Shown: in pieces, positions 1-64,000 of the stretch
How the letters are laid out: each line of letters begins with the position of its first letter
Numbering within the stretch: position 1 is the stretch's first letter
Virus record (IMG/VR): IMGVR_UViG_3300040806_003461
Span: 16,662-80,661 of that record
DNA: 64,000 nt
Source: a virus
Strand: one strand, 5' to 3'
The notes under the pieces: model-generated
Told to the model about the DNA's origin: nothing
Database searches by the model: none
The model's input: the letters and a program-made list of their open reading frames with translations, nothing else
Program-made: the position numbers and the translations under genes

Positions 1-860
1 TTAGCTGACGGAGTTGGCAATTCGGCGCCTGTTCTTTCAAATTTAGTTAATGCAAACATAAAACCTCCACGATCTGCAGTGGTCGGTATTGTGTTTGCGT
101 TGCCAATCTTTTCGGCAAATTTCATTGTTACGAATGATTTAATTTCAGTATTTCCTTCAGCGACCCAGCTAGGTTGATGGTATCTATTTTTTATTTCAAA
201 CATAGCATCCATTTCTGTTTCAAACCTACCTTCATATTCATCGGCCGAAGCAGGAACATCTGGTTCATAACATAATTGAACAGAAACCAAAGATAAACTT
301 TTATCATCATTAACAGCATACGTTCTATTACCTAATGTATCCCAAGCTTTATTCTTGGTTCGCGTGTATGCTTTTATCGTTGTAAATCTTTCTTTATCTA
401 AATCATAATAAACTTTAACACCACCGCCTATACCTTCAATTGCTTGCGACGTGTTTGCGTATTGTCCAGGCAAATCATATTCATCAAAAAACCACCAGCA
501 ATCATAAGGCATTTGCCCACCAAAACATATTGTATTTGCGCCGTATACAGGATGCGGTTGCCCCATTGATCTAGTCATATTTATACCAAGGCGAGGGTTT
601 CTTATCGCGTCAATTTGCCGCCAAGTATTAATAAAATCTCGCATTTCTTGGTTAATGCCAAGAGGATGATTAGTCTGAATCCAATCAACCATTACATTAG
701 CAAACGTTTGGGAATCTTTACCATAAAAACCAATGTCAAGATCACCGTTAACCGTTTCACCTTTGCCAACGGCAATATGACTAATCTTTTCTTCAAACTC
801 ATCTGATATCACAATATCAGAATTACATACCTCTGTTAAAAACTCTTTCCAAATACCCAT
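1..860 (-). CDS. Hypothetical protein, 3' end runs off the window
   Basis: ATG at 860 (MGIWKEFLTEVCNSD...) just after the stop of the Gly-rich gene; frame stays open to the window edge; absent from the ORF track. Confidence 0.75.
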   Translation of the reverse strand, partial: MGIWKEFLTEVCNSDIVISDEFEEKISHIAVGKGETVNGDLDIGFYGKDSQTFANVMVDWIQTNHPLGINQEMRDFINTWRQIDAIRNPRLGINMTRSMGQPHPVYGANTICFGGQMPYDCWWFFDEYDLPGQYANTSQAIEGIGGGVKVYYDLDKERFTTIKAYTRTKNKAWDTLGNRTYAVNDDKSLSLVSVQLCYEPDVPASADEYEGRFETEMDAMFEIKNRYHQPSWVAEGNTEIKSFVTMKFAEKIGNANTIPTTADRGGFMFALTKFERTGAELPTPSA

Positions 861-862
861 AA

Positions 863-1636
863 TTAAAACACCCTATATCCGTCGTTCCAATTACCTTCGC
901 CGCGTGTATTCACAACATAAGTTCTATCGCCCGATGCTCCACCTCTAATACGTACATAACCAGGAGATCCGCTTCCACCGTTTTGAGGAAGACTATTGTA
1001 ACCACCACCGCCTGCGCCAGTTCTTATATCAACATAAGAGTTAACGGCAATGTATGTTCCTGATGCCGAACCGCCGCGCGAACCGCCTGCGCCCGCGTTT
1101 CCAGCAGAATCGTTTTTACCGCCACCATCACCACCGCCTCCACCACCGCTTGCGCCCCAAGCTGTGCGTGTTGAAGCTCCGCCGCTGTTATTAGCACTAC
1201 CGCCGCCACCGCGCCCATTACCATTAATAGGAGAGTTTTGACCGTTACCGCCTGATGTACTTCCAACGTTACCAGATCCGCCGCCTCCCCCACCGGATAC
1301 TCTAACCACATCGTTTCCGCTGTTGTTTCTTACCCACGAATCACCGCCAGCTCCACCGCCACCGTACACGGCATTATTAGGTCCGCCATCGTTAAATCCA
1401 CCACCACCGCCTCCCCCACCGGCAGAAATTACAACATTAAGTGGGTAACCATCTGTCGCCCCATAAAAATTACTTAATGCAATTTGGCCTGATGTTGGAA
1501 CGTTGTTGTTTTGTGGAATATTAGGAACATAGCCGCCACCGCGATAATATTCGCGCAACTCATCCTGGCCTGGTGTATTGCCAAACTCATTTCTTAAGTC
1601 ATTAATTGATATTGTACCGCTAGTCTGGAGTGGCAT
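863..1636 (-). CDS. Glycine-rich tail fibre tip adhesin (gp38-like architecture)
   Basis: N-terminal SGTISINDLRNEFG...SGQIALSNFYG attachment-type motif followed by about 10 poly-Gly segments; directly downstream of an S74-chaperone fibre. Confidence 0.6.
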   Translation of the reverse strand: MPLQTSGTISINDLRNEFGNTPGQDELREYYRGGGYVPNIPQNNNVPTSGQIALSNFYGATDGYPLNVVISAGGGGGGGGFNDGGPNNAVYGGGGAGGDSWVRNNSGNDVVRVSGGGGGGSGNVGSTSGGNGQNSPINGNGRGGGGSANNSGGASTRTAWGASGGGGGGDGGGKNDSAGNAGAGGSRGGSASGTYIAVNSYVDIRTGAGGGGYNSLPQNGGSGSPGYVRIRGGASGDRTYVVNTRGEGNWNDGYRVF

Positions 1637-2528
1637 TCTTGAGCCTCTGTACTTCGTCTTGCAATTCTTTGACTGCTTCGATGAGGAGGGCTACTATTTG
1701 ACCGTATCTTACTGCTTTATGTTCACCACGTGTTGGATGGTCGGCTGTATAAACGAGGCCGGGTAGTACCATCTCAACTTCTTGAGCAATAACACCTGTC
1801 GCTCTCTCACCTGGTTTGTCTTTATATTCAAAGGTGTATCCACCTAATGCTCTAACCTTTTCAAGTGGGTTTTCAATTCTTTCAATATCTTGCTTTAATG
1901 CAATATCCGACGTGCTATAATCTGTTACAACTTCTCCTAATGCATAAACATTATTTGCAGTAATATCAGCGTTTAACATTGAAAGGTTACCATTAAAGTT
2001 TACGGTTCCTTGGAAACGAGCATCACCATTTACATCAAGGTCTGTTGTAATTTCAACAGCTTCAGTTGTAATAAGATTAGGTACAGTTAACGTTCCGCCT
2101 GTAGTAAGTTCAAATTTAGTAGTACCGGTTCCGGTGTCAATAATAAACTTTCGGTTTGTTGAATCTTGAATACCAACATCCCAACCTACGGTACCATCAG
2201 TGTATCTTGTTTGACCACCGCCTGAGGAATATAAGAATGTTGCGCATCGCTGATCTGTTGCTGCTGTAATTGTAATAGGTACATCAAAATCAACGTCTGC
2301 CGATGCTGTTCTCGAACTTATAAGATCAGATTGAACACTGGTTGTTGCGATTAAATTAGTTGCAGTAAAGTTCCCAACAAGGGTAGCATTACCATTTGTT
2401 GTATCACCAGAACCAGTAGAGGCGGTGACAGTTTCATTCTTAAACAAATCCACTAATTCGTTTGTTTTATCAAACCAATTCTGAAAAGTTTGAGATGTTG
2501 CGATATTCGTAATGCCTGACTTTGCCAT
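1620..2528 (-). CDS. Tail fibre protein with C-terminal intramolecular chaperone (peptidase S74)
   Basis: SDIALKQDI cleavage motif, GVIAQEVE, VRYGQIVALLIEAVKEL coiled coil; N-terminal TFQNWFDKTNEL baseplate-attachment-type motif. Confidence 0.85.
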   Translation of the reverse strand: MAKSGITNIATSQTFQNWFDKTNELVDLFKNETVTASTGSGDTTNGNATLVGNFTATNLIATTSVQSDLISSRTASADVDFDVPITITAATDQRCATFLYSSGGGQTRYTDGTVGWDVGIQDSTNRKFIIDTGTGTTKFELTTGGTLTVPNLITTEAVEITTDLDVNGDARFQGTVNFNGNLSMLNADITANNVYALGEVVTDYSTSDIALKQDIERIENPLEKVRALGGYTFEYKDKPGERATGVIAQEVEMVLPGLVYTADHPTRGEHKAVRYGQIVALLIEAVKELQDEVQRLKNATPD

Positions 2529-2708
2529 TTAACAGTTCTCTACTTTTTCTAATTTTTCTTCAACTCGCGCAAGGCAAGCTTTAATTTCAACCACCTCTTT
2601 AGATAGTCGCTCAACCTTGCGATATAATTGCTTTTCCATTTTATATTTATTAAGAGCCGCAGCATCCGTATTCAGAACGGCGTTTGATATTTCATGTCTC
2701 TGTATCAT
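2529..2708 (-). CDS. Small coiled-coil protein (59 aa), not in the ORF track
   Basis: MIQRHEISNAVLNTDAAALNKYKMEKQLYRKVERLSKEVVEIKACLARVEEKLEKVENC*; exactly fills the gap, with an ATGA overlap on the VrlC stop. Confidence 0.7.
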   Translation of the reverse strand: MIQRHEISNAVLNTDAAALNKYKMEKQLYRKVERLSKEVVEIKACLARVEEKLEKVENC

Positions 2709-5700
2709 GTTAATGCAATCGCTCTGAAGTCGGCCACGTTTGGCGCTCGGTGAATATTTGGCGAAAGCAAATCAATACGGATTGCGAATTTGCGATATCC
2801 AACAAAATCTCCGCCTGCGCCTGATGTATAGAATAATGCACCATCACCATTTTTGTTTGCCTCAGGTACCTCATAAACGAATTCTCTGTAATCCATAGGA
2901 TTTGAGGTAGAAGAATATGCTCTTTCTCCTTCAGTCTTTTCAAGTTCGATCCAATCAATCGTATCAAATGCTTCACTATCGTATGCGTGTTGTGGGCGAA
3001 TATAAACTTTAATATCTGAACCTTCAGGTCTATAACCAGTTAAGTATAAGCGCATATCTTCGGCATCAAGATCTTCCGCAAGTTCAACAACTTTTGAAAT
3101 ATATCTTGCAGTACCAGAGTTATCAACACGATATTGGTTTGCCATAAGTAAGCTTGTTTCAATATCAATTAAAGGAGAAGAAGTTGTATTTGTACCAGTC
3201 ATATCAATTGTAATCTCAAACGGTTTAACACTGCTAAGATCATTTGATTTACTGTAAAGTACAACACCATTTTTAGCAAAGAAGTTTGCATCACCGAACT
3301 TCATCTTTTGTTCGTAGTAATTATTCGTATTCTGAGTATCAACAAATCTGCCTTTTATTGTAGTTCTTGATGCAGAATCGTTTGTTCTTTGAATAATTGG
3401 TTGAACATAACTTAAATTAATATCATCAATGGATGAAATATCAGCTTCTGTTCCGCTATCTAATCCGTAAACAGTATTTGCTACTTCGAATGGGAATGTT
3501 GATGTTGCAGAACTTTCTTCAATATATAAAGTTTCAGGTCTACGGAAATTATGGTATGTTGCTTTACCAAGAACAACTGGTCGGCCCGTTGCACCAGCAA
3601 AAGAAGCCTTTTTAACAGTTGTCATTTCTGATGCAGAAACGATTTCAGCAATTTTGAAAACATCTTTTCTTGTTTGACCTGAGTCTTCAATTAAGATATA
3701 ATCGCCGGCTGCATAAGTATCGTCAAGGTCAGTACCTGTAATTGTTTTAGAACCAACTGAAATACTTATAGTATCATTACCGCCAACATTATCTTTTAAT
3801 TGATAAACGTATTCACCCTGAGTAAATTGACCGTTCCAATCTAAAAGTGTAAAGAATTCGTGGTCATTATTAGTTAATGTAATTGATCCTTGCGTTGAAT
3901 TGAAATCATGACGGTATAAAGTAAACTTAAGATCTTCATCTTGATATGATTTCCAAGCTTTGTTGTTTGTTGATGTAAACAGAATACCATCACCCCAGTC
4001 AGCAACAACTGATTGGCCGTTGGTATCCCCCGGTGTTAAATCGGTACCGCCAACCTTTGAAGTATATACCAAATAATTCGGGTCGTTTGCGTCAGGACGA
4101 ATAACAATACAGTATTCAGTTTCTGTCTCAAGTCTAACAGGCGCTTCAAAATCAACTGTCGTTACAACACTTGCATCAGCAGAAACATTTACCTGTGAAG
4201 GTTTCAGGTGTGTTTGTGAGAATGGGATAATTCTGTTTCCAGGATATCCATTAACAACTTCTCTTATTTCAACTGTCGTACCGTTAATATTGCTCTTACG
4301 GTTAAAGTATAAATCAACCTTTGAAATCATTACTGTATTAGAACCTTGACCCATACCTTCTTTAATGAAGAATGTTTGAGCAAGAGGATCACCTCGGTTA
4401 ATTGGTCTTAACGCGACGTTACGAGTTGTTACAGTTTGACTGAAATCAATTTCAGGAACGCGTGTTTGTAGAGTTGTTTTTTCCTGTTCAACATTATATG
4501 CATGGAAAGAGATTGAACCTCCAGATGTTCCTGCAGACTCAACGCTGTCGTATTGATTAATGTCATGTATTTCTAATTTTCTTTCACCGACATAGAAAGT
4601 TTCGGCAGGAATATCAAAGACTGCTCTTAATACACCATTATCATCGGTTTCAACTGCATTTCCTGCCTGTCCAAATTTTTCAACCAATCTTGGTAGATCT
4701 TCATCAGTACCAGGAGTTACATTAGCGTCAATGTTTTGACCGTCAAAGAAGAAGTAATGACGAGTATTTGGACGCAAGCCTGCCATATAAATTTTAACAG
4801 ATTGCGGTCTAATAAACGGATTAAACGCAACGTTAGAAACAAAATCACCAACCGGGTTTGTTGTACTACCGCTAAGATCAAGTGACGATGTTGTCACCTG
4901 TTGCGTTTGCATTAACCAGTTTCTTGTTTGAAAATTTCCTAAGCTTTGTACTCGAGTTGTTCCTGTGAGTGGAACGAACTCTTGAATTGCATCGGCAAAA
5001 TCTTGGAAAGGAGTTGCAAGATCAATTGTTGCAGGAACTGGGTTTGCAACCGTATCAACACCAAAGTCGTGCGACGGAGAAAGTCCGCCTGTGCCGCGAT
5101 AATCATAAAAGTTACTTACACAGTTTCTAATATTTGTTGCATACGGCTGTTTTAATAATTGAACGTGTGCATTACGACTCAATGTACCGGTATCAGCAAT
5201 TGCTGTTGTTGGGAACAATGTTGATGCCGTTGAAGATTTATATTTTAAATCTAATGGGAATGTAATTACTGGCGGTGTCATTGTCTTTGTATCAAATGGC
5301 ACTGCGGCGTTATATTCCGGATCATTCGTATCGGCAAAATTCATATTGTTAAATGTTTCAGCAAGATACCCATTTTTAAATCTTGTTAATCCGTTTTCAT
5401 CAAGAACATTTAAATTCTCGACAGATTGCTCAAGGCTGTTAAGTGTGATATAATATTCCATGCGTTCTACACGATTATCAATCGCCGCAATATCATTCAT
5501 TGTGAAACGTTTCACACCTTTACTTCTTGTACGAACAGCATATGCAGGTTTCTTTTGACGATCTGCTTCAAACGCTGACAGCGCAGGATATCCTGGAATA
5601 AAGATTTCAGAAATAACCATTTTGGTTTTATCAATCTTTGGAGGACCCGGATCTTGTGCTTCGCTACCTTGGACAACTTCCATTGAACCGAAAGAATCAA

Positions 5701-8017
5701 TTGTAACTAAATCAATTCTTGCGTTATAAGATTCAATATCCATTACCATCGCTTCTTTAACCGCTGGTACAATATAATCTGAACGGCTAAACGTTGGAGC
5801 CGTGCCATCCGCAGCTGCACTAATCGTAGGAGCTGTTCCAGGAGAGTTGGCATTATAATTTGCGTTTGTATCCTTATCAGCATAAGGACGGAAGTCAACG
5901 CATTCTCTTAAATTATAATCACGCCCTTGGCCTGTTGAATAGACAACTAAATCTTGTGAGCGAACTTTATCGTTAGGTAAAGTTTCTGTATCGTCGTCAA
6001 TCGGATAACTGTTAATCGTAAAGAAATAACTTCCTGTACTTGCGTTTAATTCAAATACCCAAAGCTTAATTGTAATCGTACCGCTTGGTTGTGGGCGACC
6101 TGCAATATATTCCATATAAGACAGATCATAATAACCGTCTTTTTGGTTTGTTCTTAAACGGAAGCTATCAGTATAATCTGTACCTTGAGAATCTACAATG
6201 CTTTCAATACGAATAACATCTGGGAAACCTAAACTATATTTTGTTGTCCCACCTGAATATGCAACCTTAATATACGGTTTCTTTAAGGTCTTTGCATAAG
6301 GAGTTGTTAATTGAATATTTCTATTTGCATAAACTGTTGCTGTGCCTGTTGCTCCACCGCCTACTGTAATTAATAATTCAGAATCATTTGCTTGAGCAAC
6401 TGCACTTGTAACAGAACGACTTACGTTTAAAGAATCAACAACCACAACATCATCGTTTTGAACGTCGTAGTTATAAACACCGCCACCATTTGTTAATGTA
6501 ATCTGATTACCTGTAATAGATGCGCCTGTAATTGCAGAGCGAATAGGCACAGTAATATCAGAAGTACTCTTAACACTGAATACTCCTGTTGGGAAAATCA
6601 TTGGAGCTTTTTCTTGCTCTTTAATTTTTGAATCTGCGGCAATTGAAATAGTACCAGCAACGCTATCAATTTGATCCACGTCAGCAAAAGATTTACCTGC
6701 CGTTGTAATACGAGATCCGAATAAGTAAATACGATCTTGCGTTAAGTTACGAATAAATGTTTTACCAATTACAGTACCGCCTTCTTCAAGATCGGCTTCA
6801 GTAAATTGTAAATCTATCGTTCCGTTAATTCCTGTTACATCAACGTAAGAGCCGTATTCAATTGAGACTGGTTGGTTTTGTAGAATTTCAGTATTTGAAA
6901 CTTGGTCAATCGTAAAAGATTGTTCACCACCGCTTTCTACGCGATAACCTTTAACATACGCAACACCAGGAGATACAACTGCTTTAAGAACATCGCTTCT
7001 TTTCTCTGATCTTGTATTGAATCTTTCAACAATATAGTTTCCTGACTCTTCGTATGTGCGACGAGCCATTTCATCGCCAAGTGCGTTATATTGCGACACA
7101 TCTCTTAATTGAACCGCGTTGCCGTCAACGTAACGAATCAGCGTAAAGAAGTCGGCATCGGTATCAGCCAATGTGGTTGTTTTTACAACAAGAACAGGAG
7201 TTAATTTTAATCGGTCAGCACCTGGTGCGTTTTCGTTTGTAGAACCGTTTGCGTTATCAAACAAAGAACTGTCTTGTAATGAACTAACAACTGTTTCTTT
7301 TACTTCATAACCAACTGATTTTCCGTCAGGCTGATTGCTATATTTTTCAACAATCAAAGTTTGTGGTTCGGTATAAATGAAGTTACCTTTTTGGAAAACA
7401 ACACCAGCTGAAGATTGAATACCAAATGCTTTACCTGTTGGGTTCGGATCATCTGGCGAAACGTTAATTGTTTGAATCGCAGGAGTACTGCCAACAAGTG
7501 CATCATCAATATAACGATACTGATTAATTTTTAAGTTTTCACCAGATTGGAAAACTTTGTAGTTGCTTGTTTCGTTTGTTTTCAAATAATTAATGAAGAA
7601 CGTGTTCAAATCTGGGGGACGAGTTTCAAAACCACGTTCTGATTCAATAATTTTTGCCTTAAGACCTGTAACTTCACCTTCTAATTCATAAACAATATCT
7701 ACGTCTGTTTCAACTCCGCCAATTACTTCTTTAACGGTTTTACTTACGTATGATTTAACGTCAAAGCTAGCCTTATCTCTAACCTTAACATATTCCAATT
7801 TGTCTAGGTTTGTAAATGTGCACCCTTTTACAATTGAACCTTCTTGGAAAATATTATCACCAAACGTTTCAACCTGATTCTGCAAAATAGATTGAAGTTG
7901 AGTAAGCTCTCGTGCCTGCACGGCATATCCTGGTTTATACAGAATACGATAAAACTGTTTCTCTGTATCAAAATCATCAAAATATGGTGCAATATTTAGA
8001 TCTGTATTAATAGGCAT
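2705..8017 (-). CDS. VrlC-like (DUF4815) large virion/baseplate structural protein
   Basis: N-terminal PYFDDFD...ILYKPGYAVQARELTQLQSILQNQ, APGADRLKL, DPLAQTFF; 1770 aa; next to gp8. Confidence 0.85.
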   Translation of the reverse strand: MPINTDLNIAPYFDDFDTEKQFYRILYKPGYAVQARELTQLQSILQNQVETFGDNIFQEGSIVKGCTFTNLDKLEYVKVRDKASFDVKSYVSKTVKEVIGGVETDVDIVYELEGEVTGLKAKIIESERGFETRPPDLNTFFINYLKTNETSNYKVFQSGENLKINQYRYIDDALVGSTPAIQTINVSPDDPNPTGKAFGIQSSAGVVFQKGNFIYTEPQTLIVEKYSNQPDGKSVGYEVKETVVSSLQDSSLFDNANGSTNENAPGADRLKLTPVLVVKTTTLADTDADFFTLIRYVDGNAVQLRDVSQYNALGDEMARRTYEESGNYIVERFNTRSEKRSDVLKAVVSPGVAYVKGYRVESGGEQSFTIDQVSNTEILQNQPVSIEYGSYVDVTGINGTIDLQFTEADLEEGGTVIGKTFIRNLTQDRIYLFGSRITTAGKSFADVDQIDSVAGTISIAADSKIKEQEKAPMIFPTGVFSVKSTSDITVPIRSAITGASITGNQITLTNGGGVYNYDVQNDDVVVVDSLNVSRSVTSAVAQANDSELLITVGGGATGTATVYANRNIQLTTPYAKTLKKPYIKVAYSGGTTKYSLGFPDVIRIESIVDSQGTDYTDSFRLRTNQKDGYYDLSYMEYIAGRPQPSGTITIKLWVFELNASTGSYFFTINSYPIDDDTETLPNDKVRSQDLVVYSTGQGRDYNLRECVDFRPYADKDTNANYNANSPGTAPTISAAADGTAPTFSRSDYIVPAVKEAMVMDIESYNARIDLVTIDSFGSMEVVQGSEAQDPGPPKIDKTKMVISEIFIPGYPALSAFEADRQKKPAYAVRTRSKGVKRFTMNDIAAIDNRVERMEYYITLNSLEQSVENLNVLDENGLTRFKNGYLAETFNNMNFADTNDPEYNAAVPFDTKTMTPPVITFPLDLKYKSSTASTLFPTTAIADTGTLSRNAHVQLLKQPYATNIRNCVSNFYDYRGTGGLSPSHDFGVDTVANPVPATIDLATPFQDFADAIQEFVPLTGTTRVQSLGNFQTRNWLMQTQQVTTSSLDLSGSTTNPVGDFVSNVAFNPFIRPQSVKIYMAGLRPNTRHYFFFDGQNIDANVTPGTDEDLPRLVEKFGQAGNAVETDDNGVLRAVFDIPAETFYVGERKLEIHDINQYDSVESAGTSGGSISFHAYNVEQEKTTLQTRVPEIDFSQTVTTRNVALRPINRGDPLAQTFFIKEGMGQGSNTVMISKVDLYFNRKSNINGTTVEIREVVNGYPGNRIIPFSQTHLKPSQVNVSADASVVTTVDFEAPVRLETETEYCIVIRPDANDPNYLVYTSKVGGTDLTPGDTNGQSVVADWGDGILFTSTNNKAWKSYQDEDLKFTLYRHDFNSTQGSITLTNNDHEFFTLLDWNGQFTQGEYVYQLKDNVGGNDTISISVGSKTITGTDLDDTYAAGDYILIEDSGQTRKDVFKIAEIVSASEMTTVKKASFAGATGRPVVLGKATYHNFRRPETLYIEESSATSTFPFEVANTVYGLDSGTEADISSIDDINLSYVQPIIQRTNDSASRTTIKGRFVDTQNTNNYYEQKMKFGDANFFAKNGVVLYSKSNDLSSVKPFEITIDMTGTNTTSSPLIDIETSLLMANQYRVDNSGTARYISKVVELAEDLDAEDMRLYLTGYRPEGSDIKVYIRPQHAYDSEAFDTIDWIELEKTEGERAYSSTSNPMDYREFVYEVPEANKNGDGALFYTSGAGGDFVGYRKFAIRIDLLSPNIHRAPNVADFRAIALT

Positions 8018-8031
8018 TTAATTTAACTTCC

Positions 8032-9714
8032 TTAAAATTCCAGCAACAGTTTATATTCTTCTCTTGACTGATTGGTTCTATCCAACGGAGTAAAGTCTTC
8101 CATAAAGTAAACCAAGCCAGAACGTTGGGTATACGGTGATTCGGTTACATTGTTGGCTACAGGAGTATTTATCTCGATTGTCACGCCTGACTCATTCTGA
8201 AAATCAATCGTCGGATCAAATGCGATATCATTTCCAACCTGAGGCGCATGGATGCGATTGTAGTTATAAAGATAAATTGTATTTGCCGATGCGTCAATCT
8301 CGTGAACACGTCCTGCAAAGCATGTTTCATTTTCGTCGTTAACCTGTGAAAGAACTTCATTAACAACGACCGATCCATAATCGTTTGTTACAATCTTTAT
8401 TCTGTTATCAAAAACATTTGGATTGTGCAAGTCTGTATTTGCGCTTTCCCATTGAGGTTCTTTCACGATACCCAAATGCGAATAACTATTCGTTGCGCCA
8501 ATTGAGTTATTATCATCTTCAGTAATGTATCCGTATAATAAAATATGACGGCATTTCATTTCTTCAAGACGGTCAGTATTGTGTCCACCTTTTGGCGACA
8601 AGATCGGCCTGATTCCAGCACGAATATCAACCGTGTTAGGATCATCAGGATTAAAGTCATATAAAGGATCTACAATGTTTGCTTGTACTGTATGATATCC
8701 TTCGCCTTTATTTGTTACAAGAACGGACGTAATTTTTCCACCTTCAACAATAGGATACGCTTCTGCGCCAGATCCATTACCTTGAATTTGTATTCTTGGT
8801 ACAATTTGGAATTTCGCACCTTTTGTTACTCCGTCTCCATAAGGATCGTCGTTTGCTGAAACTTGTATTGTTGCTTCTGCGTCTGGGTTATCTTCATCAA
8901 TTCCGTAGGTATACGTTGAGATTGTATAAATTTTAGTTACACCACCCGTTGTGATTACAATTGACATCCCAGAATAATAATTCGTAATTTCGTTTAATGG
9001 TAAAGCAAGATCGCCTGAAACTTTTAATTCGCCATCGAGTGCGGCGTTTGCTTCAAGCTTACCTGTTGCTCTAGGATACCCAGAGTTTGCATCAACGTTC
9101 TCAACAAAGATTTGGTCAATTGGAGAACCGGTTGTTGTTGGCTGAGTATTCGCAGGCGCATTGTTTGCATCAGAATCAAACGGTGCATATATGAAATCAT
9201 CAACGACAGGAATATAACCTACCGCATTATATGCTTCAAATTCTGTTTGCGTCAACTTGTACATATATTTCCAAATGTACCCATCAGCAGTACGATAAAT
9301 TTGGTCAGTTGTTGTCGCATTAAAGTTTGGTGCGTTTGAAACAGTTCCGCCATTATTATTATAAAGGCATTTATAAACGCGGTAATCGCCAGTATCGTTA
9401 ATGTTCGGACCAACTACGCAATAAAATCTTTCGCCTTCAAGAGTAACCGAATCGTCATACTGAACAAAAGATTGCCCTTCTTGCCATGGATAATATTTAA
9501 CCATAAATTTACAATCAGAATTAAGAATCTTTTTGCCAAAAATAACATTGTCTAAAAATTCATTCTTACTGCTAATTGAATTTACAACTTCTCGGCGGTC
9601 TTCGCCTAACCTAGTTACTGAAGACACAAACACGTAAAAATCGTTTGCCTGTAAATCATCATAGAACAGGCGAACGGTATCGGTTTTCAAAAGTGATGTA
9701 AGTGTTTCAGCCAT
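8032..9714 (-). CDS. gp8: Baseplate wedge subunit gp8
   Basis: YRVYKCLYNN, TADGYIWKYMY, ILSPKGGH, C-terminal REEYKLLLEF. Confidence 0.85.
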   Translation of the reverse strand: MAETLTSLLKTDTVRLFYDDLQANDFYVFVSSVTRLGEDRREVVNSISSKNEFLDNVIFGKKILNSDCKFMVKYYPWQEGQSFVQYDDSVTLEGERFYCVVGPNINDTGDYRVYKCLYNNNGGTVSNAPNFNATTTDQIYRTADGYIWKYMYKLTQTEFEAYNAVGYIPVVDDFIYAPFDSDANNAPANTQPTTTGSPIDQIFVENVDANSGYPRATGKLEANAALDGELKVSGDLALPLNEITNYYSGMSIVITTGGVTKIYTISTYTYGIDEDNPDAEATIQVSANDDPYGDGVTKGAKFQIVPRIQIQGNGSGAEAYPIVEGGKITSVLVTNKGEGYHTVQANIVDPLYDFNPDDPNTVDIRAGIRPILSPKGGHNTDRLEEMKCRHILLYGYITEDDNNSIGATNSYSHLGIVKEPQWESANTDLHNPNVFDNRIKIVTNDYGSVVVNEVLSQVNDENETCFAGRVHEIDASANTIYLYNYNRIHAPQVGNDIAFDPTIDFQNESGVTIEINTPVANNVTESPYTQRSGLVYFMEDFTPLDRTNQSREEYKLLLEF

Positions 9715-9736
9715 TCGTTTTACCTTTGTTTTCCAT

Positions 9737-9744
9737 TATTTATA
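9737..9744 (-). promoter_or_regulatory. T4-type late promoter TATAAATA
   Basis: Exact TATAAATA on the minus strand, 23 nt upstream of the gp8 start. Confidence 0.75.
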
Positions 9745-12687
9745 TTAACTCACCGTGATTGTATTTGACATGGAGCCGTGGAATTGGCAGTTATAATAAT
9801 AAGTACCTGCACTTCCGACAGTCCAATCAACTGGGCCTTCTTGCATTCCTTGACCGTCAACGCCGCTTGCCTGATTTCCAGTGCCTGTTCCTTGTACTGT
9901 CTTAATGTAAAAAGGATGGCCTGACGCACTTAAATTAAATCTTACTTTATCTCCTGCATTAAACGCAAGAGTAGGATTATCTGAGCCGCCGCTTACAGTT
10001 CCATTTCTATCTGTTCCTGACATTACATATCCTGCCGAGCCATTATTATTCACGGTGATTGTAAAGTCAGGTGCAAATGAACCTTGTGAACTTTGTGGAT
10101 CCATGTATTTTGTTTGTTGAATTTTAGTACGAGGAAATAGCATTCCACTTATTGGACGATATGACAAAGTTTTTAATGGATAGCTTTGTCCTTCGGTTTT
10201 TCTTTGATTAATCCAACGTAAATATTTATTAGGAGCACCCTGCAGACTATTTGTATCCATTGCATCATCTGCTTCGGTGTCTTGCATTTGATCTACTGAG
10301 GCATAGGTTGATAACCAAGTTTCAGCTTGAGCTTGATCCATGTTTGGCCACGATTCTGCAAGGATTGCAAGTACTCCTGCAACCTGTGGTCCTGACATAC
10401 TTGTACCTTGATACTTCCCAAGATCATAAGAACTGTTTCTTGCGTCGGTTACTCCGCCTGTATGTAAAGAACTTTGAATTGCTTCCCCTGCGGCAAAAAT
10501 ATCAACCTGACTGCCTACATTTGAAAATGGTGCTTTGTCTTCTTGCGTATCATTTGACGTGGCGCCTACGTTAATTACCGGTGCATAACCAGCGCCTGAT
10601 CCTGTACCACGATTTAGCCACCATGTAAATGGAGTACCGTTATAAGACATAAGAAAATCGTTATTATAATCTTGGTCTGAGCTGTTTACTGTTTTCCAAG
10701 ATGCGTTACCAGCTGATGCTACAATAATGATTCCATCATCAATTGCATCTTGCATGTCGGCTTGTCTTGATGTAAAATAATATGGGATACTCATAACACG
10801 ACTTGCAAGAGGACAATAAAAACCGCGTGCTTGTAATTCAGCTTGTGTTAATTCGCGCCCAGGATTAAAATCTGTTCCACGATAATTTACACGTGTTGGT
10901 ATACCTGTATCATAACCGTCTTGTGCTGCAGTTGCGCCTGCCTTAATTGTAGATCCATAACTGTTGTTTGTAATCGTTGGGTTGCGACGCCCAGTTGCTA
11001 CATTGATTGGTTTACTATTGTGCCACGCACGAATATAGTCCCACATAAGGCTGCTAGAAAGGCTATTTGGGTTTGTACTATATGGACTTATGTTGTAAAT
11101 ATTGGCGTCTCTAGCCCAGCCTTGAGTGTTTCCAGCAACGGTACCAGCACAATGGCAACCATGATTATTATCATCTTCATCAATTGAGTTTGTATATGAT
11201 CCACTGCGGTCATAAACGTAAGTTCCAGTTCCAGCGCCAACGTTGTTTTGAAACCAATTTATCTGCTTTATTCTTGAAGCACCGTTTGATGCTGGTGTAT
11301 AATATGAAGGACCGAGATCATTATCCCTAAAAATATCTCTTAAAACAGCAAAGTCTGGTTTACTTAACACTGGTTCAAAATATGATTTAAATAGGGCGTA
11401 CCCTTTCGGATTATTAGTTAACATTCCAGATGGAGTTTTTACTGAGTCAGACCATTCCGGTGACAGTGATCCGCCATCCCAAAAAGTACTCATATCCCAC
11501 ATTGACCAGTTAATCAAATACATATATTCTTTATAAGCTACCTCAGCTGCCTCATCCACTGTTGCCCAATCGGATGCATAACCAGACGGATCAAAAAATC
11601 CGCCATCAATAGCTTCTTTCATAGCAAGGTGCAATTCTGTTGTTTGCCAATTAACATTATTAGTTGCTAACCAATTCACAGCTGTTTCAGATCCCGGCAC
11701 CGCACCCATAATACCAAACAAATGTATTGTGTGCATAAGATGTTCTACAAGTTCTTCAATATCTCTATCACCAACCGATGGGCTTGGCCCGCTAATATTA
11801 GCATACCAAACCATATCGTTATGTACGTGGTTATCTAAAAAATCTACGTATCCTGCATACTGTGCAGCGCCTACATCTGTTAAAAAGTTTGGACTATATT
11901 CAGAACCACCACCGTATGCAATTCTTTGAACGGCAGGAAGTCCTGCGTGTATAGTTCCTGTAGCGCCTTGTAATGTTTTAATTAAATTGATTTGATGGTC
12001 TACATTAATAAGAGGATATGTTGGATCAATTAACAATGTTACCATTTTGGCAGTTTTTTCTGCCCACATATCAGGTACTGCGGTTTGACCTCCAACTGCG
12101 CCCGCAACAACCATCTTTAAACCACGAGCTGTTATTTGTCTATCAAATACTGCACCATTTGAACTATTATTTGCTAAAGACGTGTCAACATAATCTGAAA
12201 CAGTATTTGTCTGAGCAAACTCTGGGTGCGCAGGATCAATATGACCGTCTATTATTACAACGTCAACGTTTTTACCAGATGCTGTAATGGTTAAATCTGT
12301 TTGAACTAATGAGGTACCATTGCCACCCCAATTACTGCGATTTGTTTCTTCACTGTGGCGGAGCAAACCCCAGTTTAAATCATCAGGATCACTAGTCCAA
12401 CTTTTATCAAACTCACCGTTTGTAATTGTATAACCCATTGGGACAGTTGTCAAATCAACGAGTTCAGCAAGCTCAACATCCCATACTCTAGGATCAGATT
12501 TAACTAACATTGCTTCTTCTATCGTAAGCATATAATGTGTGTTACGAGAAATTGGGCGGCGATGAGCTACTTCCATGCGTCTATGAGGAATGGTGATTGC
12601 ACCACCTTCATTTTCCATATCATGGTAAAAATCGTCAAGGTCTTCTTTGTTATGAAGAGTGACAATCCATTCCTTAAGATCCGACAT
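9745..12687 (-). CDS. Subtilisin-like S8 serine protease with a large inserted domain and a C-terminal cupredoxin-like domain
   Basis: Catalytic triad motifs VVIIDGHID, HGCHCAGTVAG, GTSMSGPQVAG; oxyanion ASAGN; C-terminal GHPFYI...YYNCQFHGSM. Confidence 0.85.
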   Translation of the reverse strand: MSDLKEWIVTLHNKEDLDDFYHDMENEGGAITIPHRRMEVAHRRPISRNTHYMLTIEEAMLVKSDPRVWDVELAELVDLTTVPMGYTITNGEFDKSWTSDPDDLNWGLLRHSEETNRSNWGGNGTSLVQTDLTITASGKNVDVVIIDGHIDPAHPEFAQTNTVSDYVDTSLANNSSNGAVFDRQITARGLKMVVAGAVGGQTAVPDMWAEKTAKMVTLLIDPTYPLINVDHQINLIKTLQGATGTIHAGLPAVQRIAYGGGSEYSPNFLTDVGAAQYAGYVDFLDNHVHNDMVWYANISGPSPSVGDRDIEELVEHLMHTIHLFGIMGAVPGSETAVNWLATNNVNWQTTELHLAMKEAIDGGFFDPSGYASDWATVDEAAEVAYKEYMYLINWSMWDMSTFWDGGSLSPEWSDSVKTPSGMLTNNPKGYALFKSYFEPVLSKPDFAVLRDIFRDNDLGPSYYTPASNGASRIKQINWFQNNVGAGTGTYVYDRSGSYTNSIDEDDNNHGCHCAGTVAGNTQGWARDANIYNISPYSTNPNSLSSSLMWDYIRAWHNSKPINVATGRRNPTITNNSYGSTIKAGATAAQDGYDTGIPTRVNYRGTDFNPGRELTQAELQARGFYCPLASRVMSIPYYFTSRQADMQDAIDDGIIIVASAGNASWKTVNSSDQDYNNDFLMSYNGTPFTWWLNRGTGSGAGYAPVINVGATSNDTQEDKAPFSNVGSQVDIFAAGEAIQSSLHTGGVTDARNSSYDLGKYQGTSMSGPQVAGVLAILAESWPNMDQAQAETWLSTYASVDQMQDTEADDAMDTNSLQGAPNKYLRWINQRKTEGQSYPLKTLSYRPISGMLFPRTKIQQTKYMDPQSSQGSFAPDFTITVNNNGSAGYVMSGTDRNGTVSGGSDNPTLAFNAGDKVRFNLSASGHPFYIKTVQGTGTGNQASGVDGQGMQEGPVDWTVGSAGTYYYNCQFHGSMSNTITVS

Positions 12688-13416
12688 TTATGCCTCCAAT
12701 TGGATAACAGTAAGTGTTACTTCAACGGTTGCAGTTGAGCCTGATAAGTTAGTTACTCGACAAGGGATTGTAGTACCAGGCGTTCCTTCAAAGCTATAAC
12801 CGATTGTCCCTGGAGATATTTGAACGATACCTGCACCTGTTGTAATTACTTCAGCAATAACACCTGAACCTGGATCTGGGTCAGTTGCTTGAGTTCTTGA
12901 TGCGTCGGCAGATCTTGCAGATGCGTGTGTATAAACTCTAATCCAAGCCGCACGGTCAGTTTCAATTGCAAGAAGTGCATAACCTTTAAATGCGTTTGTG
13001 ATATTAAGATCAGCCGAAGCATCATCCGCAAGAGATGAAGTTGTGCCTACCTTTGTAGTACGAGAACTTAAACCGATACCACCACCGTCTTGAAAGGTAA
13101 TCCCACCACTTCCGTTCGTTGTAAGTACTTGACCAGTAGTTCCATCACTAATACCTAAATCTAAAATTGTGGACGGAACATCAGCAGGTGTAAATACAAA
13201 TGCGCCAGTGCTATCATTATAAGTAAGGTTGCCATTACCGCTTGCCGATCCAACAGTTAAACTTAAGTCTGTTGTAGAAATGCCGGTTAAAGAGTTGTTT
13301 GCCCAGTTCGAGTATAATTCATCGAAGTTGGAATTTGTCTTGACGAAAGCATTACGAAGTGTATCGCCTGTGCCGTCGTCAGGAACAGTACCCGTATTGA
13401 TTACTTGCTTTGCCAT
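12688..13416 (-). CDS. Baseplate/fibre connector with gp9/gp10-like N-terminal domain
   Basis: MAKQVINTGTVPDDGTGDTLRNAFVKTNSNFDELY; GQVLTTNGSG fibre repeat. Confidence 0.7.
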   Translation of the reverse strand: MAKQVINTGTVPDDGTGDTLRNAFVKTNSNFDELYSNWANNSLTGISTTDLSLTVGSASGNGNLTYNDSTGAFVFTPADVPSTILDLGISDGTTGQVLTTNGSGGITFQDGGGIGLSSRTTKVGTTSSLADDASADLNITNAFKGYALLAIETDRAAWIRVYTHASARSADASRTQATDPDPGSGVIAEVITTGAGIVQISPGTIGYSFEGTPGTTIPCRVTNLSGSTATVEVTLTVIQLEA

Positions 13417-13445
13417 TTTTGCTCCTGTCTTTTTCTATTATTTAT

Positions 13446-15788
13446 CTACGGCTCTGTAGTCATATCTACCGTCAATACCGTTACGTCCGCGGTGTAATCT
13501 TGACGGTCCGCTGTTAATCCACCGCCATCTCCGGGAACAACTTGATTTGGACCAACAATTGGTGCACCACCAACTTCTGTATCCAATTTAATAATCTGAT
13601 TAAACTTGTGAGAGATGCCTGCATCAACTGGTCCAAATGACATCTTTCTTTTGAATAAACTGTCGCCAAATAATTTTGTACCTGCAAGGTGAACAGTTCT
13701 TTTAAGAGGTTCTTCGTAAACAGCTTTAGAAATTGTACCTTTAATTTCGTATGAATATTCTTGATAATAATCGCTATCTTGAATCTTCATATTAGAATCA
13801 AAGTATTCAAAATTACCGCTTTCTTCTTCTGTCCAATATCCGTTTAGGTGTGAACTGTAACTTGCCCAGTAACCTGATGTGATACCTTGTGTATCAGCTT
13901 TTAAAGTAGCTCTTGCAACAATTAGACCATTATCATCGGTAAGATTTACAATCTCGCCATCCTGATACCCAAACCCTGACTCGTATACGTTTGCCGCTTT
14001 TATTCGGCCTGACGCAAAGATTGTTCTTGATTCTATTTCAGCAGATGTACCTAGTGTATCAGCGTCATAGTCTCGAGCAACATATTCAATTGCGTAGTCG
14101 CTTCCTTTATGATTAACTGGATTACCACGCTCAAACCCATAATAATTATAAGGTCTTACTTTAATAAATGATTCGGAGGCACTAATATCAGTAATAATAC
14201 CAGTTACAGTTGTGTTTGAATTAATGCCAGTATTCGCTTGAGATATTTCGTCGCCTCTTGACATTGCTGCTGAAACATCTTCAAGAACAATAACCTGTTC
14301 ATATCTATCAAACGCTGACATCTGATCGTCACGGGCAATTGTCCAAACATCGGTAACGTAATTTTCACCTGGGTTAACATTAACTAATGTTTCAATTGAA
14401 CCAATATCAAAAGGAGATAAGTTAAATGCTTCATCGAGTGGAGTTGCTAGCGTAATTGGATTGGTATTACCCGAGTTAGACATTGGCTTTAATGCAGGCG
14501 GAACGTCATTATAATTTGAAGAGTCAATATCCACCGCAAGAAAATCACTGATCTTATCAGTAATCAAAGATACCGCTTGAATGTTAGTAATTGTTACCTT
14601 AACATCATTATTTGCGCCTGTGTCTGGATACAAAGGACCAGGTGACGAATCATTCTTTTCTGTGATTGACGTAATAGGACCAGTGTTTCCTACCGCACCT
14701 GCTAATCCAACTCTTGGTCTTCCTGGTCGGTCAAGAGCATATAATTGTGGCAAAGGATCAGTAGTAAATTCGTGAGATGTATTAGCAAAGTGAATACCGA
14801 CCGCGAATGCAGACTGACCTGTTACAATACCAATATTAGTATTTCCTGTATCGGCGATGCGTTCTTCTAAAACAAAATCGAGGTCAGGGTTTGAAAGCAA
14901 AAGGTTTTGACTTGAAGCTTTTAGACGAGTTTCTTCAACGGTATAACCGAAGCCAGGATCCTTGATCGTATAAACAACTTGACCTGTAAACTCATCTTCA
15001 AGATCGGTAACAATTGCCTTACCGCCTTCGCCTTTACCAACAATGTTTAAAATTTCGCCAATTTTTCTTTCGGTCTCACCGCCATATCCTAAGTCAATTG
15101 TAAGTGCAGCTGCAGAACCATCAACGCGACCAAACGCAACTTCATTTCCTCGAATAGTTGTTTGTAAATCGTCATACTTAATAAAGTCACCTTTAACGTT
15201 TGAAATATAAACGATAGGTGTTAATGTACCATTTAATAAAACGAAATTGATTTTATCAACAGCGGCACGAGCTTCAGAAATACTACCACGGATGTTTTTA
15301 CCAATTAGGTCCGCATACGTAAACTTATTATCGTCAATATCATAAAATACATTATCATTTGGAAATAGTTGTAAATAAACGCCTTTACGCCAATCGGAAT
15401 CGGAAGGCTTAAACATTTGTGATGCAGGATATCTAATTTCAACATCTTCTTTATAGAACATACGGAAGAATAAAAGAATACCACCAGGTGTACCTTTACG
15501 GCGGTATAGATCCATAATGTTTTTAACAACAAAACGAACATCAGATTCTTCCAATAAAGGCAGTTCAGCCATAAACATTTTATGGAATTGTAAGATAAGC
15601 TCAGAAAGAGTTGTAGATACGTCTCGATACTCGAATAATCTTCGAGAATTATAATGCGACATATTTGTTTCTTCTTCAAGGAATCTATAATATTCCTCTA
15701 CAAAATCAACGAGTTCCTGCCCATACTCTCGATAGAGTCCAGGAAATTGGTCTCGGATTTTGAATGCTATGAGCTTTTCTACTTGCAT
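13446..15788 (-). CDS. gp7: Baseplate wedge initiator gp7-like
   Basis: LYRRKGT...FFRMFY; KIQDSDYYQEYSYEIK; VHLAGTKLFG; follows gp6. Confidence 0.7.
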   Translation of the reverse strand: MQVEKLIAFKIRDQFPGLYREYGQELVDFVEEYYRFLEEETNMSHYNSRRLFEYRDVSTTLSELILQFHKMFMAELPLLEESDVRFVVKNIMDLYRRKGTPGGILLFFRMFYKEDVEIRYPASQMFKPSDSDWRKGVYLQLFPNDNVFYDIDDNKFTYADLIGKNIRGSISEARAAVDKINFVLLNGTLTPIVYISNVKGDFIKYDDLQTTIRGNEVAFGRVDGSAAALTIDLGYGGETERKIGEILNIVGKGEGGKAIVTDLEDEFTGQVVYTIKDPGFGYTVEETRLKASSQNLLLSNPDLDFVLEERIADTGNTNIGIVTGQSAFAVGIHFANTSHEFTTDPLPQLYALDRPGRPRVGLAGAVGNTGPITSITEKNDSSPGPLYPDTGANNDVKVTITNIQAVSLITDKISDFLAVDIDSSNYNDVPPALKPMSNSGNTNPITLATPLDEAFNLSPFDIGSIETLVNVNPGENYVTDVWTIARDDQMSAFDRYEQVIVLEDVSAAMSRGDEISQANTGINSNTTVTGIITDISASESFIKVRPYNYYGFERGNPVNHKGSDYAIEYVARDYDADTLGTSAEIESRTIFASGRIKAANVYESGFGYQDGEIVNLTDDNGLIVARATLKADTQGITSGYWASYSSHLNGYWTEEESGNFEYFDSNMKIQDSDYYQEYSYEIKGTISKAVYEEPLKRTVHLAGTKLFGDSLFKRKMSFGPVDAGISHKFNQIIKLDTEVGGAPIVGPNQVVPGDGGGLTADRQDYTADVTVLTVDMTTEP

Positions 15789-17584
15789 TACTTGATCTCA
15801 ATCATTTTAACAGTTACATCGTCGTCGCGGACATAAAAGATACGGCCTTTAGGCGCTCTAATATCGTCAGCACTTGTTCTTGCAATAATTTTAATTTCAG
15901 AACCTTCATAAGAATCTACAATAAAGTCAGTTAATTTAACTTCGCCTGTTTCGTAATTTACTGTACCAACTTTTGGTTTAACAATCTGTGGGTTTGCCTG
16001 GTTACTTGTAACTGACATAAGATTGCCTAAGCCGTCATCTTGTAAAAAGATTTCTTGTGCGTTACTTGTAAATGTACCAGATTTAATTGCTGGTTTATAT
16101 CCTTCAAAACCATTTGCAGATCTAAATGGATATGGCTTAGCAAGTTTTGCTCCAAACTTAAATGTTGGGTTTAGTTTAATACCCGATGCTGGCGAGTATG
16201 GAATATATGGGAATGCACAAACACTGTTTGAAAGAATCGCAACATCCTTTATATCAATTGCCGACGCAATGTTTGAAACTCGAAGTGTTTTATTAAAATC
16301 ATCAAGATTATCAACCGAATATTTCTGAATAACTTGTCTAATAATTGATTCTAATTGAGCAGGGCTTTTTGTAGATTGTGCTGCACTATAATAAGCATCA
16401 ACTTCAATATTTGCATATAAGAACTCAGATTCAATAAAGATCGGTTCAACAGCAAGTGGAGATTTCTCTCTTAAATAATCAATGTATGATGCTGCAAGCG
16501 ACGCCGATAAAATTTCTGTTTCTTGTCCAAGATAAACCGAAATCGCAACCTTACCAAATTGTGGCGGATCTAATTCATCACCACCGTATGCTGACACTGA
16601 AAGAATTTCAGGAAACTTTTGTTTTAAAAGATTTTCATAATCTGTTTCTGTAACTGCACGTTCTTGAATTTGTAATGCTCTTGGCGCGTTGAAGCGAATG
16701 CTTTCAACCGATTCCTCGTCAGCACCACCTGTTGCTCGTGCGATTGTTGTAACCGTTGTCGTCCCTGTTGTTGTAAGAGAAATACTAAACTTATTAATGC
16801 CGTTTGCTTCTGCGCCTGATGTAATGCGATACTTAACTCGAACGTCTTCAATCTCGGTTGGCTGCAATCCAAAAATGTTTTTACCAAAATAAACAGTATA
16901 ACGACCATCGTAATATGGTTCAACATAAAATACTTTATCGGTTGGACCAACACCAAAGATTGTGTCTTTACGAACAAATACGTTTCTATCTTCGGTCGCT
17001 TCTGCATCAACAAAACATTCAATAGAATCAGTATCAGCATTTTCGTTTGTTAAAATAACACGAAGAATACCGTCATCGTCAACAAAGAATCCTTCACGTT
17101 CAAAACTTGTTAGCATTTGGCCTTCATATAACGTAATGTTTTCGGATTCAAATGTACCTACGCCTGTCTTACGAAGAACGTGAGCTTTATTTGTAACAAA
17201 GGTAAAGTTCTGACCTTGAAAAGATGCGGCAAACTCTGCGTACTGAGGAATTGTAATTGTTTGACCACTAGTGATTGACGTATCTACAACTTTTACTTTA
17301 ACAATTGCACGGGCAGAACGACGAGAACGAGGGAGATAATTTAATTCTTTTGCGTGCGAAATAACACTATTACGTAAGAGTGCAGAATCAATAAACATTT
17401 CGTTTATTGCCATATTTGTATAGAAGTTATTTTGGAACGTGTTATAAGATAGCACATCTAACAGCACATTCATGTTTGAACCTTCAAAGTCGTAGTCTTT
17501 GAATTTTGTTTGGGTTTTCATATAGTTTTTGAGCTGATTCTTTATCGTCTCAAAATCTAATTCAGTAATAGCCAGCTTAGCCAT
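15788..17584 (-). CDS. gp6: Baseplate wedge subunit gp6
   Basis: ELDFETIKNQLK, DYDFEGSNMNVLLDVLSYNT, QERAVTETDY, GTVNYETG. Confidence 0.95.
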   Translation of the reverse strand: MAKLAITELDFETIKNQLKNYMKTQTKFKDYDFEGSNMNVLLDVLSYNTFQNNFYTNMAINEMFIDSALLRNSVISHAKELNYLPRSRRSARAIVKVKVVDTSITSGQTITIPQYAEFAASFQGQNFTFVTNKAHVLRKTGVGTFESENITLYEGQMLTSFEREGFFVDDDGILRVILTNENADTDSIECFVDAEATEDRNVFVRKDTIFGVGPTDKVFYVEPYYDGRYTVYFGKNIFGLQPTEIEDVRVKYRITSGAEANGINKFSISLTTTGTTTVTTIARATGGADEESVESIRFNAPRALQIQERAVTETDYENLLKQKFPEILSVSAYGGDELDPPQFGKVAISVYLGQETEILSASLAASYIDYLREKSPLAVEPIFIESEFLYANIEVDAYYSAAQSTKSPAQLESIIRQVIQKYSVDNLDDFNKTLRVSNIASAIDIKDVAILSNSVCAFPYIPYSPASGIKLNPTFKFGAKLAKPYPFRSANGFEGYKPAIKSGTFTSNAQEIFLQDDGLGNLMSVTSNQANPQIVKPKVGTVNYETGEVKLTDFIVDSYEGSEIKIIARTSADDIRAPKGRIFYVRDDDVTVKMIEIK

Positions 17585-18001
17585 TTATCTCGTCCTCTCT
17601 AAGAATACGTCTAATTCTACCGGTTGCTCTTGGTTCTTAACAAAAAACTTTACAGTAACTTTGATCGCGTTATCATTTAAGTTACCATTTACAATTACGT
17701 CTATAATTTCAGCACGCGGCTCGTATATTTCTATTGTTGTTCTTATTTGCTCTTCAATTAATTTTAAACCGGCAGGAGTCATATTTTCAAATAATGCTGC
17801 GCGAATATTACCGCCAAGGTTTGGTTGCATTAATCTTTCGCCACGATCGGTTAAGACAAGATTCTTTAATGATTCTTTAACGGCATCTTCATTTTTAAAT
17901 AACGCCAAATCATTTGATAAAGGACTTACGCTTAAATCCTTTTTAAAATCTGAATAGATTTCAATCTTTTTAGTTTTGGCTGTGACTAATGAAACTGTCA
18001 T
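17585..18001 (-). CDS. gp25: Baseplate wedge subunit gp25
   Basis: AVKESLKNLVLTDRGERLMQPNLG, YEPRAEI. Confidence 0.92.
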   Translation of the reverse strand: MTVSLVTAKTKKIEIYSDFKKDLSVSPLSNDLALFKNEDAVKESLKNLVLTDRGERLMQPNLGGNIRAALFENMTPAGLKLIEEQIRTTIEIYEPRAEIIDVIVNGNLNDNAIKVTVKFFVKNQEQPVELDVFLERTR

Positions 18002-19713
18002 CTATTACGTCTCCAACTTTCGTATGTGCTGCGAGTTGATCGTGGCCAAGTTACAAACACGCCTTTTGGTCTTTTGCTTTCATATCCTGCAATAATGCCA
18101 CCTATGTCAACGTGAACAAATCCTTTATTAGGATAAAATCCTGCGGCGTGCCAACCTGCTTCTCTCGCCATTTCCACAAATTCAAATTGTCGCTGTAAAC
18201 TACCAGAACCGCTAAATGTTACGTCAAACGCAACACCTTTCATATGTAATGATTTTGATTTGCCCCCAACGCTTTTGTTATATTTTGGGCTACGATAGGC
18301 ACTAATGATTGTTAACGTGGATCCCCACGATTCTGCCAATCTCATTAATTTAACTTTTGCCTGCATAGGTACGTACCGATCTGACCAAGCATCTCTGCCC
18401 ATTTTTGTTGCAATGTTTGAACCAGGATTGATATAAAGGTTATTTACTGGCCCAGCTAATAATTGTTCCCACGTAGGTATACCATCAATTTCTTGATTTG
18501 TCAATGGCTCAGTTTCAATAACTGTTGGCGGACCACCGTTATTATCTGATTCAGTTGACGAATCGCGCGAAGCTTGCCTACAACGCTCCGCCATATTATT
18601 TATCCCTTCTTTACGGGCTTCATCCGAAACACGATTTGCACCAGCTTTAACAGCTTCTGCCGTTGCTTGTGCCGATGCCTTTTTTGTTTGTTCCGCAGAA
18701 TCTTTAAAGTTATCCATGATTTGCTGAAGGCGTTCTTTAACTCCGTCAATTAGACCTTCAACACTAACTGCAAATCCACACATACGATATACTAAAAGTT
18801 CAACAGCTTTAAGCGATGGGTTGGCAAAACGCTCAACCGCATAGTCAATTAATCCTTCTACCTTTTTCAAAAAAGTATCTCGATTTTCATCGTTAAGAAT
18901 TTCTTTAACTCTATCAATTTCAGCTCTGATCTTTTGTCTAACCGAATCACTAATTTCTTTTACTCGGGTTTCAAGATCGGAAATCAAAGTATCAAGTGAA
19001 AAGTTTTCAACCGCGTCAACAACCGTGCGCCATTTTTCTTTAATAGCGTCAACAATCTTTTTCTTAATTGCTTCAATCAATGCCTTAACTTTAATCTTTT
19101 CAAATGCCGCCTTTGCGAGATCTTTTAGATTTTTTAATTTATTAATTGCCGCTAACGCCGAACTAATCAGATCGCCGATTTTACCTATCATATCAAACAA
19201 CGCCATAGCAACGCCATAAATGCTTCCTATTGCGCCACAAAAGCCACCCATAATACTATCAATCCAACTACCGTTGTAAAAATCATTTAGGTTTCGTAAT
19301 AATTTTTGACGGTCAGAATTTTGTGCTTGTCCAATTGATGTTGGATTATACAAATAATCTTCCATGAATTGCGCGCACTCAATACCTGTAATTGGTTTAC
19401 CTAATAATAAACGGTCATTTAATTTTGGATAAGATTCCGTAAATTGACCACGAAGAAAGGTATTTAAATTATTAGTCAAATCGTTTACAACTGTATTCCC
19501 ATATCTTCTTATAAGAACTTCATACGAATTAGTGTCTAAATTTTCAACAAGACTTGCTGCGTATTGTTCCTCCAAAAATGGAATAGAATCAATTGTAAAA
19601 CTACCGTTCTGATCTGTGAGGACCAATTGCGATGCCGCAGAAACAGTAGTAATATTTCTTTCAATATTTGAACTGTTATCAATATCGCATGGATTGCATT
19701 CGTTCTTACTCAA
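17998..19713 (-). CDS. Coiled-coil protein with C-terminal peptidase M15A (Zn D-Ala-D-Ala peptidase), likely virion-associated lysin
   Basis: ISAYRSPKYN...SLHMKGVAFD...FVHVDI; lies between gp5 and gp25. Confidence 0.8.
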   Translation of the reverse strand: MSKNECNPCDIDNSSNIERNITTVSAASQLVLTDQNGSFTIDSIPFLEEQYAASLVENLDTNSYEVLIRRYGNTVVNDLTNNLNTFLRGQFTESYPKLNDRLLLGKPITGIECAQFMEDYLYNPTSIGQAQNSDRQKLLRNLNDFYNGSWIDSIMGGFCGAIGSIYGVAMALFDMIGKIGDLISSALAAINKLKNLKDLAKAAFEKIKVKALIEAIKKKIVDAIKEKWRTVVDAVENFSLDTLISDLETRVKEISDSVRQKIRAEIDRVKEILNDENRDTFLKKVEGLIDYAVERFANPSLKAVELLVYRMCGFAVSVEGLIDGVKERLQQIMDNFKDSAEQTKKASAQATAEAVKAGANRVSDEARKEGINNMAERCRQASRDSSTESDNNGGPPTVIETEPLTNQEIDGIPTWEQLLAGPVNNLYINPGSNIATKMGRDAWSDRYVPMQAKVKLMRLAESWGSTLTIISAYRSPKYNKSVGGKSKSLHMKGVAFDVTFSGSGSLQRQFEFVEMAREAGWHAAGFYPNKGFVHVDIGGIIAGYESKRPKGVFVTWPRSTRSTYESWRRNR

Positions 19714-21380
19714 AATCCAGTACCTCCTTCATTTAAGCGTTGTGCAACTTTTTCCGCGCCTTCTTCATCACGATATAAAGTATTAACACCAGATTCAGGC
19801 TGAGCCCTTATTCCTGTATTTCTATCAATAATCATCCAATATTTTTCGCCTGTTGAAAATGCTCCTTCACTCACATAATATTGAAGTTCTGTTTCAGGCG
19901 GTGCATCATCACTATGGTCAATTGCTCCTATACCATCTTCATATAATGGAGGGCGATCCGGGAAATTAGGAGGCGTTGAATATGCGACAGGTTCTGGTAA
20001 TTGAGGTATACCTCTTTCCTGATCTACGCCAGGTTGGAATAAAGCCGTTGGAATATAAATGGCAGGCGCCGCACTGAATGCTCCTGAAGGTGAGATTGCT
20101 AATCCATTTGCCATGCTTACAAAATCATCAATATTTACAGCATTACCTCTGATGTTTGTTTGAACACCACCGCCAACTCTTGTAATTGCGCCTTTAATGT
20201 TTACATCCGCGGTTCCTTCAACACGTGTTGTTGCGCCACTAACGTCCATTGTAGCAGTACCTGAAATTCGAGTTGATGGACTACTTAAATCAAGTGTTAC
20301 ACCAGAATCAATATTAGTAAATCCTGCGGATTTCATATGTAAGCCTAAGAGTGTTTTGATATAACCTGTACCGCCATCAACAGCCCAGTTAATAGCAGCC
20401 TTATCCCAAATCATATCAGATTTTCTCGACATGGTATCTTTTGATTCCATAATCATATTTTCTTCGGCCATCATACTTAAGTCGTTTGCGTTTGCATGAA
20501 TCTTTACTGATGCCGCTCTAATATTTGCAGTCGTTGCTGCATTAATACTTGATTCTCCACCAACCGACATGATGTGATCGCCGTGGACCAAATGAGTTAG
20601 GTTACCCATAATCTCTTCGGTTTTATTTCCTTCAACCTTTACGTAAGCATTTCCTTTGATAACAACATTAGATGTTCCGCCAACATATACATATTGATTC
20701 TCATCGTTTATTTCAAACTTATCGTGAATTGATTTATGTTTCGTTGTTCCGCGCTCACCCATTTCAACATAAGACCCTGAACGGTGGTGAATAGTAATAC
20801 GTTCAGCCCCATCAGAATCGTCAATCTCAATACGATGCTTTGCCGTTTCAATTGTTCGGTTAAATGGATACTGTGGGCGTGCATACGGTCCTGGCTCGCT
20901 CCAAGTATCTGTACCTGCAGCACCTTGAACATCTCGAACTCTTAATTGATCCATTTCGCCAACAAACGTTTCATCTAAATATTCACCGCGGTGTGTTTTA
21001 CTGTTACGCGGTTGTCCAAACTCATTAGGACCCATTTGATTTTCGCAACTGCTTGTTGGATATGCGCCATAACCGTCTTTTTCAGGTTCAGGAACTTTTG
21101 TTGTGTTTGTAGGAATTAATCCAAGTACCATTGGAGTTTGTGCTTCACGCCCATCAAGAAATACTCCAAATACCCAATCGTTTAAATGTAAATGGAAATT
21201 TGGATCATAATTACCCCAACACACAATAGCCCAAGGAAGACTTTCTGTTGGAATCTGATCTATCGTACCATGAATATTAAACGCACGTACTTTTACTCGT
21301 CCTTCTTTGCGAGGATCTACAATTTCTTCAATCACACCAATAAAGAATAATGGGTTAACTAATCCTGACCCTGTCATCAT
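19710..21380 (-). CDS. gp5: Baseplate hub/spike gp5 (no lysozyme domain seen)
   Basis: OB-fold FIGVIEEIVDPRKEGRVKVRAF, WVFGVFLDG; QYPFNRTIET..HRIEIDDSDGAERITIHHRSG; beta-helix repeats. Confidence 0.9.
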   Translation of the reverse strand: MMTGSGLVNPLFFIGVIEEIVDPRKEGRVKVRAFNIHGTIDQIPTESLPWAIVCWGNYDPNFHLHLNDWVFGVFLDGREAQTPMVLGLIPTNTTKVPEPEKDGYGAYPTSSCENQMGPNEFGQPRNSKTHRGEYLDETFVGEMDQLRVRDVQGAAGTDTWSEPGPYARPQYPFNRTIETAKHRIEIDDSDGAERITIHHRSGSYVEMGERGTTKHKSIHDKFEINDENQYVYVGGTSNVVIKGNAYVKVEGNKTEEIMGNLTHLVHGDHIMSVGGESSINAATTANIRAASVKIHANANDLSMMAEENMIMESKDTMSRKSDMIWDKAAINWAVDGGTGYIKTLLGLHMKSAGFTNIDSGVTLDLSSPSTRISGTATMDVSGATTRVEGTADVNIKGAITRVGGGVQTNIRGNAVNIDDFVSMANGLAISPSGAFSAAPAIYIPTALFQPGVDQERGIPQLPEPVAYSTPPNFPDRPPLYEDGIGAIDHSDDAPPETELQYYVSEGAFSTGEKYWMIIDRNTGIRAQPESGVNTLYRDEEGAEKVAQRLNEGGTGF

Positions 21381-22783
21381 TGTTGAACATCCTCTATATC
21401 TTGCTCTAAATCAGTACCACTCCAATTCAGTTTCTTAATCTTTGCCGCCGTTGTTAATTGCCCATCAACAAACGCGTGAGTTGTATCAGTAACAACATAA
21501 CGACCGTTTAATTGTGGATTTAATTCTCCACCTGATTGAGTGCTGCCCATTTGAATATTTAAGTCAATAATTTTTCCTGGTAAAATATCAGCACGTCCTT
21601 TTGTTTCAATACTTAGGATAACATCATTCAAATGGCGGTGATATGCAATGCGGTTTTGTGCAATTGTTGAAAAGAATGTTTCGCCTTTAATACTTCCTGG
21701 AATATCTCCAATACTTGCATAGTCTTTAAATAAAATCATATCTAAAGAATTTTCCGGTGTAAACGTATCTTTAATAAATTGTTCGCTATGCGGTGAGTTT
21801 TCAGGCTTAACAATTTCGCCATCTGAATCTATAAACTTAGTATCATTTAAATAATCGTAAGTTGAGGTTGTCATAACACCTTTTACCAAATCAAGCTCAA
21901 CCACGCGATTGTAATATGCACCTGAATATAAATGGTCGGCGGTATTACTACCACGGCTAACAATAACCATTTTATCAATTCTTTTCAAAGCAAGCTCAGG
22001 ATCGGTTCCTTGCTCGGTTTCAAGCGCATAGAATAAATTTAATTTATCGTCTTTGCTTTGTTTGAAAAAATATTCGTCAGTGACAAAAAAGAATCCATCT
22101 AAACGTTCAAAGAATCTAAAAGTTTGCGAAGGAGTATTTGAATTATAAGAGCGTGCTGCCATAAAATTCATTGCGGCAGTTGGTTCATAATTTGGTATGA
22201 TGAAATCAACAACACCTTCAGTATCCTGAACAATAAATGATTTGCCAGGATCATTAATTAAATCGTATTTTTTCGCATTATATGGAAGGCCTTCTGAATC
22301 GCCTTTGTTTGCCTTTCCAAAATAATCATTAAAGAAAAACGCTGCACCTTCGGAGATCTTTCCTTGCCAAGGCGCGGTTATACGTCTTTTGCTTGCTTCC
22401 CACGAAGTATAAGATACGCAATGGAGAGTAAATGAGGTGCCTGTCATTTGACCTGTAAAAGCTACGTTTCCGATATTATAAACAAAAAGCTTTAGACTTA
22501 TTGCTTCATCCGTATCTTTTATTTTTATATTAAGTTCAAGTGTTTCTTCTGCGCGAATAGGTAATGTTTCTAAAAGATTTGAGGTATCTGTAACTTTAAT
22601 TTTAACCATATAACTAAAGTCAGTGACACTCTGAACAATATGAATAGCTGTAACTAAAGGCCCAATGTCAGTCTGTGGCGAATTTGAAGGAGTGTTACCT
22701 ACATCACCATTTGGAGGCAGATACGGTTTAAGTATTGCACTCTCAATAGTATATGATGGATTGGATTGATCTTCTTCGCTCAT
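21377..22783 (-). CDS. Baseplate hub protein (gp27/gpD-like)
   Basis: LLETLPIRAEE, FRFFERLDGFFF, C-terminal LNGRYVVTDTTHAF; position between gp53 and gp5. Confidence 0.6.
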   Translation of the reverse strand: MSEEDQSNPSYTIESAILKPYLPPNGDVGNTPSNSPQTDIGPLVTAIHIVQSVTDFSYMVKIKVTDTSNLLETLPIRAEETLELNIKIKDTDEAISLKLFVYNIGNVAFTGQMTGTSFTLHCVSYTSWEASKRRITAPWQGKISEGAAFFFNDYFGKANKGDSEGLPYNAKKYDLINDPGKSFIVQDTEGVVDFIIPNYEPTAAMNFMAARSYNSNTPSQTFRFFERLDGFFFVTDEYFFKQSKDDKLNLFYALETEQGTDPELALKRIDKMVIVSRGSNTADHLYSGAYYNRVVELDLVKGVMTTSTYDYLNDTKFIDSDGEIVKPENSPHSEQFIKDTFTPENSLDMILFKDYASIGDIPGSIKGETFFSTIAQNRIAYHRHLNDVILSIETKGRADILPGKIIDLNIQMGSTQSGGELNPQLNGRYVVTDTTHAFVDGQLTTAAKIKKLNWSGTDLEQDIEDVQQ

Positions 22784-23034
22784 CTACTTATCTTGCTTTT
22801 AAATTCTTTTACAACAAGTGGTAAGAACCTTTTATCAATTAAAAAGATTTCTTTTTTGTTATCATTTTTTGCTTCTTCGTCTTCGTAAATACGCCAAGCT
22901 TTCCATTCATCAGGAATAATTCGTTTGATGATAATCTTTCGACCGGTTTCAGTACGCAAAATAACTCTATCTTCTGCACGAAGATAAATGGTACGGAATG
23001 ATTCCGGTGCAAGTCTGATAATTTCAACAGCCAT
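22780..23034 (-). CDS. gp53 C-terminal-like fragment
   Basis: YEDEEAKNDNKKEIFLID...VVKEFK resembles the conserved C-terminus of gp53. Confidence 0.55.
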   Translation of the reverse strand: MAVEIIRLAPESFRTIYLRAEDRVILRTETGRKIIIKRIIPDEWKAWRIYEDEEAKNDNKKEIFLIDKRFLPLVVKEFKSKISR

Positions 23035-23546
23035 TAGTAAATAATACCTCCGCCGGTTCCATCCTCACCTGCGTCGCTTGCAGTTTCTGTAACTTCTTTA
23101 CTTAAATCAACTTCAACGTCTGAGTTTTCAGAATCGTCAACAGAAATTACATTGTCTTCAAATACAGGGTCAATTTCTCTATAATAATAAATGATATTCT
23201 CATCAGATTCTTCACGAGTCCATTCAAGAATATCGTTTCCTTCTTTACCGCTTTCTTCACGGTACTTATCAATAAGATAGTTATTAAAATCTTCTGTCGC
23301 TTTTGGCCATTCGTGATAAGGATCCACGATGTTATTACTCAAATAAACAACCCAAGTATAATCAGTACTGCCATAATAGAAATTAGCAATATCCTCAGGA
23401 CGTTCTCCTTCGTGGATTGTGTATGGCTGAAAGGCAAATGGGTTTGTTGTTACGCTCTTAATAAAACTATTTCTTCGAGTAATATCTCGAACTTTATATC
23501 CGTCGTAGTCAACAATTGGAAAATTTTCAAAATATTTTGTAGCCAT
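23034..23546 (-). CDS. gp53: Baseplate wedge gp53 (LysM-like N-terminal part)
   Basis: YFENFP, YTIHEGERPEDIANFYYGSTDYTWVVYLSNNIVDPYHEWP. Confidence 0.88.
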   Translation of the reverse strand: MATKYFENFPIVDYDGYKVRDITRRNSFIKSVTTNPFAFQPYTIHEGERPEDIANFYYGSTDYTWVVYLSNNIVDPYHEWPKATEDFNNYLIDKYREESGKEGNDILEWTREESDENIIYYYREIDPVFEDNVISVDDSENSDVEVDLSKEVTETASDAGEDGTGGGIIY

Positions 23547-24661
23547 TATGTAGATCCTCCTGATGTACCTTCGGCTGTACCTTGGCTTGGAATATTTTCT
23601 CCGTTTTCATTTTCGCCAGCTGTTGTTTCCGGTGGAGTTACCGCGTCTTCATAATCATCTGCTGTTTCAATATCAAGTTCTTGGAAACTCATCGAGAGTT
23701 CAACTGCAGCAGGTACGCCGCCTTTTGCGATTGCGGTAATACCACCACCGCCGCTATAATTTACCGAAACGTTTGAAACCATACAAGTTTTAAATTTCAT
23801 AAAGTGTTCTTGATTAACGCCAAGCAAATACATATCAACAGTGCTTGGGAAATTCAAAAGAACGCGAGGAATTCCGACAAATTCTTCAGTTGAAGGTAAT
23901 GTGTTTCTTTTAATAGTACGAACAATATTACGAATCATTTCTGAATCTTGTTTATTACTCGGAAACAATTGCCAACTAAATGAATGGCTTTTTAAACCTA
24001 CACCTTCAAACGTCAAAGTTTCTCGAGGGTTAACAACTTGGCCGAGTGCGGCATTAAGAGTACTAATTGCAGTACCACCCATTCCAGGAATGTTATGGAT
24101 TTGGCTTCTTAACAAATAAGCAAGTCCTGCTGTCCCGCCACCACCTCTTGCATCTACAACACTGTTTAAAAAATTGCCTGCGTCTTCAAACATTTGTTTA
24201 CCATCAGCACCAGTTAAGTATGAGCCAATACCTTTTGTGGCATTAAATATATCTCCACCAATGTCAGCTAAACCTGATCCCAAATCACTGAGGCTTCCTT
24301 GTCCTTTTAAAAACGATTCTATTTTAGGATTTGATAATGCACCTTCAACCAAAGCATTGCGTTCAAATGAGGCGAGACGAATATCGTTTGAATCTGTAAG
24401 CTGTTTAGGGAAAGGCAATTGAATACCTACAGAACCATTCAACTCAATCTGCCGGCCTGTTGCGCGCCCTTTTGTGGGTTCTGACAATAACTCGCGGCGT
24501 GAATCAGCCCATTTTTTATATTCGTATTTTTTAAAGATAAGCAGAATCGAGTGCGGCGTTTCCTTTGTTGGAAAGACCAGCAAGTCGCTACTTTTACCAC
24601 GTATTGACTTGCGGCGAGCAGCTTCAACCGAATTCTTGCTTACATTGGTGTTCTCAGCCAT
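23546..24661 (-). CDS. gp48: Baseplate tail tube cap gp48
   Basis: VVNPRETLTFEGVGLKSHSFSWQLFP, CMVSNVSVNY, VELSMSFQELDI. Confidence 0.85.
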   Translation of the reverse strand: MAENTNVSKNSVEAARRKSIRGKSSDLLVFPTKETPHSILLIFKKYEYKKWADSRRELLSEPTKGRATGRQIELNGSVGIQLPFPKQLTDSNDIRLASFERNALVEGALSNPKIESFLKGQGSLSDLGSGLADIGGDIFNATKGIGSYLTGADGKQMFEDAGNFLNSVVDARGGGGTAGLAYLLRSQIHNIPGMGGTAISTLNAALGQVVNPRETLTFEGVGLKSHSFSWQLFPSNKQDSEMIRNIVRTIKRNTLPSTEEFVGIPRVLLNFPSTVDMYLLGVNQEHFMKFKTCMVSNVSVNYSGGGGITAIAKGGVPAAVELSMSFQELDIETADDYEDAVTPPETTAGENENGENIPSQGTAEGTSGGST

Positions 24662-24679
24662 TAAAGCCTACCTTTTTTA

Positions 24680-24687
24680 TATAAATA
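24680..24687 (+). promoter_or_regulatory. Late promoter TATAAATA for the gp4-gp29 operon
   Basis: Exact consensus 40 nt upstream of gp4. Confidence 0.75.
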
Positions 24688-24698
24688 TCTCTATGGAT

Positions 24699-24706
24699 TA
24701 TTTATA
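24699..24706 (-). promoter_or_regulatory. Late promoter TATAAATA for the gp48-baseplate operon
   Basis: Exact consensus on the minus strand upstream of gp48. Confidence 0.75.
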
Positions 24707-24726
24707 CTGTAATAGTGGAGTGAAAG

Positions 24727-25185
24727 TTGGCGCATAGTGGTAGATTTCGTCCGAAAAACCCACAAAAGTACAAAGGGGACCCAACTCGGATTATTTATCG
24801 CTCTTGGTGGGAAATGAGAGTATTCCGAGATATGGATATTCATCCTGATGTATTATGGTGGCAATCAGAAGAAGTGATCGTGCCTTATGTATCGCCAATT
24901 GATGGACGCCGACACCGATATTTTCCTGACGTTATTGCACACGTAAAAACTAAGGATAATAAACGGAAAACTATTATGATTGAAATTAAACCGAAGGCTC
25001 AGACAAGGCCTCCAGATGTAAAGAATAAAAATACGGTAAAAGGTCGACTATCAAGGCGATATCTGAATGAGGTTCGTACTTGGGGAATAAATGAAGCGAA
25101 ATGGAAAGCCGCTAAAAATTATTGTGCGGATCGTGGATGGGAATTTCAGATTTGGACAGAAGACCATATACCGGGAGCGAAATAA
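24727..25185 (+). CDS. gp4: Head completion nuclease gp4
   Basis: PKNPQKYKGDP..IIYRSWWE, WWQSEE, HRYFPD, IEIKPKAQT, NEAKWKAA. Confidence 0.93.
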   Translation: MAHSGRFRPKNPQKYKGDPTRIIYRSWWEMRVFRDMDIHPDVLWWQSEEVIVPYVSPIDGRRHRYFPDVIAHVKTKDNKRKTIMIEIKPKAQTRPPDVKNKNTVKGRLSRRYLNEVRTWGINEAKWKAAKNYCADRGWEFQIWTEDHIPGAK

Positions 25186-25785
25186 ATGGTAGCAAAAGTA
25201 TTTGATGATATATTGCTGAAAGGTATCCGATCTGGTGAAGCGCCAGGTCGTACAGCAGCAAGTCGTGAATGGTATCGGAATCAAGCTGCAAAGATTAAAA
25301 AAGGTAGAGTTACCGAAGCTCAATTAACAAGTGATAGAAACCGTCGTCGTGAAGAACAGGCAAATGGCAATATGTATTTCTTTGGATACGATGCAAAGCA
25401 TAAAGGTAAGTTGCCATATTACGACAGGTTTCCGTTGATATTTCCAATAGGTCCAGCAAAAGGTGGATTTTATGGAATTAACTTTCATTATTTACCGCCA
25501 AGATTACGAGCACAATTAATGGATGCTTTATACGATACAGCAAACAACGATAGATTAGATTCATCAACAAAGCTACGTATATCGTATGATATTTTAAAAA
25601 GTGCATCAAAGTTTAGATTGTTTAAACCTGCTATTAAGCATTACCTTGCTCAATATGTTAGAACTCAATTTGTTTATGTGGAACCTTCTGAATGGGACAT
25701 TGCGTTGTTTTTACCGACTGCTGACTTTGTTGGCGCAAGTAAGAATAAAGTTTATTCAGACTCAAGAAAGATTATAAGCGGATAA
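25186..25785 (+). CDS. gp2: DNA end protector gp2
   Basis: YDAKHKGKLPYYDRFPLIF, GINFHYLPP, FLPTADF. Confidence 0.93.
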   Translation: MVAKVFDDILLKGIRSGEAPGRTAASREWYRNQAAKIKKGRVTEAQLTSDRNRRREEQANGNMYFFGYDAKHKGKLPYYDRFPLIFPIGPAKGGFYGINFHYLPPRLRAQLMDALYDTANNDRLDSSTKLRISYDILKSASKFRLFKPAIKHYLAQYVRTQFVYVEPSEWDIALFLPTADFVGASKNKVYSDSRKIISG

Positions 25786-25789
25786 GAAT

Positions 25790-26569
25790 ATGTCATTTAA
25801 TATTAATGAATTTAAATCACAAATGAATCGCTTCGGCGGTCCTGCTCGAACGAGTTTATTTCAAGTTCAATTTGTTGGTACACCAATTTTATTCGGCACA
25901 AATGCACGAGAGCGAGACCTAACATTCTTTTGCTCAAACGCACAAATACCAGGTATGACCGCGACAACTTCGGACTATTTGTCAGTTGGCGGAAGACCAA
26001 AAACATTTGTAACTGGTATGAATAACGAACCTGCAAGCTGTGTCTTTATGCTAGATTCTGACCATCAGATTCAAAGATTTTTACATGGATGGTTTCAGAA
26101 AGTTGTTAATTACAGTACAGCAGGTGGTAATCTATCAGAAGTTAATGGAATGCTACCGTATGAAGTTGGCTTTAAAGATGAATATACTTGCCGCATGATT
26201 ATTCGTCATTATAGTACATATCAACCAAATCAAAATTTTCTTGAAAGACTTTTTGATCCATATTATTATGAAGTAATACTTGATAACGCATTTCCAACGA
26301 CAATATCTCCAACAGATTTAAGTTGGTCTAATAGCGATTCGGCGGCAGTTATGGCAGTATCTTTTGCTTATGATAACATTTATTATGATGGTGAACGAGT
26401 TGGTGTCCCATCTAATAGATTATCACGTGGCTATGGTTTGCTTGATTTACTTACAACCGTCGGACAAATTAATCAGCTCGTGGATATTGGGTTTAGACCA
26501 CAAGGTATCCAAGATGCAATAAATAAACTAAATCGTTTTAATAATACGGTGAATACTATAGGATTATAA
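25790..26569 (+). CDS. Tail tube initiator gp54 / gp19-like tube-fold protein
   Basis: GGPARTSLFQV, FCSNAQIPG, LDNAFPTTISPTDLSW; position between gp2 and gp26. Confidence 0.7.
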   Translation: MSFNINEFKSQMNRFGGPARTSLFQVQFVGTPILFGTNARERDLTFFCSNAQIPGMTATTSDYLSVGGRPKTFVTGMNNEPASCVFMLDSDHQIQRFLHGWFQKVVNYSTAGGNLSEVNGMLPYEVGFKDEYTCRMIIRHYSTYQPNQNFLERLFDPYYYEVILDNAFPTTISPTDLSWSNSDSAAVMAVSFAYDNIYYDGERVGVPSNRLSRGYGLLDLLTTVGQINQLVDIGFRPQGIQDAINKLNRFNNTVNTIGL

Positions 26570-26576
26570 TGGAGAA

Positions 26577-27290
26577 TTGAATATGGGCGCACCCTTACCA
26601 AAAATTGACTTGCCTATTTACGAGATGCTTCTTCCATCAACAAAAGAAAAAATCAAGTATCGTCCTTTTACTGTAAAGGAAGAAAAGATTTTGTTGGTGG
26701 CACAAGAATCTGGTGAACCTGAGCAGCAAATCGTTGCGGTTAAACAAATTGTGAATAACTGTTTGATTGACCGAGACGTTTCAGAATTTGCAATGTTTGA
26801 CCTTGAATTTGTAATGTTAGCATTGCGTTCAAGATCGGTGGATAATAAAATTCCAATCAAGATTCAAGACGAAGAGACAGGTGAAAAGGTTGAATTAGAA
26901 TTAGATCTTGAAATGGTTGAATTGGAAACTCACGATGAACACACAAATCGTGTACCAATTAATGAAAACTATACATTGTTTTTAAAATATCCAACCATTG
27001 ACGAATTCATTCAAATTGCTACGTCTGATCCGAACGATCCTCTAACAAGTTATTTTATTTTGATTTCTTGTTTAGATAAGGTTGCTTCTGACGATGAGGT
27101 ATTTGAATTTAAAGATTATAAACGAGAAGAAGTTGATAAGTTTATGGAAGATGTATCATCTGACGTTGTCCGAGGAATTGAAAAGTTCTTTGATACAATG
27201 CCAGCAATGAAATACGAAATTCCATATGCATTGAAAGATGGCACAGAAAAAACATTTAAGGTAGCAGGCATAAACGCTTTTTTTTCCTGA
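26577..27290 (+). CDS. gp26: Baseplate hub assembly chaperone gp26 (probable start ATG 26583)
   Basis: LPKIDLPIYEMLLPS..IKYRPFTVKEEKILL, DLEFVMLALRSRSV, KYPTI, ends G-x-x-x-FF. Confidence 0.9.
   Translation: MNMGAPLPKIDLPIYEMLLPSTKEKIKYRPFTVKEEKILLVAQESGEPEQQIVAVKQIVNNCLIDRDVSEFAMFDLEFVMLALRSRSVDNKIPIKIQDEETGEKVELELDLEMVELETHDEHTNRVPINENYTLFLKYPTIDEFIQIATSDPNDPLTSYFILISCLDKVASDDEVFEFKDYKREEVDKFMEDVSSDVVRGIEKFFDTMPAMKYEIPYALKDGTEKTFKVAGINAFFS
27278..27285 (+). other. Candidate -1 programmed ribosomal frameshift slippery site (T TTT TTT)
   Basis: T8 run in GCT TTT TTT TCC TGA; the -1 frame reads TTC CTG ATG straight into gp51. Confidence 0.6.
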
Positions 27291-27451
27291 TGCTGTGTCA
27301 TATTAATCTAAAAGATTACTATAGAATAATTTTCGCCATGGCACAGCACCATAAATACTCTATAACGGAGATTGAAAATATGTTGCCGTACGAAAGAGAT
27401 CTATATTTTGGTATGTTGACTGAACACTTAGAAAAACAACAGGATAGGTAA
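27290..27451 (+). CDS. gp51: Baseplate hub assembly catalyst gp51 (53 aa), not in the ORF track
   Basis: MLCHINLKDYYRIIFAMAQHHKYSITEIENMLPYERDLYFGMLTEHLEKQQDR*; HKYSxTEIENMxPxERD is the gp51 signature. Confidence 0.85.
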   Translation: MLCHINLKDYYRIIFAMAQHHKYSITEIENMLPYERDLYFGMLTEHLEKQQDR

Positions 27452-27456
27452 GGCAA

Positions 27457-29502
27457 ATGGCATTATCGGCAGAAACCAAAGCAATCATTGAAACACTTAA
27501 AGCAGAAGGTGTTGCATTAAGAGAAGGTAACAATACCAACTCTATTGGGACAATGAATGTAAAATTAGATCGCCTCAGCGGGGTCTTGGAATCTGTCGCA
27601 AAAAGCCTTCAAGCACAAACTAGTGTTCTTGTTGATTCTGCCGCACAAGAAAAAGCTGCGCGTGAAAAGGCTGCATTGCAAGCAGAATTAGAATCAGTCA
27701 AAAAGAAAAAGAAAGAAGATGAAAAGAAAACCGAAAAGGTTGATCTTGCAAAGGAAATCAGATCTGCAATTCCAAATATGCTTAAAGGACTTCAGCGTAC
27801 TTTAGGTAATTTCTTAATTGGTGGTATTGGTGCTCTTGCATTAGGTGGTTTCGTTACAGGTATTGCCGATAATTTAACAGGTGGTGGATTTTCTAAATTC
27901 ATTAATGATTTTATCGGTGGAGACTGGGAACAGATTCGCACAAGCTTAGCTGAAGGCGGTTACAATTTCTCGGACGGCATTAACAAAATGCTAACCTTTA
28001 CTACAAGATTAGCACCAGGCGGTGATTTAAACGAAAAGATTACAAGCTTTATTGATGCAATTGCTCCTGTCACTGCGTGGTTAATTGAAAATCCTTTATT
28101 AGGACTAGGCGCTGTATTAGCAGGTGGTGCGGCATTAAAATTTGCTATGAAAGCATTAACTCGTAATTTAAGAAGAACAGCAGTAAAACTGGCGGTTGGT
28201 GGTCTTGCTGCATTATCTACTGGGTTATTAGGAAAACCACCTAAAGCGGATGTTGATGTTGATGGTGCAAAAGCCAAAGCAGACGCTGCAAAAGCACAAG
28301 CCGAAGCAGACGCTGCAAAAGCAAAGGCAGATGCAGAAGCTGCAAAAGCAAAAGCAGATGCCGAAGCAAAGTTAAGAAAAGGACAAAAGTTAACTCCTGA
28401 CCAATTAGATGCTCTTGCCGGCCGTGGTAAATATGCGACTGCCGTGGCACCAGGAGTAAAAGCAACTGCACCTGAGGTTATGTCTGAATCTCCAAAGAAA
28501 GCTAATTTTGCATTTACCGGTGACGATGGCACAAAATACGTTACTACACAAGACGGTGCAATTAAAAGAGCTGATAGCTCACAAGGTAGATTTATTTCTA
28601 ATATGTCAGGTAATCTTGTTGATCTTGATAAATCACCTACTGTGGCTACTAAACCGCCTGTGGAACCAATGAAACCTGGTGACCTTGGTAAAAAATTAGC
28701 AGCGGAAAATAAAGGAAAGGTTGCTAAGTTAATTGCAAAGAAAATGGTTGGTGTTGCAGTTAAAGCTGTGCCTGTTTTGGGTGCCGCGGTCGGTGCTTGG
28801 TTTGCTGCTGTAAGTTTAGCAAAAGGTGATATCACATCAGCAGGATTAGAAGGCGGTTCAATTTTCCTACCATCACTATCAGGTGTACCTGTTGATATTA
28901 TGGCAGTTGCCACAAGTACTTTCTTTGATACGTATGGTATGTCATACAATCCTGCAGATCCTGAGCACCGCGAGATGATGAAAGATATTCTCGAGCAAGT
29001 GGAACAGGCATTTGAAGATTGGAAGAATAAGAAAGATTTAGATGCACAAACAGCGTACGAAGAAGGTGACTCAATGACTCGTGCGGAAATGAATGCTCGT
29101 GCTGAACGTGCTATAATGGGTTATAATGAAATGAATGGATCTTATCTTGGTATCACACCTGGCATGGCAACTGGCCTTGGCGGTGTTACAACAAGAACTG
29201 CGCCTGCAGGATTCTTTGGTGGATTCCCATCAGCTGACGAAAATGCAGATTTCTTTGAACAAATGAAGCAAGGTCAATATTATGCAGGTTCTGCAGCAAA
29301 CTTAGCAATGCACGAGCAACTTGCGGCGAAAGGTGGTGGCGGCGGTGGAACCTATAACGATAATCGCGTTACAAATAATGTAGTACAAGGCGGGGATACG
29401 GTTCAAAACAGTAGCGATGCTGCTGTTATACAATACGGCGGAGAAGGAAGTGGAACAAGACCCGGGATGGGTAGTGTTAATGTTCCCGGGTCTGTCCAGT
29501 AA
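27457..29502 (+). CDS. Tape measure / baseplate hub gp29-like
   Basis: 681 aa, Ala/Gly/Lys-rich helical, hydrophobic segments, KAVPVLGAAVG motif; follows gp26-gp51. Confidence 0.7.
   Translation: MALSAETKAIIETLKAEGVALREGNNTNSIGTMNVKLDRLSGVLESVAKSLQAQTSVLVDSAAQEKAAREKAALQAELESVKKKKKEDEKKTEKVDLAKEIRSAIPNMLKGLQRTLGNFLIGGIGALALGGFVTGIADNLTGGGFSKFINDFIGGDWEQIRTSLAEGGYNFSDGINKMLTFTTRLAPGGDLNEKITSFIDAIAPVTAWLIENPLLGLGAVLAGGAALKFAMKALTRNLRRTAVKLAVGGLAALSTGLLGKPPKADVDVDGAKAKADAAKAQAEADAAKAKADAEAAKAKADAEAKLRKGQKLTPDQLDALAGRGKYATAVAPGVKATAPEVMSESPKKANFAFTGDDGTKYVTTQDGAIKRADSSQGRFISNMSGNLVDLDKSPTVATKPPVEPMKPGDLGKKLAAENKGKVAKLIAKKMVGVAVKAVPVLGAAVGAWFAAVSLAKGDITSAGLEGGSIFLPSLSGVPVDIMAVATSTFFDTYGMSYNPADPEHREMMKDILEQVEQAFEDWKNKKDLDAQTAYEEGDSMTRAEMNARAERAIMGYNEMNGSYLGITPGMATGLGGVTTRTAPAGFFGGFPSADENADFFEQMKQGQYYAGSAANLAMHEQLAAKGGGGGGTYNDNRVTNNVVQGGDTVQNSSDAAVIQYGGEGSGTRPGMGSVNVPGSVQ
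28264..28371 (+). repeat. Tandem low-complexity repeat GCAAAAGCNNAAGCAGAYGC encoding AKA(K/Q)ADA(EA)
   Basis: Four imperfect units, AKAKADAAKAQAEADAAKAKADAEAAKAKADAEAK. Confidence 0.75.
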
Positions 29503-29504
29503 TA

Positions 29505-29732
29505 TTATTTGTCGCCTTTATCAGAAACGAATGAATACATTTCTTTGGCTTTTGCCATCATATCTTCAACAGAATACATTTCTGTAACTTTTTGAAATTC
29601 TTCCATTTGCATCTTACCTTGCTCCATCATTTTTTCAGCAAATGACACGTTCATGTGATATTGCTGATCCATATACTCTTTTGCAAGTTGTAACATTTCT
29701 GAACGAATTTCGAATGGGTTTTTATTTGACAT
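29505..29732 (-). CDS. Conserved-looking phage hypothetical protein (MSNKNPFEIR...)
   Basis: ATG 29732 preceded by AGGAG; NPFEIRxEMLxLAK...AKEMYSFVS. Confidence 0.7.
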   Translation of the reverse strand: MSNKNPFEIRSEMLQLAKEYMDQQYHMNVSFAEKMMEQGKMQMEEFQKVTEMYSVEDMMAKAKEMYSFVSDKGDK

Positions 29733-29789
29733 AATTAGTCTCCTGTGTATGTGTGGGTTACAAATATTCATTTAAGCTCTTTCTAAAGT

Positions 29790-29818
29790 GGAGGGGCTTT
29801 CACCCTCCTAGCTTTTTA
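29790..29818. terminator. Hairpin terminator between hsp20 and the downstream gene, possibly bidirectional
   Basis: GGAGGG-GCTTTCA-CCCTCC followed by TAGCTTTTT on the plus strand. Confidence 0.55.
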
Positions 29819-29819
29819 T

Positions 29820-30269
29820 TTATTCCGTTAGAAGTTCAGGCTCGGAAGAACCACCAATGGCGATCTTACGCGGTTTCTTTTCTTCAGGAATAACGTTCTC
29901 AAGTTCAATTGTAAGAATGCCGTCAACGAACTCGGCGCCACGAACTACAATTGTGTCTGAGAGTGTAAAGGTACGACGGAATTGACGAGCGGAAATTCCA
30001 CGATGTAGATAACTTCCTTCTGTCTCTTTGTCTTCTTTCTTACCTTCCACTGAAAGAACGCCGTCTTTCAATTCAACATCCAATTCATCACGTCCAAAAC
30101 CTGCGACCGCAATCTCAATATGATAATTGTCGTCATCAACTTTTACGATGTTATATGGAGGGTAATTTGTTTGACCCGGAGTTTGTTGGTGCATACGATC
30201 CAATACGCGATCGAAACCAATAAAGAAAGGGTCATTTAATAGGTTGGCAGTAATTCTGCGTGCATTCAT
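29820..30269 (-). CDS. hsp20: Small heat shock protein Hsp20 (IbpA-like)
   Basis: NYPPYNIVK, IEIAVAGF, YLHRGISARQFRRTFTL, IPEEKKPRKIAI. Confidence 0.95.
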   Translation of the reverse strand: MNARRITANLLNDPFFIGFDRVLDRMHQQTPGQTNYPPYNIVKVDDDNYHIEIAVAGFGRDELDVELKDGVLSVEGKKEDKETEGSYLHRGISARQFRRTFTLSDTIVVRGAEFVDGILTIELENVIPEEKKPRKIAIGGSSEPELLTE

Positions 30270-30330
30270 TTTGCTATCTCCTTTTGTTTAAGCAAGATTT
30301 TAAAAATGGGAACCCGTTTGGCATTCCCAT
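30270..30330 (-). promoter_or_regulatory. ROSE-like RNA thermometer in the hsp20 5' UTR
   Basis: mRNA: hairpin AUGGGAA-N11-UUCCCAU, then UCUUGCU-UAAACAAA-AGGAGA; UUGCU pairs with the SD leaving a bulged G. Confidence 0.65.
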
Positions 30331-30333
30331 TAT

Positions 30334-30364
30334 TATTTATAACACAATACTATGATTGTGTCAA
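30334..30364 (-). promoter_or_regulatory. Composite sigma70 (TTGACA-17-TATAAA) and late (TATAAATA) promoter of hsp20
   Basis: TTGACA at 30364-30359, TATAAATA at 30341-30334. Confidence 0.7.
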
Positions 30365-30371
30365 TAAAAAA

Positions 30372-30887
30372 TTAACCAGTTGAGCCAAAACCACCGTTAC
30401 GGTCTGTTTTTTGCTCTGGGCGATCTGTAGTTTCTACAAGCTCGTGTTGTTCTACAGGAACCAACATGCATTGTACTAAGCGGTCGCCATTTTCAATTGT
30501 AACTAAGCTGTCAGTGACGTTCTGTAACATCATATATGATTCTTCAACGTAATCGGAATCAATAATGCCAGTGCCGTTTGCCATTACAAGACCTTTCTTC
30601 AATGCAACACTCGAACGAATAAACATTTTTAAAACGTTATTCTCGGGTATGTCAAAGATTAATCCTGTCGGAACCAAAACGCGAATCCCAGGAGGTAATT
30701 GAAATGCGTCAGGATTTGTCCCAACGCCTTTCACAACAATAGGTTGTTCTCTGTTCCAAGAATTATATGATTTTAGGTATTGACCTTTGGTAATACATGC
30801 TTTAATATCAAAACAAGCAGATCCTTGAGTTGCGTAGGCGGGGATCTCAGCCTTTTCATTCACTTTATATACATTCATAATAATCAC
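30372..30887 (-). CDS. dut: dUTPase (trimeric)
   Basis: GSACFDI, VPTGL, IRSS, GIIDSDY, GDRLVQ, RNGGFGSTG. Confidence 0.95.
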   Translation of the reverse strand: MIIMNVYKVNEKAEIPAYATQGSACFDIKACITKGQYLKSYNSWNREQPIVVKGVGTNPDAFQLPPGIRVLVPTGLIFDIPENNVLKMFIRSSVALKKGLVMANGTGIIDSDYVEESYMMLQNVTDSLVTIENGDRLVQCMLVPVEQHELVETTDRPEQKTDRNGGFGSTG

Positions 30888-31300
30888 TTTTTCCCAATAT
30901 TATATTTGGCCTCCAAAATCCATTGATCTTTTTCTTTGTGAGATAGGATTTTAATTTGATTAAGAGGAGCAACCGGATCTTGCGATTTAGCAGGATCAAC
31001 GATTTCAATCAAATCCCATTCTTCAAGCAGGTTCACAATCGTATTGCGACGTGCTCGATCTTCATCTGTAAATGTATTGTTTTTGCCGTCAAGAATAAAC
31101 AATTCTTTAAAGTGTAGAATTGAGTACTTACCTTGTTTGTGGAGAATGTGACAAGATTGATATAACTTCTTTTCCTTACGTGAAGAAATACCAATACGAG
31201 TCAGGGTCTCTTTGACCTTTAAAAAACTATCCGGCGTTGGAAGTCTAATTTCCACTCCGACTCCTTTAAAAATATCTTCAGTTTGCATAATAAGCAGCAC
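30884..31300 (-). CDS. regA: Translational repressor RegA (probable start 31288)
   Basis: FLKVKETLTRIGI, LYQSCHILHKQGKYSILHFKELF. Confidence 0.95.
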   Translation of the reverse strand: MLLIMQTEDIFKGVGVEIRLPTPDSFLKVKETLTRIGISSRKEKKLYQSCHILHKQGKYSILHFKELFILDGKNNTFTDEDRARRNTIVNLLEEWDLIEIVDPAKSQDPVAPLNQIKILSHKEKDQWILEAKYNIGKK

Positions 31301-31371
31301 CTTTTATTATAGTTATTATTTTTCATGCTGTTGTCCACCATGACCATCAGAATATTTATCATTTTCTGAAT

Positions 31372-31770
31372 TTAACCACCGGTAAATAGCTTACTATGCA
31401 CTTGTTTCAATTGATCCGCAGACAAAGCTTTTAGGTACATCTTTGCCACGGTACGATTACATTGATAGACCTGCTGAATTGCGTCAAGGTCTTTACTTTT
31501 TTCTGCTTTGTGCCATTTTGAAAACCGCTTGCGTTTGCGTAAGGCACTAAAGTAATAATCAAATTGAGCACCATTAAACATATGGGCACGTTGATTCATT
31601 TCATTGGCATGCAAGATAGTATCTTCAAAGTTAGCAAAGCCACGATTGACCATATACGGAATGTATTCCTTTTCGGTCAGTTCAGGATTATCCGATTCTT
31701 GAATAAGATGTTTCTTTGTCAGGGAAACGGCATTCATAAAATCAAAAGGTGTAAACTCATTCTTCGCCAT
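31372..31770 (-). CDS. gp62: Clamp loader small subunit gp62
   Basis: YIPYMVNRGF, ANEMN, QFDYY, LRKRKRFSKW; between gp44 and regA. Confidence 0.9.
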   Translation of the reverse strand: MAKNEFTPFDFMNAVSLTKKHLIQESDNPELTEKEYIPYMVNRGFANFEDTILHANEMNQRAHMFNGAQFDYYFSALRKRKRFSKWHKAEKSKDLDAIQQVYQCNRTVAKMYLKALSADQLKQVHSKLFTGG

Positions 31771-31954
31771 TGTATATCTTCTCAAGTTCAATCAATACAT
31801 CATTGAATTCCATTGCACAAGGTTCACAGGCTGTCATCTTATGAGGACCTTCAAGGGTATCAATGTTAATTGTATAGATCTCTTTTTTGTTTAACTTTTT
31901 ATCGCAAAAACCACAAGTGTGTTTCTCGATAAGACGGCTCATCCATTCACTCAT
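31757..31954 (-). CDS. Small Zn-ribbon protein
   Basis: CGFC...CEPC; overlaps both neighbours in operon fashion. Confidence 0.6.
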   Translation of the reverse strand: MSEWMSRLIEKHTCGFCDKKLNKKEIYTINIDTLEGPHKMTACEPCAMEFNDVLIELEKIYNGEE

Positions 31955-32178
31955 ACCGAAATATCAATCGTTGAGTTTGGTCGCTCAGTAGGAACAAGTT
32001 CACCGCGGCTGTTATAACGAGTGTATTCATGCTGTACGCTTTCAACCGATGTAACACCAGATGCCGTTTGAAGATGCTTTGTTTTCTCGACGACAACCTT
32101 ATCATCTCGTACGACAATGGTTGAATAAGCACTGGTTACTGTGAATGGCATAATACCATAGATTTCTGTATTCGTCAT
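31951..32178 (-). CDS. Hypothetical protein
   Basis: ATG overlaps the gp44 stop (ATGA); fills the gap. Confidence 0.55.
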   Translation of the reverse strand: MTNTEIYGIMPFTVTSAYSTIVVRDDKVVVEKTKHLQTASGVTSVESVQHEYTRYNSRGELVPTERPNSTIDISV

Positions 32179-33125
32179 TTGAAGCTTGCCTCCATCATAA
32201 TTTCGGTTAGACACGCAACCATATTTATTTCAAGGTCAGCAACAAAGTTAGCCTTATACATATAATCAGCAAGTGTTACGATAAAACCAGGTTGTGAACG
32301 AAGTTCAACCTTGTCATTTGCCATATCATAGATACGACGAAACATTTCATTCATATCTTGATCTGAATTCTTTGCAACCCATTTACGCATTTCTGAAAAG
32401 TTCTTTGCCTTTAACAAACGGAACAGTTCATCAACTGATTCTTGTTTCAGGTTAACAAAGATACCTTCGTCAATACGACCTGATGCTGCATAGGATTGGA
32501 GTTCAGTCAATACACGACGGAAATCAGGAAAGTGCTTTTCAATAACTTTGGCAACTACCTTGTTATCGTATTCAACGTTTTCGTTATCAAGAATTTGTAG
32601 AACACGTTTATAGAATTGAGCTGCCATCTTCGGACGCTCGGATTGCTCGATTGTGAAATCAACTTCAGACAGTCGAGAGCGAAGAGGAGCAATTATACGA
32701 TTCTTAAAGTTACAAGTAAAGATAAACCCACAGTTGCTTGAATATTCTTCAATAAAATTTCGGAGTGCGGGCTGAACATTTGCTGCGTTGAGATAGTCCG
32801 CCTCGTCAAAGATGACGTATTTTCTGCCACCTGATAAGGATACCGCTGAGGCATACGTGGAGATGTCATATCGGAGAGTGTCGATATTGACGTTAAGTGA
32901 ACCGTTTTTAACAATATAATCGCAGCCAAGTTCATCGAGCATAGCTTTTGCGATAGTAGTTTTGCCAACACCTGGGCCGCCAGTTAGTAATAAGTTTGGA
33001 ACATTGTCATCAGCAACGAACTTTTGAAACATTGCTTTTGTAGTATCAGGCAGAATTGTATCATTAATCTTTTGCGGACGATATTTTTCTACCCAAAGTA
33101 CTTCGTTTGATTTTGCATCAACCAT
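32175..33125 (-). CDS. gp44: Clamp loader large subunit gp44
   Basis: LWVEKYRP, Walker A GGPGVGKTT, DEAD, PLRSR, FPDFRR. Confidence 0.96.
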   Translation of the reverse strand: MVDAKSNEVLWVEKYRPQKINDTILPDTTKAMFQKFVADDNVPNLLLTGGPGVGKTTIAKAMLDELGCDYIVKNGSLNVNIDTLRYDISTYASAVSLSGGRKYVIFDEADYLNAANVQPALRNFIEEYSSNCGFIFTCNFKNRIIAPLRSRLSEVDFTIEQSERPKMAAQFYKRVLQILDNENVEYDNKVVAKVIEKHFPDFRRVLTELQSYAASGRIDEGIFVNLKQESVDELFRLLKAKNFSEMRKWVAKNSDQDMNEMFRRIYDMANDKVELRSQPGFIVTLADYMYKANFVADLEINMVACLTEIMMEASFK

Positions 33126-33156
33126 TTATTCACCATTTTCATAATATAAAAAGAAA

Positions 33157-33279
33157 TCATTTTTGTACGCATTTTAGCGAGCAATGTACAACACTCGGGT
33201 GATCTAACACCAATCGAAATACCTTACCGCAGGTAACGCATTTACGAGTTTTAATAAGTGGGGCCGAAGCCCCACCCAT
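33157..33279 (-). CDS. Putative 40-aa Cys4 zinc-binding micro-protein, not in the ORF track
   Basis: MGGASAPLIKTRKCVTCGKVFRLVLDHPSVVHCSLKCVQK*; CxxC-x15-CxxxC; starts 4 nt after the upstream stop. Confidence 0.5.
   Translation of the reverse strand: MGGASAPLIKTRKCVTCGKVFRLVLDHPSVVHCSLKCVQK
33258..33275 (-). terminator. GC-rich hairpin with UUCG tetraloop
   Basis: GTGGGGC-TTCG-GCCCCAC followed by TTATT on the minus strand. Confidence 0.6.
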
Positions 33280-33283
33280 TTCT

Positions 33284-33568
33284 TTAGTTGACTTTTTCAA
33301 CTACTTTATCCGCCATTGGCGCGTCCATCGGAACATCAGCTGGTGCCATTTGGCCTTGAGCCTGTTGACCCTGCATTTGAGCCTGCTGGTTGAGGAAGAC
33401 CTCTACTTTGTTGCGTAGAGTACCTACACCTTGAAGTTCACGGCCTTCAAAAGCACCGCGGCGAGATGCAATATCCACGATCTGTACGAACGTGGCAATA
33501 TCATTTAAAGACAACTGAACAGGTTCTTGCTGTTCTTGAGCTTGTCCGTTTTCAACTTGATCATTCAT
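33284..33568 (-). CDS. Conserved hypothetical protein
   Basis: IVDIASRRGAFEGREL motif; between gp45 and gp44. Confidence 0.7.
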   Translation of the reverse strand: MNDQVENGQAQEQQEPVQLSLNDIATFVQIVDIASRRGAFEGRELQGVGTLRNKVEVFLNQQAQMQGQQAQGQMAPADVPMDAPMADKVVEKVN

Positions 33569-33574
33569 GAATAA

Positions 33575-34237
33575 TCATCCTTTCTTGTAAGTCGACTTTG
33601 TATCAATAGCAACGAAATATGTCGCGCTATCACCCTTAAACTCAGAGATACCCTTTGCGCAAAGAGTAACCTGATAGTCCTGCGGAAGAAGTTTCAGGTT
33701 ATCAGTTTTGATAACGATTGAAAACTCATCAGCAGTTTCACCAATCTCAATTCCGTAATCATCAGCATTTGCCGAAGAAGTATCTACAGCCTTGAGAAAG
33801 ACTTTGCCTTCCTGACCAACGAATGCAACCTCCGTAAATTGAAGTACACCTGCTGCTTTCACAACGGACTGCAAATCATCCCATGTCACATTCACCTGCA
33901 CATCCGCAGAAGGAATCGTAATCTCCTTATCCGGCGGTGTGTGAATCATGGAAACATCTGCAAAGGCATACTTCGTACGACGCTTACCTTCGGTAATCAC
34001 AAAATATTTATCTCCGAATTCCACGTCCGGCGCCTTGTGGAGAGATAAAATTGACAAAAATCTTGATAAATCGTAAACGCAAGCAGTACCAGGAATTTGA
34101 TCCGGGATAGTTGCTTTTGCAACAAGCGTTTTCTCAGGGGTAATGGTTTTGAGTTCATTACCAGGTTGCATTAGAATTGACTTATTGATAGCACTAAAGC
34201 TTTTCAAAATAGTCAGAGTTTGTTCAGATAATTGCAT
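33575..34237 (-). CDS. gp45: Sliding clamp gp45
   Basis: LSEQTLTILKSFSAINKSI, YDLSRFLSILS, NLKLLPQDY, YFVA. Confidence 0.93.
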   Translation of the reverse strand: MQLSEQTLTILKSFSAINKSILMQPGNELKTITPEKTLVAKATIPDQIPGTACVYDLSRFLSILSLHKAPDVEFGDKYFVITEGKRRTKYAFADVSMIHTPPDKEITIPSADVQVNVTWDDLQSVVKAAGVLQFTEVAFVGQEGKVFLKAVDTSSANADDYGIEIGETADEFSIVIKTDNLKLLPQDYQVTLCAKGISEFKGDSATYFVAIDTKSTYKKG

Positions 34238-34262
34238 AATATAAAGTAACTCCTTTGTTAGA

Positions 34263-35204
34263 TTATCGGTTTATTTTATTACGGTTTTTCTTTTTTGTCA
34301 ATGGTTTTTTATCACCTGCGACAGATTTATTTTGATAAGCCTTCTTATTGCTTTGCTTATTTGCAGTTGCAGTCATTCCTAAGGAACCGATAGCACCTAA
34401 GGATCCTTTGAAGATATACGTACCAATATGCTGCAACTGCATCCATGGGCACATCCAAACTCGAATACCGATCTCTCGAGCCTTCTTACAGAAGAAGTAG
34501 TCCTCGGACAGATAGCGTTTTGTTACCGGGTCAATAATACAATCAAAGAATGCTGTAATCTCTCGAGACCCATCAAACGCATCAGTACGAACGTGGTCAG
34601 GTTTATAGCGATACTCAGGATATGCTTCAGCAAACTTCTCAAGGACGTCTCGAGGAATCAGCATGAACCCCGTGCCTGCTTCTGCAACCTCAATTGGTTG
34701 GCCAAGGTTAAACTTGGTTTGACCACTTGCGATTGGATTGAATACGTAATCAGCAGAGAATTGTTCAAGTTGGAACGGATTCTCATCGCCAGCACCTGCC
34801 TTGGCTGCTTGATGAACCTTTTCCCACGCAATTGTTTTCTTAGGATAAGGTCCTGTCATAATCTGATAATTGTCAGGATCCGTAATGTTCATAGCAAGAA
34901 GCGATAGAATATCTCGAGCATTAAATCCAATATCAGAATCAATAAACATTAAGTGAGTACAACCTGAGCGCAGGAATTCGTCAACCACATAGTTACGAGC
35001 ACGTTGAACCAAACTTTCATTAAATAGGAAATAGAATTTTAGATTGATTCCATTTGCAGCGCATAGCATACTCAAATCAGTACAAGATTTTGTAAATGTA
35101 CCTGCGCAATTGCCGCCATACATCGGCGTTCCTAAGAAGATAGAATACTTGCGGATTTCATCAATTGAAACCTCGGTTGTTTTAGGTTTTTGCTGTTCTT
35201 CCAT
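34263..35204 (-). CDS. GT-A fold glycosyltransferase-like protein
   Basis: ESLVQRARN, HLMFIDSDI (DxD), GTGFMLI, YLSEDYFFC. Confidence 0.7.
   Translation of the reverse strand: MEEQQKPKTTEVSIDEIRKYSIFLGTPMYGGNCAGTFTKSCTDLSMLCAANGINLKFYFLFNESLVQRARNYVVDEFLRSGCTHLMFIDSDIGFNARDILSLLAMNITDPDNYQIMTGPYPKKTIAWEKVHQAAKAGAGDENPFQLEQFSADYVFNPIASGQTKFNLGQPIEVAEAGTGFMLIPRDVLEKFAEAYPEYRYKPDHVRTDAFDGSREITAFFDCIIDPVTKRYLSEDYFFCKKAREIGIRVWMCPWMQLQHIGTYIFKGSLGAIGSLGMTATANKQSNKKAYQNKSVAGDKKPLTKKKNRNKINR
34273..34301 (-). promoter_or_regulatory. sigma70-type early/middle promoter of gp45
   Basis: TTGACA-17-TAAAAT. Confidence 0.65.
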
Positions 35205-35833
35205 TAAACTTGCTCCATATCATTTTCTGCTCGGGTGATTGCTTGAATGCGTAATACATCAGCAAGAATATCCCACGAACTATCGTGTGCTTTAAAACTT
35301 GATTCCCACAATGCTTCATCAGCCAATGGATTGAACCCATTCTTTTTTGGGAAATTCAATTTTGCGTCAATAAAGGTACGTGTATCTCTCACTCTCCAAT
35401 ACTTAAGGTATTCTTCCATATGCAATAGCTTATCTTGAGATTGGAATAGCCGCCCAAGGATAATTGGATCAAACGTATTAGAACGAGACCACCAAAAATC
35501 AATCTTAGGACTATTGATTAAAAAGTTTTGAAAATCCTTACAGAATTCTTCAACAGTCAAATCACCATCCTTTGGACTAATATGCCTACGTACTTCAGGA
35601 GATTGCTCTTCCCAAAAGGATACCGTGTCTTTATCAATCTCGTATCCGTAGTTTTTGACTTGATCCATTACTGACAGCTTAAAGCGCCGTGTAAGATTAA
35701 TATCTCGAGTTGTATATGGATCGTTGGACAACATCTTGTCCCAATTGAATACCATAACTGAACAATCAATTACAGCACATTTTTGAGCATCCTTACCGAA
35801 GGTCTCAAAGTCAATAATGAAATCGTTTCTCAA
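35204..35833 (-). CDS. dexA: DexA-like 3'-5' exonuclease
   Basis: IIDFETFG, WSRSNTFD, VRDTRT, HDSSWD (DEDDh). Confidence 0.85.
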   Translation of the reverse strand: MRNDFIIDFETFGKDAQKCAVIDCSVMVFNWDKMLSNDPYTTRDINLTRRFKLSVMDQVKNYGYEIDKDTVSFWEEQSPEVRRHISPKDGDLTVEEFCKDFQNFLINSPKIDFWWSRSNTFDPIILGRLFQSQDKLLHMEEYLKYWRVRDTRTFIDAKLNFPKKNGFNPLADEALWESSFKAHDSSWDILADVLRIQAITRAENDMEQV

Positions 35834-37044
35834 ACCAAAAACTCCTCAAGTGTTGATATATTAATATTACCACAAGAATCGTATTCTGTCAACTCTTTAT
35901 GATTGTTTTGACGCAAATAATTTCCTTCCGACATCTGCAATTCACCACGGATGAATTTGCCAATCTCAGTATGGATATCTCGGCTCGTAGGAACAGGTAC
36001 GTTTTGAGCAATATGGTTTGCTTTTGGCAATCCACCAACAAGTTCAAAGTCGTGTGGGAATCCCATCATATGCAATGCTTCACGAATAGTCAAAGAACGC
36101 ATCTCCTTAGGATGGATCGTGTCATTCATATTCCGTCCGATAACCGCATTCATAACTTCATCAAATACGTGGACCGAACCATCCCAAATACCTTTGTTCA
36201 TGGCAAACTTGTTCTTTGCATGAGTCGCAAGCTTAATACCTTTTTCGTTATTTGTTTTCTCAAACCAATGAAGGGCATCGTCAAGCAAACCGTTTTTCAT
36301 AATGTAATTGAAAGCTGTAATCCTGCCGGCGTCAATCATAACCTGTCGAGCATCTTGGTTTGTCGTACTTTGAATATATTGGAAATACGGTTCCTCGGCA
36401 AGATTCTTGTGAATAACTAAATCTTGTTGAAGAGCATCAGAAGGTACCTCATTCAAATGCTCAAGGAAGGTTTTACGATCTCGCTTATACCAATTCATAA
36501 TAGGTGCGGTTTCAGATTTCCAACCAACCGCAAAGGTGCGGTCTCGAGCCTGCGGGATTCCATGATATTTGGTAGACGTTTTATAAAGAGATAAACTGTA
36601 TCCGCGTTCTTTACAAATTTGATACAGTGCATCAGCTACAGGTTTGCCTTTGTTTGTAAATAATGCAGGAGCGTTTTCAACCACAACAGCCTTTGCGTTA
36701 AAGTCATCAATTCCTCGAGTAAATACCTCATACATCCATTCGTTCTTAGCACAACCTGCACCTTTTGATTCCGCTGATGTTCCTGTATTCAATTGAGATA
36801 ATGCAGCACAAGGAGGAGTACCTGAGATAACGTCAATCTGGCGACCGGGCTTTGCTTCAGTCAAATCAATGTACTTAATATCACGTCCTTTGACATTTTG
36901 CTGATAGTTAACGTAATGACTATCGTTAGCTTCAAAACCTTGGAATGAGTAAATTGCTTCAGGTGGTTTTCCAAACGCTTTTTCTGCCCCTAGCATTTGT
37001 CCACCAATCAATGGGATAAGAGGTGCCCAAGTAATATCTGTCAT
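35830..37044 (-). CDS. Atypical DNA cytosine-C5 methyltransferase-family protein
   Basis: Motif IV GTPPC, VI VENAP, VIII PQARDR, IX RSLTIREALHMMGFP, X IAQNVP; motif I is PLIGG instead of FxGxG. Confidence 0.8.
   Translation of the reverse strand: MTDITWAPLIPLIGGQMLGAEKAFGKPPEAIYSFQGFEANDSHYVNYQQNVKGRDIKYIDLTEAKPGRQIDVISGTPPCAALSQLNTGTSAESKGAGCAKNEWMYEVFTRGIDDFNAKAVVVENAPALFTNKGKPVADALYQICKERGYSLSLYKTSTKYHGIPQARDRTFAVGWKSETAPIMNWYKRDRKTFLEHLNEVPSDALQQDLVIHKNLAEEPYFQYIQSTTNQDARQVMIDAGRITAFNYIMKNGLLDDALHWFEKTNNEKGIKLATHAKNKFAMNKGIWDGSVHVFDEVMNAVIGRNMNDTIHPKEMRSLTIREALHMMGFPHDFELVGGLPKANHIAQNVPVPTSRDIHTEIGKFIRGELQMSEGNYLRQNNHKELTEYDSCGNINISTLEEFLV
35864..35892 (-). promoter_or_regulatory. sigma70-type promoter of dexA
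   Basis: TTGACA-17-TAATAT. Confidence 0.5.
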
Positions 37045-37045
37045 T

Positions 37046-38179
37046 TTATAATCCTATATTCAATTTTCGTTCATACGATAAACAAGTATCTTTAAAGTAT
37101 TGAATGAGTTGCAACCGCACCTCTTCAGTCAATTCTTTGATCTTATCACCTATAGATGAGTATTCAACTGTGATTTTATTTATGATTTCTGGACTGATCC
37201 CAAAACTCTTGACAAAGTCATCAGTATGAACATCCGACGTAATTAATGGCAAACAGTCATTATAAATTGATTCCACAAAGCGATATATTGAAAAGTGTTT
37301 CAAATCGTATGGAGGAATCATTAGAGTATATCTTGAAGCACGAATGTTATCAAGATATTCATCGCGATTTACAAACGTGTCAATTCCAAGTTTCTTATGA
37401 CGAATAAACAGCTTTGCATCAACCTCGTTTGTGTGAATGCTTGACATTACATCATCGTATTGCTTTTCACGATGTTCAGTCAATGCTGTAAACCCAAAGC
37501 ATAGATCCTTAGTCTTCTCAACTTCATCGTCAAAGAATGTCATAAGACCTTTAGGTTCCTGACTCAAATATGCTTGTAAAGAATCAAGTCTTTTTAAGTT
37601 GTAATCATGCCAATCGTATCCATGGTAACAGTGCAATTCGTGTGGCTGATAATCAGTCAATTGATGCAATGTATTTTCGCAAGGATCAAAACAAATTTCG
37701 TGTAAAGGAATCTTACGTTCTCTCGACATTTTAACAAGCTGTAACAAACCGACAAGAAATGAACCATTCGCAATAAAGTTCATTTGATTTCTTGTCTTTA
37801 GCATAGCATTGAACTTGTTCTTTTCTCGTGTCAAACCTGACGCATCAGAAAGCATTCCACCAAAAACAACAATTTGAGCAACATCTTCAAATTGAGAAAT
37901 CCAATCTTCACGTTCAAGGAATTCGTACCAAGAATCGTAAATTGGTTTAGGATTTGTCATACACCGTTTATAATCATCAATATAGCAAATCATTTCATCA
38001 ATGCGAATACCTGCAACCCTTTCAATGTATTCAGCATTTTGTGTATTCTTCTTAGGAGTCCATAAAATAATCCTATGGCCTTTATCTTGATATTCTTTTA
38101 AAATACACATCTGCTCAATCAAAGATTTGGTATACTTTGACGTAATAGGTCGTGTTGTGAAAAGAATAATATTAGCCAA
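37046..38179 (-). CDS. Putative GT-B glycosyltransferase (DNA-modifying)
   Basis: C-terminal YLDNIRASRYTLMIP...SIYRFVESIYNDCLP, a GT-B nucleotide-sugar binding pattern. Confidence 0.6.
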   Translation of the reverse strand: MANIILFTTRPITSKYTKSLIEQMCILKEYQDKGHRIILWTPKKNTQNAEYIERVAGIRIDEMICYIDDYKRCMTNPKPIYDSWYEFLEREDWISQFEDVAQIVVFGGMLSDASGLTREKNKFNAMLKTRNQMNFIANGSFLVGLLQLVKMSRERKIPLHEICFDPCENTLHQLTDYQPHELHCYHGYDWHDYNLKRLDSLQAYLSQEPKGLMTFFDDEVEKTKDLCFGFTALTEHREKQYDDVMSSIHTNEVDAKLFIRHKKLGIDTFVNRDEYLDNIRASRYTLMIPPYDLKHFSIYRFVESIYNDCLPLITSDVHTDDFVKSFGISPEIINKITVEYSSIGDKIKELTEEVRLQLIQYFKDTCLSYERKLNIGL

Positions 38180-39440
38180 AGAAACTCTCCAAACCTAACA
38201 TAGGTTCTTCTTTAACAGCAAATTGTGTCAAATCTGGTGCAACATAGTCTGAGTCAATTGCTGACATAATCTGATTATTTAAAAATGAGCCGTCGTAATA
38301 TTCAGGTTTAAGAATTGCAGCCCGGATGCCATTCAATACTGTTTTGTACTTTTCAGGATTTTCAGACAGCATCTTAACTCGCTCTGCCAACTCTTGAGGA
38401 GTTTTTGGTCTAAGGAATCCTGGAATATTCAAATGGTTTTGCTCATCGTAAGTTGGATGTAAGAAAGGAATAACTCCGGCATGGATCATTTCAATATACT
38501 TTGAAGTAACCCAACCTTTTTTGATTGGAATGATAAACGTAAACTTAACATCTTGCAGTTTGCTTTGCAGTTCTTCAATGTGTAAAGAACCTTTGAAACG
38601 ATTATCTCCTTCAACCACTTCGGACCATTTTCCATAAATCTCAACATTATCGTTATGGTCAAGAACCCATTCTTTAAGCATTTTATAACGAGACGGCTTG
38701 CCTTCATTCAATACAACCATGAAATCGGTTTTGCGATCTGTATTGACTTCAGTGGGATACTCGTAATCAAGACAGAAGGCTGTTTCCATACCTGCATATA
38801 CCGACGGTACTTCACGAATAATCCTTGTCTGATCCTCATACGAGACGATAGTGTTTGATTTATACGTATAGTCGTATTGGCCCAAAGAGATTGAAGGCAT
38901 ATGAAACATATCACGAGATTGATTCATAACGTAACGTGGATCGTTAACGATTTCAACATAATGCGGTTTCTGTTCATTCAACCAAACAGCAAGAGGAGTA
39001 GCATAGCCTTTTGTCATATCAATAACAGAAGCAGGTTTGCCGTCGTCATCATTTACTTTTTTGATTTTGTTTGGAATTGTAACAGTACCAACTTGACCTA
39101 TCATCATAACGGTTGTGTCAAGCTTGACGTCATTCTCTTTAAGGTAATTGATAATCCAACGATAATAGCTATCATCATACTTGCCTGGGCGTAGCTTTTC
39201 TCCACCCCAAATATCAATAACGTTATCATACGGAAAGATTTCGTATTTTTCTTTTTCGTTCAATTGAGCATAATCTGATCTGCCAAGCAAGTAAAAGGTT
39301 TTATCGGGATTACGGTTTGCAAGTGCACGAATAGTACAGCTTGCTTCATTATCACCACCGATAGGAGAATACTTGTTCTTACGAAACTTTACAGATTTAC
39401 CCAATTTTGCAAAGCCAATATTTTTCATTTGTCCATCCAT
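38172..39440 (-). CDS. Putative GT-B DNA glycosyltransferase (beta-glucosyltransferase-like; probable start 39428)
   Basis: GGDNEA, NDPRY, EIYGKW, TFIIP...TSKYIEMIHAGVIPF; near gp42. Confidence 0.7.
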   Translation of the reverse strand: MDGQMKNIGFAKLGKSVKFRKNKYSPIGGDNEASCTIRALANRNPDKTFYLLGRSDYAQLNEKEKYEIFPYDNVIDIWGGEKLRPGKYDDSYYRWIINYLKENDVKLDTTVMMIGQVGTVTIPNKIKKVNDDDGKPASVIDMTKGYATPLAVWLNEQKPHYVEIVNDPRYVMNQSRDMFHMPSISLGQYDYTYKSNTIVSYEDQTRIIREVPSVYAGMETAFCLDYEYPTEVNTDRKTDFMVVLNEGKPSRYKMLKEWVLDHNDNVEIYGKWSEVVEGDNRFKGSLHIEELQSKLQDVKFTFIIPIKKGWVTSKYIEMIHAGVIPFLHPTYDEQNHLNIPGFLRPKTPQELAERVKMLSENPEKYKTVLNGIRAAILKPEYYDGSFLNNQIMSAIDSDYVAPDLTQFAVKEEPMLGLESFFG

Positions 39441-39781
39441 TCTATAAACTCATCTGGGCGCATTGCCTTGTCATCAATGTAGTAAACACCGTATGGTTTA
39501 CCCCACACGATTTCGTCGTAGGGAACGTTATGGCGGTCAAGCCAATTCTTTGTACATTCTCCGACATCTTCAATGATTTTATTTATGTCCCCATTATGTG
39601 TAAGCATTCTGCGAGCGGTATGAAGAACAATTTTATAACCGCGTTCTTTTGCTACCTGCAGGCTTTTAATCATTGGCTCGTTAGGTACTGCAAGACCGTA
39701 TTTTAATGATGTCTTGGTTTGAGTATGATTAGGAAAACATATGGTATCGTCAATATCAACTATGAGCGTTTGCGTAGTCAT
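39425..39781 (-). CDS. HAD-family phosphatase (capsule biosynthesis phosphatase-like)
   Basis: VDIDDTI, LHTAR, WGKP, YIDDKA. Confidence 0.85.
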   Translation of the reverse strand: MTTQTLIVDIDDTICFPNHTQTKTSLKYGLAVPNEPMIKSLQVAKERGYKIVLHTARRMLTHNGDINKIIEDVGECTKNWLDRHNVPYDEIVWGKPYGVYYIDDKAMRPDEFIEWMDK

Positions 39782-41246
39782 TGATGTAATTTCTCATCTT
39801 GTTCTGTCTATCAGGTGAATCGTAATGCAATTTAATACAGGTAGCAATAAGCAATGCACCACCGTCAATGATTTCTTCGTAATCGTCTGGATAATATTTA
39901 AAAATCATTTTGCCGAAGCTTTCTGCTACATACGGAGGATATTTATGTCCTGATACCATTTCACCATACCCGTGGTACAGGTCGTGAGATAGCTTACAGA
40001 GGTCATACATATGATCGCCACCACAACCAATATGATCGCCATAAGATCCTCGTGGATCAAGTAAAGTAATGCTATCGTTGTATGGGTTATAAAGAATATT
40101 TCCAAAATGCAAATCACCGTGCATTGCCGATACAGGTTTGACCTTTTTCAAGCAACGTTCAGCAACATCACGATAAAAGAAATCGTCATCTTCAAGACGT
40201 TTTTCTGTTTTATCAATCCACATCTTTTGAGCATTCTCATAGAAATCAGCAGTAAACTCAAGCGTTGCTTTTGTATGGAAATACTTTTGCATAGTCACGA
40301 TTACCTTTTCAATCAAATAGTCAATCGTACTATTAGAAAGGTCTTCGTGCATAAGAAGATCGGACAAAAGAGTGCCTGACTCGTAAGACATTGATAAGGC
40401 ATAATCGTCTTTGAGAATTTTAGGAACAAGCATACCTTGAAGAGGGTTCAAAGATTCGTACCAATTCTTTTCGTTCATAATCGTTTTGACGGCAAACGGA
40501 TCATTCTCTTTAGGATTCTTTGTGATCGCATTTAGATCAGGATAATACTCAAAAGAATTGAACTCACGAGCTTTGAATGTTAGAAACTGTGCGCATGTTT
40601 TATGGTATGTGGCAATATCACCAATGTCATACCATTGCACTGTATTGACACGCATATAGTCATTAGAGTATAATTCTAATGCGTCAGAAATATCGTATCC
40701 ATCTGTTCCTTCAAAGGCATCACAGGCTTTGAATCCGTTGGCAAAACTGTATAGACCAACGAGTGCGGATGCGTTAGGAATTGTTTCATTGGGCTTATTA
40801 TAAAAAGAACGACCATCCCACATACACCATGCAAAATGGTCGTGAACATCCTTGGTCAGTAAGAAATCCTTACCTAAAGGTAGATCTTCATCAAGGATAA
40901 TAGCATCGCCAAGCCAAACGACTAAAGGAGCATTGATATTGCTAAGTTCAGAGATACCTACACGAATAGCATCACGAGGACCATTCAAAGATCCTTGCTT
41001 AACGCACTTGATGTTATTCCACTTACTTTTCTTTGCCCATTCGCGTATATCATTATGCTTGCCGTCTACAATGACGATTTCGCCTACGTCAGGTGTATTC
41101 TTGTAGATGGATTCAATAATATACTCAATGGTTGGCTTGCCATGTACACGAACCATTGCCTTTGAGCAATTTGAAGTTAACGGTTTGAGTCTTGTTGCCT
41201 CACCCGCTGCAGGGATCACGACATTAATCATATTCACTCCTATCAT
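39756..41246 (-). CDS. Bifunctional sugar-phosphate nucleotidyltransferase + APH/choline-kinase-fold kinase (probable start 41231)
   Basis: N-terminal IPAAGEATRL..K, WLGD, WYDIGD; C-terminal HGDLHFGNIL...LLDPRG...YDLCKL. Confidence 0.85.
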   Translation of the reverse strand: MIGVNMINVVIPAAGEATRLKPLTSNCSKAMVRVHGKPTIEYIIESIYKNTPDVGEIVIVDGKHNDIREWAKKSKWNNIKCVKQGSLNGPRDAIRVGISELSNINAPLVVWLGDAIILDEDLPLGKDFLLTKDVHDHFAWCMWDGRSFYNKPNETIPNASALVGLYSFANGFKACDAFEGTDGYDISDALELYSNDYMRVNTVQWYDIGDIATYHKTCAQFLTFKAREFNSFEYYPDLNAITKNPKENDPFAVKTIMNEKNWYESLNPLQGMLVPKILKDDYALSMSYESGTLLSDLLMHEDLSNSTIDYLIEKVIVTMQKYFHTKATLEFTADFYENAQKMWIDKTEKRLEDDDFFYRDVAERCLKKVKPVSAMHGDLHFGNILYNPYNDSITLLDPRGSYGDHIGCGGDHMYDLCKLSHDLYHGYGEMVSGHKYPPYVAESFGKMIFKYYPDDYEEIIDGGALLIATCIKLHYDSPDRQNKMRNYINDYANAHS

Positions 41247-41255
41247 TACAAATAC

Positions 41256-41284
41256 ATTATATAACTATATATGATTTTTGTCAA
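41256..41284 (-). promoter_or_regulatory. Perfect sigma70 consensus promoter for the sugar/GT/MTase operon
   Basis: TTGACA-17-TATAAT. Confidence 0.75.
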
Positions 41285-41785
41285 CTAAAAAATGGTGACC
41301 TCAACGCCCGCTTCTTGAAACATAGGAAACGATTGAGCATTAAATACTTCTTCCCAGCAACCTTTATTGGTTTTGTCGTTAGTGACAACACGTTTAATGC
41401 CTGCCTGAATTATACATTTTGCGCAAGCAGGGCAAACAGGTAAACCGTGAACATATAACGTTGCATCCTTAACAGACACACCGTTATATAAAGCGTTCAT
41501 CAAAGCATTCATTTCGGCATGAATAATACGTGGGTACTTTTCATCACGATCGTTCAATCGTTTTTCTGTATCGTTAATGCCACGAGGAAACCCGTTATAA
41601 CCGGTAGCAAGGATCCGCCTTTCAGAATTGACAATCACTGCGCCAATCTTACTCGACGGATCCTTACTCCAGCTTGAAATGACCTCAGCCATTTCCATAA
41701 AGCGTTTATCCCACTTATTGCTATTTACCGCGTCATAGCTAGGATAGCCTTTTTCAAACACCGGTTCAATCAAGACGCACTCCAA
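41285..41785 (-). CDS. cd: dCMP deaminase
   Basis: SKDPSSKIGAVIV, TGYNGFP, HAEMNA, PVCPAC. Confidence 0.92.
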   Translation of the reverse strand: MECVLIEPVFEKGYPSYDAVNSNKWDKRFMEMAEVISSWSKDPSSKIGAVIVNSERRILATGYNGFPRGINDTEKRLNDRDEKYPRIIHAEMNALMNALYNGVSVKDATLYVHGLPVCPACAKCIIQAGIKRVVTNDKTNKGCWEEVFNAQSFPMFQEAGVEVTIF

Positions 41786-42020
41786 CCAAAGAATCCCAGC
41801 GGAAGGATCGCCATCCTTCTTTTTCTACATCATATACAACTTGCACTTCTTCATTTACAGCACGTACCTTTTTCTGAGTCAAAGGATCTTCCTTTGTGGC
41901 AGGTGGTACGATATTCTCATTAAGAGTACAAGTCATTACTCGCTTATCGCCATTCAGCTTATTAAAAGTAATTTCCACAACACCGTTTTTCAGTGCTTCT
42001 TTGATTGCTTCTTGTTCCAT
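41766..42020 (-). CDS. WYL-like SH3-fold protein (DUF2693-like)
   Basis: ITFNKLNGDKRVMTCTL...YDVEKEGWRSFRWD. Confidence 0.75.
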   Translation of the reverse strand: MEQEAIKEALKNGVVEITFNKLNGDKRVMTCTLNENIVPPATKEDPLTQKKVRAVNEEVQVVYDVEKEGWRSFRWDSLVGVRLD

Positions 42021-42029
42021 AATATAATC

Positions 42030-42581
42030 CTAATCGTTAGAGATAGTTTCAAGACTTTCTAGGTAGTCAACCATTTTTTCTGGCGTAGTGTTTTCATATG
42101 GATCATCATCAGATCCATCGTTATTGATTCCTGGCTCTTGCCACCATTTCTCAATAACACCGTTATTGATAACACACATATAACGCCAACTGCGGTTACC
42201 AAATCCTAAATGGTTTTTGCCGATAAGCATACCCATATAACGAGTAAAGTTACCAGATCCATCAGGAATTACTTTGACATTTTCAATTCCTTGCTGCTTT
42301 GCCCACGCATTCATAACAAACGCGTCGTTTACTGAGATACAGTATACCTCATCTACGCCTGCCATACAAATACGTTTATAGTTTTCTTCGAAGCCAGGCA
42401 ACTGATAAGTTGAACAGGTTGGAGTAAACGCTCCTGGCAAGCTGAACAATACAACCCGCTTTCCTTTAAACAGATCATCGCTCGTAACCATATCCCAAGT
42501 ATATGGGTTAGGTCCTTCAATAGTCTCATCCCTTACACGAGTTTGAAAAACTACGCAAGGCGGTTTAAAACCTTCAATCAT
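42030..42581 (-). CDS. Peroxiredoxin (Prx5-type)
   Basis: LPGAFTPTCS, SVNDAFVM, RSWRY. Confidence 0.92.
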   Translation of the reverse strand: MIEGFKPPCVVFQTRVRDETIEGPNPYTWDMVTSDDLFKGKRVVLFSLPGAFTPTCSTYQLPGFEENYKRICMAGVDEVYCISVNDAFVMNAWAKQQGIENVKVIPDGSGNFTRYMGMLIGKNHLGFGNRSWRYMCVINNGVIEKWWQEPGINNDGSDDDPYENTTPEKMVDYLESLETISND

Positions 42582-42593
42582 ATTTCCTCCTTT

Positions 42594-43286
42594 CTATTTT
42601 ACAAGGTTAAAGTGACGTTCGTAGACGTGTAAGTTCTGAACTTGCCACACCATCATACCAGGTTCAATCATTCGGCCTTGGTCATACCGATCTTCGTGGT
42701 TGAAATCCCAACAAAGTTTTTCCATAACATATCTTTGCCACGCATAATCGTTGCGATAGCCATAGACTACATCATTACTACGCATTTGTACCACAGCATG
42801 TAACAGGCCGTCACGAATATAGTAAGTGACAGCATTGGTGCAAATGAAATCATTTTTGCCATCAGCTTCAAAATCAATCCAAATACTAGGACGATTATAA
42901 ACACAAGTAGCGCGCCTTCCATCAGGATTCTCCAATAACTCGCTTAATACATTTTCATATTGACTATAATACTGAGGTGAATAAATTAAGGTACCATAAT
43001 TAGAATTGATTTCACCATGTTGGTTTGCAGAATATTGCCAAGCCGCAGGCGATTTGCCGTAGATTTCTTTAAGAGTATTGATGTTTGTGGACTGAGTTTC
43101 GTACCACTCAATTTCAGCATCAATGTATTCTTCTTTCGGTATACCAAAGATTGCGGGCTTATCAGCAATAAAAGATGCGCCAATCAGCTCAATCGTTTTA
43201 GCACCAGTGCGGTCAATGGTATACGCTTCATCGGCAAGTTCACCGATAAAGAATTCACGCATATCTTTTACGGATGGAATATTCAT
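42594..43286 (-). CDS. gp42: dCMP hydroxymethylase (thymidylate synthase fold, gp42-like)
   Basis: INSNYG, DFICTN catalytic Cys, QMRSNDVVYGYRNDYAWQ (Asp at the dCMP-specificity position), NLHVYERHF. Confidence 0.88.
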   Translation of the reverse strand: MNIPSVKDMREFFIGELADEAYTIDRTGAKTIELIGASFIADKPAIFGIPKEEYIDAEIEWYETQSTNINTLKEIYGKSPAAWQYSANQHGEINSNYGTLIYSPQYYSQYENVLSELLENPDGRRATCVYNRPSIWIDFEADGKNDFICTNAVTYYIRDGLLHAVVQMRSNDVVYGYRNDYAWQRYVMEKLCWDFNHEDRYDQGRMIEPGMMVWQVQNLHVYERHFNLVK

Positions 43287-43489
43287 TTTGAGTTTTCCTT
43301 AATGTATTTAACGTTATCCAGGTCTTGAATGATTTGCATTTCTTCAGACCGCACCCATCCTTCAATAAATTGATTAAGAAGAGAAGTCCGAGAAAAACCT
43401 TTACTATCTACCAAATCATCAAACCGTTCTTTTAGGTCAGTTGGTATATTAAAATTAATAAGGGTATATTCTTTTTTCGTTCTGGGCAT
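43283..43489 (-). CDS. Ribbon-helix-helix DNA-binding protein
   Basis: LINFNIPTDLKERFDDLV..KGFSRTSLLNQFIE. Confidence 0.7.
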   Translation of the reverse strand: MPRTKKEYTLINFNIPTDLKERFDDLVDSKGFSRTSLLNQFIEGWVRSEEMQIIQDLDNVKYIKENSK

Positions 43490-43812
43490 TATTTATCTCC
43501 TTTATTATAGCGGTCGTCAGTTAGCTCAGGATCACTTTCAAGAGTGGTCATAAGTAGGATCATCATTTGAGTAAGAGCGTGCGAAAGATGAGGCAAACCA
43601 GATTCAGGGTCAAGATCCTCACCTGAATGATAGGCCATCAAATGGCGCTGAATGGATGAGTAATGACGAGACACAGGGAACTTGTCAATGTCTTGCCGCC
43701 AATTGTTCTCACCATATTTTTCAGCACCGAATCCAAATACCTTTGCAGCTTCAATAATAGCCTCAGGTGGAACGAGATGAATTTTTGGTTTACCTGCATC
43801 ATACTTCATCAC
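43489..43812 (-). CDS. dNTP diphosphohydrolase (DUF5664, dATP/dGTP diphosphohydrolase N-terminal family)
   Basis: KYDAGKP..LVP, FGAEKYGENNW, RHLMAY..GEDLDPESGLPHLSHA. Confidence 0.8.
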   Translation of the reverse strand: MMKYDAGKPKIHLVPPEAIIEAAKVFGFGAEKYGENNWRQDIDKFPVSRHYSSIQRHLMAYHSGEDLDPESGLPHLSHALTQMMILLMTTLESDPELTDDRYNKGDK

Positions 43813-44314
43813 GAGAACCTCTACCTTTAATTTCGCTATTCATTATAGGTTGAAAATGTTGGATTGACGCATCCTCAATAATAGGAGCAATACTCAGATC
43901 GCCATACTCAACCGTATCAATATATTGTATCACAACATCCATTGAATGTAAACCATTTTCTTTTAGATATTCTCGATACTTGCGGCCTGATACTTCGTGA
44001 TGTTCATCAGGACGGCGAAAAGAGCGAGTATGATTACATTGACGTAAATGAATAGACATTGTCTTTCCATCCGTCTTACCGACATACAGGATTTTTCCTG
44101 TTTTCTTTTCAACCCAACGATAGATGCCTTTTGCATAGTTTGCAGCAATGCGGTTTCCATCTTTAATGTGTGGAGTTAAAAGATCAGTTTCAAAACCTGT
44201 GTCGGTCCGTGAAAGACGGATTTCTCCATAAGTTTTTGCTTCAGTCCAATAGTCTTCAATTTCGTTAAAGACAGTCTGTTCTATAATTGCAGCAAGTGAT
44301 TGTAACTTAGACAT
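43799..44314 (-). CDS. GIY-YIG nuclease
   Basis: KGIYRW...ILYVGKT...R..H...IE...PIMN. Confidence 0.75.
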   Translation of the reverse strand: MSKLQSLAAIIEQTVFNEIEDYWTEAKTYGEIRLSRTDTGFETDLLTPHIKDGNRIAANYAKGIYRWVEKKTGKILYVGKTDGKTMSIHLRQCNHTRSFRRPDEHHEVSGRKYREYLKENGLHSMDVVIQYIDTVEYGDLSIAPIIEDASIQHFQPIMNSEIKGRGSRDEV

Positions 44315-44613
44315 TATTTGTACTCCCGGATGTAAACGTCAAAGTGAGTTGCGTTTTCAATAGGAGTATCATAGTAGCAACAACCGTTAAAACCAACACC
44401 GTTAGTTTTACGAGAACCACGAGGACGAATACGAAGTCCGTGAGTAGGACGATCATATTTTGAATTGAACCAAATAGATTTGCGGTAGCGTTTGGTACCT
44501 TCGTTTGCGTTTACCAACATTGCCTTTAGGTCAGCAATTGCAGGATCGTCAAGAGAAGTAACGGTGAAACGATAATCAGAGGAAGTGCGGTTTTTGTATG
44601 TGACGTATGCCAT
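44314..44613 (-). CDS. Hypothetical early protein
   Basis: Good SD; first gene after a sigma70 promoter. Confidence 0.7.
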   Translation of the reverse strand: MAYVTYKNRTSSDYRFTVTSLDDPAIADLKAMLVNANEGTKRYRKSIWFNSKYDRPTHGLRIRPRGSRKTNGVGFNGCCYYDTPIENATHFDVYIREYK

Positions 44614-44643
44614 GTGTGTTTCCTTGTTTCAATTTATATTAAT

Positions 44644-44672
44644 AATATAATCTAATTGAAATGGAATGTCAA
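44644..44672 (-). promoter_or_regulatory. Early promoter cassette 1
   Basis: TTGACATTCC...-17-TATATT with A/T-rich ATGAAA upstream element. Confidence 0.7.
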
Positions 44673-44902
44673 TAGGTATTTTGAATTTTTTTCATAAAAA
44701 TATGAAATTTATCTGCGTCTTGATTAACCTCAAAACACATTGTATCTTCATACACATCGGTGTATGTAGTGTGAGCCCACTGCTCTTTAGGGAAATTCTT
44801 TTTACAATAAAGAACAGCTTGCGATCGCCAGTCAGAATGAAATGGAACCTGAAAGCCAGGCATCCATCTCATCTTGTATTCAAAAATTTCTACTGGCGTC
44901 AT
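44669..44902 (-). CDS. Hypothetical protein (MTPVEIFEYK...)
   Basis: ATG overlaps the upstream stop (ATGA). Confidence 0.6.
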   Translation of the reverse strand: MTPVEIFEYKMRWMPGFQVPFHSDWRSQAVLYCKKNFPKEQWAHTTYTDVYEDTMCFEVNQDADKFHIFMKKIQNTY

Positions 44903-45039
44903 GATAACATCCGCAAGCAAGTAAGGAATGAGTTTTCATCCAAGCAATCAGACCAGATATGAGAAAAATACCAAACTATCAAGGCAACGATTGCAAGCAT
45001 TCCAATGACATACATGGAGATTTCAAACCACTGTTTCAT
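44899..45039 (-). CDS. 46-aa single-pass membrane protein, not in the ORF track
   Basis: MKQWFEISMYVIGMLAIVALIVWYFSHIWSDCLDENSFLTCLRMLS*; TAATG overlap with the upstream gene. Confidence 0.6.
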   Translation of the reverse strand: MKQWFEISMYVIGMLAIVALIVWYFSHIWSDCLDENSFLTCLRMLS

Positions 45040-45512
45040 TATGCCGCCTCCAACACTTTATTTAGATCTTTGAAAGGAACCATCTCACCAGATTGCATTT
45101 CATAGGTGAGTTTAAAGTGAGCACGTTCACCACCTTCTTGTGGGATCCAAGACTCGTGAGCTGCAGCAATTTCTGGACGCATATAGCCGTATTCGTCGTT
45201 TTTAACAATACGGTCTGCTAACCAACGGTCGCCACCCCAAGAAAACTCGATTGGAGTTTCCCATTCCTCACACTCGTTGGCATCATCCTCTACTACCTCG
45301 AAGCCAAGGATATACTCTTCGTAATAGTCGTTTTTCTCTTCAATGAGTTTCTGAAGAGTAGGAATGCCACCACGAGCGCGCTCAGCTTGGCGGGCATCAA
45401 GATTACGTACTACATAGGTGTTGCCACCTTTGAACTTCCAATAGTACTCACCGTTAAAGCCATTGTGAGCAGCATAGTTTTCGCGGATTTGAGTTTGAAT
45501 GACAAGTTTCAT
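45039..45512 (-). CDS. Hypothetical early protein
   Basis: TQIRENYAAH...YWKFKGGNTY; SD AGGAG. Confidence 0.75.
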   Translation of the reverse strand: MKLVIQTQIRENYAAHNGFNGEYYWKFKGGNTYVVRNLDARQAERARGGIPTLQKLIEEKNDYYEEYILGFEVVEDDANECEEWETPIEFSWGGDRWLADRIVKNDEYGYMRPEIAAAHESWIPQEGGERAHFKLTYEMQSGEMVPFKDLNKVLEAA

Positions 45513-45515
45513 GGT

Positions 45516-45779
45516 TTAAGACTCCTGACCAATTTTGAAAAATTCTTGAGCTTCTTCTACAGTAACCTGTGCAGTTAACAGCAGATTGCTCAAATCTCTA
45601 GGACCGAAAACAGTACCTACTCGAGTAAGAGCATCGCCGAAAGAAGCCATACGATTATAACGACCAATTTCTGCATCCTTCAAACCTTTCATAGGAGCGG
45701 TTGCCGAAATGTCCATCAAGCGACGGCCAATACGAGCAAGGATGAGTTCGTTAGCTGTTGGATCGTAGTAGTTTGTCAT
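45516..45779 (-). CDS. Hypothetical early protein (MTNYYDP...)
   Basis: The ORF-track start at 45812 lies inside the -10 box; ATG 45779 is the plausible start. Confidence 0.65.
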   Translation of the reverse strand: MTNYYDPTANELILARIGRRLMDISATAPMKGLKDAEIGRYNRMASFGDALTRVGTVFGPRDLSNLLLTAQVTVEEAQEFFKIGQES

Positions 45780-45810
45780 AAGTTTTTGCCTTTTCCTATT
45801 TAATATAACC

Positions 45811-45839
45811 ATTCTAAATCAAAACGAAACGAATGTCAA
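45811..45839 (-). promoter_or_regulatory. Early promoter cassette 2
   Basis: TTGACATTCG-...-17-TAGAAT; leader GGTTATATTAAATAGGAAA. Confidence 0.7.
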
Positions 45840-45868
45840 TAGTTTTTTTCATTTTATTTCATATTTTT

Positions 45869-46234
45869 TTAAAGATGCAGTTCAACCTCATCATATCCTG
45901 TCTTACCATAGACAGAGCGGACAAACCATGCCTCTCCATCAAACAAGTAAAGATAATCAGCGCCTGCGTAATCTGCAGCTTCGTCAAAGAAATGTTGTGG
46001 GGATTCGTATTTGACTGATGGTTCGTTATGAACTGATTCTACAACCGATTCGTAAAGGTCAGCTTTCAAACTTGACAAGTAACCAGCATTAGCAACGTTC
46101 TTTGCCAACTCAGGAGTGTTATAGTTCTCAACAAGCATTTTGCCGTTATAAGAAATATAACCGTCGTAATGGCAATAAGTTGCTGTAACAGTTCCGTCTT
46201 CGTTATAACAACCGATCATTGAAGCAGTACCCAT
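45869..46234 (-). CDS. Conserved phage hypothetical protein
   Basis: YCHYDGY...GKML..NY and YLYLFDGEAW motifs. Confidence 0.75.
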   Translation of the reverse strand: MGTASMIGCYNEDGTVTATYCHYDGYISYNGKMLVENYNTPELAKNVANAGYLSSLKADLYESVVESVHNEPSVKYESPQHFFDEAADYAGADYLYLFDGEAWFVRSVYGKTGYDEVELHL

Positions 46235-46264
46235 AATTTAGTTCCTTTCCTATTTGATATAACC

Positions 46265-46315
46265 ATAATAATCTAAACGAAAAGGAATGTCAACAGGAAA
46301 ATGAAATTATTTCAT
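46265..46315 (-). promoter_or_regulatory. Early promoter cassette 3 with palindrome ATGAAATTATTTCAT
   Basis: TTGACA-17-TATTAT; leader GGTTATATCAAATAGGAAA; inverted repeat at 46301-46315. Confidence 0.7.
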
Positions 46316-46348
46316 ATTTTTTTAGAATTTTTTGTTATATGGATATTC

Positions 46349-47557
46349 CTAAACCTTGCGGAATATCAACGACGAATTTGCTCCGCCAAACCCAAAGGAA
46401 TTTGACATCACTGTGGTCAGTTCCGCGTCAACACTTTGACGGACAAGAGGATAATCCTCAAAACCTTCGTCGGTTTCTTGAAGGTTTGCCGTGCCAGCAA
46501 TAAAGTTTTTATTCATCATAATGATTGAATAGATTGCTTCCTGAACACCTGCTGCGCCGATACCGTGTCCTGTTAGAGACTTTGTAGAACTAATTGGTGG
46601 TATATTGTCCGGACCAAAGGCTGATCTAATGGCCTGTAGTTCCTTTGTATCACCCACTGGTGTCCCAGTTGCGTGCGCATTAATATAGTCAATTTCTGGC
46701 CAATTGGGTTTCATTGCTTTTTGCATACAACGAACAGCACCTTCGCCAGATGGATGCGCCATATCATATCCGTCCGAGGTTGCGCCATAACCGATAATTT
46801 CACAATAGATCTTTGCGCCTCGAGCAATTGCTGTATCGTAATCCTCAAGGATCAAACAGCCACTACCTTCTCCAGGAACGAATCCATCTCGGTTTTTATC
46901 AAACGGACGTGATGCCGCGGTAGGATTGTCATTATACTTTGAAGATAAAGCCATTAAAGCATCGAGCATTGCAGCAATACTATAATGATTAGTTTCAGCA
47001 CCGCCAACAAGCATACGATCTTGATAACCGTTGGCAATGGTTCTAAATCCTTCACCAATACAGTGGCCGCTTGAAGAACAAGCTGAAGAGATTGTAAACC
47101 CTTCACCATAAATCTTAAGAGCTTTTGTAAGATTTGCAGAAGTAGTAGAGTTCATAATCTTAAACACAATAGTTGGTTCTCGATGAACTCCTTTACGAAC
47201 ATAAACGTCTTGCGCATATTGTTGAAACTCAGAAGATGAAGTACCCGATCCAAAATACAAGCCAGTATCTGGGTTGCTTACTTCATTATCAGTAAGTCCT
47301 GCATCTTCAATTGCTGAAAGACAAGACAAATAACCCATTGCTGCTGTAGGACCCATCCAACGATAGTGTTGTCGGTCTACAACGTCAACCGGTTTAAAGT
47401 CGCACATGCCAGCAATATTACATCGCATGTCTACAATTGCGTAATCAGGATTATGTTTAATTCCTGAGTTACCTTCTCTTAGGTTTTTTTCTACAGTTTC
47501 AAGATCATTACCGATTGGGGATCTAATACCGATCCCCGTGACGACAACTCTACGCAC
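46349..47557 (-). CDS. fabB: Beta-ketoacyl-ACP synthase I (FabB)
   Basis: RRVVVTGIG, SACSSS catalytic Cys, YINAHATGT, KSLTGH, SNSFGFGG. Confidence 0.9.
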   Translation of the reverse strand: MRRVVVTGIGIRSPIGNDLETVEKNLREGNSGIKHNPDYAIVDMRCNIAGMCDFKPVDVVDRQHYRWMGPTAAMGYLSCLSAIEDAGLTDNEVSNPDTGLYFGSGTSSSEFQQYAQDVYVRKGVHREPTIVFKIMNSTTSANLTKALKIYGEGFTISSACSSSGHCIGEGFRTIANGYQDRMLVGGAETNHYSIAAMLDALMALSSKYNDNPTAASRPFDKNRDGFVPGEGSGCLILEDYDTAIARGAKIYCEIIGYGATSDGYDMAHPSGEGAVRCMQKAMKPNWPEIDYINAHATGTPVGDTKELQAIRSAFGPDNIPPISSTKSLTGHGIGAAGVQEAIYSIIMMNKNFIAGTANLQETDEGFEDYPLVRQSVDAELTTVMSNSFGFGGANSSLIFRKV

Positions 47558-47759
47558 GTTTGCGTTCTCCTACAAGTTGACTGATTACATCCCGTGTATG
47601 CTTACTGTCGCGTACACTAGTTTTCAAAAAAGAAGCAAGTACTGCAATTTTTGCGTCTTTGTCCTGAATGGTAGAAAGATACGATTCGACCAAAGCATCA
47701 GCTTCGTCATATGTAAGACCAGATTTAAAACGAGTTAGGGAAAGATTTTGTCCAAACAT
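47550..47759 (-). CDS. Hypothetical protein
   Basis: Overlaps both neighbours in operon fashion. Confidence 0.6.
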   Translation of the reverse strand: MFGQNLSLTRFKSGLTYDEADALVESYLSTIQDKDAKIAVLASFLKTSVRDSKHTRDVISQLVGERKRA

Positions 47760-48133
47760 TATGCTGCCTCCAATTCACAGACTTCTTCAAAACCAAAATC
47801 AGCAACTACCCATACGATGTTGTTGCCGTCAATTACGATATCACCAACTGATACAGAATGCATACGATCAAGGCGTTCAATGCTTTCTTCAGGACCCATG
47901 TTTCCGATACGGAAAACATGCTCAAGGTCAGAAGCTTCAATGTTTGCTACGTGAGTGTAGTATTCAGCATCAAAAGCATCTTTAGCAAGTTCTTCAATTT
48001 TCTTGCCAACCAAGCGCGGGAAATCCATATCACGACGAGCTTTGAACTTTGGTACAGCGTTGAAATCACCAGTTTCGTTGATTAGATCAGCTTCTGCATC
48101 GGTAACGCGGATTTGCAAGATTTGGTATTTCAT
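47759..48133 (-). CDS. YodL-like domain protein
   Basis: LEHVFRIGN...MHSVSVGDIV. Confidence 0.65.
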   Translation of the reverse strand: MKYQILQIRVTDAEADLINETGDFNAVPKFKARRDMDFPRLVGKKIEELAKDAFDAEYYTHVANIEASDLEHVFRIGNMGPEESIERLDRMHSVSVGDIVIDGNNIVWVVADFGFEEVCELEAA

Positions 48134-48167
48134 AATGTATTCCTTTGTTGATTTACCTTATATATCT

Positions 48168-48230
48168 ATACTATCTAAAGTTCGTAGCAATGTCAACAAC
48201 TTTTTTCACAAATTATGAAATTATTTCATA
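48168..48230 (-). promoter_or_regulatory. Early promoter cassette 4 with palindrome TATGAAATTATTTCATA
   Basis: TTGACA-17-TAGTAT; inverted repeat at 48214-48230. Confidence 0.7.
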
Positions 48231-48505
48231 TTTTTTTCTCGAGCTGCGTCCTCGGCCTCAATAACTCCTCTGAGCGAAGCAATAAGTTCTTCCGCGAGTT
48301 CAACCTGTCTTAAAGTAATTCTATGAGGAGTGTTAGGAAACAAGAACGGTAGAAATGCGTGGGTATAACCTGTAATCGCATTTACCAATCCAAATGTACT
48401 CAATTTGATAGCAAACCACATATGCTCAAAATATCCAGAACGAACTTCTTGTAAGTGCTCAGTATTAATCAGATATCCATATCTGCCTAAATTACCAAAC
48501 TTCAT
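48221..48505 (-). CDS. DUF6356-like small membrane-associated protein, paralog 2
   Basis: HLQEVRSGYFEH...HAFLPFLF. Confidence 0.6.
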   Translation of the reverse strand: MKFGNLGRYGYLINTEHLQEVRSGYFEHMWFAIKLSTFGLVNAITGYTHAFLPFLFPNTPHRITLRQVELAEELIASLRGVIEAEDAAREKNMK

Positions 48506-48506
48506 T

Positions 48507-48719
48507 TCATACCTCGTGGTGCTCAAACGTTTCGTTTACCAAGCTCGCCAGTTTCTTCGCCGCATTCATAGATGCTTTCTCCAAAGCAAATGGGAATAGG
48601 GCATGGATTGAACTTGTTACGAATACTGCTACAGACCAAATGACCATGTTTAGGCCGATCTTAATGTGGCCGAAGTATCCAGTATTTGCCTTATTTAAAT
48701 GTTGAGTTAGTGTAGTCAT
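48507..48719 (-). CDS. DUF6356-like small membrane-associated protein, paralog 1
   Basis: HLNKANTGYFGH...IHALFPF; strong SD AGGAGG. Confidence 0.65.
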   Translation of the reverse strand: MTTLTQHLNKANTGYFGHIKIGLNMVIWSVAVFVTSSIHALFPFALEKASMNAAKKLASLVNETFEHHEV

Positions 48720-48747
48720 AAGCGCATCCTCCTTTTGTGTGCGATGT

Positions 48748-48755
48748 TATTTATA
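48748..48755 (-). promoter_or_regulatory. Late promoter TATAAATA
   Basis: Exact consensus 29 nt upstream of 48719. Confidence 0.65.
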
Positions 48756-49410
48756 CATACCATGGAGTAAAAGAATAAACCGGCAAAGCAGGATCCCGGC
48801 AATTCAACACCATGTAATTGAACCAAGATGTTTTTCCTGCTTCAACTTTTCTTGTAAACTTTATACGAGACATTAGATAGTTAGTATCAAACGCACTCCA
48901 TAACAGTCCGTACTTACCTTTCGTATATGATACGTTTTTCTTTTCAAAATATAAATCATAATACTTGTCACGAAACTTTTGAATAAACTGTTCGTTATCT
49001 GGATCAATGTATGTGAACACGATTTGTTTCGTATAATGGGATAGCGTTTTGAGGCAAAGCATTACCTCACAGATATCCATATGGGTAAAGACACTATTCG
49101 CAAATACAATGTCATAATATTGTGGAATAAATGGAAATTTTTCTTTAGGATTGCCGTCAGGATTGTAGTGCTCGTGATAATAATCCCAATGGATTGTTGA
49201 AACGCCAGGGTTTTCTTTTTCGCATAATCGTAATGCTTCTGTGCTTACATCAAGACAAGTATAATTTTCTGGTTTAATTTTGCCTTCGCTTGAAGCAATT
49301 AGATTACCTCGGTTGCCGCCAAAGTCTAAAATAGTCTTATCTTCATAATCGTCGACAATCTGTGTAAAAATATCAAACACATTTGCCTTTCTAAATATCG
49401 AAGAGTTCAC
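48751..49410 (-). CDS. Class I SAM-dependent methyltransferase
   Basis: ILDFGGNRG, CLDVS, YDIVFANSVFTHM. Confidence 0.85.
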   Translation of the reverse strand: MNSSIFRKANVFDIFTQIVDDYEDKTILDFGGNRGNLIASSEGKIKPENYTCLDVSTEALRLCEKENPGVSTIHWDYYHEHYNPDGNPKEKFPFIPQYYDIVFANSVFTHMDICEVMLCLKTLSHYTKQIVFTYIDPDNEQFIQKFRDKYYDLYFEKKNVSYTKGKYGLLWSAFDTNYLMSRIKFTRKVEAGKTSWFNYMVLNCRDPALPVYSFTPWYV

Positions 49411-49897
49411 TTTCTTTACCTTTAATCATTTCCAACACCTCATCATAATCCATATCATCAATTGTAAAGCGGCACATAATACGCGTATCGTCAGTTTTAA
49501 CGCCGTGCAATTCTTGTACGTTTAACATAGCGCATTTGTAATATATATTATATTTATCATCAAACGTAACAGGACCTTCACCATTTAAAATAATATTGAT
49601 AGCAACAGTTGCGCCAACATCACGATGAGAATTTAAATCTGAATGCGCAGCCTGTCTATAATATCGCGGTTTAACTCGAGTCCCAATCATATGCGATAAT
49701 CTGTTTGCGATTGAATGCGCAAGATCGCAATCTACCATATCGTCAAGACGTATTACATCCATCTCTTCAAGGGTACGAGTAATTGTTCCGTTGGATGCAG
49801 TATACTTTTTAGCTCGATGAAGATTGTCGTAAAACTCATCTTTAAGATCTTCGACCAATTGTTTAGATATCGGCAAATGCGTTAGATATTTTTTCAT
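49391..49897 (-). CDS. Putative 2OG-Fe(II) oxygenase (DSBH fold)
   Basis: HRD...AINI...LHGV...R facial triad pattern. Confidence 0.65.
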   Translation of the reverse strand: MKKYLTHLPISKQLVEDLKDEFYDNLHRAKKYTASNGTITRTLEEMDVIRLDDMVDCDLAHSIANRLSHMIGTRVKPRYYRQAAHSDLNSHRDVGATVAINIILNGEGPVTFDDKYNIYYKCAMLNVQELHGVKTDDTRIMCRFTIDDMDYDEVLEMIKGKESELFDI

Positions 49898-50478
49898 GGC
49901 AATATATCCGCCACAAAATGAATGCGATCTGTTCCGCTGGCGTTAAGTGCCGTATGGTAACCTTTATCGGTATGAGCAAAAGTCCATTCTCCTAATGGAA
50001 GATGGTATATCTCATCCTCAATAATCATAAGGCATCCTTCATCAGTTTGAATTGGATAATGAACTCGTGGTATAGGATCAATGTGCCAATTCATACAAGT
50101 ACGTGGTTTTGATTTGAGCAATCTTACACGGCCTATATTGAACCTTTTCTTTAATACATTATACATATCTTCAAATAGAGTACCGACAAACACATCGCAC
50201 AATTCCCAATCGTAAACTGAGCTAGGTTTCATTGGAATTCTAACGTCACCTTCCGGTGTATGGCGGATAAAGAAATCGCTTTTACCTTTGTCGGCAAAAA
50301 ATCCCGCTCCAAAATTAACATCATCAGTATATCCAGGAGCAGCATTTAAACAAATCTGTTCAGCACTTAATGGGTGTGAAGGTTGCAACCAAGATACCTC
50401 GCCTGTTCGTTTAAGTAATTCTATTTCATTCAATAAACCGCTAAATTTTTGGAGTGGCATTTTTTCAAAATATTTCAT
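49894..50478 (-). CDS. Aspartyl/asparaginyl beta-hydroxylase-like 2OG-Fe(II) oxygenase
   Basis: GRVRLL...WHID..RVHYPI...HTALN..DRIHFV. Confidence 0.8.
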   Translation of the reverse strand: MKYFEKMPLQKFSGLLNEIELLKRTGEVSWLQPSHPLSAEQICLNAAPGYTDDVNFGAGFFADKGKSDFFIRHTPEGDVRIPMKPSSVYDWELCDVFVGTLFEDMYNVLKKRFNIGRVRLLKSKPRTCMNWHIDPIPRVHYPIQTDEGCLMIIEDEIYHLPLGEWTFAHTDKGYHTALNASGTDRIHFVADILP

Positions 50479-52007
50479 AGTCCTAAAAAGCTTTCTACTT
50501 TATCATAATAACTTCTTTGCATATACGCTTTAGCGCGTTCTTTAACTGCAGGATCTTCAAACAATTGCGTAAACGTCATCTTACGTAATTCTGAAAATTC
50601 ATACCCAAGGCATTGATAAAACATAAGGAAAAAAGTTGCTACCTTAATATCGTCAATGAATTCGGCTTGTAATTTTTTAGTATACTCAACAGCCTCAACA
50701 CTGGTCCAATCGTCGCGGATCCAACGTTTTGTATCAGGCTCAACATAAAAACCGTATTCCTCGTGCCTTATAGATAATTCTGATGCTGTACCTAATTCCA
50801 ATGGGCTAAACGAATACGAATCAAATAGATCTGAGTTTTTAAATAACTCTTTTGTCCATACATCCATTGTTTCTTCATTGTCGTGTGGCAATCCTGTAAT
50901 AAAACTACCATACACACTCAGCTCTTGATTGAATACTTCCTTTGAGCGGCGGATTGTTTCAAAGATCTTATCTTTACTACAACCTTTTCCAATAGCTTTT
51001 GCCGCGTCAGGATTTAAACTTTCAATGCCTAAGAACCACGCACAGCAATTAATTCGCTTCAGATAATCAAGTTGCTCAGGATATCTTACAATTAAATCAA
51101 TACGGATAAATGCTGAAAACTGTAATTGCTCAGGAAGATTCAATTCTTCAATCGCTTCGGCAATTGCCTGCAGCTTAACTGTTTGCTCATTAAATGTATC
51201 GTCAATGATTACGTATTTGGTTGTTCCGTATAGATCATAATTTTGTTGTAGCTCGTGTTTGATCTTTTCTTTTTCTCGAAGGAACGATAAGTCGCCTTTC
51301 TTTTTACCGATTAATGGATACGCACAGAATTTACATTTAAAAATACAACCTCGGCCGAACTCAATTCCCATTGCGTCTTCAGGATTCCAAAAATCCTCAG
51401 GCACATAATTGATTTGCGAGTTTCTAAAATCAAACTGATTTCCTTTTTGGTCAAAATCAATTACCTTCGGACTTGAACCATACGCAATATTGTAATTAAG
51501 GCGTGTTCCGTTTTTTAAATGGTCAGTAATATGCTCAGCCATTGCTTCACCCATACCAACAACATAATAGTCAATACAGTCCGCAACTTCTTTTTCTTGC
51601 GCGCGATGAGCATTCATCATTCCGCCATAAACAGTCTTAACACCTTTGGCACGGATATAGTCTGTCATCTGTTTAATATCTTCATCCTGTGTCGGCCATC
51701 GCCACAGAATATTTTTTCGAGCACCGTCTCGAGTATGCCGTTTTGTATAAACATCATCGCCGCGTCTCATAAACAACGTAGAACTAAATCCACACCATAA
51801 CGTATTTTCACCAATGAGTTTATCAAGCAACTCTTCCATTCTACCGTTCTTAATCCAATGGGTAAAGTTGTTTAATACAAACACACTATACCCAAGGTTA
51901 CGCATATGTGACGCAATCTTATAACCGCCAACAGCACGTGCTACCTGAAAGATAGGATCGCTGCCTTCAGTCATAATGATAATGTCATATGGTTTATCTA
52001 TTTTCAT
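50475..52007 (-). CDS. Cobalamin-dependent radical SAM enzyme
   Basis: N-terminal B12-binding-like domain (GFSST, YGG, VVGMGE), RGCIFKCKFC, DDTFN, GIES, ITGLP. Confidence 0.85.
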   Translation of the reverse strand: MKIDKPYDIIIMTEGSDPIFQVARAVGGYKIASHMRNLGYSVFVLNNFTHWIKNGRMEELLDKLIGENTLWCGFSSTLFMRRGDDVYTKRHTRDGARKNILWRWPTQDEDIKQMTDYIRAKGVKTVYGGMMNAHRAQEKEVADCIDYYVVGMGEAMAEHITDHLKNGTRLNYNIAYGSSPKVIDFDQKGNQFDFRNSQINYVPEDFWNPEDAMGIEFGRGCIFKCKFCAYPLIGKKKGDLSFLREKEKIKHELQQNYDLYGTTKYVIIDDTFNEQTVKLQAIAEAIEELNLPEQLQFSAFIRIDLIVRYPEQLDYLKRINCCAWFLGIESLNPDAAKAIGKGCSKDKIFETIRRSKEVFNQELSVYGSFITGLPHDNEETMDVWTKELFKNSDLFDSYSFSPLELGTASELSIRHEEYGFYVEPDTKRWIRDDWTSVEAVEYTKKLQAEFIDDIKVATFFLMFYQCLGYEFSELRKMTFTQLFEDPAVKERAKAYMQRSYYDKVESFLGL

Positions 52008-52008
52008 T

Positions 52009-52779
52009 TTAACCTTTTCTTGGATTTTTAAAATCTACAGGAGTGCCATCACGGCCAGTATACCAAAGCCATCCCCAATCATCAACAACGACCTGGTCCT
52101 TTGTATTAAACCAATCGTCATACACGCAAGAATCGCCTTTTACCCAAAGACAATTGTTTTCATCTACCTTCCATTCGCAATGGAATATGTTTCCAAGGAC
52201 CGTTGCATTTTTTGGTTGCTTAGTTAATGCCGCAATGACGTCAAATTTAGAACGGAATTTATGCATAATAGCATTTACTCCAATTTCAGTCATTCCCCAT
52301 ATTGTTATAACAGTTGCACCACGATCAACGAATGCTTCAATAATATCAAACGTGACAGGCTCAGATCCAACTAAAAATACTTTATCTTTTAAGTTAAGAT
52401 CTTTAAAGCCTTTTGTTCTCATCACAGCTAACGCTTGCTTCGGCGTTAAGTGCGTATGTGTATATTTATGGGCTATCTGCACATAACGATATGGGTTGAA
52501 CTTTTCAAGGTCAACAGTTGCTCCGGCCATTAAACCTGGAATTGTTTGGGCAAACAATGCGCCTGCTCTTTGTGGATTCAAACAAGTATAGATTACTGAA
52601 TTGCCAGTAATACCTTGCGTTTCAATAGCAGCGTGAGAATTTGCTATTGATTTATACGGAGGTTGAAATATTTCCTTAGGCTCTCCAGATGAACCACTTG
52701 TTTTAATTACAATCCCTTTCTCGGCGGCATCACGGAAATAATCCTCATCATAATTATCGTACCAAGTTCTTAACGGCAT
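52009..52779 (-). CDS. Minimal AMP-binding (ANL family) adenylating enzyme
   Basis: TSGSSGEPK (A3), WGMTE (A5), WFNTKD (A7), YTGRDG (A8); about 256 aa. Confidence 0.75.
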   Translation of the reverse strand: MPLRTWYDNYDEDYFRDAAEKGIVIKTSGSSGEPKEIFQPPYKSIANSHAAIETQGITGNSVIYTCLNPQRAGALFAQTIPGLMAGATVDLEKFNPYRYVQIAHKYTHTHLTPKQALAVMRTKGFKDLNLKDKVFLVGSEPVTFDIIEAFVDRGATVITIWGMTEIGVNAIMHKFRSKFDVIAALTKQPKNATVLGNIFHCEWKVDENNCLWVKGDSCVYDDWFNTKDQVVVDDWGWLWYTGRDGTPVDFKNPRKG

Positions 52780-52783
52780 ATAT

Positions 52784-53953
52784 TCACCTAAAGTAATTAA
52801 AACCAAATTCACGGTCTACGTATCGCAATACGTGATGACCCATAAATCTTTCGGTTATTGTTTTGAACATCTGATCTTCCTGATCTGCTACATATCTTTG
52901 TAATACATCAGTTTCTTTTAAATTATTTGAGGCTCGGTCTTTTGCCCAATCCCAAAATTCATTTTCATATATTGATCCACCGTGATATATCAAATTAATG
53001 AGATCTTCAACAGCACGGTAATTTAATACGCACAACTCGTTTGCTTCATCTTCATTAATTTCGCCTCTAATGTAATCCGATAAAATTTGAGTATTTTTAA
53101 CAGCCATATAAAGTGAGTTAGCACTCATAGGCTCAAAGAATACCGCTCTGTTACCATTCTTGAGCATACGTCCGTTGACTGTCTTTTTACAATAATATGG
53201 TTTAATTGGAAATGTTCTGAAGTCCTCAATATCATCCTCGGTCGCATTCGTGATACGAATAAGTTCTTCAATTGCCATTTTCTTATCGGCAAAATTATTA
53301 TTGTATAGCAATCCGTGTGAGGTGCGATGCTGCAACGGAATTACAAACATCCATCCATACTTATGAGCTACGTGACGAGTAAATCCAAAGTCAGAAGGTT
53401 CAGGATCGTCGTATACCAATGCCGAGTTTAAAATTAAATCACATTCTTTATAATCAGTAAAGTCTTGAGGTCTGCCTCGACAATCAATCACATAGTCAAA
53501 AACGCATAGCTCTTTGTTGATTGTTAATGCACAACCTGCGCTATCCCACATTGGATGGTCACCAACCTCTCCTTCAAGTAATGTATAATTTGGATAGAGT
53601 TTTTGTAATCTGTCTAAACCCATCTTTGCAAAATCACGGGCATCAAAATGAACGGCATGATAACCAGTTTGAAATGGAAAGATAATATCCTTTTCACGCC
53701 AATCAATATAATGCGTACCATATTTTGTCGTGCTGTTTAATTCCTTAGCCTCTGTGGCAAATATAAAGTCAAATGCTTGCCCAATCGCAAAGGTTACTTC
53801 TGAGGTTGTGCTTTCTCCTACGCCAAGAATTGGAATGTTTGGATCAAAAACATGAGTAACTTCACAGTCAATACCACGGTTTTTAAAATCTTTAAGAATA
53901 CAGCCGGTGGTTAAAATGCCTGCGCTGCCTGCTCCTAAGATTGCGATTTTCAT
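52784..53953 (-). CDS. Flavin-dependent halogenase (tryptophan halogenase family)
   Basis: GAGSAG, GVGEST, conserved Lys (TTKYG), GWMFVIPL, FFEPMSA. Confidence 0.8.
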   Translation of the reverse strand: MKIAILGAGSAGILTTGCILKDFKNRGIDCEVTHVFDPNIPILGVGESTTSEVTFAIGQAFDFIFATEAKELNSTTKYGTHYIDWREKDIIFPFQTGYHAVHFDARDFAKMGLDRLQKLYPNYTLLEGEVGDHPMWDSAGCALTINKELCVFDYVIDCRGRPQDFTDYKECDLILNSALVYDDPEPSDFGFTRHVAHKYGWMFVIPLQHRTSHGLLYNNNFADKKMAIEELIRITNATEDDIEDFRTFPIKPYYCKKTVNGRMLKNGNRAVFFEPMSANSLYMAVKNTQILSDYIRGEINEDEANELCVLNYRAVEDLINLIYHGGSIYENEFWDWAKDRASNNLKETDVLQRYVADQEDQMFKTITERFMGHHVLRYVDREFGFNYFR

Positions 53954-54477
53954 GCTTCACCTCTAACTTTCAAATACTTTTCTTGATTTAATAACCAAAT
54001 ATTTTGTTCCACACCGCGTACCTGTTCTTTACTAACATGACTAACGATACCATTCTTTTCGAGAATATAATATAAGCGATTTAGTCTAAGCATTGAACCG
54101 CTTGCATCGTTTTCGGTATTTGTTGTAATGTATATAGGTTCTCTATTAACAATATCAATCGCTAAAGGCAAATGGTATTTGAACATCCAACAATTCATAT
54201 GGTTACGGCTTAACCCACCAGGAATTGAATATAACTGGCATCCTCGGTACAATGCCCTATACCCATCTTTGAATTTATGTAATCCACTCACTCCAACAAT
54301 TTTATCTTCATCGTACGTGGCAAACCAGCAACCGCCACCTTTAATTGTTACAAAGAAATTCATACGCTCGAGTGAATCGTTGTTTTTAAACCCACGTTCT
54401 TTACAAGCATGGACAAATTCCATGAGATCTTCGTTTGCTTCAAATAAAATTTCTGTTCTGAATTCTGGCTTTATCAT
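53950..54477 (-). CDS. GNAT-like acyltransferase
   Basis: WFATYDEDKIVGVSGLH..YRALYRG, IYITTN beta-bulge pattern. Confidence 0.5.
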   Translation of the reverse strand: MIKPEFRTEILFEANEDLMEFVHACKERGFKNNDSLERMNFFVTIKGGGCWFATYDEDKIVGVSGLHKFKDGYRALYRGCQLYSIPGGLSRNHMNCWMFKYHLPLAIDIVNREPIYITTNTENDASGSMLRLNRLYYILEKNGIVSHVSKEQVRGVEQNIWLLNQEKYLKVRGEA

Positions 54478-55721
54478 GTGAATTTAAATTCCAAGTCCTT
54501 CCATACGGTTGTAGATCCAAACATTGCTGCCAATCTTTCAGGTTCCTTTGTAATCTCAAAGGTTTCAAATCGGTCAAGCAACGCATTCGTAATAACATCT
54601 AAATATTTTTTAACTAAAAAATCGCCAGTACAATGGTGCGGTCCATAAGCAAGCGTAACAGGATACGGCTCGTCGTCTCGTTCTAATTTAAATTCTAATG
54701 GATCCTTGTAATATTTTGGATCTCGGTTTGCGCCATACGTATATAAAAGAATACGCCCATTTTGGTCAAACTTGTATCCGTGATAGTCCATTGTTTCTGT
54801 AATATCTCGAATACCGCCTTTAAGAGGAGCAAGACGTAATACTTCTCGAGTAAAGTTTTTAACAAGCTCGCGATCCTTTTGAATTCTTTTCACAATATCA
54901 GGATGGTTTGCTAAACACATTACAAGATACTGATATAAAGACAAAGCAAACGTTGGAATCACGACAGTCCATAACGACTGAATAAACATATATCCCATCA
55001 GCTTTGGATTATCGTTATATTCCCATTGCTTATCGCTTAGGTTATATGCCATATTGACCATCGTATCTTCGTTACGACCTTCAAGCATATAATAATCAAG
55101 AGTATCGTTTACAGCCTGAGAAAACATTTTATAGAATTCAGTTGTTTCAGCAACCGGCTTATCGTAATCAAAATCTGGATTATAGTTTGAGAATACGTTG
55201 CCAGGTCTCATCCATTCGTGAAAGCCATCTTTTACTTGTTCTTCAGTTACGTCAAGCTCATCCCACGGAAATTCAATAGTCTGAATTTGCGTATCAGTTG
55301 CGATGCGTCCGATTACATCATAAGACAAAAATGGTTTGCCTTTTTCAATTGTATCTAATGAGTCATTAACATTCTTAGTAAAAATATCAAGGAAATCGTC
55401 AGCACGACGGCGAATCCATTCAAGGCTGTGCTTTTTTGCTAAATGATGATGAGGACCTTCTCGTAAAGTCAACGCATAACCTGCACGCCATATACCACCT
55501 AATGGAGTTGGATCAAACGGTGCAGGTGAAGTTTTTGCTAAGCTGAACGCTTCATTCATTTTGGATGCTTCTTTTAAGCGATCCATTGAAAAGATTATCC
55601 AATGCTTATACGTTGGGTGCCAAAAGAATCCACGCGGTTCGTTTTCAAAAAGAAACTCCGCGTGTTCATCCATTTTATAAAGGAACTCTGAACGAGTTAT
55701 ATCAAAATCAGTTTTTCTCAT
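54474..55721 (-). CDS. Cytochrome P450
   Basis: ExxR (EVLR), ANRDP, FKLER, heme ligand LAYGPHHCTG; 415 aa. Confidence 0.88.
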   Translation of the reverse strand: MRKTDFDITRSEFLYKMDEHAEFLFENEPRGFFWHPTYKHWIIFSMDRLKEASKMNEAFSLAKTSPAPFDPTPLGGIWRAGYALTLREGPHHHLAKKHSLEWIRRRADDFLDIFTKNVNDSLDTIEKGKPFLSYDVIGRIATDTQIQTIEFPWDELDVTEEQVKDGFHEWMRPGNVFSNYNPDFDYDKPVAETTEFYKMFSQAVNDTLDYYMLEGRNEDTMVNMAYNLSDKQWEYNDNPKLMGYMFIQSLWTVVIPTFALSLYQYLVMCLANHPDIVKRIQKDRELVKNFTREVLRLAPLKGGIRDITETMDYHGYKFDQNGRILLYTYGANRDPKYYKDPLEFKLERDDEPYPVTLAYGPHHCTGDFLVKKYLDVITNALLDRFETFEITKEPERLAAMFGSTTVWKDLEFKFT

Positions 55722-55738
55722 AATATAATAAAAGTTGA

Positions 55739-56050
55739 TTAAAGGTCGGCAGTCTCAGGGGAAAAAGAAATCGCCCAACCGTTACCGGTCATTGTATCTT
55801 TAACTGTTTGAGAAACACCTGCCATGAGCGTTTTATATTCAGCCGCGGCGGCATCAGTAAAAGTATTTTGAACTGTCCATACTCCATCAGCAACTGATAC
55901 CTCAGTAGTACGGCCGCCATCAACTTCTGCAGTTGCAAGAAAATCCTGTACATTTGTTGGCAACAATTCGCGCACATAACCCATTACCTGTGCTCTCGTT
56001 GCGTCAGGCATTGTAGCTGGGGGTGTAACTGTAACTGTTTGTGTAGGCAT
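55739..56050 (-). CDS. Small hypothetical protein heading the tailoring operon
   Basis: Strong SD GGAGG; AATAAATA late-like box at 56073-56080; Thr/Ala/Val-rich. Confidence 0.7.
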   Translation of the reverse strand: MPTQTVTVTPPATMPDATRAQVMGYVRELLPTNVQDFLATAEVDGGRTTEVSVADGVWTVQNTFTDAAAAEYKTLMAGVSQTVKDTMTGNGWAISFSPETADL

Positions 56051-56075
56051 AATTTATCCTCCGTTATTGATTTAT

Positions 56076-57833
56076 TTATTCTTCAAAGTACAGGCTAAAG
56101 TTTTTAGAAATAAAGTGTTTTATGACAGCCTTGTCTTCAATGTTTCTTGCGTTATATTTGTTCCTTGCGGCATACCATGCTTGATGACCTATTTCAAAAG
56201 ATTTTATATTATCATAGTTATGTTGAGAATGCCAATGTGCTGCAAGTCTGAATACAGGAACGTTGTTCTTAATTGTTTTATAGGAAAAGATTGTTTCGTT
56301 ATCGTACCCAAAAGATGCTCTTATATTACTAGGATACATGCTAAACTCATCTTCTTTAAGTTCTAACATTGTATCAAGCACTTCGTCAATATCTCCAAAG
56401 AAATCAAGTTGTTCCATTGATTTTTTATTGGCTATAATAACGCCAGTGTTATACGCGTAGTTTTCGTTTTCAATATCGTCGTTCGTTAGTAGTGCATGTG
56501 AATTCCAATACTTTGCTTGAGGATTACGAAAATCTTTATTATAGTTTACAAGATATTCAGATGACTTGCCATCAATTTTTAATTCCGCGGCAGTATTATA
56601 AAAACAACAAAGAGCATGGCTACAAGGAACGTGGTCAAACGCATCGGCATAACTTAAAAACAAACAGTCAAAGTCAACATACATTACAAGGTCGTAATCT
56701 TTTGTTAGCTTTTCAGTTAACCAAATCTTATATAAATTGATTACGTCATATTCTGATAATTGCGGAAAGCGTTTATAGAATTGTTCGTATTCTTCATTAC
56801 GACCGATATGAACATAATCAGCACCGATGTGTTTAGCATAATCTTTATGATTATCTAATATTTTTTCTCGGTATTTGTTTAATTGTCTTTTTGCTATTGC
56901 GCTTTTGTTTTCAGGATTATCTGAATAACCTTTTGGATTATCGAGTCTTTCCTCAGGAATATCAATATGTAAAGAAAAAATCAGTTTCGTTTTATCTTTG
57001 AAAAACCTACCAAATTGTTTATTGATAATATGTAGGATCTTTCCTTCGTAACCTTCTGCTGGTAACTCCGAATAGATTTTATGCCATTCCTCATCCATTA
57101 GTACGTATGGGATGTTGTATTCTTCAAGGATGTATGAGAATATGCTTTCGTTATTTGGATAATAACTTAGCATAATTGTACCGAAGATTGCGTCGGTTGA
57201 TAAAGCTTTATCTTTAATGTCTTCGAGCTTATTAATAATGGAAGGTAATCTATCAACAAACTGAATCTGTTTAATGTATTCAGATCTTGCTAACATAATG
57301 CCCGTATTCATTACGTGGTTATCCTTACCACCTAACAAATCTTTTGTGATATGATATTTAAGAGTAGGAGAACGTAATCCGATAACATCAAATAGCAAAT
57401 CCTGCTTGTCCTTGCCAATAATATCGTAATCTTGATCTCTAATATAAATGCCTTTGCTTAGATCTAATTCTTCAAATACGTTTTCGTCTGTATTAAATAC
57501 AACGTCCATATCAACGTACATTACTTCATCATATTCTTCAGCAAGGTTTGCCATCAAATGATGCTTATATAAATTGACCTTCGCAAATTCTAAATTTACA
57601 TCAACCTCAAAATCCTTCATCGTATTGCGATAGAAAATAAATTCAACGCCGATCTTTTCAGCATAATCTTTTTTGTTTTGTAGCAGTCGGTCAAAGTATT
57701 CTTCAATGCATTTCTGTTTGGCAATGTCAGCCTGACGAGTTGCCTTCCAATCAAGATCAACCGTTGCCTGACTTTTATTGACTTTTTCGCCACGATTAAT
57801 ATCGTCGTAAGTTGTAAATATTACTCGTTTCAT
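56076..57833 (-). CDS. Tandem two-domain GT-A glycosyltransferase
   Basis: Two homologous halves: NLYK...YVDMDV...NTGIM...NNESIFSY and NLYK...YVDFDC...NTGVI...DNETIFSY. Confidence 0.75.
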   Translation of the reverse strand: MKRVIFTTYDDINRGEKVNKSQATVDLDWKATRQADIAKQKCIEEYFDRLLQNKKDYAEKIGVEFIFYRNTMKDFEVDVNLEFAKVNLYKHHLMANLAEEYDEVMYVDMDVVFNTDENVFEELDLSKGIYIRDQDYDIIGKDKQDLLFDVIGLRSPTLKYHITKDLLGGKDNHVMNTGIMLARSEYIKQIQFVDRLPSIINKLEDIKDKALSTDAIFGTIMLSYYPNNESIFSYILEEYNIPYVLMDEEWHKIYSELPAEGYEGKILHIINKQFGRFFKDKTKLIFSLHIDIPEERLDNPKGYSDNPENKSAIAKRQLNKYREKILDNHKDYAKHIGADYVHIGRNEEYEQFYKRFPQLSEYDVINLYKIWLTEKLTKDYDLVMYVDFDCLFLSYADAFDHVPCSHALCCFYNTAAELKIDGKSSEYLVNYNKDFRNPQAKYWNSHALLTNDDIENENYAYNTGVIIANKKSMEQLDFFGDIDEVLDTMLELKEDEFSMYPSNIRASFGYDNETIFSYKTIKNNVPVFRLAAHWHSQHNYDNIKSFEIGHQAWYAARNKYNARNIEDKAVIKHFISKNFSLYFEE

Positions 57834-58495
57834 TTTCCTATTACCATATATCTTTCATATTTACCAGCATCAAGAGAACCTTTCCATTCAACCTTTCGAA
57901 GACCTAGCGAATCTACAAATTCATCAAGACTATTGTGTGTATTGATATGGGATTGGATTTCGTGATAGTTGTTACCTTGAAAACAGACTAAAGTATTCGG
58001 TGCTTTCATTCGGGTCATTAACAACAAATCTTCAGGCTCCATATGCTCACAGCTTGTATTAATAATTATATCACATTTTTGTATATTGTCAAATACCCAT
58101 TCTTCAGCATCTTCAATAATACAATAGGTTCGGTCGCTTTCCATTCCTTGAAATAACAGTTTAGCAAAACGTGCCGTCTCAGGATCAGAATCAACGTTAT
58201 GAATGTGCGGGTTTGTTTCTAATTGCTCTCGTAATAATAAACTGATTAATCCGTACCACGATCCAAGGACAGCAATGTTGTTAACCTTTTTATCTATGAA
58301 TGGCATTAGGTTATTAACCAACCATTCCTTTGAAGCAAATTGGTTTTCGTTTACTGAATTGATAATGTCGTGTATACGAAAAAGGTCAACGTCAGGATTC
58401 CATTTACTTTTTTCATAAAGATCGTCAATGGCATTCAGTGCATTTCTATAAAGCAATTCTCGGTAATTCATATTCGATTCCATTATACATATCAA
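57830..58495 (-). CDS. Class I methyltransferase-fold protein (probable start 58471)
   Basis: SKEWL, IAVLGSWYG, VDSDP, IINTSCEHM. Confidence 0.7.
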   Translation of the reverse strand: MICIMESNMNYRELLYRNALNAIDDLYEKSKWNPDVDLFRIHDIINSVNENQFASKEWLVNNLMPFIDKKVNNIAVLGSWYGLISLLLREQLETNPHIHNVDSDPETARFAKLLFQGMESDRTYCIIEDAEEWVFDNIQKCDIIINTSCEHMEPEDLLLMTRMKAPNTLVCFQGNNYHEIQSHINTHNSLDEFVDSLGLRKVEWKGSLDAGKYERYMVIGK

Positions 58496-59060
58496 TTGGT
58501 GCGATATAATTTTCGTTAGCTACACTGTTTACAATCCCGTCGGCAAACGTATCCAAAGCAAAACCTTCGTGAACGAGAAAGCGATCTATGCCTTTGTATT
58601 TTCGCATAAAGTAATCGCGGTTCGTCATAAAGTGATCCCATATATGAGCTTGCTGTTTTGCTGTCCACGTTATCACTGAGCTATTTATTTTTACGTCATA
58701 GGCATGTTTATCAAAATACATATCTTTTTTCCAATACGCATTGATAACTGTAAGATTATTCCATTTAATAAAATTAGATGGGTCTTCTTTAACATCCATA
58801 TCCAAATCAAAAAATAAACACTTGCCTTTAACTGGAAAATCTTTACTAAACATCGCAAGCTTATTCCACCAAAACCTTAAAGATGGTTTTTTGAGTATTG
58901 GAATAATATTGATTCTTGCATCAATATGTTGCTTGTTTTCAGTATAGCAATAAAAATCTGCGTTGGGATAATATTTAACTAATTGCTTATAAAGTCTATT
59001 TACATGTAAAGCGCTATACTTGTCGCCGTGTTTTACAAATATAATACTATCAGGTTGCAT
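58446..59060 (-). CDS. GT-A glycosyltransferase-like protein
   Basis: KHGDKYS..HVNRL, WWNKLAMF, LFFDLD, NSSV. Confidence 0.7.
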   Translation of the reverse strand: MQPDSIIFVKHGDKYSALHVNRLYKQLVKYYPNADFYCYTENKQHIDARINIIPILKKPSLRFWWNKLAMFSKDFPVKGKCLFFDLDMDVKEDPSNFIKWNNLTVINAYWKKDMYFDKHAYDVKINSSVITWTAKQQAHIWDHFMTNRDYFMRKYKGIDRFLVHEGFALDTFADGIVNSVANENYIAPIDMYNGIEYELPRIAL

Positions 59061-60114
59061 GGTATGCTCTTAACTGATGACGCTTTTTAATTCTATTACT
59101 ACAATTGCGTGCGCATTGTGGAACAGGGTTATCTCCTTCCATACTTGCTTGTAATTTTTTCGCAAACCATTCGCTTGTAATAATATCAGATAATGTAGTG
59201 TGAAATATGTTATACTTTTCTAAGTTCTGATTATAGTCATCAGCGTATATTTCGTGGCGTTCAATTTCACGTCCATATGTTTTATCAACTCTATTTTTAT
59301 AATGGGCATTCGCATGGAAACAGCAAGGCAATACTTGTCCATCAGGATTAATCACAACCTCGTTACGCGGCCTTGCCCAACGGCATTTGATTTCATACTC
59401 GTTTTCAGATATATCTGTTCCTGATATTTTTCCGTCAGGTAAAGATTCCTGGTCGGCTCTTTCAAACGTATCTTCGTTTCCATTCTCATCAATAAACCGA
59501 TCTACCCCATCTTGAGTATGGTCAAATCTATCTGATATAACAAACGTATGAATATCAGCGCCGTGTGCTTTAACTAATTCTTTGATCTGTTCTTTATAAT
59601 CTTGATTGTGTTTAAACAAAACGGTTTGAGAACGTACCTTTGCGTTTGTATTGCTCAATGTTTCCATATTAGATAATACACGATCTAACTCAGTAAATCG
59701 TCGATACTTTTGGTGCATTTCCTGATCTATTCCATCAACTGCAAACACGACCTCAAGTTGAGAACCGCAGTATACTCCTAGATCCCACCACCAATCGTCA
59801 TTACGAATACTACCATTTGTATCAATTGAAATAAAGCAAAAGTAATTGTTGTCCACAATATACTTACACATTTCAAATAGATCCTTTGCCATTACAGGAT
59901 CACCCCAAGTTCCACAGAATTTAAACTGATTAACCTTCTTTACTTCATCTGGAGGAAATGCTTTTTTGAATGTTTCAAGATCCCATTGGATTAACGGAAG
60001 CCAACCTTGTTTTCCTAAACCATTTTTATCGGTACGATGGCACTGAGGACAACCCGCATTGCAATACGTTGAAATATCAAGAAAAACCTTGATACCTTCT
60101 GGACTCCATAACAT
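59050..60114 (-). CDS. Radical SAM enzyme with SPASM/twitch domain
   Basis: CNAGCPQC, GTWGDP, TNGS, FAVDG; C-terminal C...DGQVLPCC...CARNC. Confidence 0.88.
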   Translation of the reverse strand: MLWSPEGIKVFLDISTYCNAGCPQCHRTDKNGLGKQGWLPLIQWDLETFKKAFPPDEVKKVNQFKFCGTWGDPVMAKDLFEMCKYIVDNNYFCFISIDTNGSIRNDDWWWDLGVYCGSQLEVVFAVDGIDQEMHQKYRRFTELDRVLSNMETLSNTNAKVRSQTVLFKHNQDYKEQIKELVKAHGADIHTFVISDRFDHTQDGVDRFIDENGNEDTFERADQESLPDGKISGTDISENEYEIKCRWARPRNEVVINPDGQVLPCCFHANAHYKNRVDKTYGREIERHEIYADDYNQNLEKYNIFHTTLSDIITSEWFAKKLQASMEGDNPVPQCARNCSNRIKKRHQLRAYHAT

Positions 60115-60121
60115 ATATCAC

Positions 60122-60649
60122 CTACTGCATTAAATATAAAACGGATAAACCCTCAAGAATTGTTTGAGATCTACGCAATGCTTTTTTCTGATCTGTTGTG
60201 GCCTTCTTCATCAACTCACTGTCAATTGCCCACATCTTAAAACCAAATACTGCATCTTTGTTTTTGTTGTTATTAACAATTATATCCCAAAATTTTGAAT
60301 GGTCAATAGAAAATTCAACAGTATCGGTTTTTCCTTCTTCGACCTTACTGATATTTTGATATGATTGTAAATTATGACGTTTCAGAACTTCAGATAAACG
60401 GATTTCAACTTCTTCATTAACAATCCGAGCAAAACGCTTACCGTCTGCTATACGCATCTCATCCGTAGCATTCATAATTTTTTCAACATCCCAACCGTCT
60501 GCCGCCAAAGCTTTATAGTCGGGATTGTGTTCGTTAGCAGGAATTACATATCCACGTATGCGATCTCCATCATTATATTCAACTCTGATTGTATTACATT
60601 CTTTGTTTATGTAATAGGCACGAGTTACCTTACCACTAAAATCTGCCAT
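60122..60649 (-). CDS. Putative fibre assembly chaperone, paralog of 62604..63164
   Basis: IPANEHNPDYKAL and FGFKMWAIDSE...KKALRRSQT align with the paralog. Confidence 0.6.
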   Translation of the reverse strand: MADFSGKVTRAYYINKECNTIRVEYNDGDRIRGYVIPANEHNPDYKALAADGWDVEKIMNATDEMRIADGKRFARIVNEEVEIRLSEVLKRHNLQSYQNISKVEEGKTDTVEFSIDHSKFWDIIVNNNKNKDAVFGFKMWAIDSELMKKATTDQKKALRRSQTILEGLSVLYLMQ

Positions 60650-60661
60650 TATATAATCTCC

Positions 60662-62374
60662 TTATGCGCCGCCTTCCCATAATAGTCTGTAATATCCAGT
60701 TGCTTCAACGGTTGACTGGTCCTTTGAAAGTTGGAACGTAAATATTGACATGCCACCTGGATAAGTTCCTGGAGTTCGTAAATCTTCAATTACGAAATAT
60801 CTGTTAGTCCCACCTGTGCTGTCAATTCTATACCAAGTATTTAAACTCCAACCGCCTTGTATTGTACCTTGGCCAGTTCTTGAAGTACAACGAACGTACC
60901 AAGTACCAGTTGGGTTTACAGTATTACTCCAAGGTTGGAATCGGCTTGTCACTGTTACTCGAGTATCAGTATCATCAATGTATGCAATCTTGCCGTCGGT
61001 TCTGAACATCCACCCAAGCTCCATACCGTTGGATCCGGGTAAAGGTATATCTCCACTTACTTTTGGTTGTGAAACAGTACCTTCAAGTTGTCCTACTTCC
61101 TCTAAAATATCTACAACATCAACTGACACTGCGACGTTTCCTGCAGAAGTTGCGAACGTACAAGTAACTGTTTCGTTTTCAGTTCCTGCATCATTTGCCA
61201 ATGTGATTGATGTTGAGCCTGATGCACCACTGATTGTTACGCTGCCTGATAATTGTCCTGAGGAAAGATCGTCGGCTGTTATACCTGAAATGGTATAAGC
61301 AATTGCTCTACCATCCGGTACGTTGTTTGTATTAAGTGTAAATGTAACTGATTCGCCTTCGTTAACACTGCCTGATGGATTTGCTGATGCCGAGAACGTT
61401 TCTGTTTGGTCGGTTCCCGAAACATCACCACTATTAACAATTTTTAAATACCACGTATTCCTTGTGGTGACAGAGCCTGCAGGAACTTCTTGTGAATAAT
61501 ACGTATCATTAACTTGACGAGTCCTACGGTCAAATGAATTGTAATGAGTATCAGTCATACCTTGGCCGCTTACACGACCTTGTGTGCCATCTTGGTTTTC
61601 AATTTGATAACGAATCTGAGATCCTGACAATGAAACAATCGCATATCGCATATGGTATTGTAGCATAGAATTAAAATCAGCTTCAGTATATTGAACGATA
61701 TCGCCATTAGTATCAATTTTAAAAGGCAAGCTTGCTTGTACTGCACTTGAATTTTTAACATACAAATACCAAGTGTTTTCTGTTGCAGGTTGGTCAAGCG
61801 GGTTTTCAGGAATAGTACCTGTTCTTATTGAATCGTCAGAAATTGTATCGGAAAAGACAGGGTTTGCACTAACTAAAGTAAAACCTGTTTTTGTTGGATA
61901 GTCGTCATAAATTGCGTACTGTCCTGCGCCTGCATAGTTTCCTGAACCGGTTGGTGCAAACCATTCCGCAATTGTCGGCGCAATAAAAGTATCGTAAAAA
62001 TCTTGTCTTGTCATTGCGACAAATTCATTAGACGCATTTAGATATAAAGGATATGCAATATTTACGTTTGAATCATCCCACGTATTTGCAGGAGATGCCA
62101 CGGATTGATCCATAGTATCCCATACGGTATCAATTGCCTGTACGTCAGGCCCATCTGGAAATCCTGTATTAGTTGATGCTGCCGCACCTGCTTGATACCT
62201 ACGGTCAATCATTTGATTTAGATTACCGCTATTGGCAACCACACTAAGCGACACCGATGGATTTAAACTATATTGGTGAATTGCCTGTTCGCCGATTAAT
62301 TGCATCTCGGCTGCCGACATGATCTGAAACTCATTCTGACCATTCAGCTTTAGAACAGTTGAACGGACAGCCAT
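60662..62374 (-). CDS. Tail fibre / receptor-binding-like structural protein with Ig-like segment
   Basis: Ser/Thr/Gly-rich; SVNEGESVTFTLNTNNVPDG Ig-like repeat; ends ATGYYRLLWEGGA. Confidence 0.65.
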   Translation of the reverse strand: MAVRSTVLKLNGQNEFQIMSAAEMQLIGEQAIHQYSLNPSVSLSVVANSGNLNQMIDRRYQAGAAASTNTGFPDGPDVQAIDTVWDTMDQSVASPANTWDDSNVNIAYPLYLNASNEFVAMTRQDFYDTFIAPTIAEWFAPTGSGNYAGAGQYAIYDDYPTKTGFTLVSANPVFSDTISDDSIRTGTIPENPLDQPATENTWYLYVKNSSAVQASLPFKIDTNGDIVQYTEADFNSMLQYHMRYAIVSLSGSQIRYQIENQDGTQGRVSGQGMTDTHYNSFDRRTRQVNDTYYSQEVPAGSVTTRNTWYLKIVNSGDVSGTDQTETFSASANPSGSVNEGESVTFTLNTNNVPDGRAIAYTISGITADDLSSGQLSGSVTISGASGSTSITLANDAGTENETVTCTFATSAGNVAVSVDVVDILEEVGQLEGTVSQPKVSGDIPLPGSNGMELGWMFRTDGKIAYIDDTDTRVTVTSRFQPWSNTVNPTGTWYVRCTSRTGQGTIQGGWSLNTWYRIDSTGGTNRYFVIEDLRTPGTYPGGMSIFTFQLSKDQSTVEATGYYRLLWEGGA

Positions 62375-62562
62375 TAGCTACGGTCCTCGGCTCCATAAAT
62401 TTCTTTTACAACAGTTCCCGCCGCATTCTTAACTACAAGTTTGTTTGCTCTTGCTACAAGATTGTCGTTAATTGTGTTGCTTGTTGTTGTATCAACATCG
62501 GCGATGTTTTCTAAATGCTTGTCATTGCTAATCACAATGTCATTTGCTACTTTAATTGGCAT
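62374..62562 (-). CDS. Small structural protein
   Basis: MPIKVANDIVISND...LVVKNAAGTVVKEIYGA; SD AGGAG; late promoter upstream. Confidence 0.65.
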   Translation of the reverse strand: MPIKVANDIVISNDKHLENIADVDTTTSNTINDNLVARANKLVVKNAAGTVVKEIYGAEDRS

Positions 62563-62600
62563 CTTTATCTCCTATCAGACGGTTATAAAGTTATTAGATT

Positions 62601-62608
62601 TATTTATA
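62601..62608 (-). promoter_or_regulatory. Late promoter TATAAATA
   Basis: Exact consensus upstream of 62562. Confidence 0.7.
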
Positions 62609-63164
62609 ATAGACTTGTGTAACAAGAAATCGCTTTAAACAAAGACTCTTGCTTTCTTAATTCTTTCTTGGCATCCGAAGACGCATTCTTTACAGCTTCT
62701 TGTTCAAGTGCCCATAATTTAAATTTAAAAAGCTCATCTTTATTATCATCGGATTTTGAAATCATTTCCCAAACACCGGTGTCCAAAGATTTTTGAATCT
62801 CGGCCGATTTCGTTTCAGCTTCTAATTCTCTTGCACCTGCAGCTTGTAATCTTTTATTGAGTTCGTCAACCTTTTCTTTTAGTTTGATCTCAATAGTTTT
62901 ATCAGCAAGCTCTTGTGCTGCTTTTTGAATAAGAACATTAATATCTCGAGAAGCCTGTCTTTTATATGCTTCCGTAGTTCTTACAAGTATTTCTTCTGTA
63001 TATCCAGAAGCAACTAAATCTTGATAATCTGTATTGCTTGGATCAGCAGGAATGCTGTGAATGCGTATTTTTCCGTCCTGTCCTTTCCATTCTACTAAGA
63101 CCGTGGAATAGGAGGAATCTTCATATCTTGCGCTAATTGCTTGGTCTATAATTGGGTTATTCAT
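62604..63164 (-). CDS. Putative fibre assembly chaperone, paralog of 60122..60649
   Basis: IPADPSNTDYQDL, FKFKLWALEQE...KKELRKQES. Confidence 0.6.
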   Translation of the reverse strand: MNNPIIDQAISARYEDSSYSTVLVEWKGQDGKIRIHSIPADPSNTDYQDLVASGYTEEILVRTTEAYKRQASRDINVLIQKAAQELADKTIEIKLKEKVDELNKRLQAAGARELEAETKSAEIQKSLDTGVWEMISKSDDNKDELFKFKLWALEQEAVKNASSDAKKELRKQESLFKAISCYTSLL

Positions 63165-63176
63165 ATCTTTCTCCTA

Positions 63177-64000
63177 TTATGCCCCACCTTCGTATTGGTT
63201 TTTATAGTATCCTGTCGCCAAAATTCCTGGGATTGTTTGTGTAACTGCGGAGTATCCGCCACCTTGCGATGTCCCAACGTCATATGTGTAGTTATCCGAG
63301 CCTTGGACGGATGTCGGTATATCAATTTCTTGGTTATAAGTTTGATTGAATTTTAATGTCCCGTTCCAATAAACTCTTACACGCCATTCGCTAAAATCAA
63401 TTTGCTCTTCAAGCCAGTAATATTCTGGTGATGATAAGCTATATTGGTTACTCGTAACTTGGTCACTGCCCGTCGCACTTTCTGATATATCAAGTTTTAT
63501 TATGGCTTCACGAGGTCCATACGAATTGGAAGCGCTGTTATCCGAAAAGAAAAACGATCTACTTGTATTTAATTGAAGCCACGTATTGTAAGCGTTTGGC
63601 GAAGGCGTCGGATTACTAAAGCTTTGTCCTGTATCAGACGAATAAACTGTTGCTCTTACATAATAAGTTTTAGTTGGGGAAGGCGCATTGCTATTCCAAT
63701 CTAAGTGACCAGTGGCACTATATTGCGGGAATCTGTCAGAATCATAATCTTCAATTGTACCGCTTGAGTTAACTCTCCAACCCATAAGAATAGATCCATC
63801 TGTTAAAGGAGGCACTCCGTTAGTTTCTGGAGATAAAGCTGTACCTTCAAGAGAAACCGTTTCGTTTGCCGCTGATAAGCTTGTATCATTAATCGTAACT
63901 GATACTGAAGCACCGCCTGCATTAAACGTTGCAGTTTCAGTACCTTCAGTATTTGAATCATTAGCCAACGTGATTTGAGTTGTTCCACTAGAAGATGCAA
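63177..64000 (-). CDS. C-terminal part of a fibre-like protein, paralog of 60662..62374; 5' end lies outside the window
   Basis: Frame open to the window edge (ASSGTTQITLAND matches GASGSTSITLAND); ends ATGYYKNQYEGGA. Confidence 0.7.
   Translation of the reverse strand, partial: ASSSGTTQITLANDSNTEGTETATFNAGGASVSVTINDTSLSAANETVSLEGTALSPETNGVPPLTDGSILMGWRVNSSGTIEDYDSDRFPQYSATGHLDWNSNAPSPTKTYYVRATVYSSDTGQSFSNPTPSPNAYNTWLQLNTSRSFFFSDNSASNSYGPREAIIKLDISESATGSDQVTSNQYSLSSPEYYWLEEQIDFSEWRVRVYWNGTLKFNQTYNQEIDIPTSVQGSDNYTYDVGTSQGGGYSAVTQTIPGILATGYYKNQYEGGA

Follow-up and report, generated by a model that had tools for sequence, protein, structure and literature searches.

A modular enzyme cassette in an uncultured estuarine T4-like phage and its possible role in activating and attaching an acyl group

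The window analyzed here, a 64,000-nucleotide stretch from an uncultured estuarine T4-like phage, carries a minus-strand enzyme operon at positions 48221 to 56050 that encodes a 103-residue protein (u103), a cytochrome P450, a GNAT-fold protein, a halogenase, a short adenylating enzyme (mini-ANL), a radical-SAM enzyme, a PF05118 cupin, a cupin-like protein, a methyltransferase, and two DUF6356 proteins (Table 1). As judged from sequence comparison, this P450 operon belongs to a wider group of modular cassettes, among which it is the most elaborate. We tentatively propose, with rather less than even confidence, that a tailored carboxylic acid is adenylated and then attached to an envelope or virion acceptor.

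All nine minus-strand open reading frames claimed in a preliminary description of this DNA were recovered at the same positions, and two DUF6356 genes (48221–48719) that it overlooked extend the cassette downstream. The description took overlapping stop and start codons as operon evidence; since tight packing is the norm across the whole window, co-orientation and packing are not evidence by themselves. Its family calls were supported by profiles for the P450, halogenase, adenylating enzyme, B12-type radical-SAM enzyme, one 2OG cupin, and methyltransferase, and by fold only for the GNAT; the 168-aa protein supposed to be another 2OG oxygenase showed no more than a conserved H-x-D...H pattern. 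Its statement that there is no NRPS/PKS backbone or ACP missed a FabF-like ketosynthase at 46349–47557, 1.2 kb downstream of the cassette and linked to it in the two closest relatives only, but it was right about the carrier protein: the 80-kb contig contains no carrier protein, NRPS, or PKS. Near-identical DNA was present in 15 estuary runs and fragments in three metatranscriptome libraries, with a contig covering u103 in all three RNA libraries.

Table 1 Features of the cassette and its flanks (positions in the window).
Feature	Position	Strand	Evidence and remarks
DUF6356 protein, 101 aa	48221..48526	-	Pfam DUF6356 3.6e-10; paralogue of the 70-aa protein
DUF6356 small hydrophobic protein, 70 aa	48507..48719	-	Pfam DUF6356 1.1e-7, above cut-off; core member
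T4-type late promoter TATAAATA	48748..48755	-	28 nt upstream of the first DUF6356 gene
Class I SAM methyltransferase	48751..49410	-	Methyltransf_12 4.6e-7; 30.9 bits, cut-off 30
Small cupin-like protein, 168 aa, unproven oxygenase	49391..49897	-	H91-x-D93...H131 nearly invariant
2OG/Fe(II) cupin hydroxylase, 194 aa, Asp/Asn-beta-hydroxylase (PF05118)	49894..50478	-	Asp_Arg_Hydrox 25.5 bits, cut-off 22.6
Class-B (B12-type) radical-SAM enzyme	50475..52007	-	Radical_SAM 1.2e-16
Mini-ANL adenylating enzyme, 256–267 aa	52009..52812	-	Pfam AMP-binding 2.5e-12; core member
Short flavin-dependent halogenase, 389 aa	52784..53953	-	Pfam Trp_halogenase 2.7e-30; phrog_2928 6.6e-65; optional module
GNAT-fold protein, 175 aa	53950..54477	-	AF2 pLDDT 85; Foldseek E 2e-5; VIA Z 11.8
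Cytochrome P450	54474..55721	-	Pfam p450 7.5e-12; metagenome-only clade
u103, 103 aa	55739..56050	-	No known family; directly upstream of P450 whenever present
Linked triad: two-domain glycosyltransferase-like (585 aa), methyltransferase-like (221 aa), glycosyltransferase (204 aa)	56076..59060	-	Weak GT34 1.1e-3; phrog_1962 glycosyltransferase 9e-13
Radical-SAM/SPASM enzyme	59050..60114	-	SPASM 1.6e-7; phrog_21308 4.5e-27; cassette membership uncertain

The search of viral metagenomes for conserved synteny, proposed in the preliminary description as a check, returned the P450-type set in about 18 IMG/VR contigs at 40–95% identity, although u103 was present in only about half of them and the halogenase gene was missing from 4 of the 18. 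The radical-SAM enzyme and the 168-aa cupin-like protein form a single open reading frame in eight relatives (for example, P0121), and the set stays intact through local rearrangements. Together with the synteny, this bears out the description's view of a dedicated multi-enzyme unit rather than scattered genes. The tailoring set on which it had centered proved to be not the conserved core but the optional part: a wider cassette, ordered GNAT, DUF6356, variable tailoring genes, and mini-ANL, recurs in more than 100 viral contigs, in which the P450, halogenase, radical-SAM enzyme, cupins, and methyltransferase may each be absent. The inserts in these wider cassettes are a class IV aminotransferase, small cupins, a methyltransferase, a radical-SAM enzyme, a halogenase, and a GMP-reductase-like protein. 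SPASM radical-SAM enzymes are abundant in cassette-bearing islands, and related islands carry a TctA permease and a signal-peptide-bearing binding protein, which could import a carboxylate precursor.

Nor is the unit confined to phages, since a chromosomal DUF6356–mini-ANL pair was found in a Pelagibacter subclade, OM43, SAR116, and gammaproteobacterial MAGs, one such pair lying in a complete Pelagibacter chromosome. Mini-ANL loci number more than 100 in viruses and 60 to 61 in bacteria, and at least 35 of the 61 bacterial ones have a DUF6356 open reading frame 157 to 214 nt upstream of the mini-ANL gene. Phage and bacterial sequences interleave in the ANL tree. The cellular neighbors of the pair vary by lineage (SDR/GSDH, guaB-guaA, M20/MOSC, and epimerase/ADH) and indicate no single pathway. 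The GNAT-fold gene was not found in the three host-type genomes searched. In about 60 of 79 loci this gene stands no more than 8 kb from the mini-ANL, and over 83 mini-ANL loci a GNAT gene is nearby in about 60 and a DUF6356 gene in about 39.

Within the core, the mini-ANL probably starts at the ATG at 52779, giving a protein of 256 aa, since its relatives are 255 to 256 aa long and align from residue 12. It lacks the N-terminal approximately 150 aa and the entire C-terminal lid, and its model (AF2 pLDDT 90) matches MenE and MatB by Foldseek at E 1e-15. The A3 P-loop, GMxE motif, A7 Asp, and A8 Arg show no variation, so it is presumably a working enzyme and not a remnant. The 70-aa DUF6356 protein reaches a maximum 19-residue hydropathy of 1.73, and GY(F/W)xH...H(A/S)xxP is conserved in the alignment of its family. 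For the GNAT-fold protein we found no Pfam match and no clear acyl-CoA-binding Q/RxxGxG/A loop; across its family, Pfam matches were marginal (7 of 32 members, best E 0.045), and none of the more than 356 metagenomic clusters bears a name that tells its function. Its Foldseek and VIA matches are exclusively GNATs, protein acetyltransferases being among the top ones.

The P450 retains the Cys ligand (YGPHHCTG) and ExxR, and the (A/G)Gx(D/E)T I-helix acid-alcohol pair was not seen in its sequence. The clade to which it belongs comprises about 45 clusters with at least 66% identity, found in metagenomes only and on viral contigs where the context is known. The nearest cellular P450s are 25 to 36% identical over partial length (next cellular P450, E 1e-13), and the closest solved relatives are P450tol (7v40) and CYP153. 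No ferredoxin is encoded in the contig. The claim that P450s are very rare in phages was upheld: neither P450 (by tblastn) nor mini-ANL was detected in 50,697 GenBank phages, and a publication on viral P450s names only Mycobacterium phage Adler as a phage with one (PMC9405906). The adjacent u103 may assist the P450 or serve as its substrate. It had no match in Pfam, PHROG, or NCBIfam, and its family comprises 29 representatives of about 100 aa each among 1.84 billion proteins, with a weak ABM hint in 2 of 22 members (best E 0.045). The C terminus GW.I.F.PETADL is invariant in near relatives, and the PETADL tail is gone in more distant ones. In relatives without u103, a SPASM enzyme lies directly upstream of the P450.

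Among the other tailoring enzymes, the halogenase keeps GxGxxG, its catalytic Lys aligns (TTKYG), it has WMFVIP in place of WxWxIP, and it lacks the customary C-terminal module; its closest solved relatives are 9luq and BrvH (6frl), and homologues annotated as tryptophan halogenase in cyanophages and pelagiphages are 26 to 36% identical to it. Free indoles are known substrates of BrvH-like halogenases. The class-B radical-SAM enzyme, with an invariant CxxxCxxC (C221/C225/C228), is probably a C-methyltransferase. Its nearest families are PhpK, TIGR04072, HpnJ, and MgmA and its nearest structures are MgmA (9ccb) and CysS (9n1b); of these, PhpK, TIGR04072, MgmA, and CysS are all B12-dependent. 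The 194-aa cupin has an invariant H132-x-D134...H175 and a profile match to the beta-hydroxylase Cpz10 (7v4f, 1.1e-8), and its PF05118 family includes LpxO and OlsC. The 168-aa cupin-like protein showed no significant match to a Pfam family or PDB structure and aligned with the 194-aa cupin at an hhalign probability of 2.6%.

The T4-type late promoter TATAAATA also precedes the DUF6356 orthologues in four related loci (L003, L004, L010, and L011). The late-like box reported before u103 is here AATAAATA, not the exact T4 late motif, while the exact TATAAATA was found at this place in five of seven relatives; u103 is also preceded by a strong SD. Fiber-like genes and glycosyltransferases flank the cassette, and the triad adjoins it in eight loci, in some lying upstream in the same orientation and in others downstream in the opposite one.

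We favor a role in which a small acyl unit is joined to an acceptor. The fixed parts would be the mini-ANL, one or two DUF6356 proteins, and a phage-specific GNAT-fold transferase, while the exchangeable parts here would be the P450 with its u103 companion, the BrvH-like halogenase, the B12-type radical-SAM methylase with the small cupin, the 2OG/Fe hydroxylase, and the SAM methyltransferase. The pathway would start from a small carboxylic acid, probably an aromatic one or one derived from an amino acid, and would oxidize and methylate it and in most variants also halogenate it. Once tailored, the acid would be adenylated by the mini-ANL, with DUF6356 as the obligate partner of this enzyme at the membrane, and the GNAT-fold protein would pass the acyl moiety on to an acceptor amine or hydroxyl, most likely on a glycan or protein of the virion fibers or host envelope. 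We infer a surface acceptor since transcription is late, the island holds fiber and glycosyltransferase genes, and the tailoring set varies as surface structures do. Against this reading stand the missing A10-lysine C-terminal subdomain, which canonical ANL enzymes need for adenylation, the absent loop and marginal Pfam support of the GNAT-fold protein, and the differing cellular neighbors of the DUF6356–ANL pair. In addition, several of the nearest relatives of these enzymes act on proteins (MgmA, Asp/Asn hydroxylases, and protein acetyltransferases), which suits modification of a protein equally well.

Such modification would decorate a ribosomal product, u103 or the neighboring fiber-like proteins, as in RiPPs or as a virion PTM: the halogenase would act on Trp, the cupin on Asp, and the radical-SAM enzyme on C-H bonds, the P450 would introduce cross-links, and the GNAT would cap an amine. 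Besides the relatives just named (MgmA, a protein glutamine methylase, is the nearest solved radical-SAM enzyme), the u103 tail contains Trp, Phe, Pro, Thr, and Asp as possible targets, the P450 is always its neighbor, and u103 has the late promoter, SD, and RNA coverage described above; SPASM enzymes abound in the islands as well. We nevertheless consider this unlikely. While the preliminary description rightly saw a dedicated, conserved unit, its suggestion of a protein or peptide substrate, with u103 as a candidate, is weakened: u103 is no general substrate, being absent from about half of the P450-type and from all of about 80 wider cassettes, its distant relatives have lost the tail, and it resembles a folded domain of about 100 aa more than a peptide with leader and core. 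Neither an RRE nor a leader peptidase or other protease, an exporter, or a leader/core precursor was seen, the adenylating enzyme and the aminotransferase of relatives better suit small-molecule chemistry, and Cpz10, the best structure match of the cupin, uses a small nucleoside intermediate. Another reading is a diffusible secondary metabolite, a free halogenated, oxidized, N-acylated signal, toxin, or competitor inhibitor released at lysis with no surface attachment. The enzymes are of the kinds that commonly tailor natural products, the variable modules recall biosynthetic gene cluster diversification, and the possible carboxylate import and the activity of BrvH-like halogenases on free indoles agree with it. 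Still, this is only slightly plausible, as an exporter or self-resistance gene is not apparent, the fiber and glycosyltransferase setting and late timing better suit a structural role, and a costly free metabolite would gain a lytic phage little in its short late period.

Remodeling of membrane lipids or aminolipids appears quite improbable. Here the ANL would activate a fatty acid, and the GNAT-fold enzyme would form an N-acyl amino acid in the manner of OlsB or FeeM; tailoring of the acyl chain would fall to the P450, the LpxO/OlsC-like cupin, the radical-SAM enzyme, and the methyltransferase, and the hydrophobic DUF6356 would be a membrane anchor. The best NCBIfam matches of the ANL are indeed long-chain fatty-acid-CoA ligases, the P450 matches include the CYP152 fatty-acid peroxygenase and CYP153, and those of the radical-SAM enzyme include the lipid-biosynthesis family TIGR04072, HpnJ, and HpnR, but all of these profile matches are weak and far below family cut-offs. 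Likewise, the fold matches of the GNAT include FeeM and LasI (Z ~10), yet dozens of ordinary GNATs tie with them; the FabF-like ketosynthase would fit, but for its linkage in the closest relatives only; and work on fatty-acyl chains would not be expected to involve a flavin halogenase or a class IV aminotransferase. Least probable, and indeed very unlikely, is that independent auxiliary genes were merely co-inherited as a block in a hypervariable island of related phages. T4-like phages are usually syntenic genome-wide with tight packing everywhere, island content is a patchwork (PMC7029224), and the ANL pair occurs in heterogeneous cellular contexts; the gene fusion, the survival of the set through rearrangements, the co-occurrence of GNAT, DUF6356, and ANL across very different flanks and phage lineages, and the retention of the DUF6356–ANL pair by bacteria argue against it.

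The setting resembles the host recognition cluster of pelagimyophages and cyanomyophages, a large hypervariable island that contains tail-fiber genes, glycosyltransferases, radical-SAM cassettes, transport genes, and LPS-type genes and has been proposed to serve in altering surfaces or recognizing hosts (Zaragoza-Solas et al. 2020, PMC7029224). The same gene mix is found in this window; by term search, however, that paper does not mention P450, halogenase, adenylating enzyme, or DUF6356, and the GNAT–DUF6356–mini-ANL core is not described in it. The baseplate wedge of this phage is nearest to the phiM12/phiN3 group, not HTVC008M.

The mini-ANL shares with acid-CoA ligases and amide-bond synthetases of the ANL superfamily (MenE, MatB, and McbA) the fold of the large N-terminal domain and the nucleotide-binding motifs A3, A5, A7, and A8, but its family members have 227 to 267 aa, lack the first approximately 150 residues and the A10-lysine C-terminal subdomain, and are paired with a DUF6356 protein, not a carrier domain. 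RiPP and natural-product clusters have in common with the cassette modular variation and the enzyme families (P450, B12 radical-SAM, 2OG hydroxylase, GNAT, and methyltransferase); the cassette differs in having no leader/core precursor, RRE, protease, NRPS, PKS, or carrier protein and in residing in lytic-type T4-like phages with T4 late promoters. Like VirX1 (6qgm) and BrvH (6frl), the halogenase keeps GxGxxG and the catalytic Lys, whereas those enzymes have about 500 to 550 aa with the C-terminal substrate module and WxWxIP that the 389-aa cassette halogenase lacks; it is also not a lone gene but part of a multi-enzyme cassette. Like the P450s of giant viruses and Mycobacterium phage Adler (PMC9405906), the cassette P450 is virus-encoded and has no redox partner in the genome sequence available; it differs from them in lacking the I-helix acid-alcohol pair, in forming a separate clade, and in lying inside a conserved operon.

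Eleven abutting genes form the cassette (see table). The preliminary description had read a nine-gene operon here, and its ORFs and most of its families stand, but two further genes, both encoding small hydrophobic DUF6356 proteins, belong to the run. The P450, halogenase, AMP-binding, radical-SAM, Asp_Arg_Hydrox and methyltransferase assignments all lie above their Pfam cut-offs. The tight stop/start joins that had been taken as a sign of an operon exist, but close spacing is general across the whole window, and scans for sigma-70 promoters and terminators gave no usable operon boundaries. As for the phage itself, the window is the final 64 kb of an 80.7-kb IMG/VR virus contig with a completeness estimate of 38%, and its G+C content is ~38%. 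The baseplate and tail genes are T4-like, with a baseplate wedge protein closest to the Sinorhizobium phiM12/phiN3 group (38% identity), while a MoxR-like neighbour gave no information on the phage lineage.

Positions of the cassette genes and of neighbouring features in the window
Feature	Position (nt)	Strand	Place
Cassette, eleven genes	48221-56050	−	
u103 (103 aa) and P450	55739-56050 and 54474-55721	−	head of the run
GNAT-fold protein, 175 aa	53950-54477	−	
Halogenase, 389 aa	52784-53953	−	
ANL enzyme (mini-ANL), 256-267 aa	52009-52812	−	
Radical-SAM enzyme, 510 aa	50475-52007	−	
Cupin, 194 aa	49894-50478	−	
168-aa protein	49391-49897	−	
Methyltransferase	48751-49410	−	
Two small DUF6356 proteins	48507-48719 and 48221-48526	−	
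FabF-like beta-ketoacyl synthase	46349-47557	−	1.2 kb downstream
dCMP deaminase to nucleotidyltransferase-kinase gene set	34263-44314	−	downstream
Paralogous pair, 175/186 aa	60122-60649 / 62604-63164	−	
Paralogous fibre-like pair, 570/263 aa	60662-62374 / 63177-63968	−	

Several neighbouring genes deserve mention. The FabF-like protein matches Pfam ketoacyl-synt (3.9e-41) together with the C-terminal domain, and its gene is linked to the cassette only in the two closest relatives (L016 and L018). The earlier statement that no PKS backbone or ACP is visible therefore holds for the carrier protein, since PF00550 had no match in the 80-kb contig, but not entirely for the backbone, as this ketosynthase stands nearby. 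Farther downstream lie genes for a dCMP deaminase, a thymidylate-synthase-like hydroxymethylase, a peroxiredoxin and a nucleotidyltransferase-kinase fusion, a set that most related cassettes lack in their surroundings. Elsewhere in the window are two paralogous pairs, the smaller proteins sharing a ...F(G/K)FK(M/L)WA(I/L)... motif and the fibre-like ones ending in ...TGYY....EGGA; neither pair matches any family, and together they may be fibre-plus-chaperone modules.

Retrieval from IMG/VR with the P450 and with the radical-SAM enzyme gave 15-18 contigs each. Conserved synteny across viral contigs, the check proposed in the preliminary description, was borne out: in tblastn searches of these relatives the P450-type cassette, from the methyltransferase through the P450, recurs as a whole set at 40-95% identity. 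Within it four loci are without the halogenase and one is without either cupin, some relatives have the cupins exchanged or inverted, and a GT-MTase-GT triad lies upstream or, inverted, downstream depending on the locus. Megablast of the region found no match among GenBank phages, where the sole match to the radical-SAM enzyme was a partial one of 25% in Streptomyces phage SF3.

The mini-ANL reaches much further, occurring in over 100 viral loci, and tblastn with a 227-aa mini-ANL found no match in 50,697 GenBank phage records. When the ORFs of 83 mini-ANL loci were clustered, a common plan emerged in which GNAT is followed by DUF6356, a variable run and then mini-ANL. Genes that can occupy the variable run encode a class IV aminotransferase, small cupins akin to the 168-aa protein, a methyltransferase, a GMP-reductase-like protein, and the radical-SAM enzyme and halogenase. 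Flanking genes encode tail-fibre-like (Mtd_N) and MoxR/VWA proteins, TctA with a signal-peptide binding protein, many SPASM radical-SAM enzymes, methyltransferases and sulfotransferase-like proteins. In L037, L044, L048, L050, L069, L076 and other loci, a full-length TctA permease (Pfam 1.8e-86) stands beside a 350-aa signal-peptide protein, and the two, only a few genes away from mini-ANL, resemble a tripartite tricarboxylate-type importer carried by the phage.

The mini-ANL retains the A3 P-loop, A5 (GxTE), the A7 Asp and the A8 Arg, and S39, G40, G43, K46, G173, M174, E176, D239 and R254 vary little or not at all. Its model (pLDDT 90) covers the core portion of the large ANL domain, matching MenE and MatB in Foldseek at E 1e-15 and TM 0.7. 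The first ~150 residues of the ANL domain are missing and the chain ends 13 residues past the A8 hinge, so that the C-terminal subdomain with the catalytic A10 lysine is missing as well; the 116 relatives are all short (160-276 aa). The GNAT-fold protein had no Pfam match and was recognised by its structure: VIA aligned 155 residues with 1yre (Z 11.8, rmsd 3.4), the matches listed among 126 chains with Z of at least 8 are GNATs, and Foldseek gave E 2e-5. The loop that binds the acyl-CoA pyrophosphate, Q/RxxGxG/A, is without a clear motif in the alignment, and loop 89-93 is of low confidence in the model; something other than a CoA thioester may serve as acyl donor. This family comprises more than 356 metagenomic clusters, none bearing a name that tells its function. 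A predicted complex of GNAT and mini-ANL scored 0.00 in a run without controls, a result neutral on their association. The two DUF6356 (PF19883) proteins scored 32.4 and 40.3 bits, above the gathering score of 24.4; most members of this family have a hydrophobic helix, and a literature search for DUF6356 found nothing relevant.

To the core are joined optional tailoring enzymes. In the halogenase we found the GxGxxG flavin site (GAGSAG), the lysine of TTKYG in the catalytic Lys column of the alignment with 9luq and 6frl, and a degenerate WxWxIP (WMFVIP); with a Pfam score of 106 bits it carries the motifs of the flavin-dependent (tryptophan-type) enzymes, and its closest relatives are 9luq and BrvH. 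At 389 aa, compared with ~500-550 aa for free-tryptophan halogenases, it is missing the C-terminal substrate-binding module, and its alignments stop near chain residue 430, so the family match does not imply that the substrate is free tryptophan. The CxxxCxxC motif of the radical-SAM enzyme (C221, C225, C228; Pfam 61.7 bits) is invariant, and the enzyme is probably of class B. No Pfam B12-binding match to an N-terminal cobalamin-binding domain was found at E 0.01, and alignments begin near residue 106-146; cobalamin-dependent methylases make up all of the closest families and structures (PhpK, TIGR04072, HpnJ, MgmA 9ccb and CysS 9n1b). The 194-aa cupin lies above the PF05118 cut-off with an invariant facial triad (H132, D134, H175), and matches the caprazamycin beta-hydroxylase Cpz10 (7v4f, 1.1e-8). 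The 168-aa protein, a putative oxygenase, shows the H-x-D...H pattern alone, has no match in Pfam or the PDB, and aligns with the 194-aa cupin at an hhalign probability of 2.6%. It is fused to the radical-SAM enzyme in a single ORF in eight loci, which have the two cupins in the opposite order to the window; one of these is L003:9547-11598 (+), where the fusion is 683 aa, and seven other loci are likewise.

The P450 has both the heme-thiolate Cys (FxxGxxxCxG, here YGPHHCTG) and ExxR (EVLR), and scored 45.2 bits against a Pfam p450 cut-off of 22.8. The acid-alcohol pair of the I-helix, (A/G)Gx(D/E)T, was not recognised in the region QSLWTVVIPTFA, read by eye without a structural alignment; judged from sequence, this departure suggests atypical chemistry or the use of peroxide and leaves superfamily membership unaffected. 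The closest solved structures are P450tol and CYP153. The clade comprises ~45 clusters at 66% identity or more, from metagenomes only, and a wide gap sets it apart from cellular P450s. As anticipated, P450s proved rare in phages, none of 50,697 GenBank phage records matching this one by tblastn.

The P450 and u103 are confined to the window's sub-clade of the wider cassette. The u103 family has 29 representatives, almost all of ~100 aa, and its C-terminus, GW.I.F.PETADL, is invariant among near relatives and lost in distant ones. Its members were seen only beside the P450; roughly half of the P450-type loci have one, and the wider cassettes never do. Where u103 is absent from a P450-type locus, a SPASM enzyme or methyltransferase-like gene takes its position. 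This distribution does not fit the earlier proposal of the 103-aa protein as a general substrate: it counts against a general precursor role and argues for a putative companion of the P450, be it helper or substrate. No PDB match was found for u103, and marginal matches to the ABM/Dabb fold in 2 of 22 members are a lead. We rejected the candidate reading of u103 as an 11-fold repeat domain, since the 729-aa match (P0379) is an unconvincing low-complexity tandem repeat. In four SAR116 loci (L147-L149 and L174), a 101-aa YdhR-like (dimeric alpha+beta barrel) protein replaces DUF6356 directly upstream of mini-ANL; its size and fold class recall what u103 might be.

An alignment scan of genome contigs yielded 60 bacterial homologues of mini-ANL, carried by Pelagibacteraceae (one complete chromosome), SAR116, Methylophilaceae and marine gammaproteobacterial MAGs. 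An ORF with the DUF6356 motif lies 157-214 nt upstream of the ANL gene in at least 35 of 61 loci, and in Pelagibacter the block SDR - DUF6356 - mini-ANL - GSDH is kept. The neighbours in other lineages are guaB-guaA, GT4-DAGK with a YdhR-like gene, M20 with MOSC, and an epimerase with ADH. The DUF6356-ANL pair is not part of the SAR11 core, as it was found in one of 121 sampled Pelagibacteraceae genomes, which was the query genome itself; it belongs to a SAR11 subclade. The phage GNAT profile had no match in three whole genomes of carrier type, and a GNAT motif scan of genome contigs found nothing with the close alignment, the broad alignment having no usable conserved stretch. In a maximum-likelihood tree of 120 mini-ANL sequences, unrooted and from a short search, so that the direction of transfer is not readable, phage and bacterial clades interleave, with at least five switches forced by well-supported branches. 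One phage pair is sister to OM43, and the window's clade falls within a phage-only branch.

An IMPDH/GMP-reductase-family gene stands beside mini-ANL in bacteria (guaB-guaA; L150, L156, L166, L170), and a 343-aa GMP-reductase-like gene does so in ~30 phage loci (L060, L084, L103, L113 and others); this adjacency could be chance or a hint of the substrate. The gammaproteobacterial MAG contig L173 (106 kb) holds SPASM, GNAT, DUF6356, AT4, cupin, QueC-like, methyltransferase, GuaC-like, ANL and TctA genes, and in the Bdellovibrionales MAG locus L158 the ANL gene is accompanied by GNAT, AT4 and GuaC-like genes. Either the binning has placed phage contigs in these MAGs or the copies are truly cellular.

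An exact T4-type late motif, TATAAATA, lies 28 nt ahead of the first DUF6356 gene and also ahead of its orthologues in four relatives. The late-like box noted before u103 is exact in 5 of 7 relatives, but in the window, where a glycosyltransferase gene abuts u103, it reads AATAAATA. The count of TATAAATA in the window is not above chance, yet 6 of 7 sites lie just upstream of genes. Near-identical DNA occurs in 15 metagenome runs from estuaries. From the cassette, three estuary metatranscriptome libraries contain short contigs only, in each case including u103; DNA carry-over is possible for these, and neither coverage gaps nor differences in depth from gene to gene can be interpreted. At window positions 48190-48231, contigs of one DNA run and three RNA-library runs match one side and then diverge, as would be expected of a breakpoint in the population shortly after the second DUF6356 gene; DNA run X2 contains a joint from 53456 to 48219.

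Taken together, the radical-SAM fusion, the lasting trio of GNAT, DUF6356 and ANL in shifting surroundings, and the cellular DUF6356-ANL pair speak for one pathway, so that a collection of unrelated genes without a common pathway is very improbable. An adenylating enzyme and a transferase fold without a carrier protein suggest that a carboxylic acid is activated and transferred to an acceptor; tailoring of that acid would fall to the optional enzymes of oxidation, methylation and halogenation. An acceptor at a surface, either of the virion or the host envelope, is indicated by the late promoters, by the glycosyltransferase and fibre-like genes nearby, and by the variability between phages. We thus tentatively prefer, at somewhat less than even confidence, a cassette by which a tailored carboxylic acid is adenylated and then attached to an envelope or virion acceptor.

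Other products can be imagined for the same enzymes. A free diffusible metabolite is rather unlikely. The cassette does not have the linked carrier protein and condensing enzymes of an NRPS/PKS or fatty-acid-type assembly line, the ketosynthase being linked only in L016 and L018. Modification of a protein or peptide is also unlikely: a RiPP cluster would have a precursor in all variants and a recognition element or protease, but no precursor is common to the variants, and there is no RRE or protease among the annotated genes. Lipid remodelling by this enzyme set is improbable. Returning to the attachment of a tailored acid, we put forward a bolder version that is itself rather doubtful. In it, DUF6356 and mini-ANL would be a two-part ligase not recognised before, with DUF6356, a tiny membrane protein, replacing the lid or serving as acyl acceptor or carrier. 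The pair would have been exchanged between marine bacteria (the SAR11 subclade, OM43 and SAR116) and large phages, and coupled to the GNAT and swappable P450, halogenase and radical-SAM enzymes to mark virion fibres or the host surface with halogenated acyl groups open to diversification, altering recognition or excluding rival phages.

Few tailed phages, if any, would be known to carry so rich a set of enzymes for small-molecule chemistry as this cassette. With it comes an entire clade of phage P450s, against a single phage P450 reported before, and its core of mini-ANL, DUF6356 and GNAT is present in hundreds of marine viral sequences. A literature search for phage gene clusters with a P450 and a halogenase found nothing relevant. 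The cassette's product would tell whether phages use chemistry to decorate their own particles or their hosts, and how an adenylating enzyme works without the lid domain. The setting of the wider cassette agrees with the host recognition cluster of pelagimyophages and cyanomyophages, a variable island; the paper on it names glycosyltransferases and radical-SAM cassettes but none of the cassette's core genes (GNAT, DUF6356 and mini-ANL). The product of the cassette would reveal the purpose of such 'radical-SAM cassettes' in host-recognition islands.
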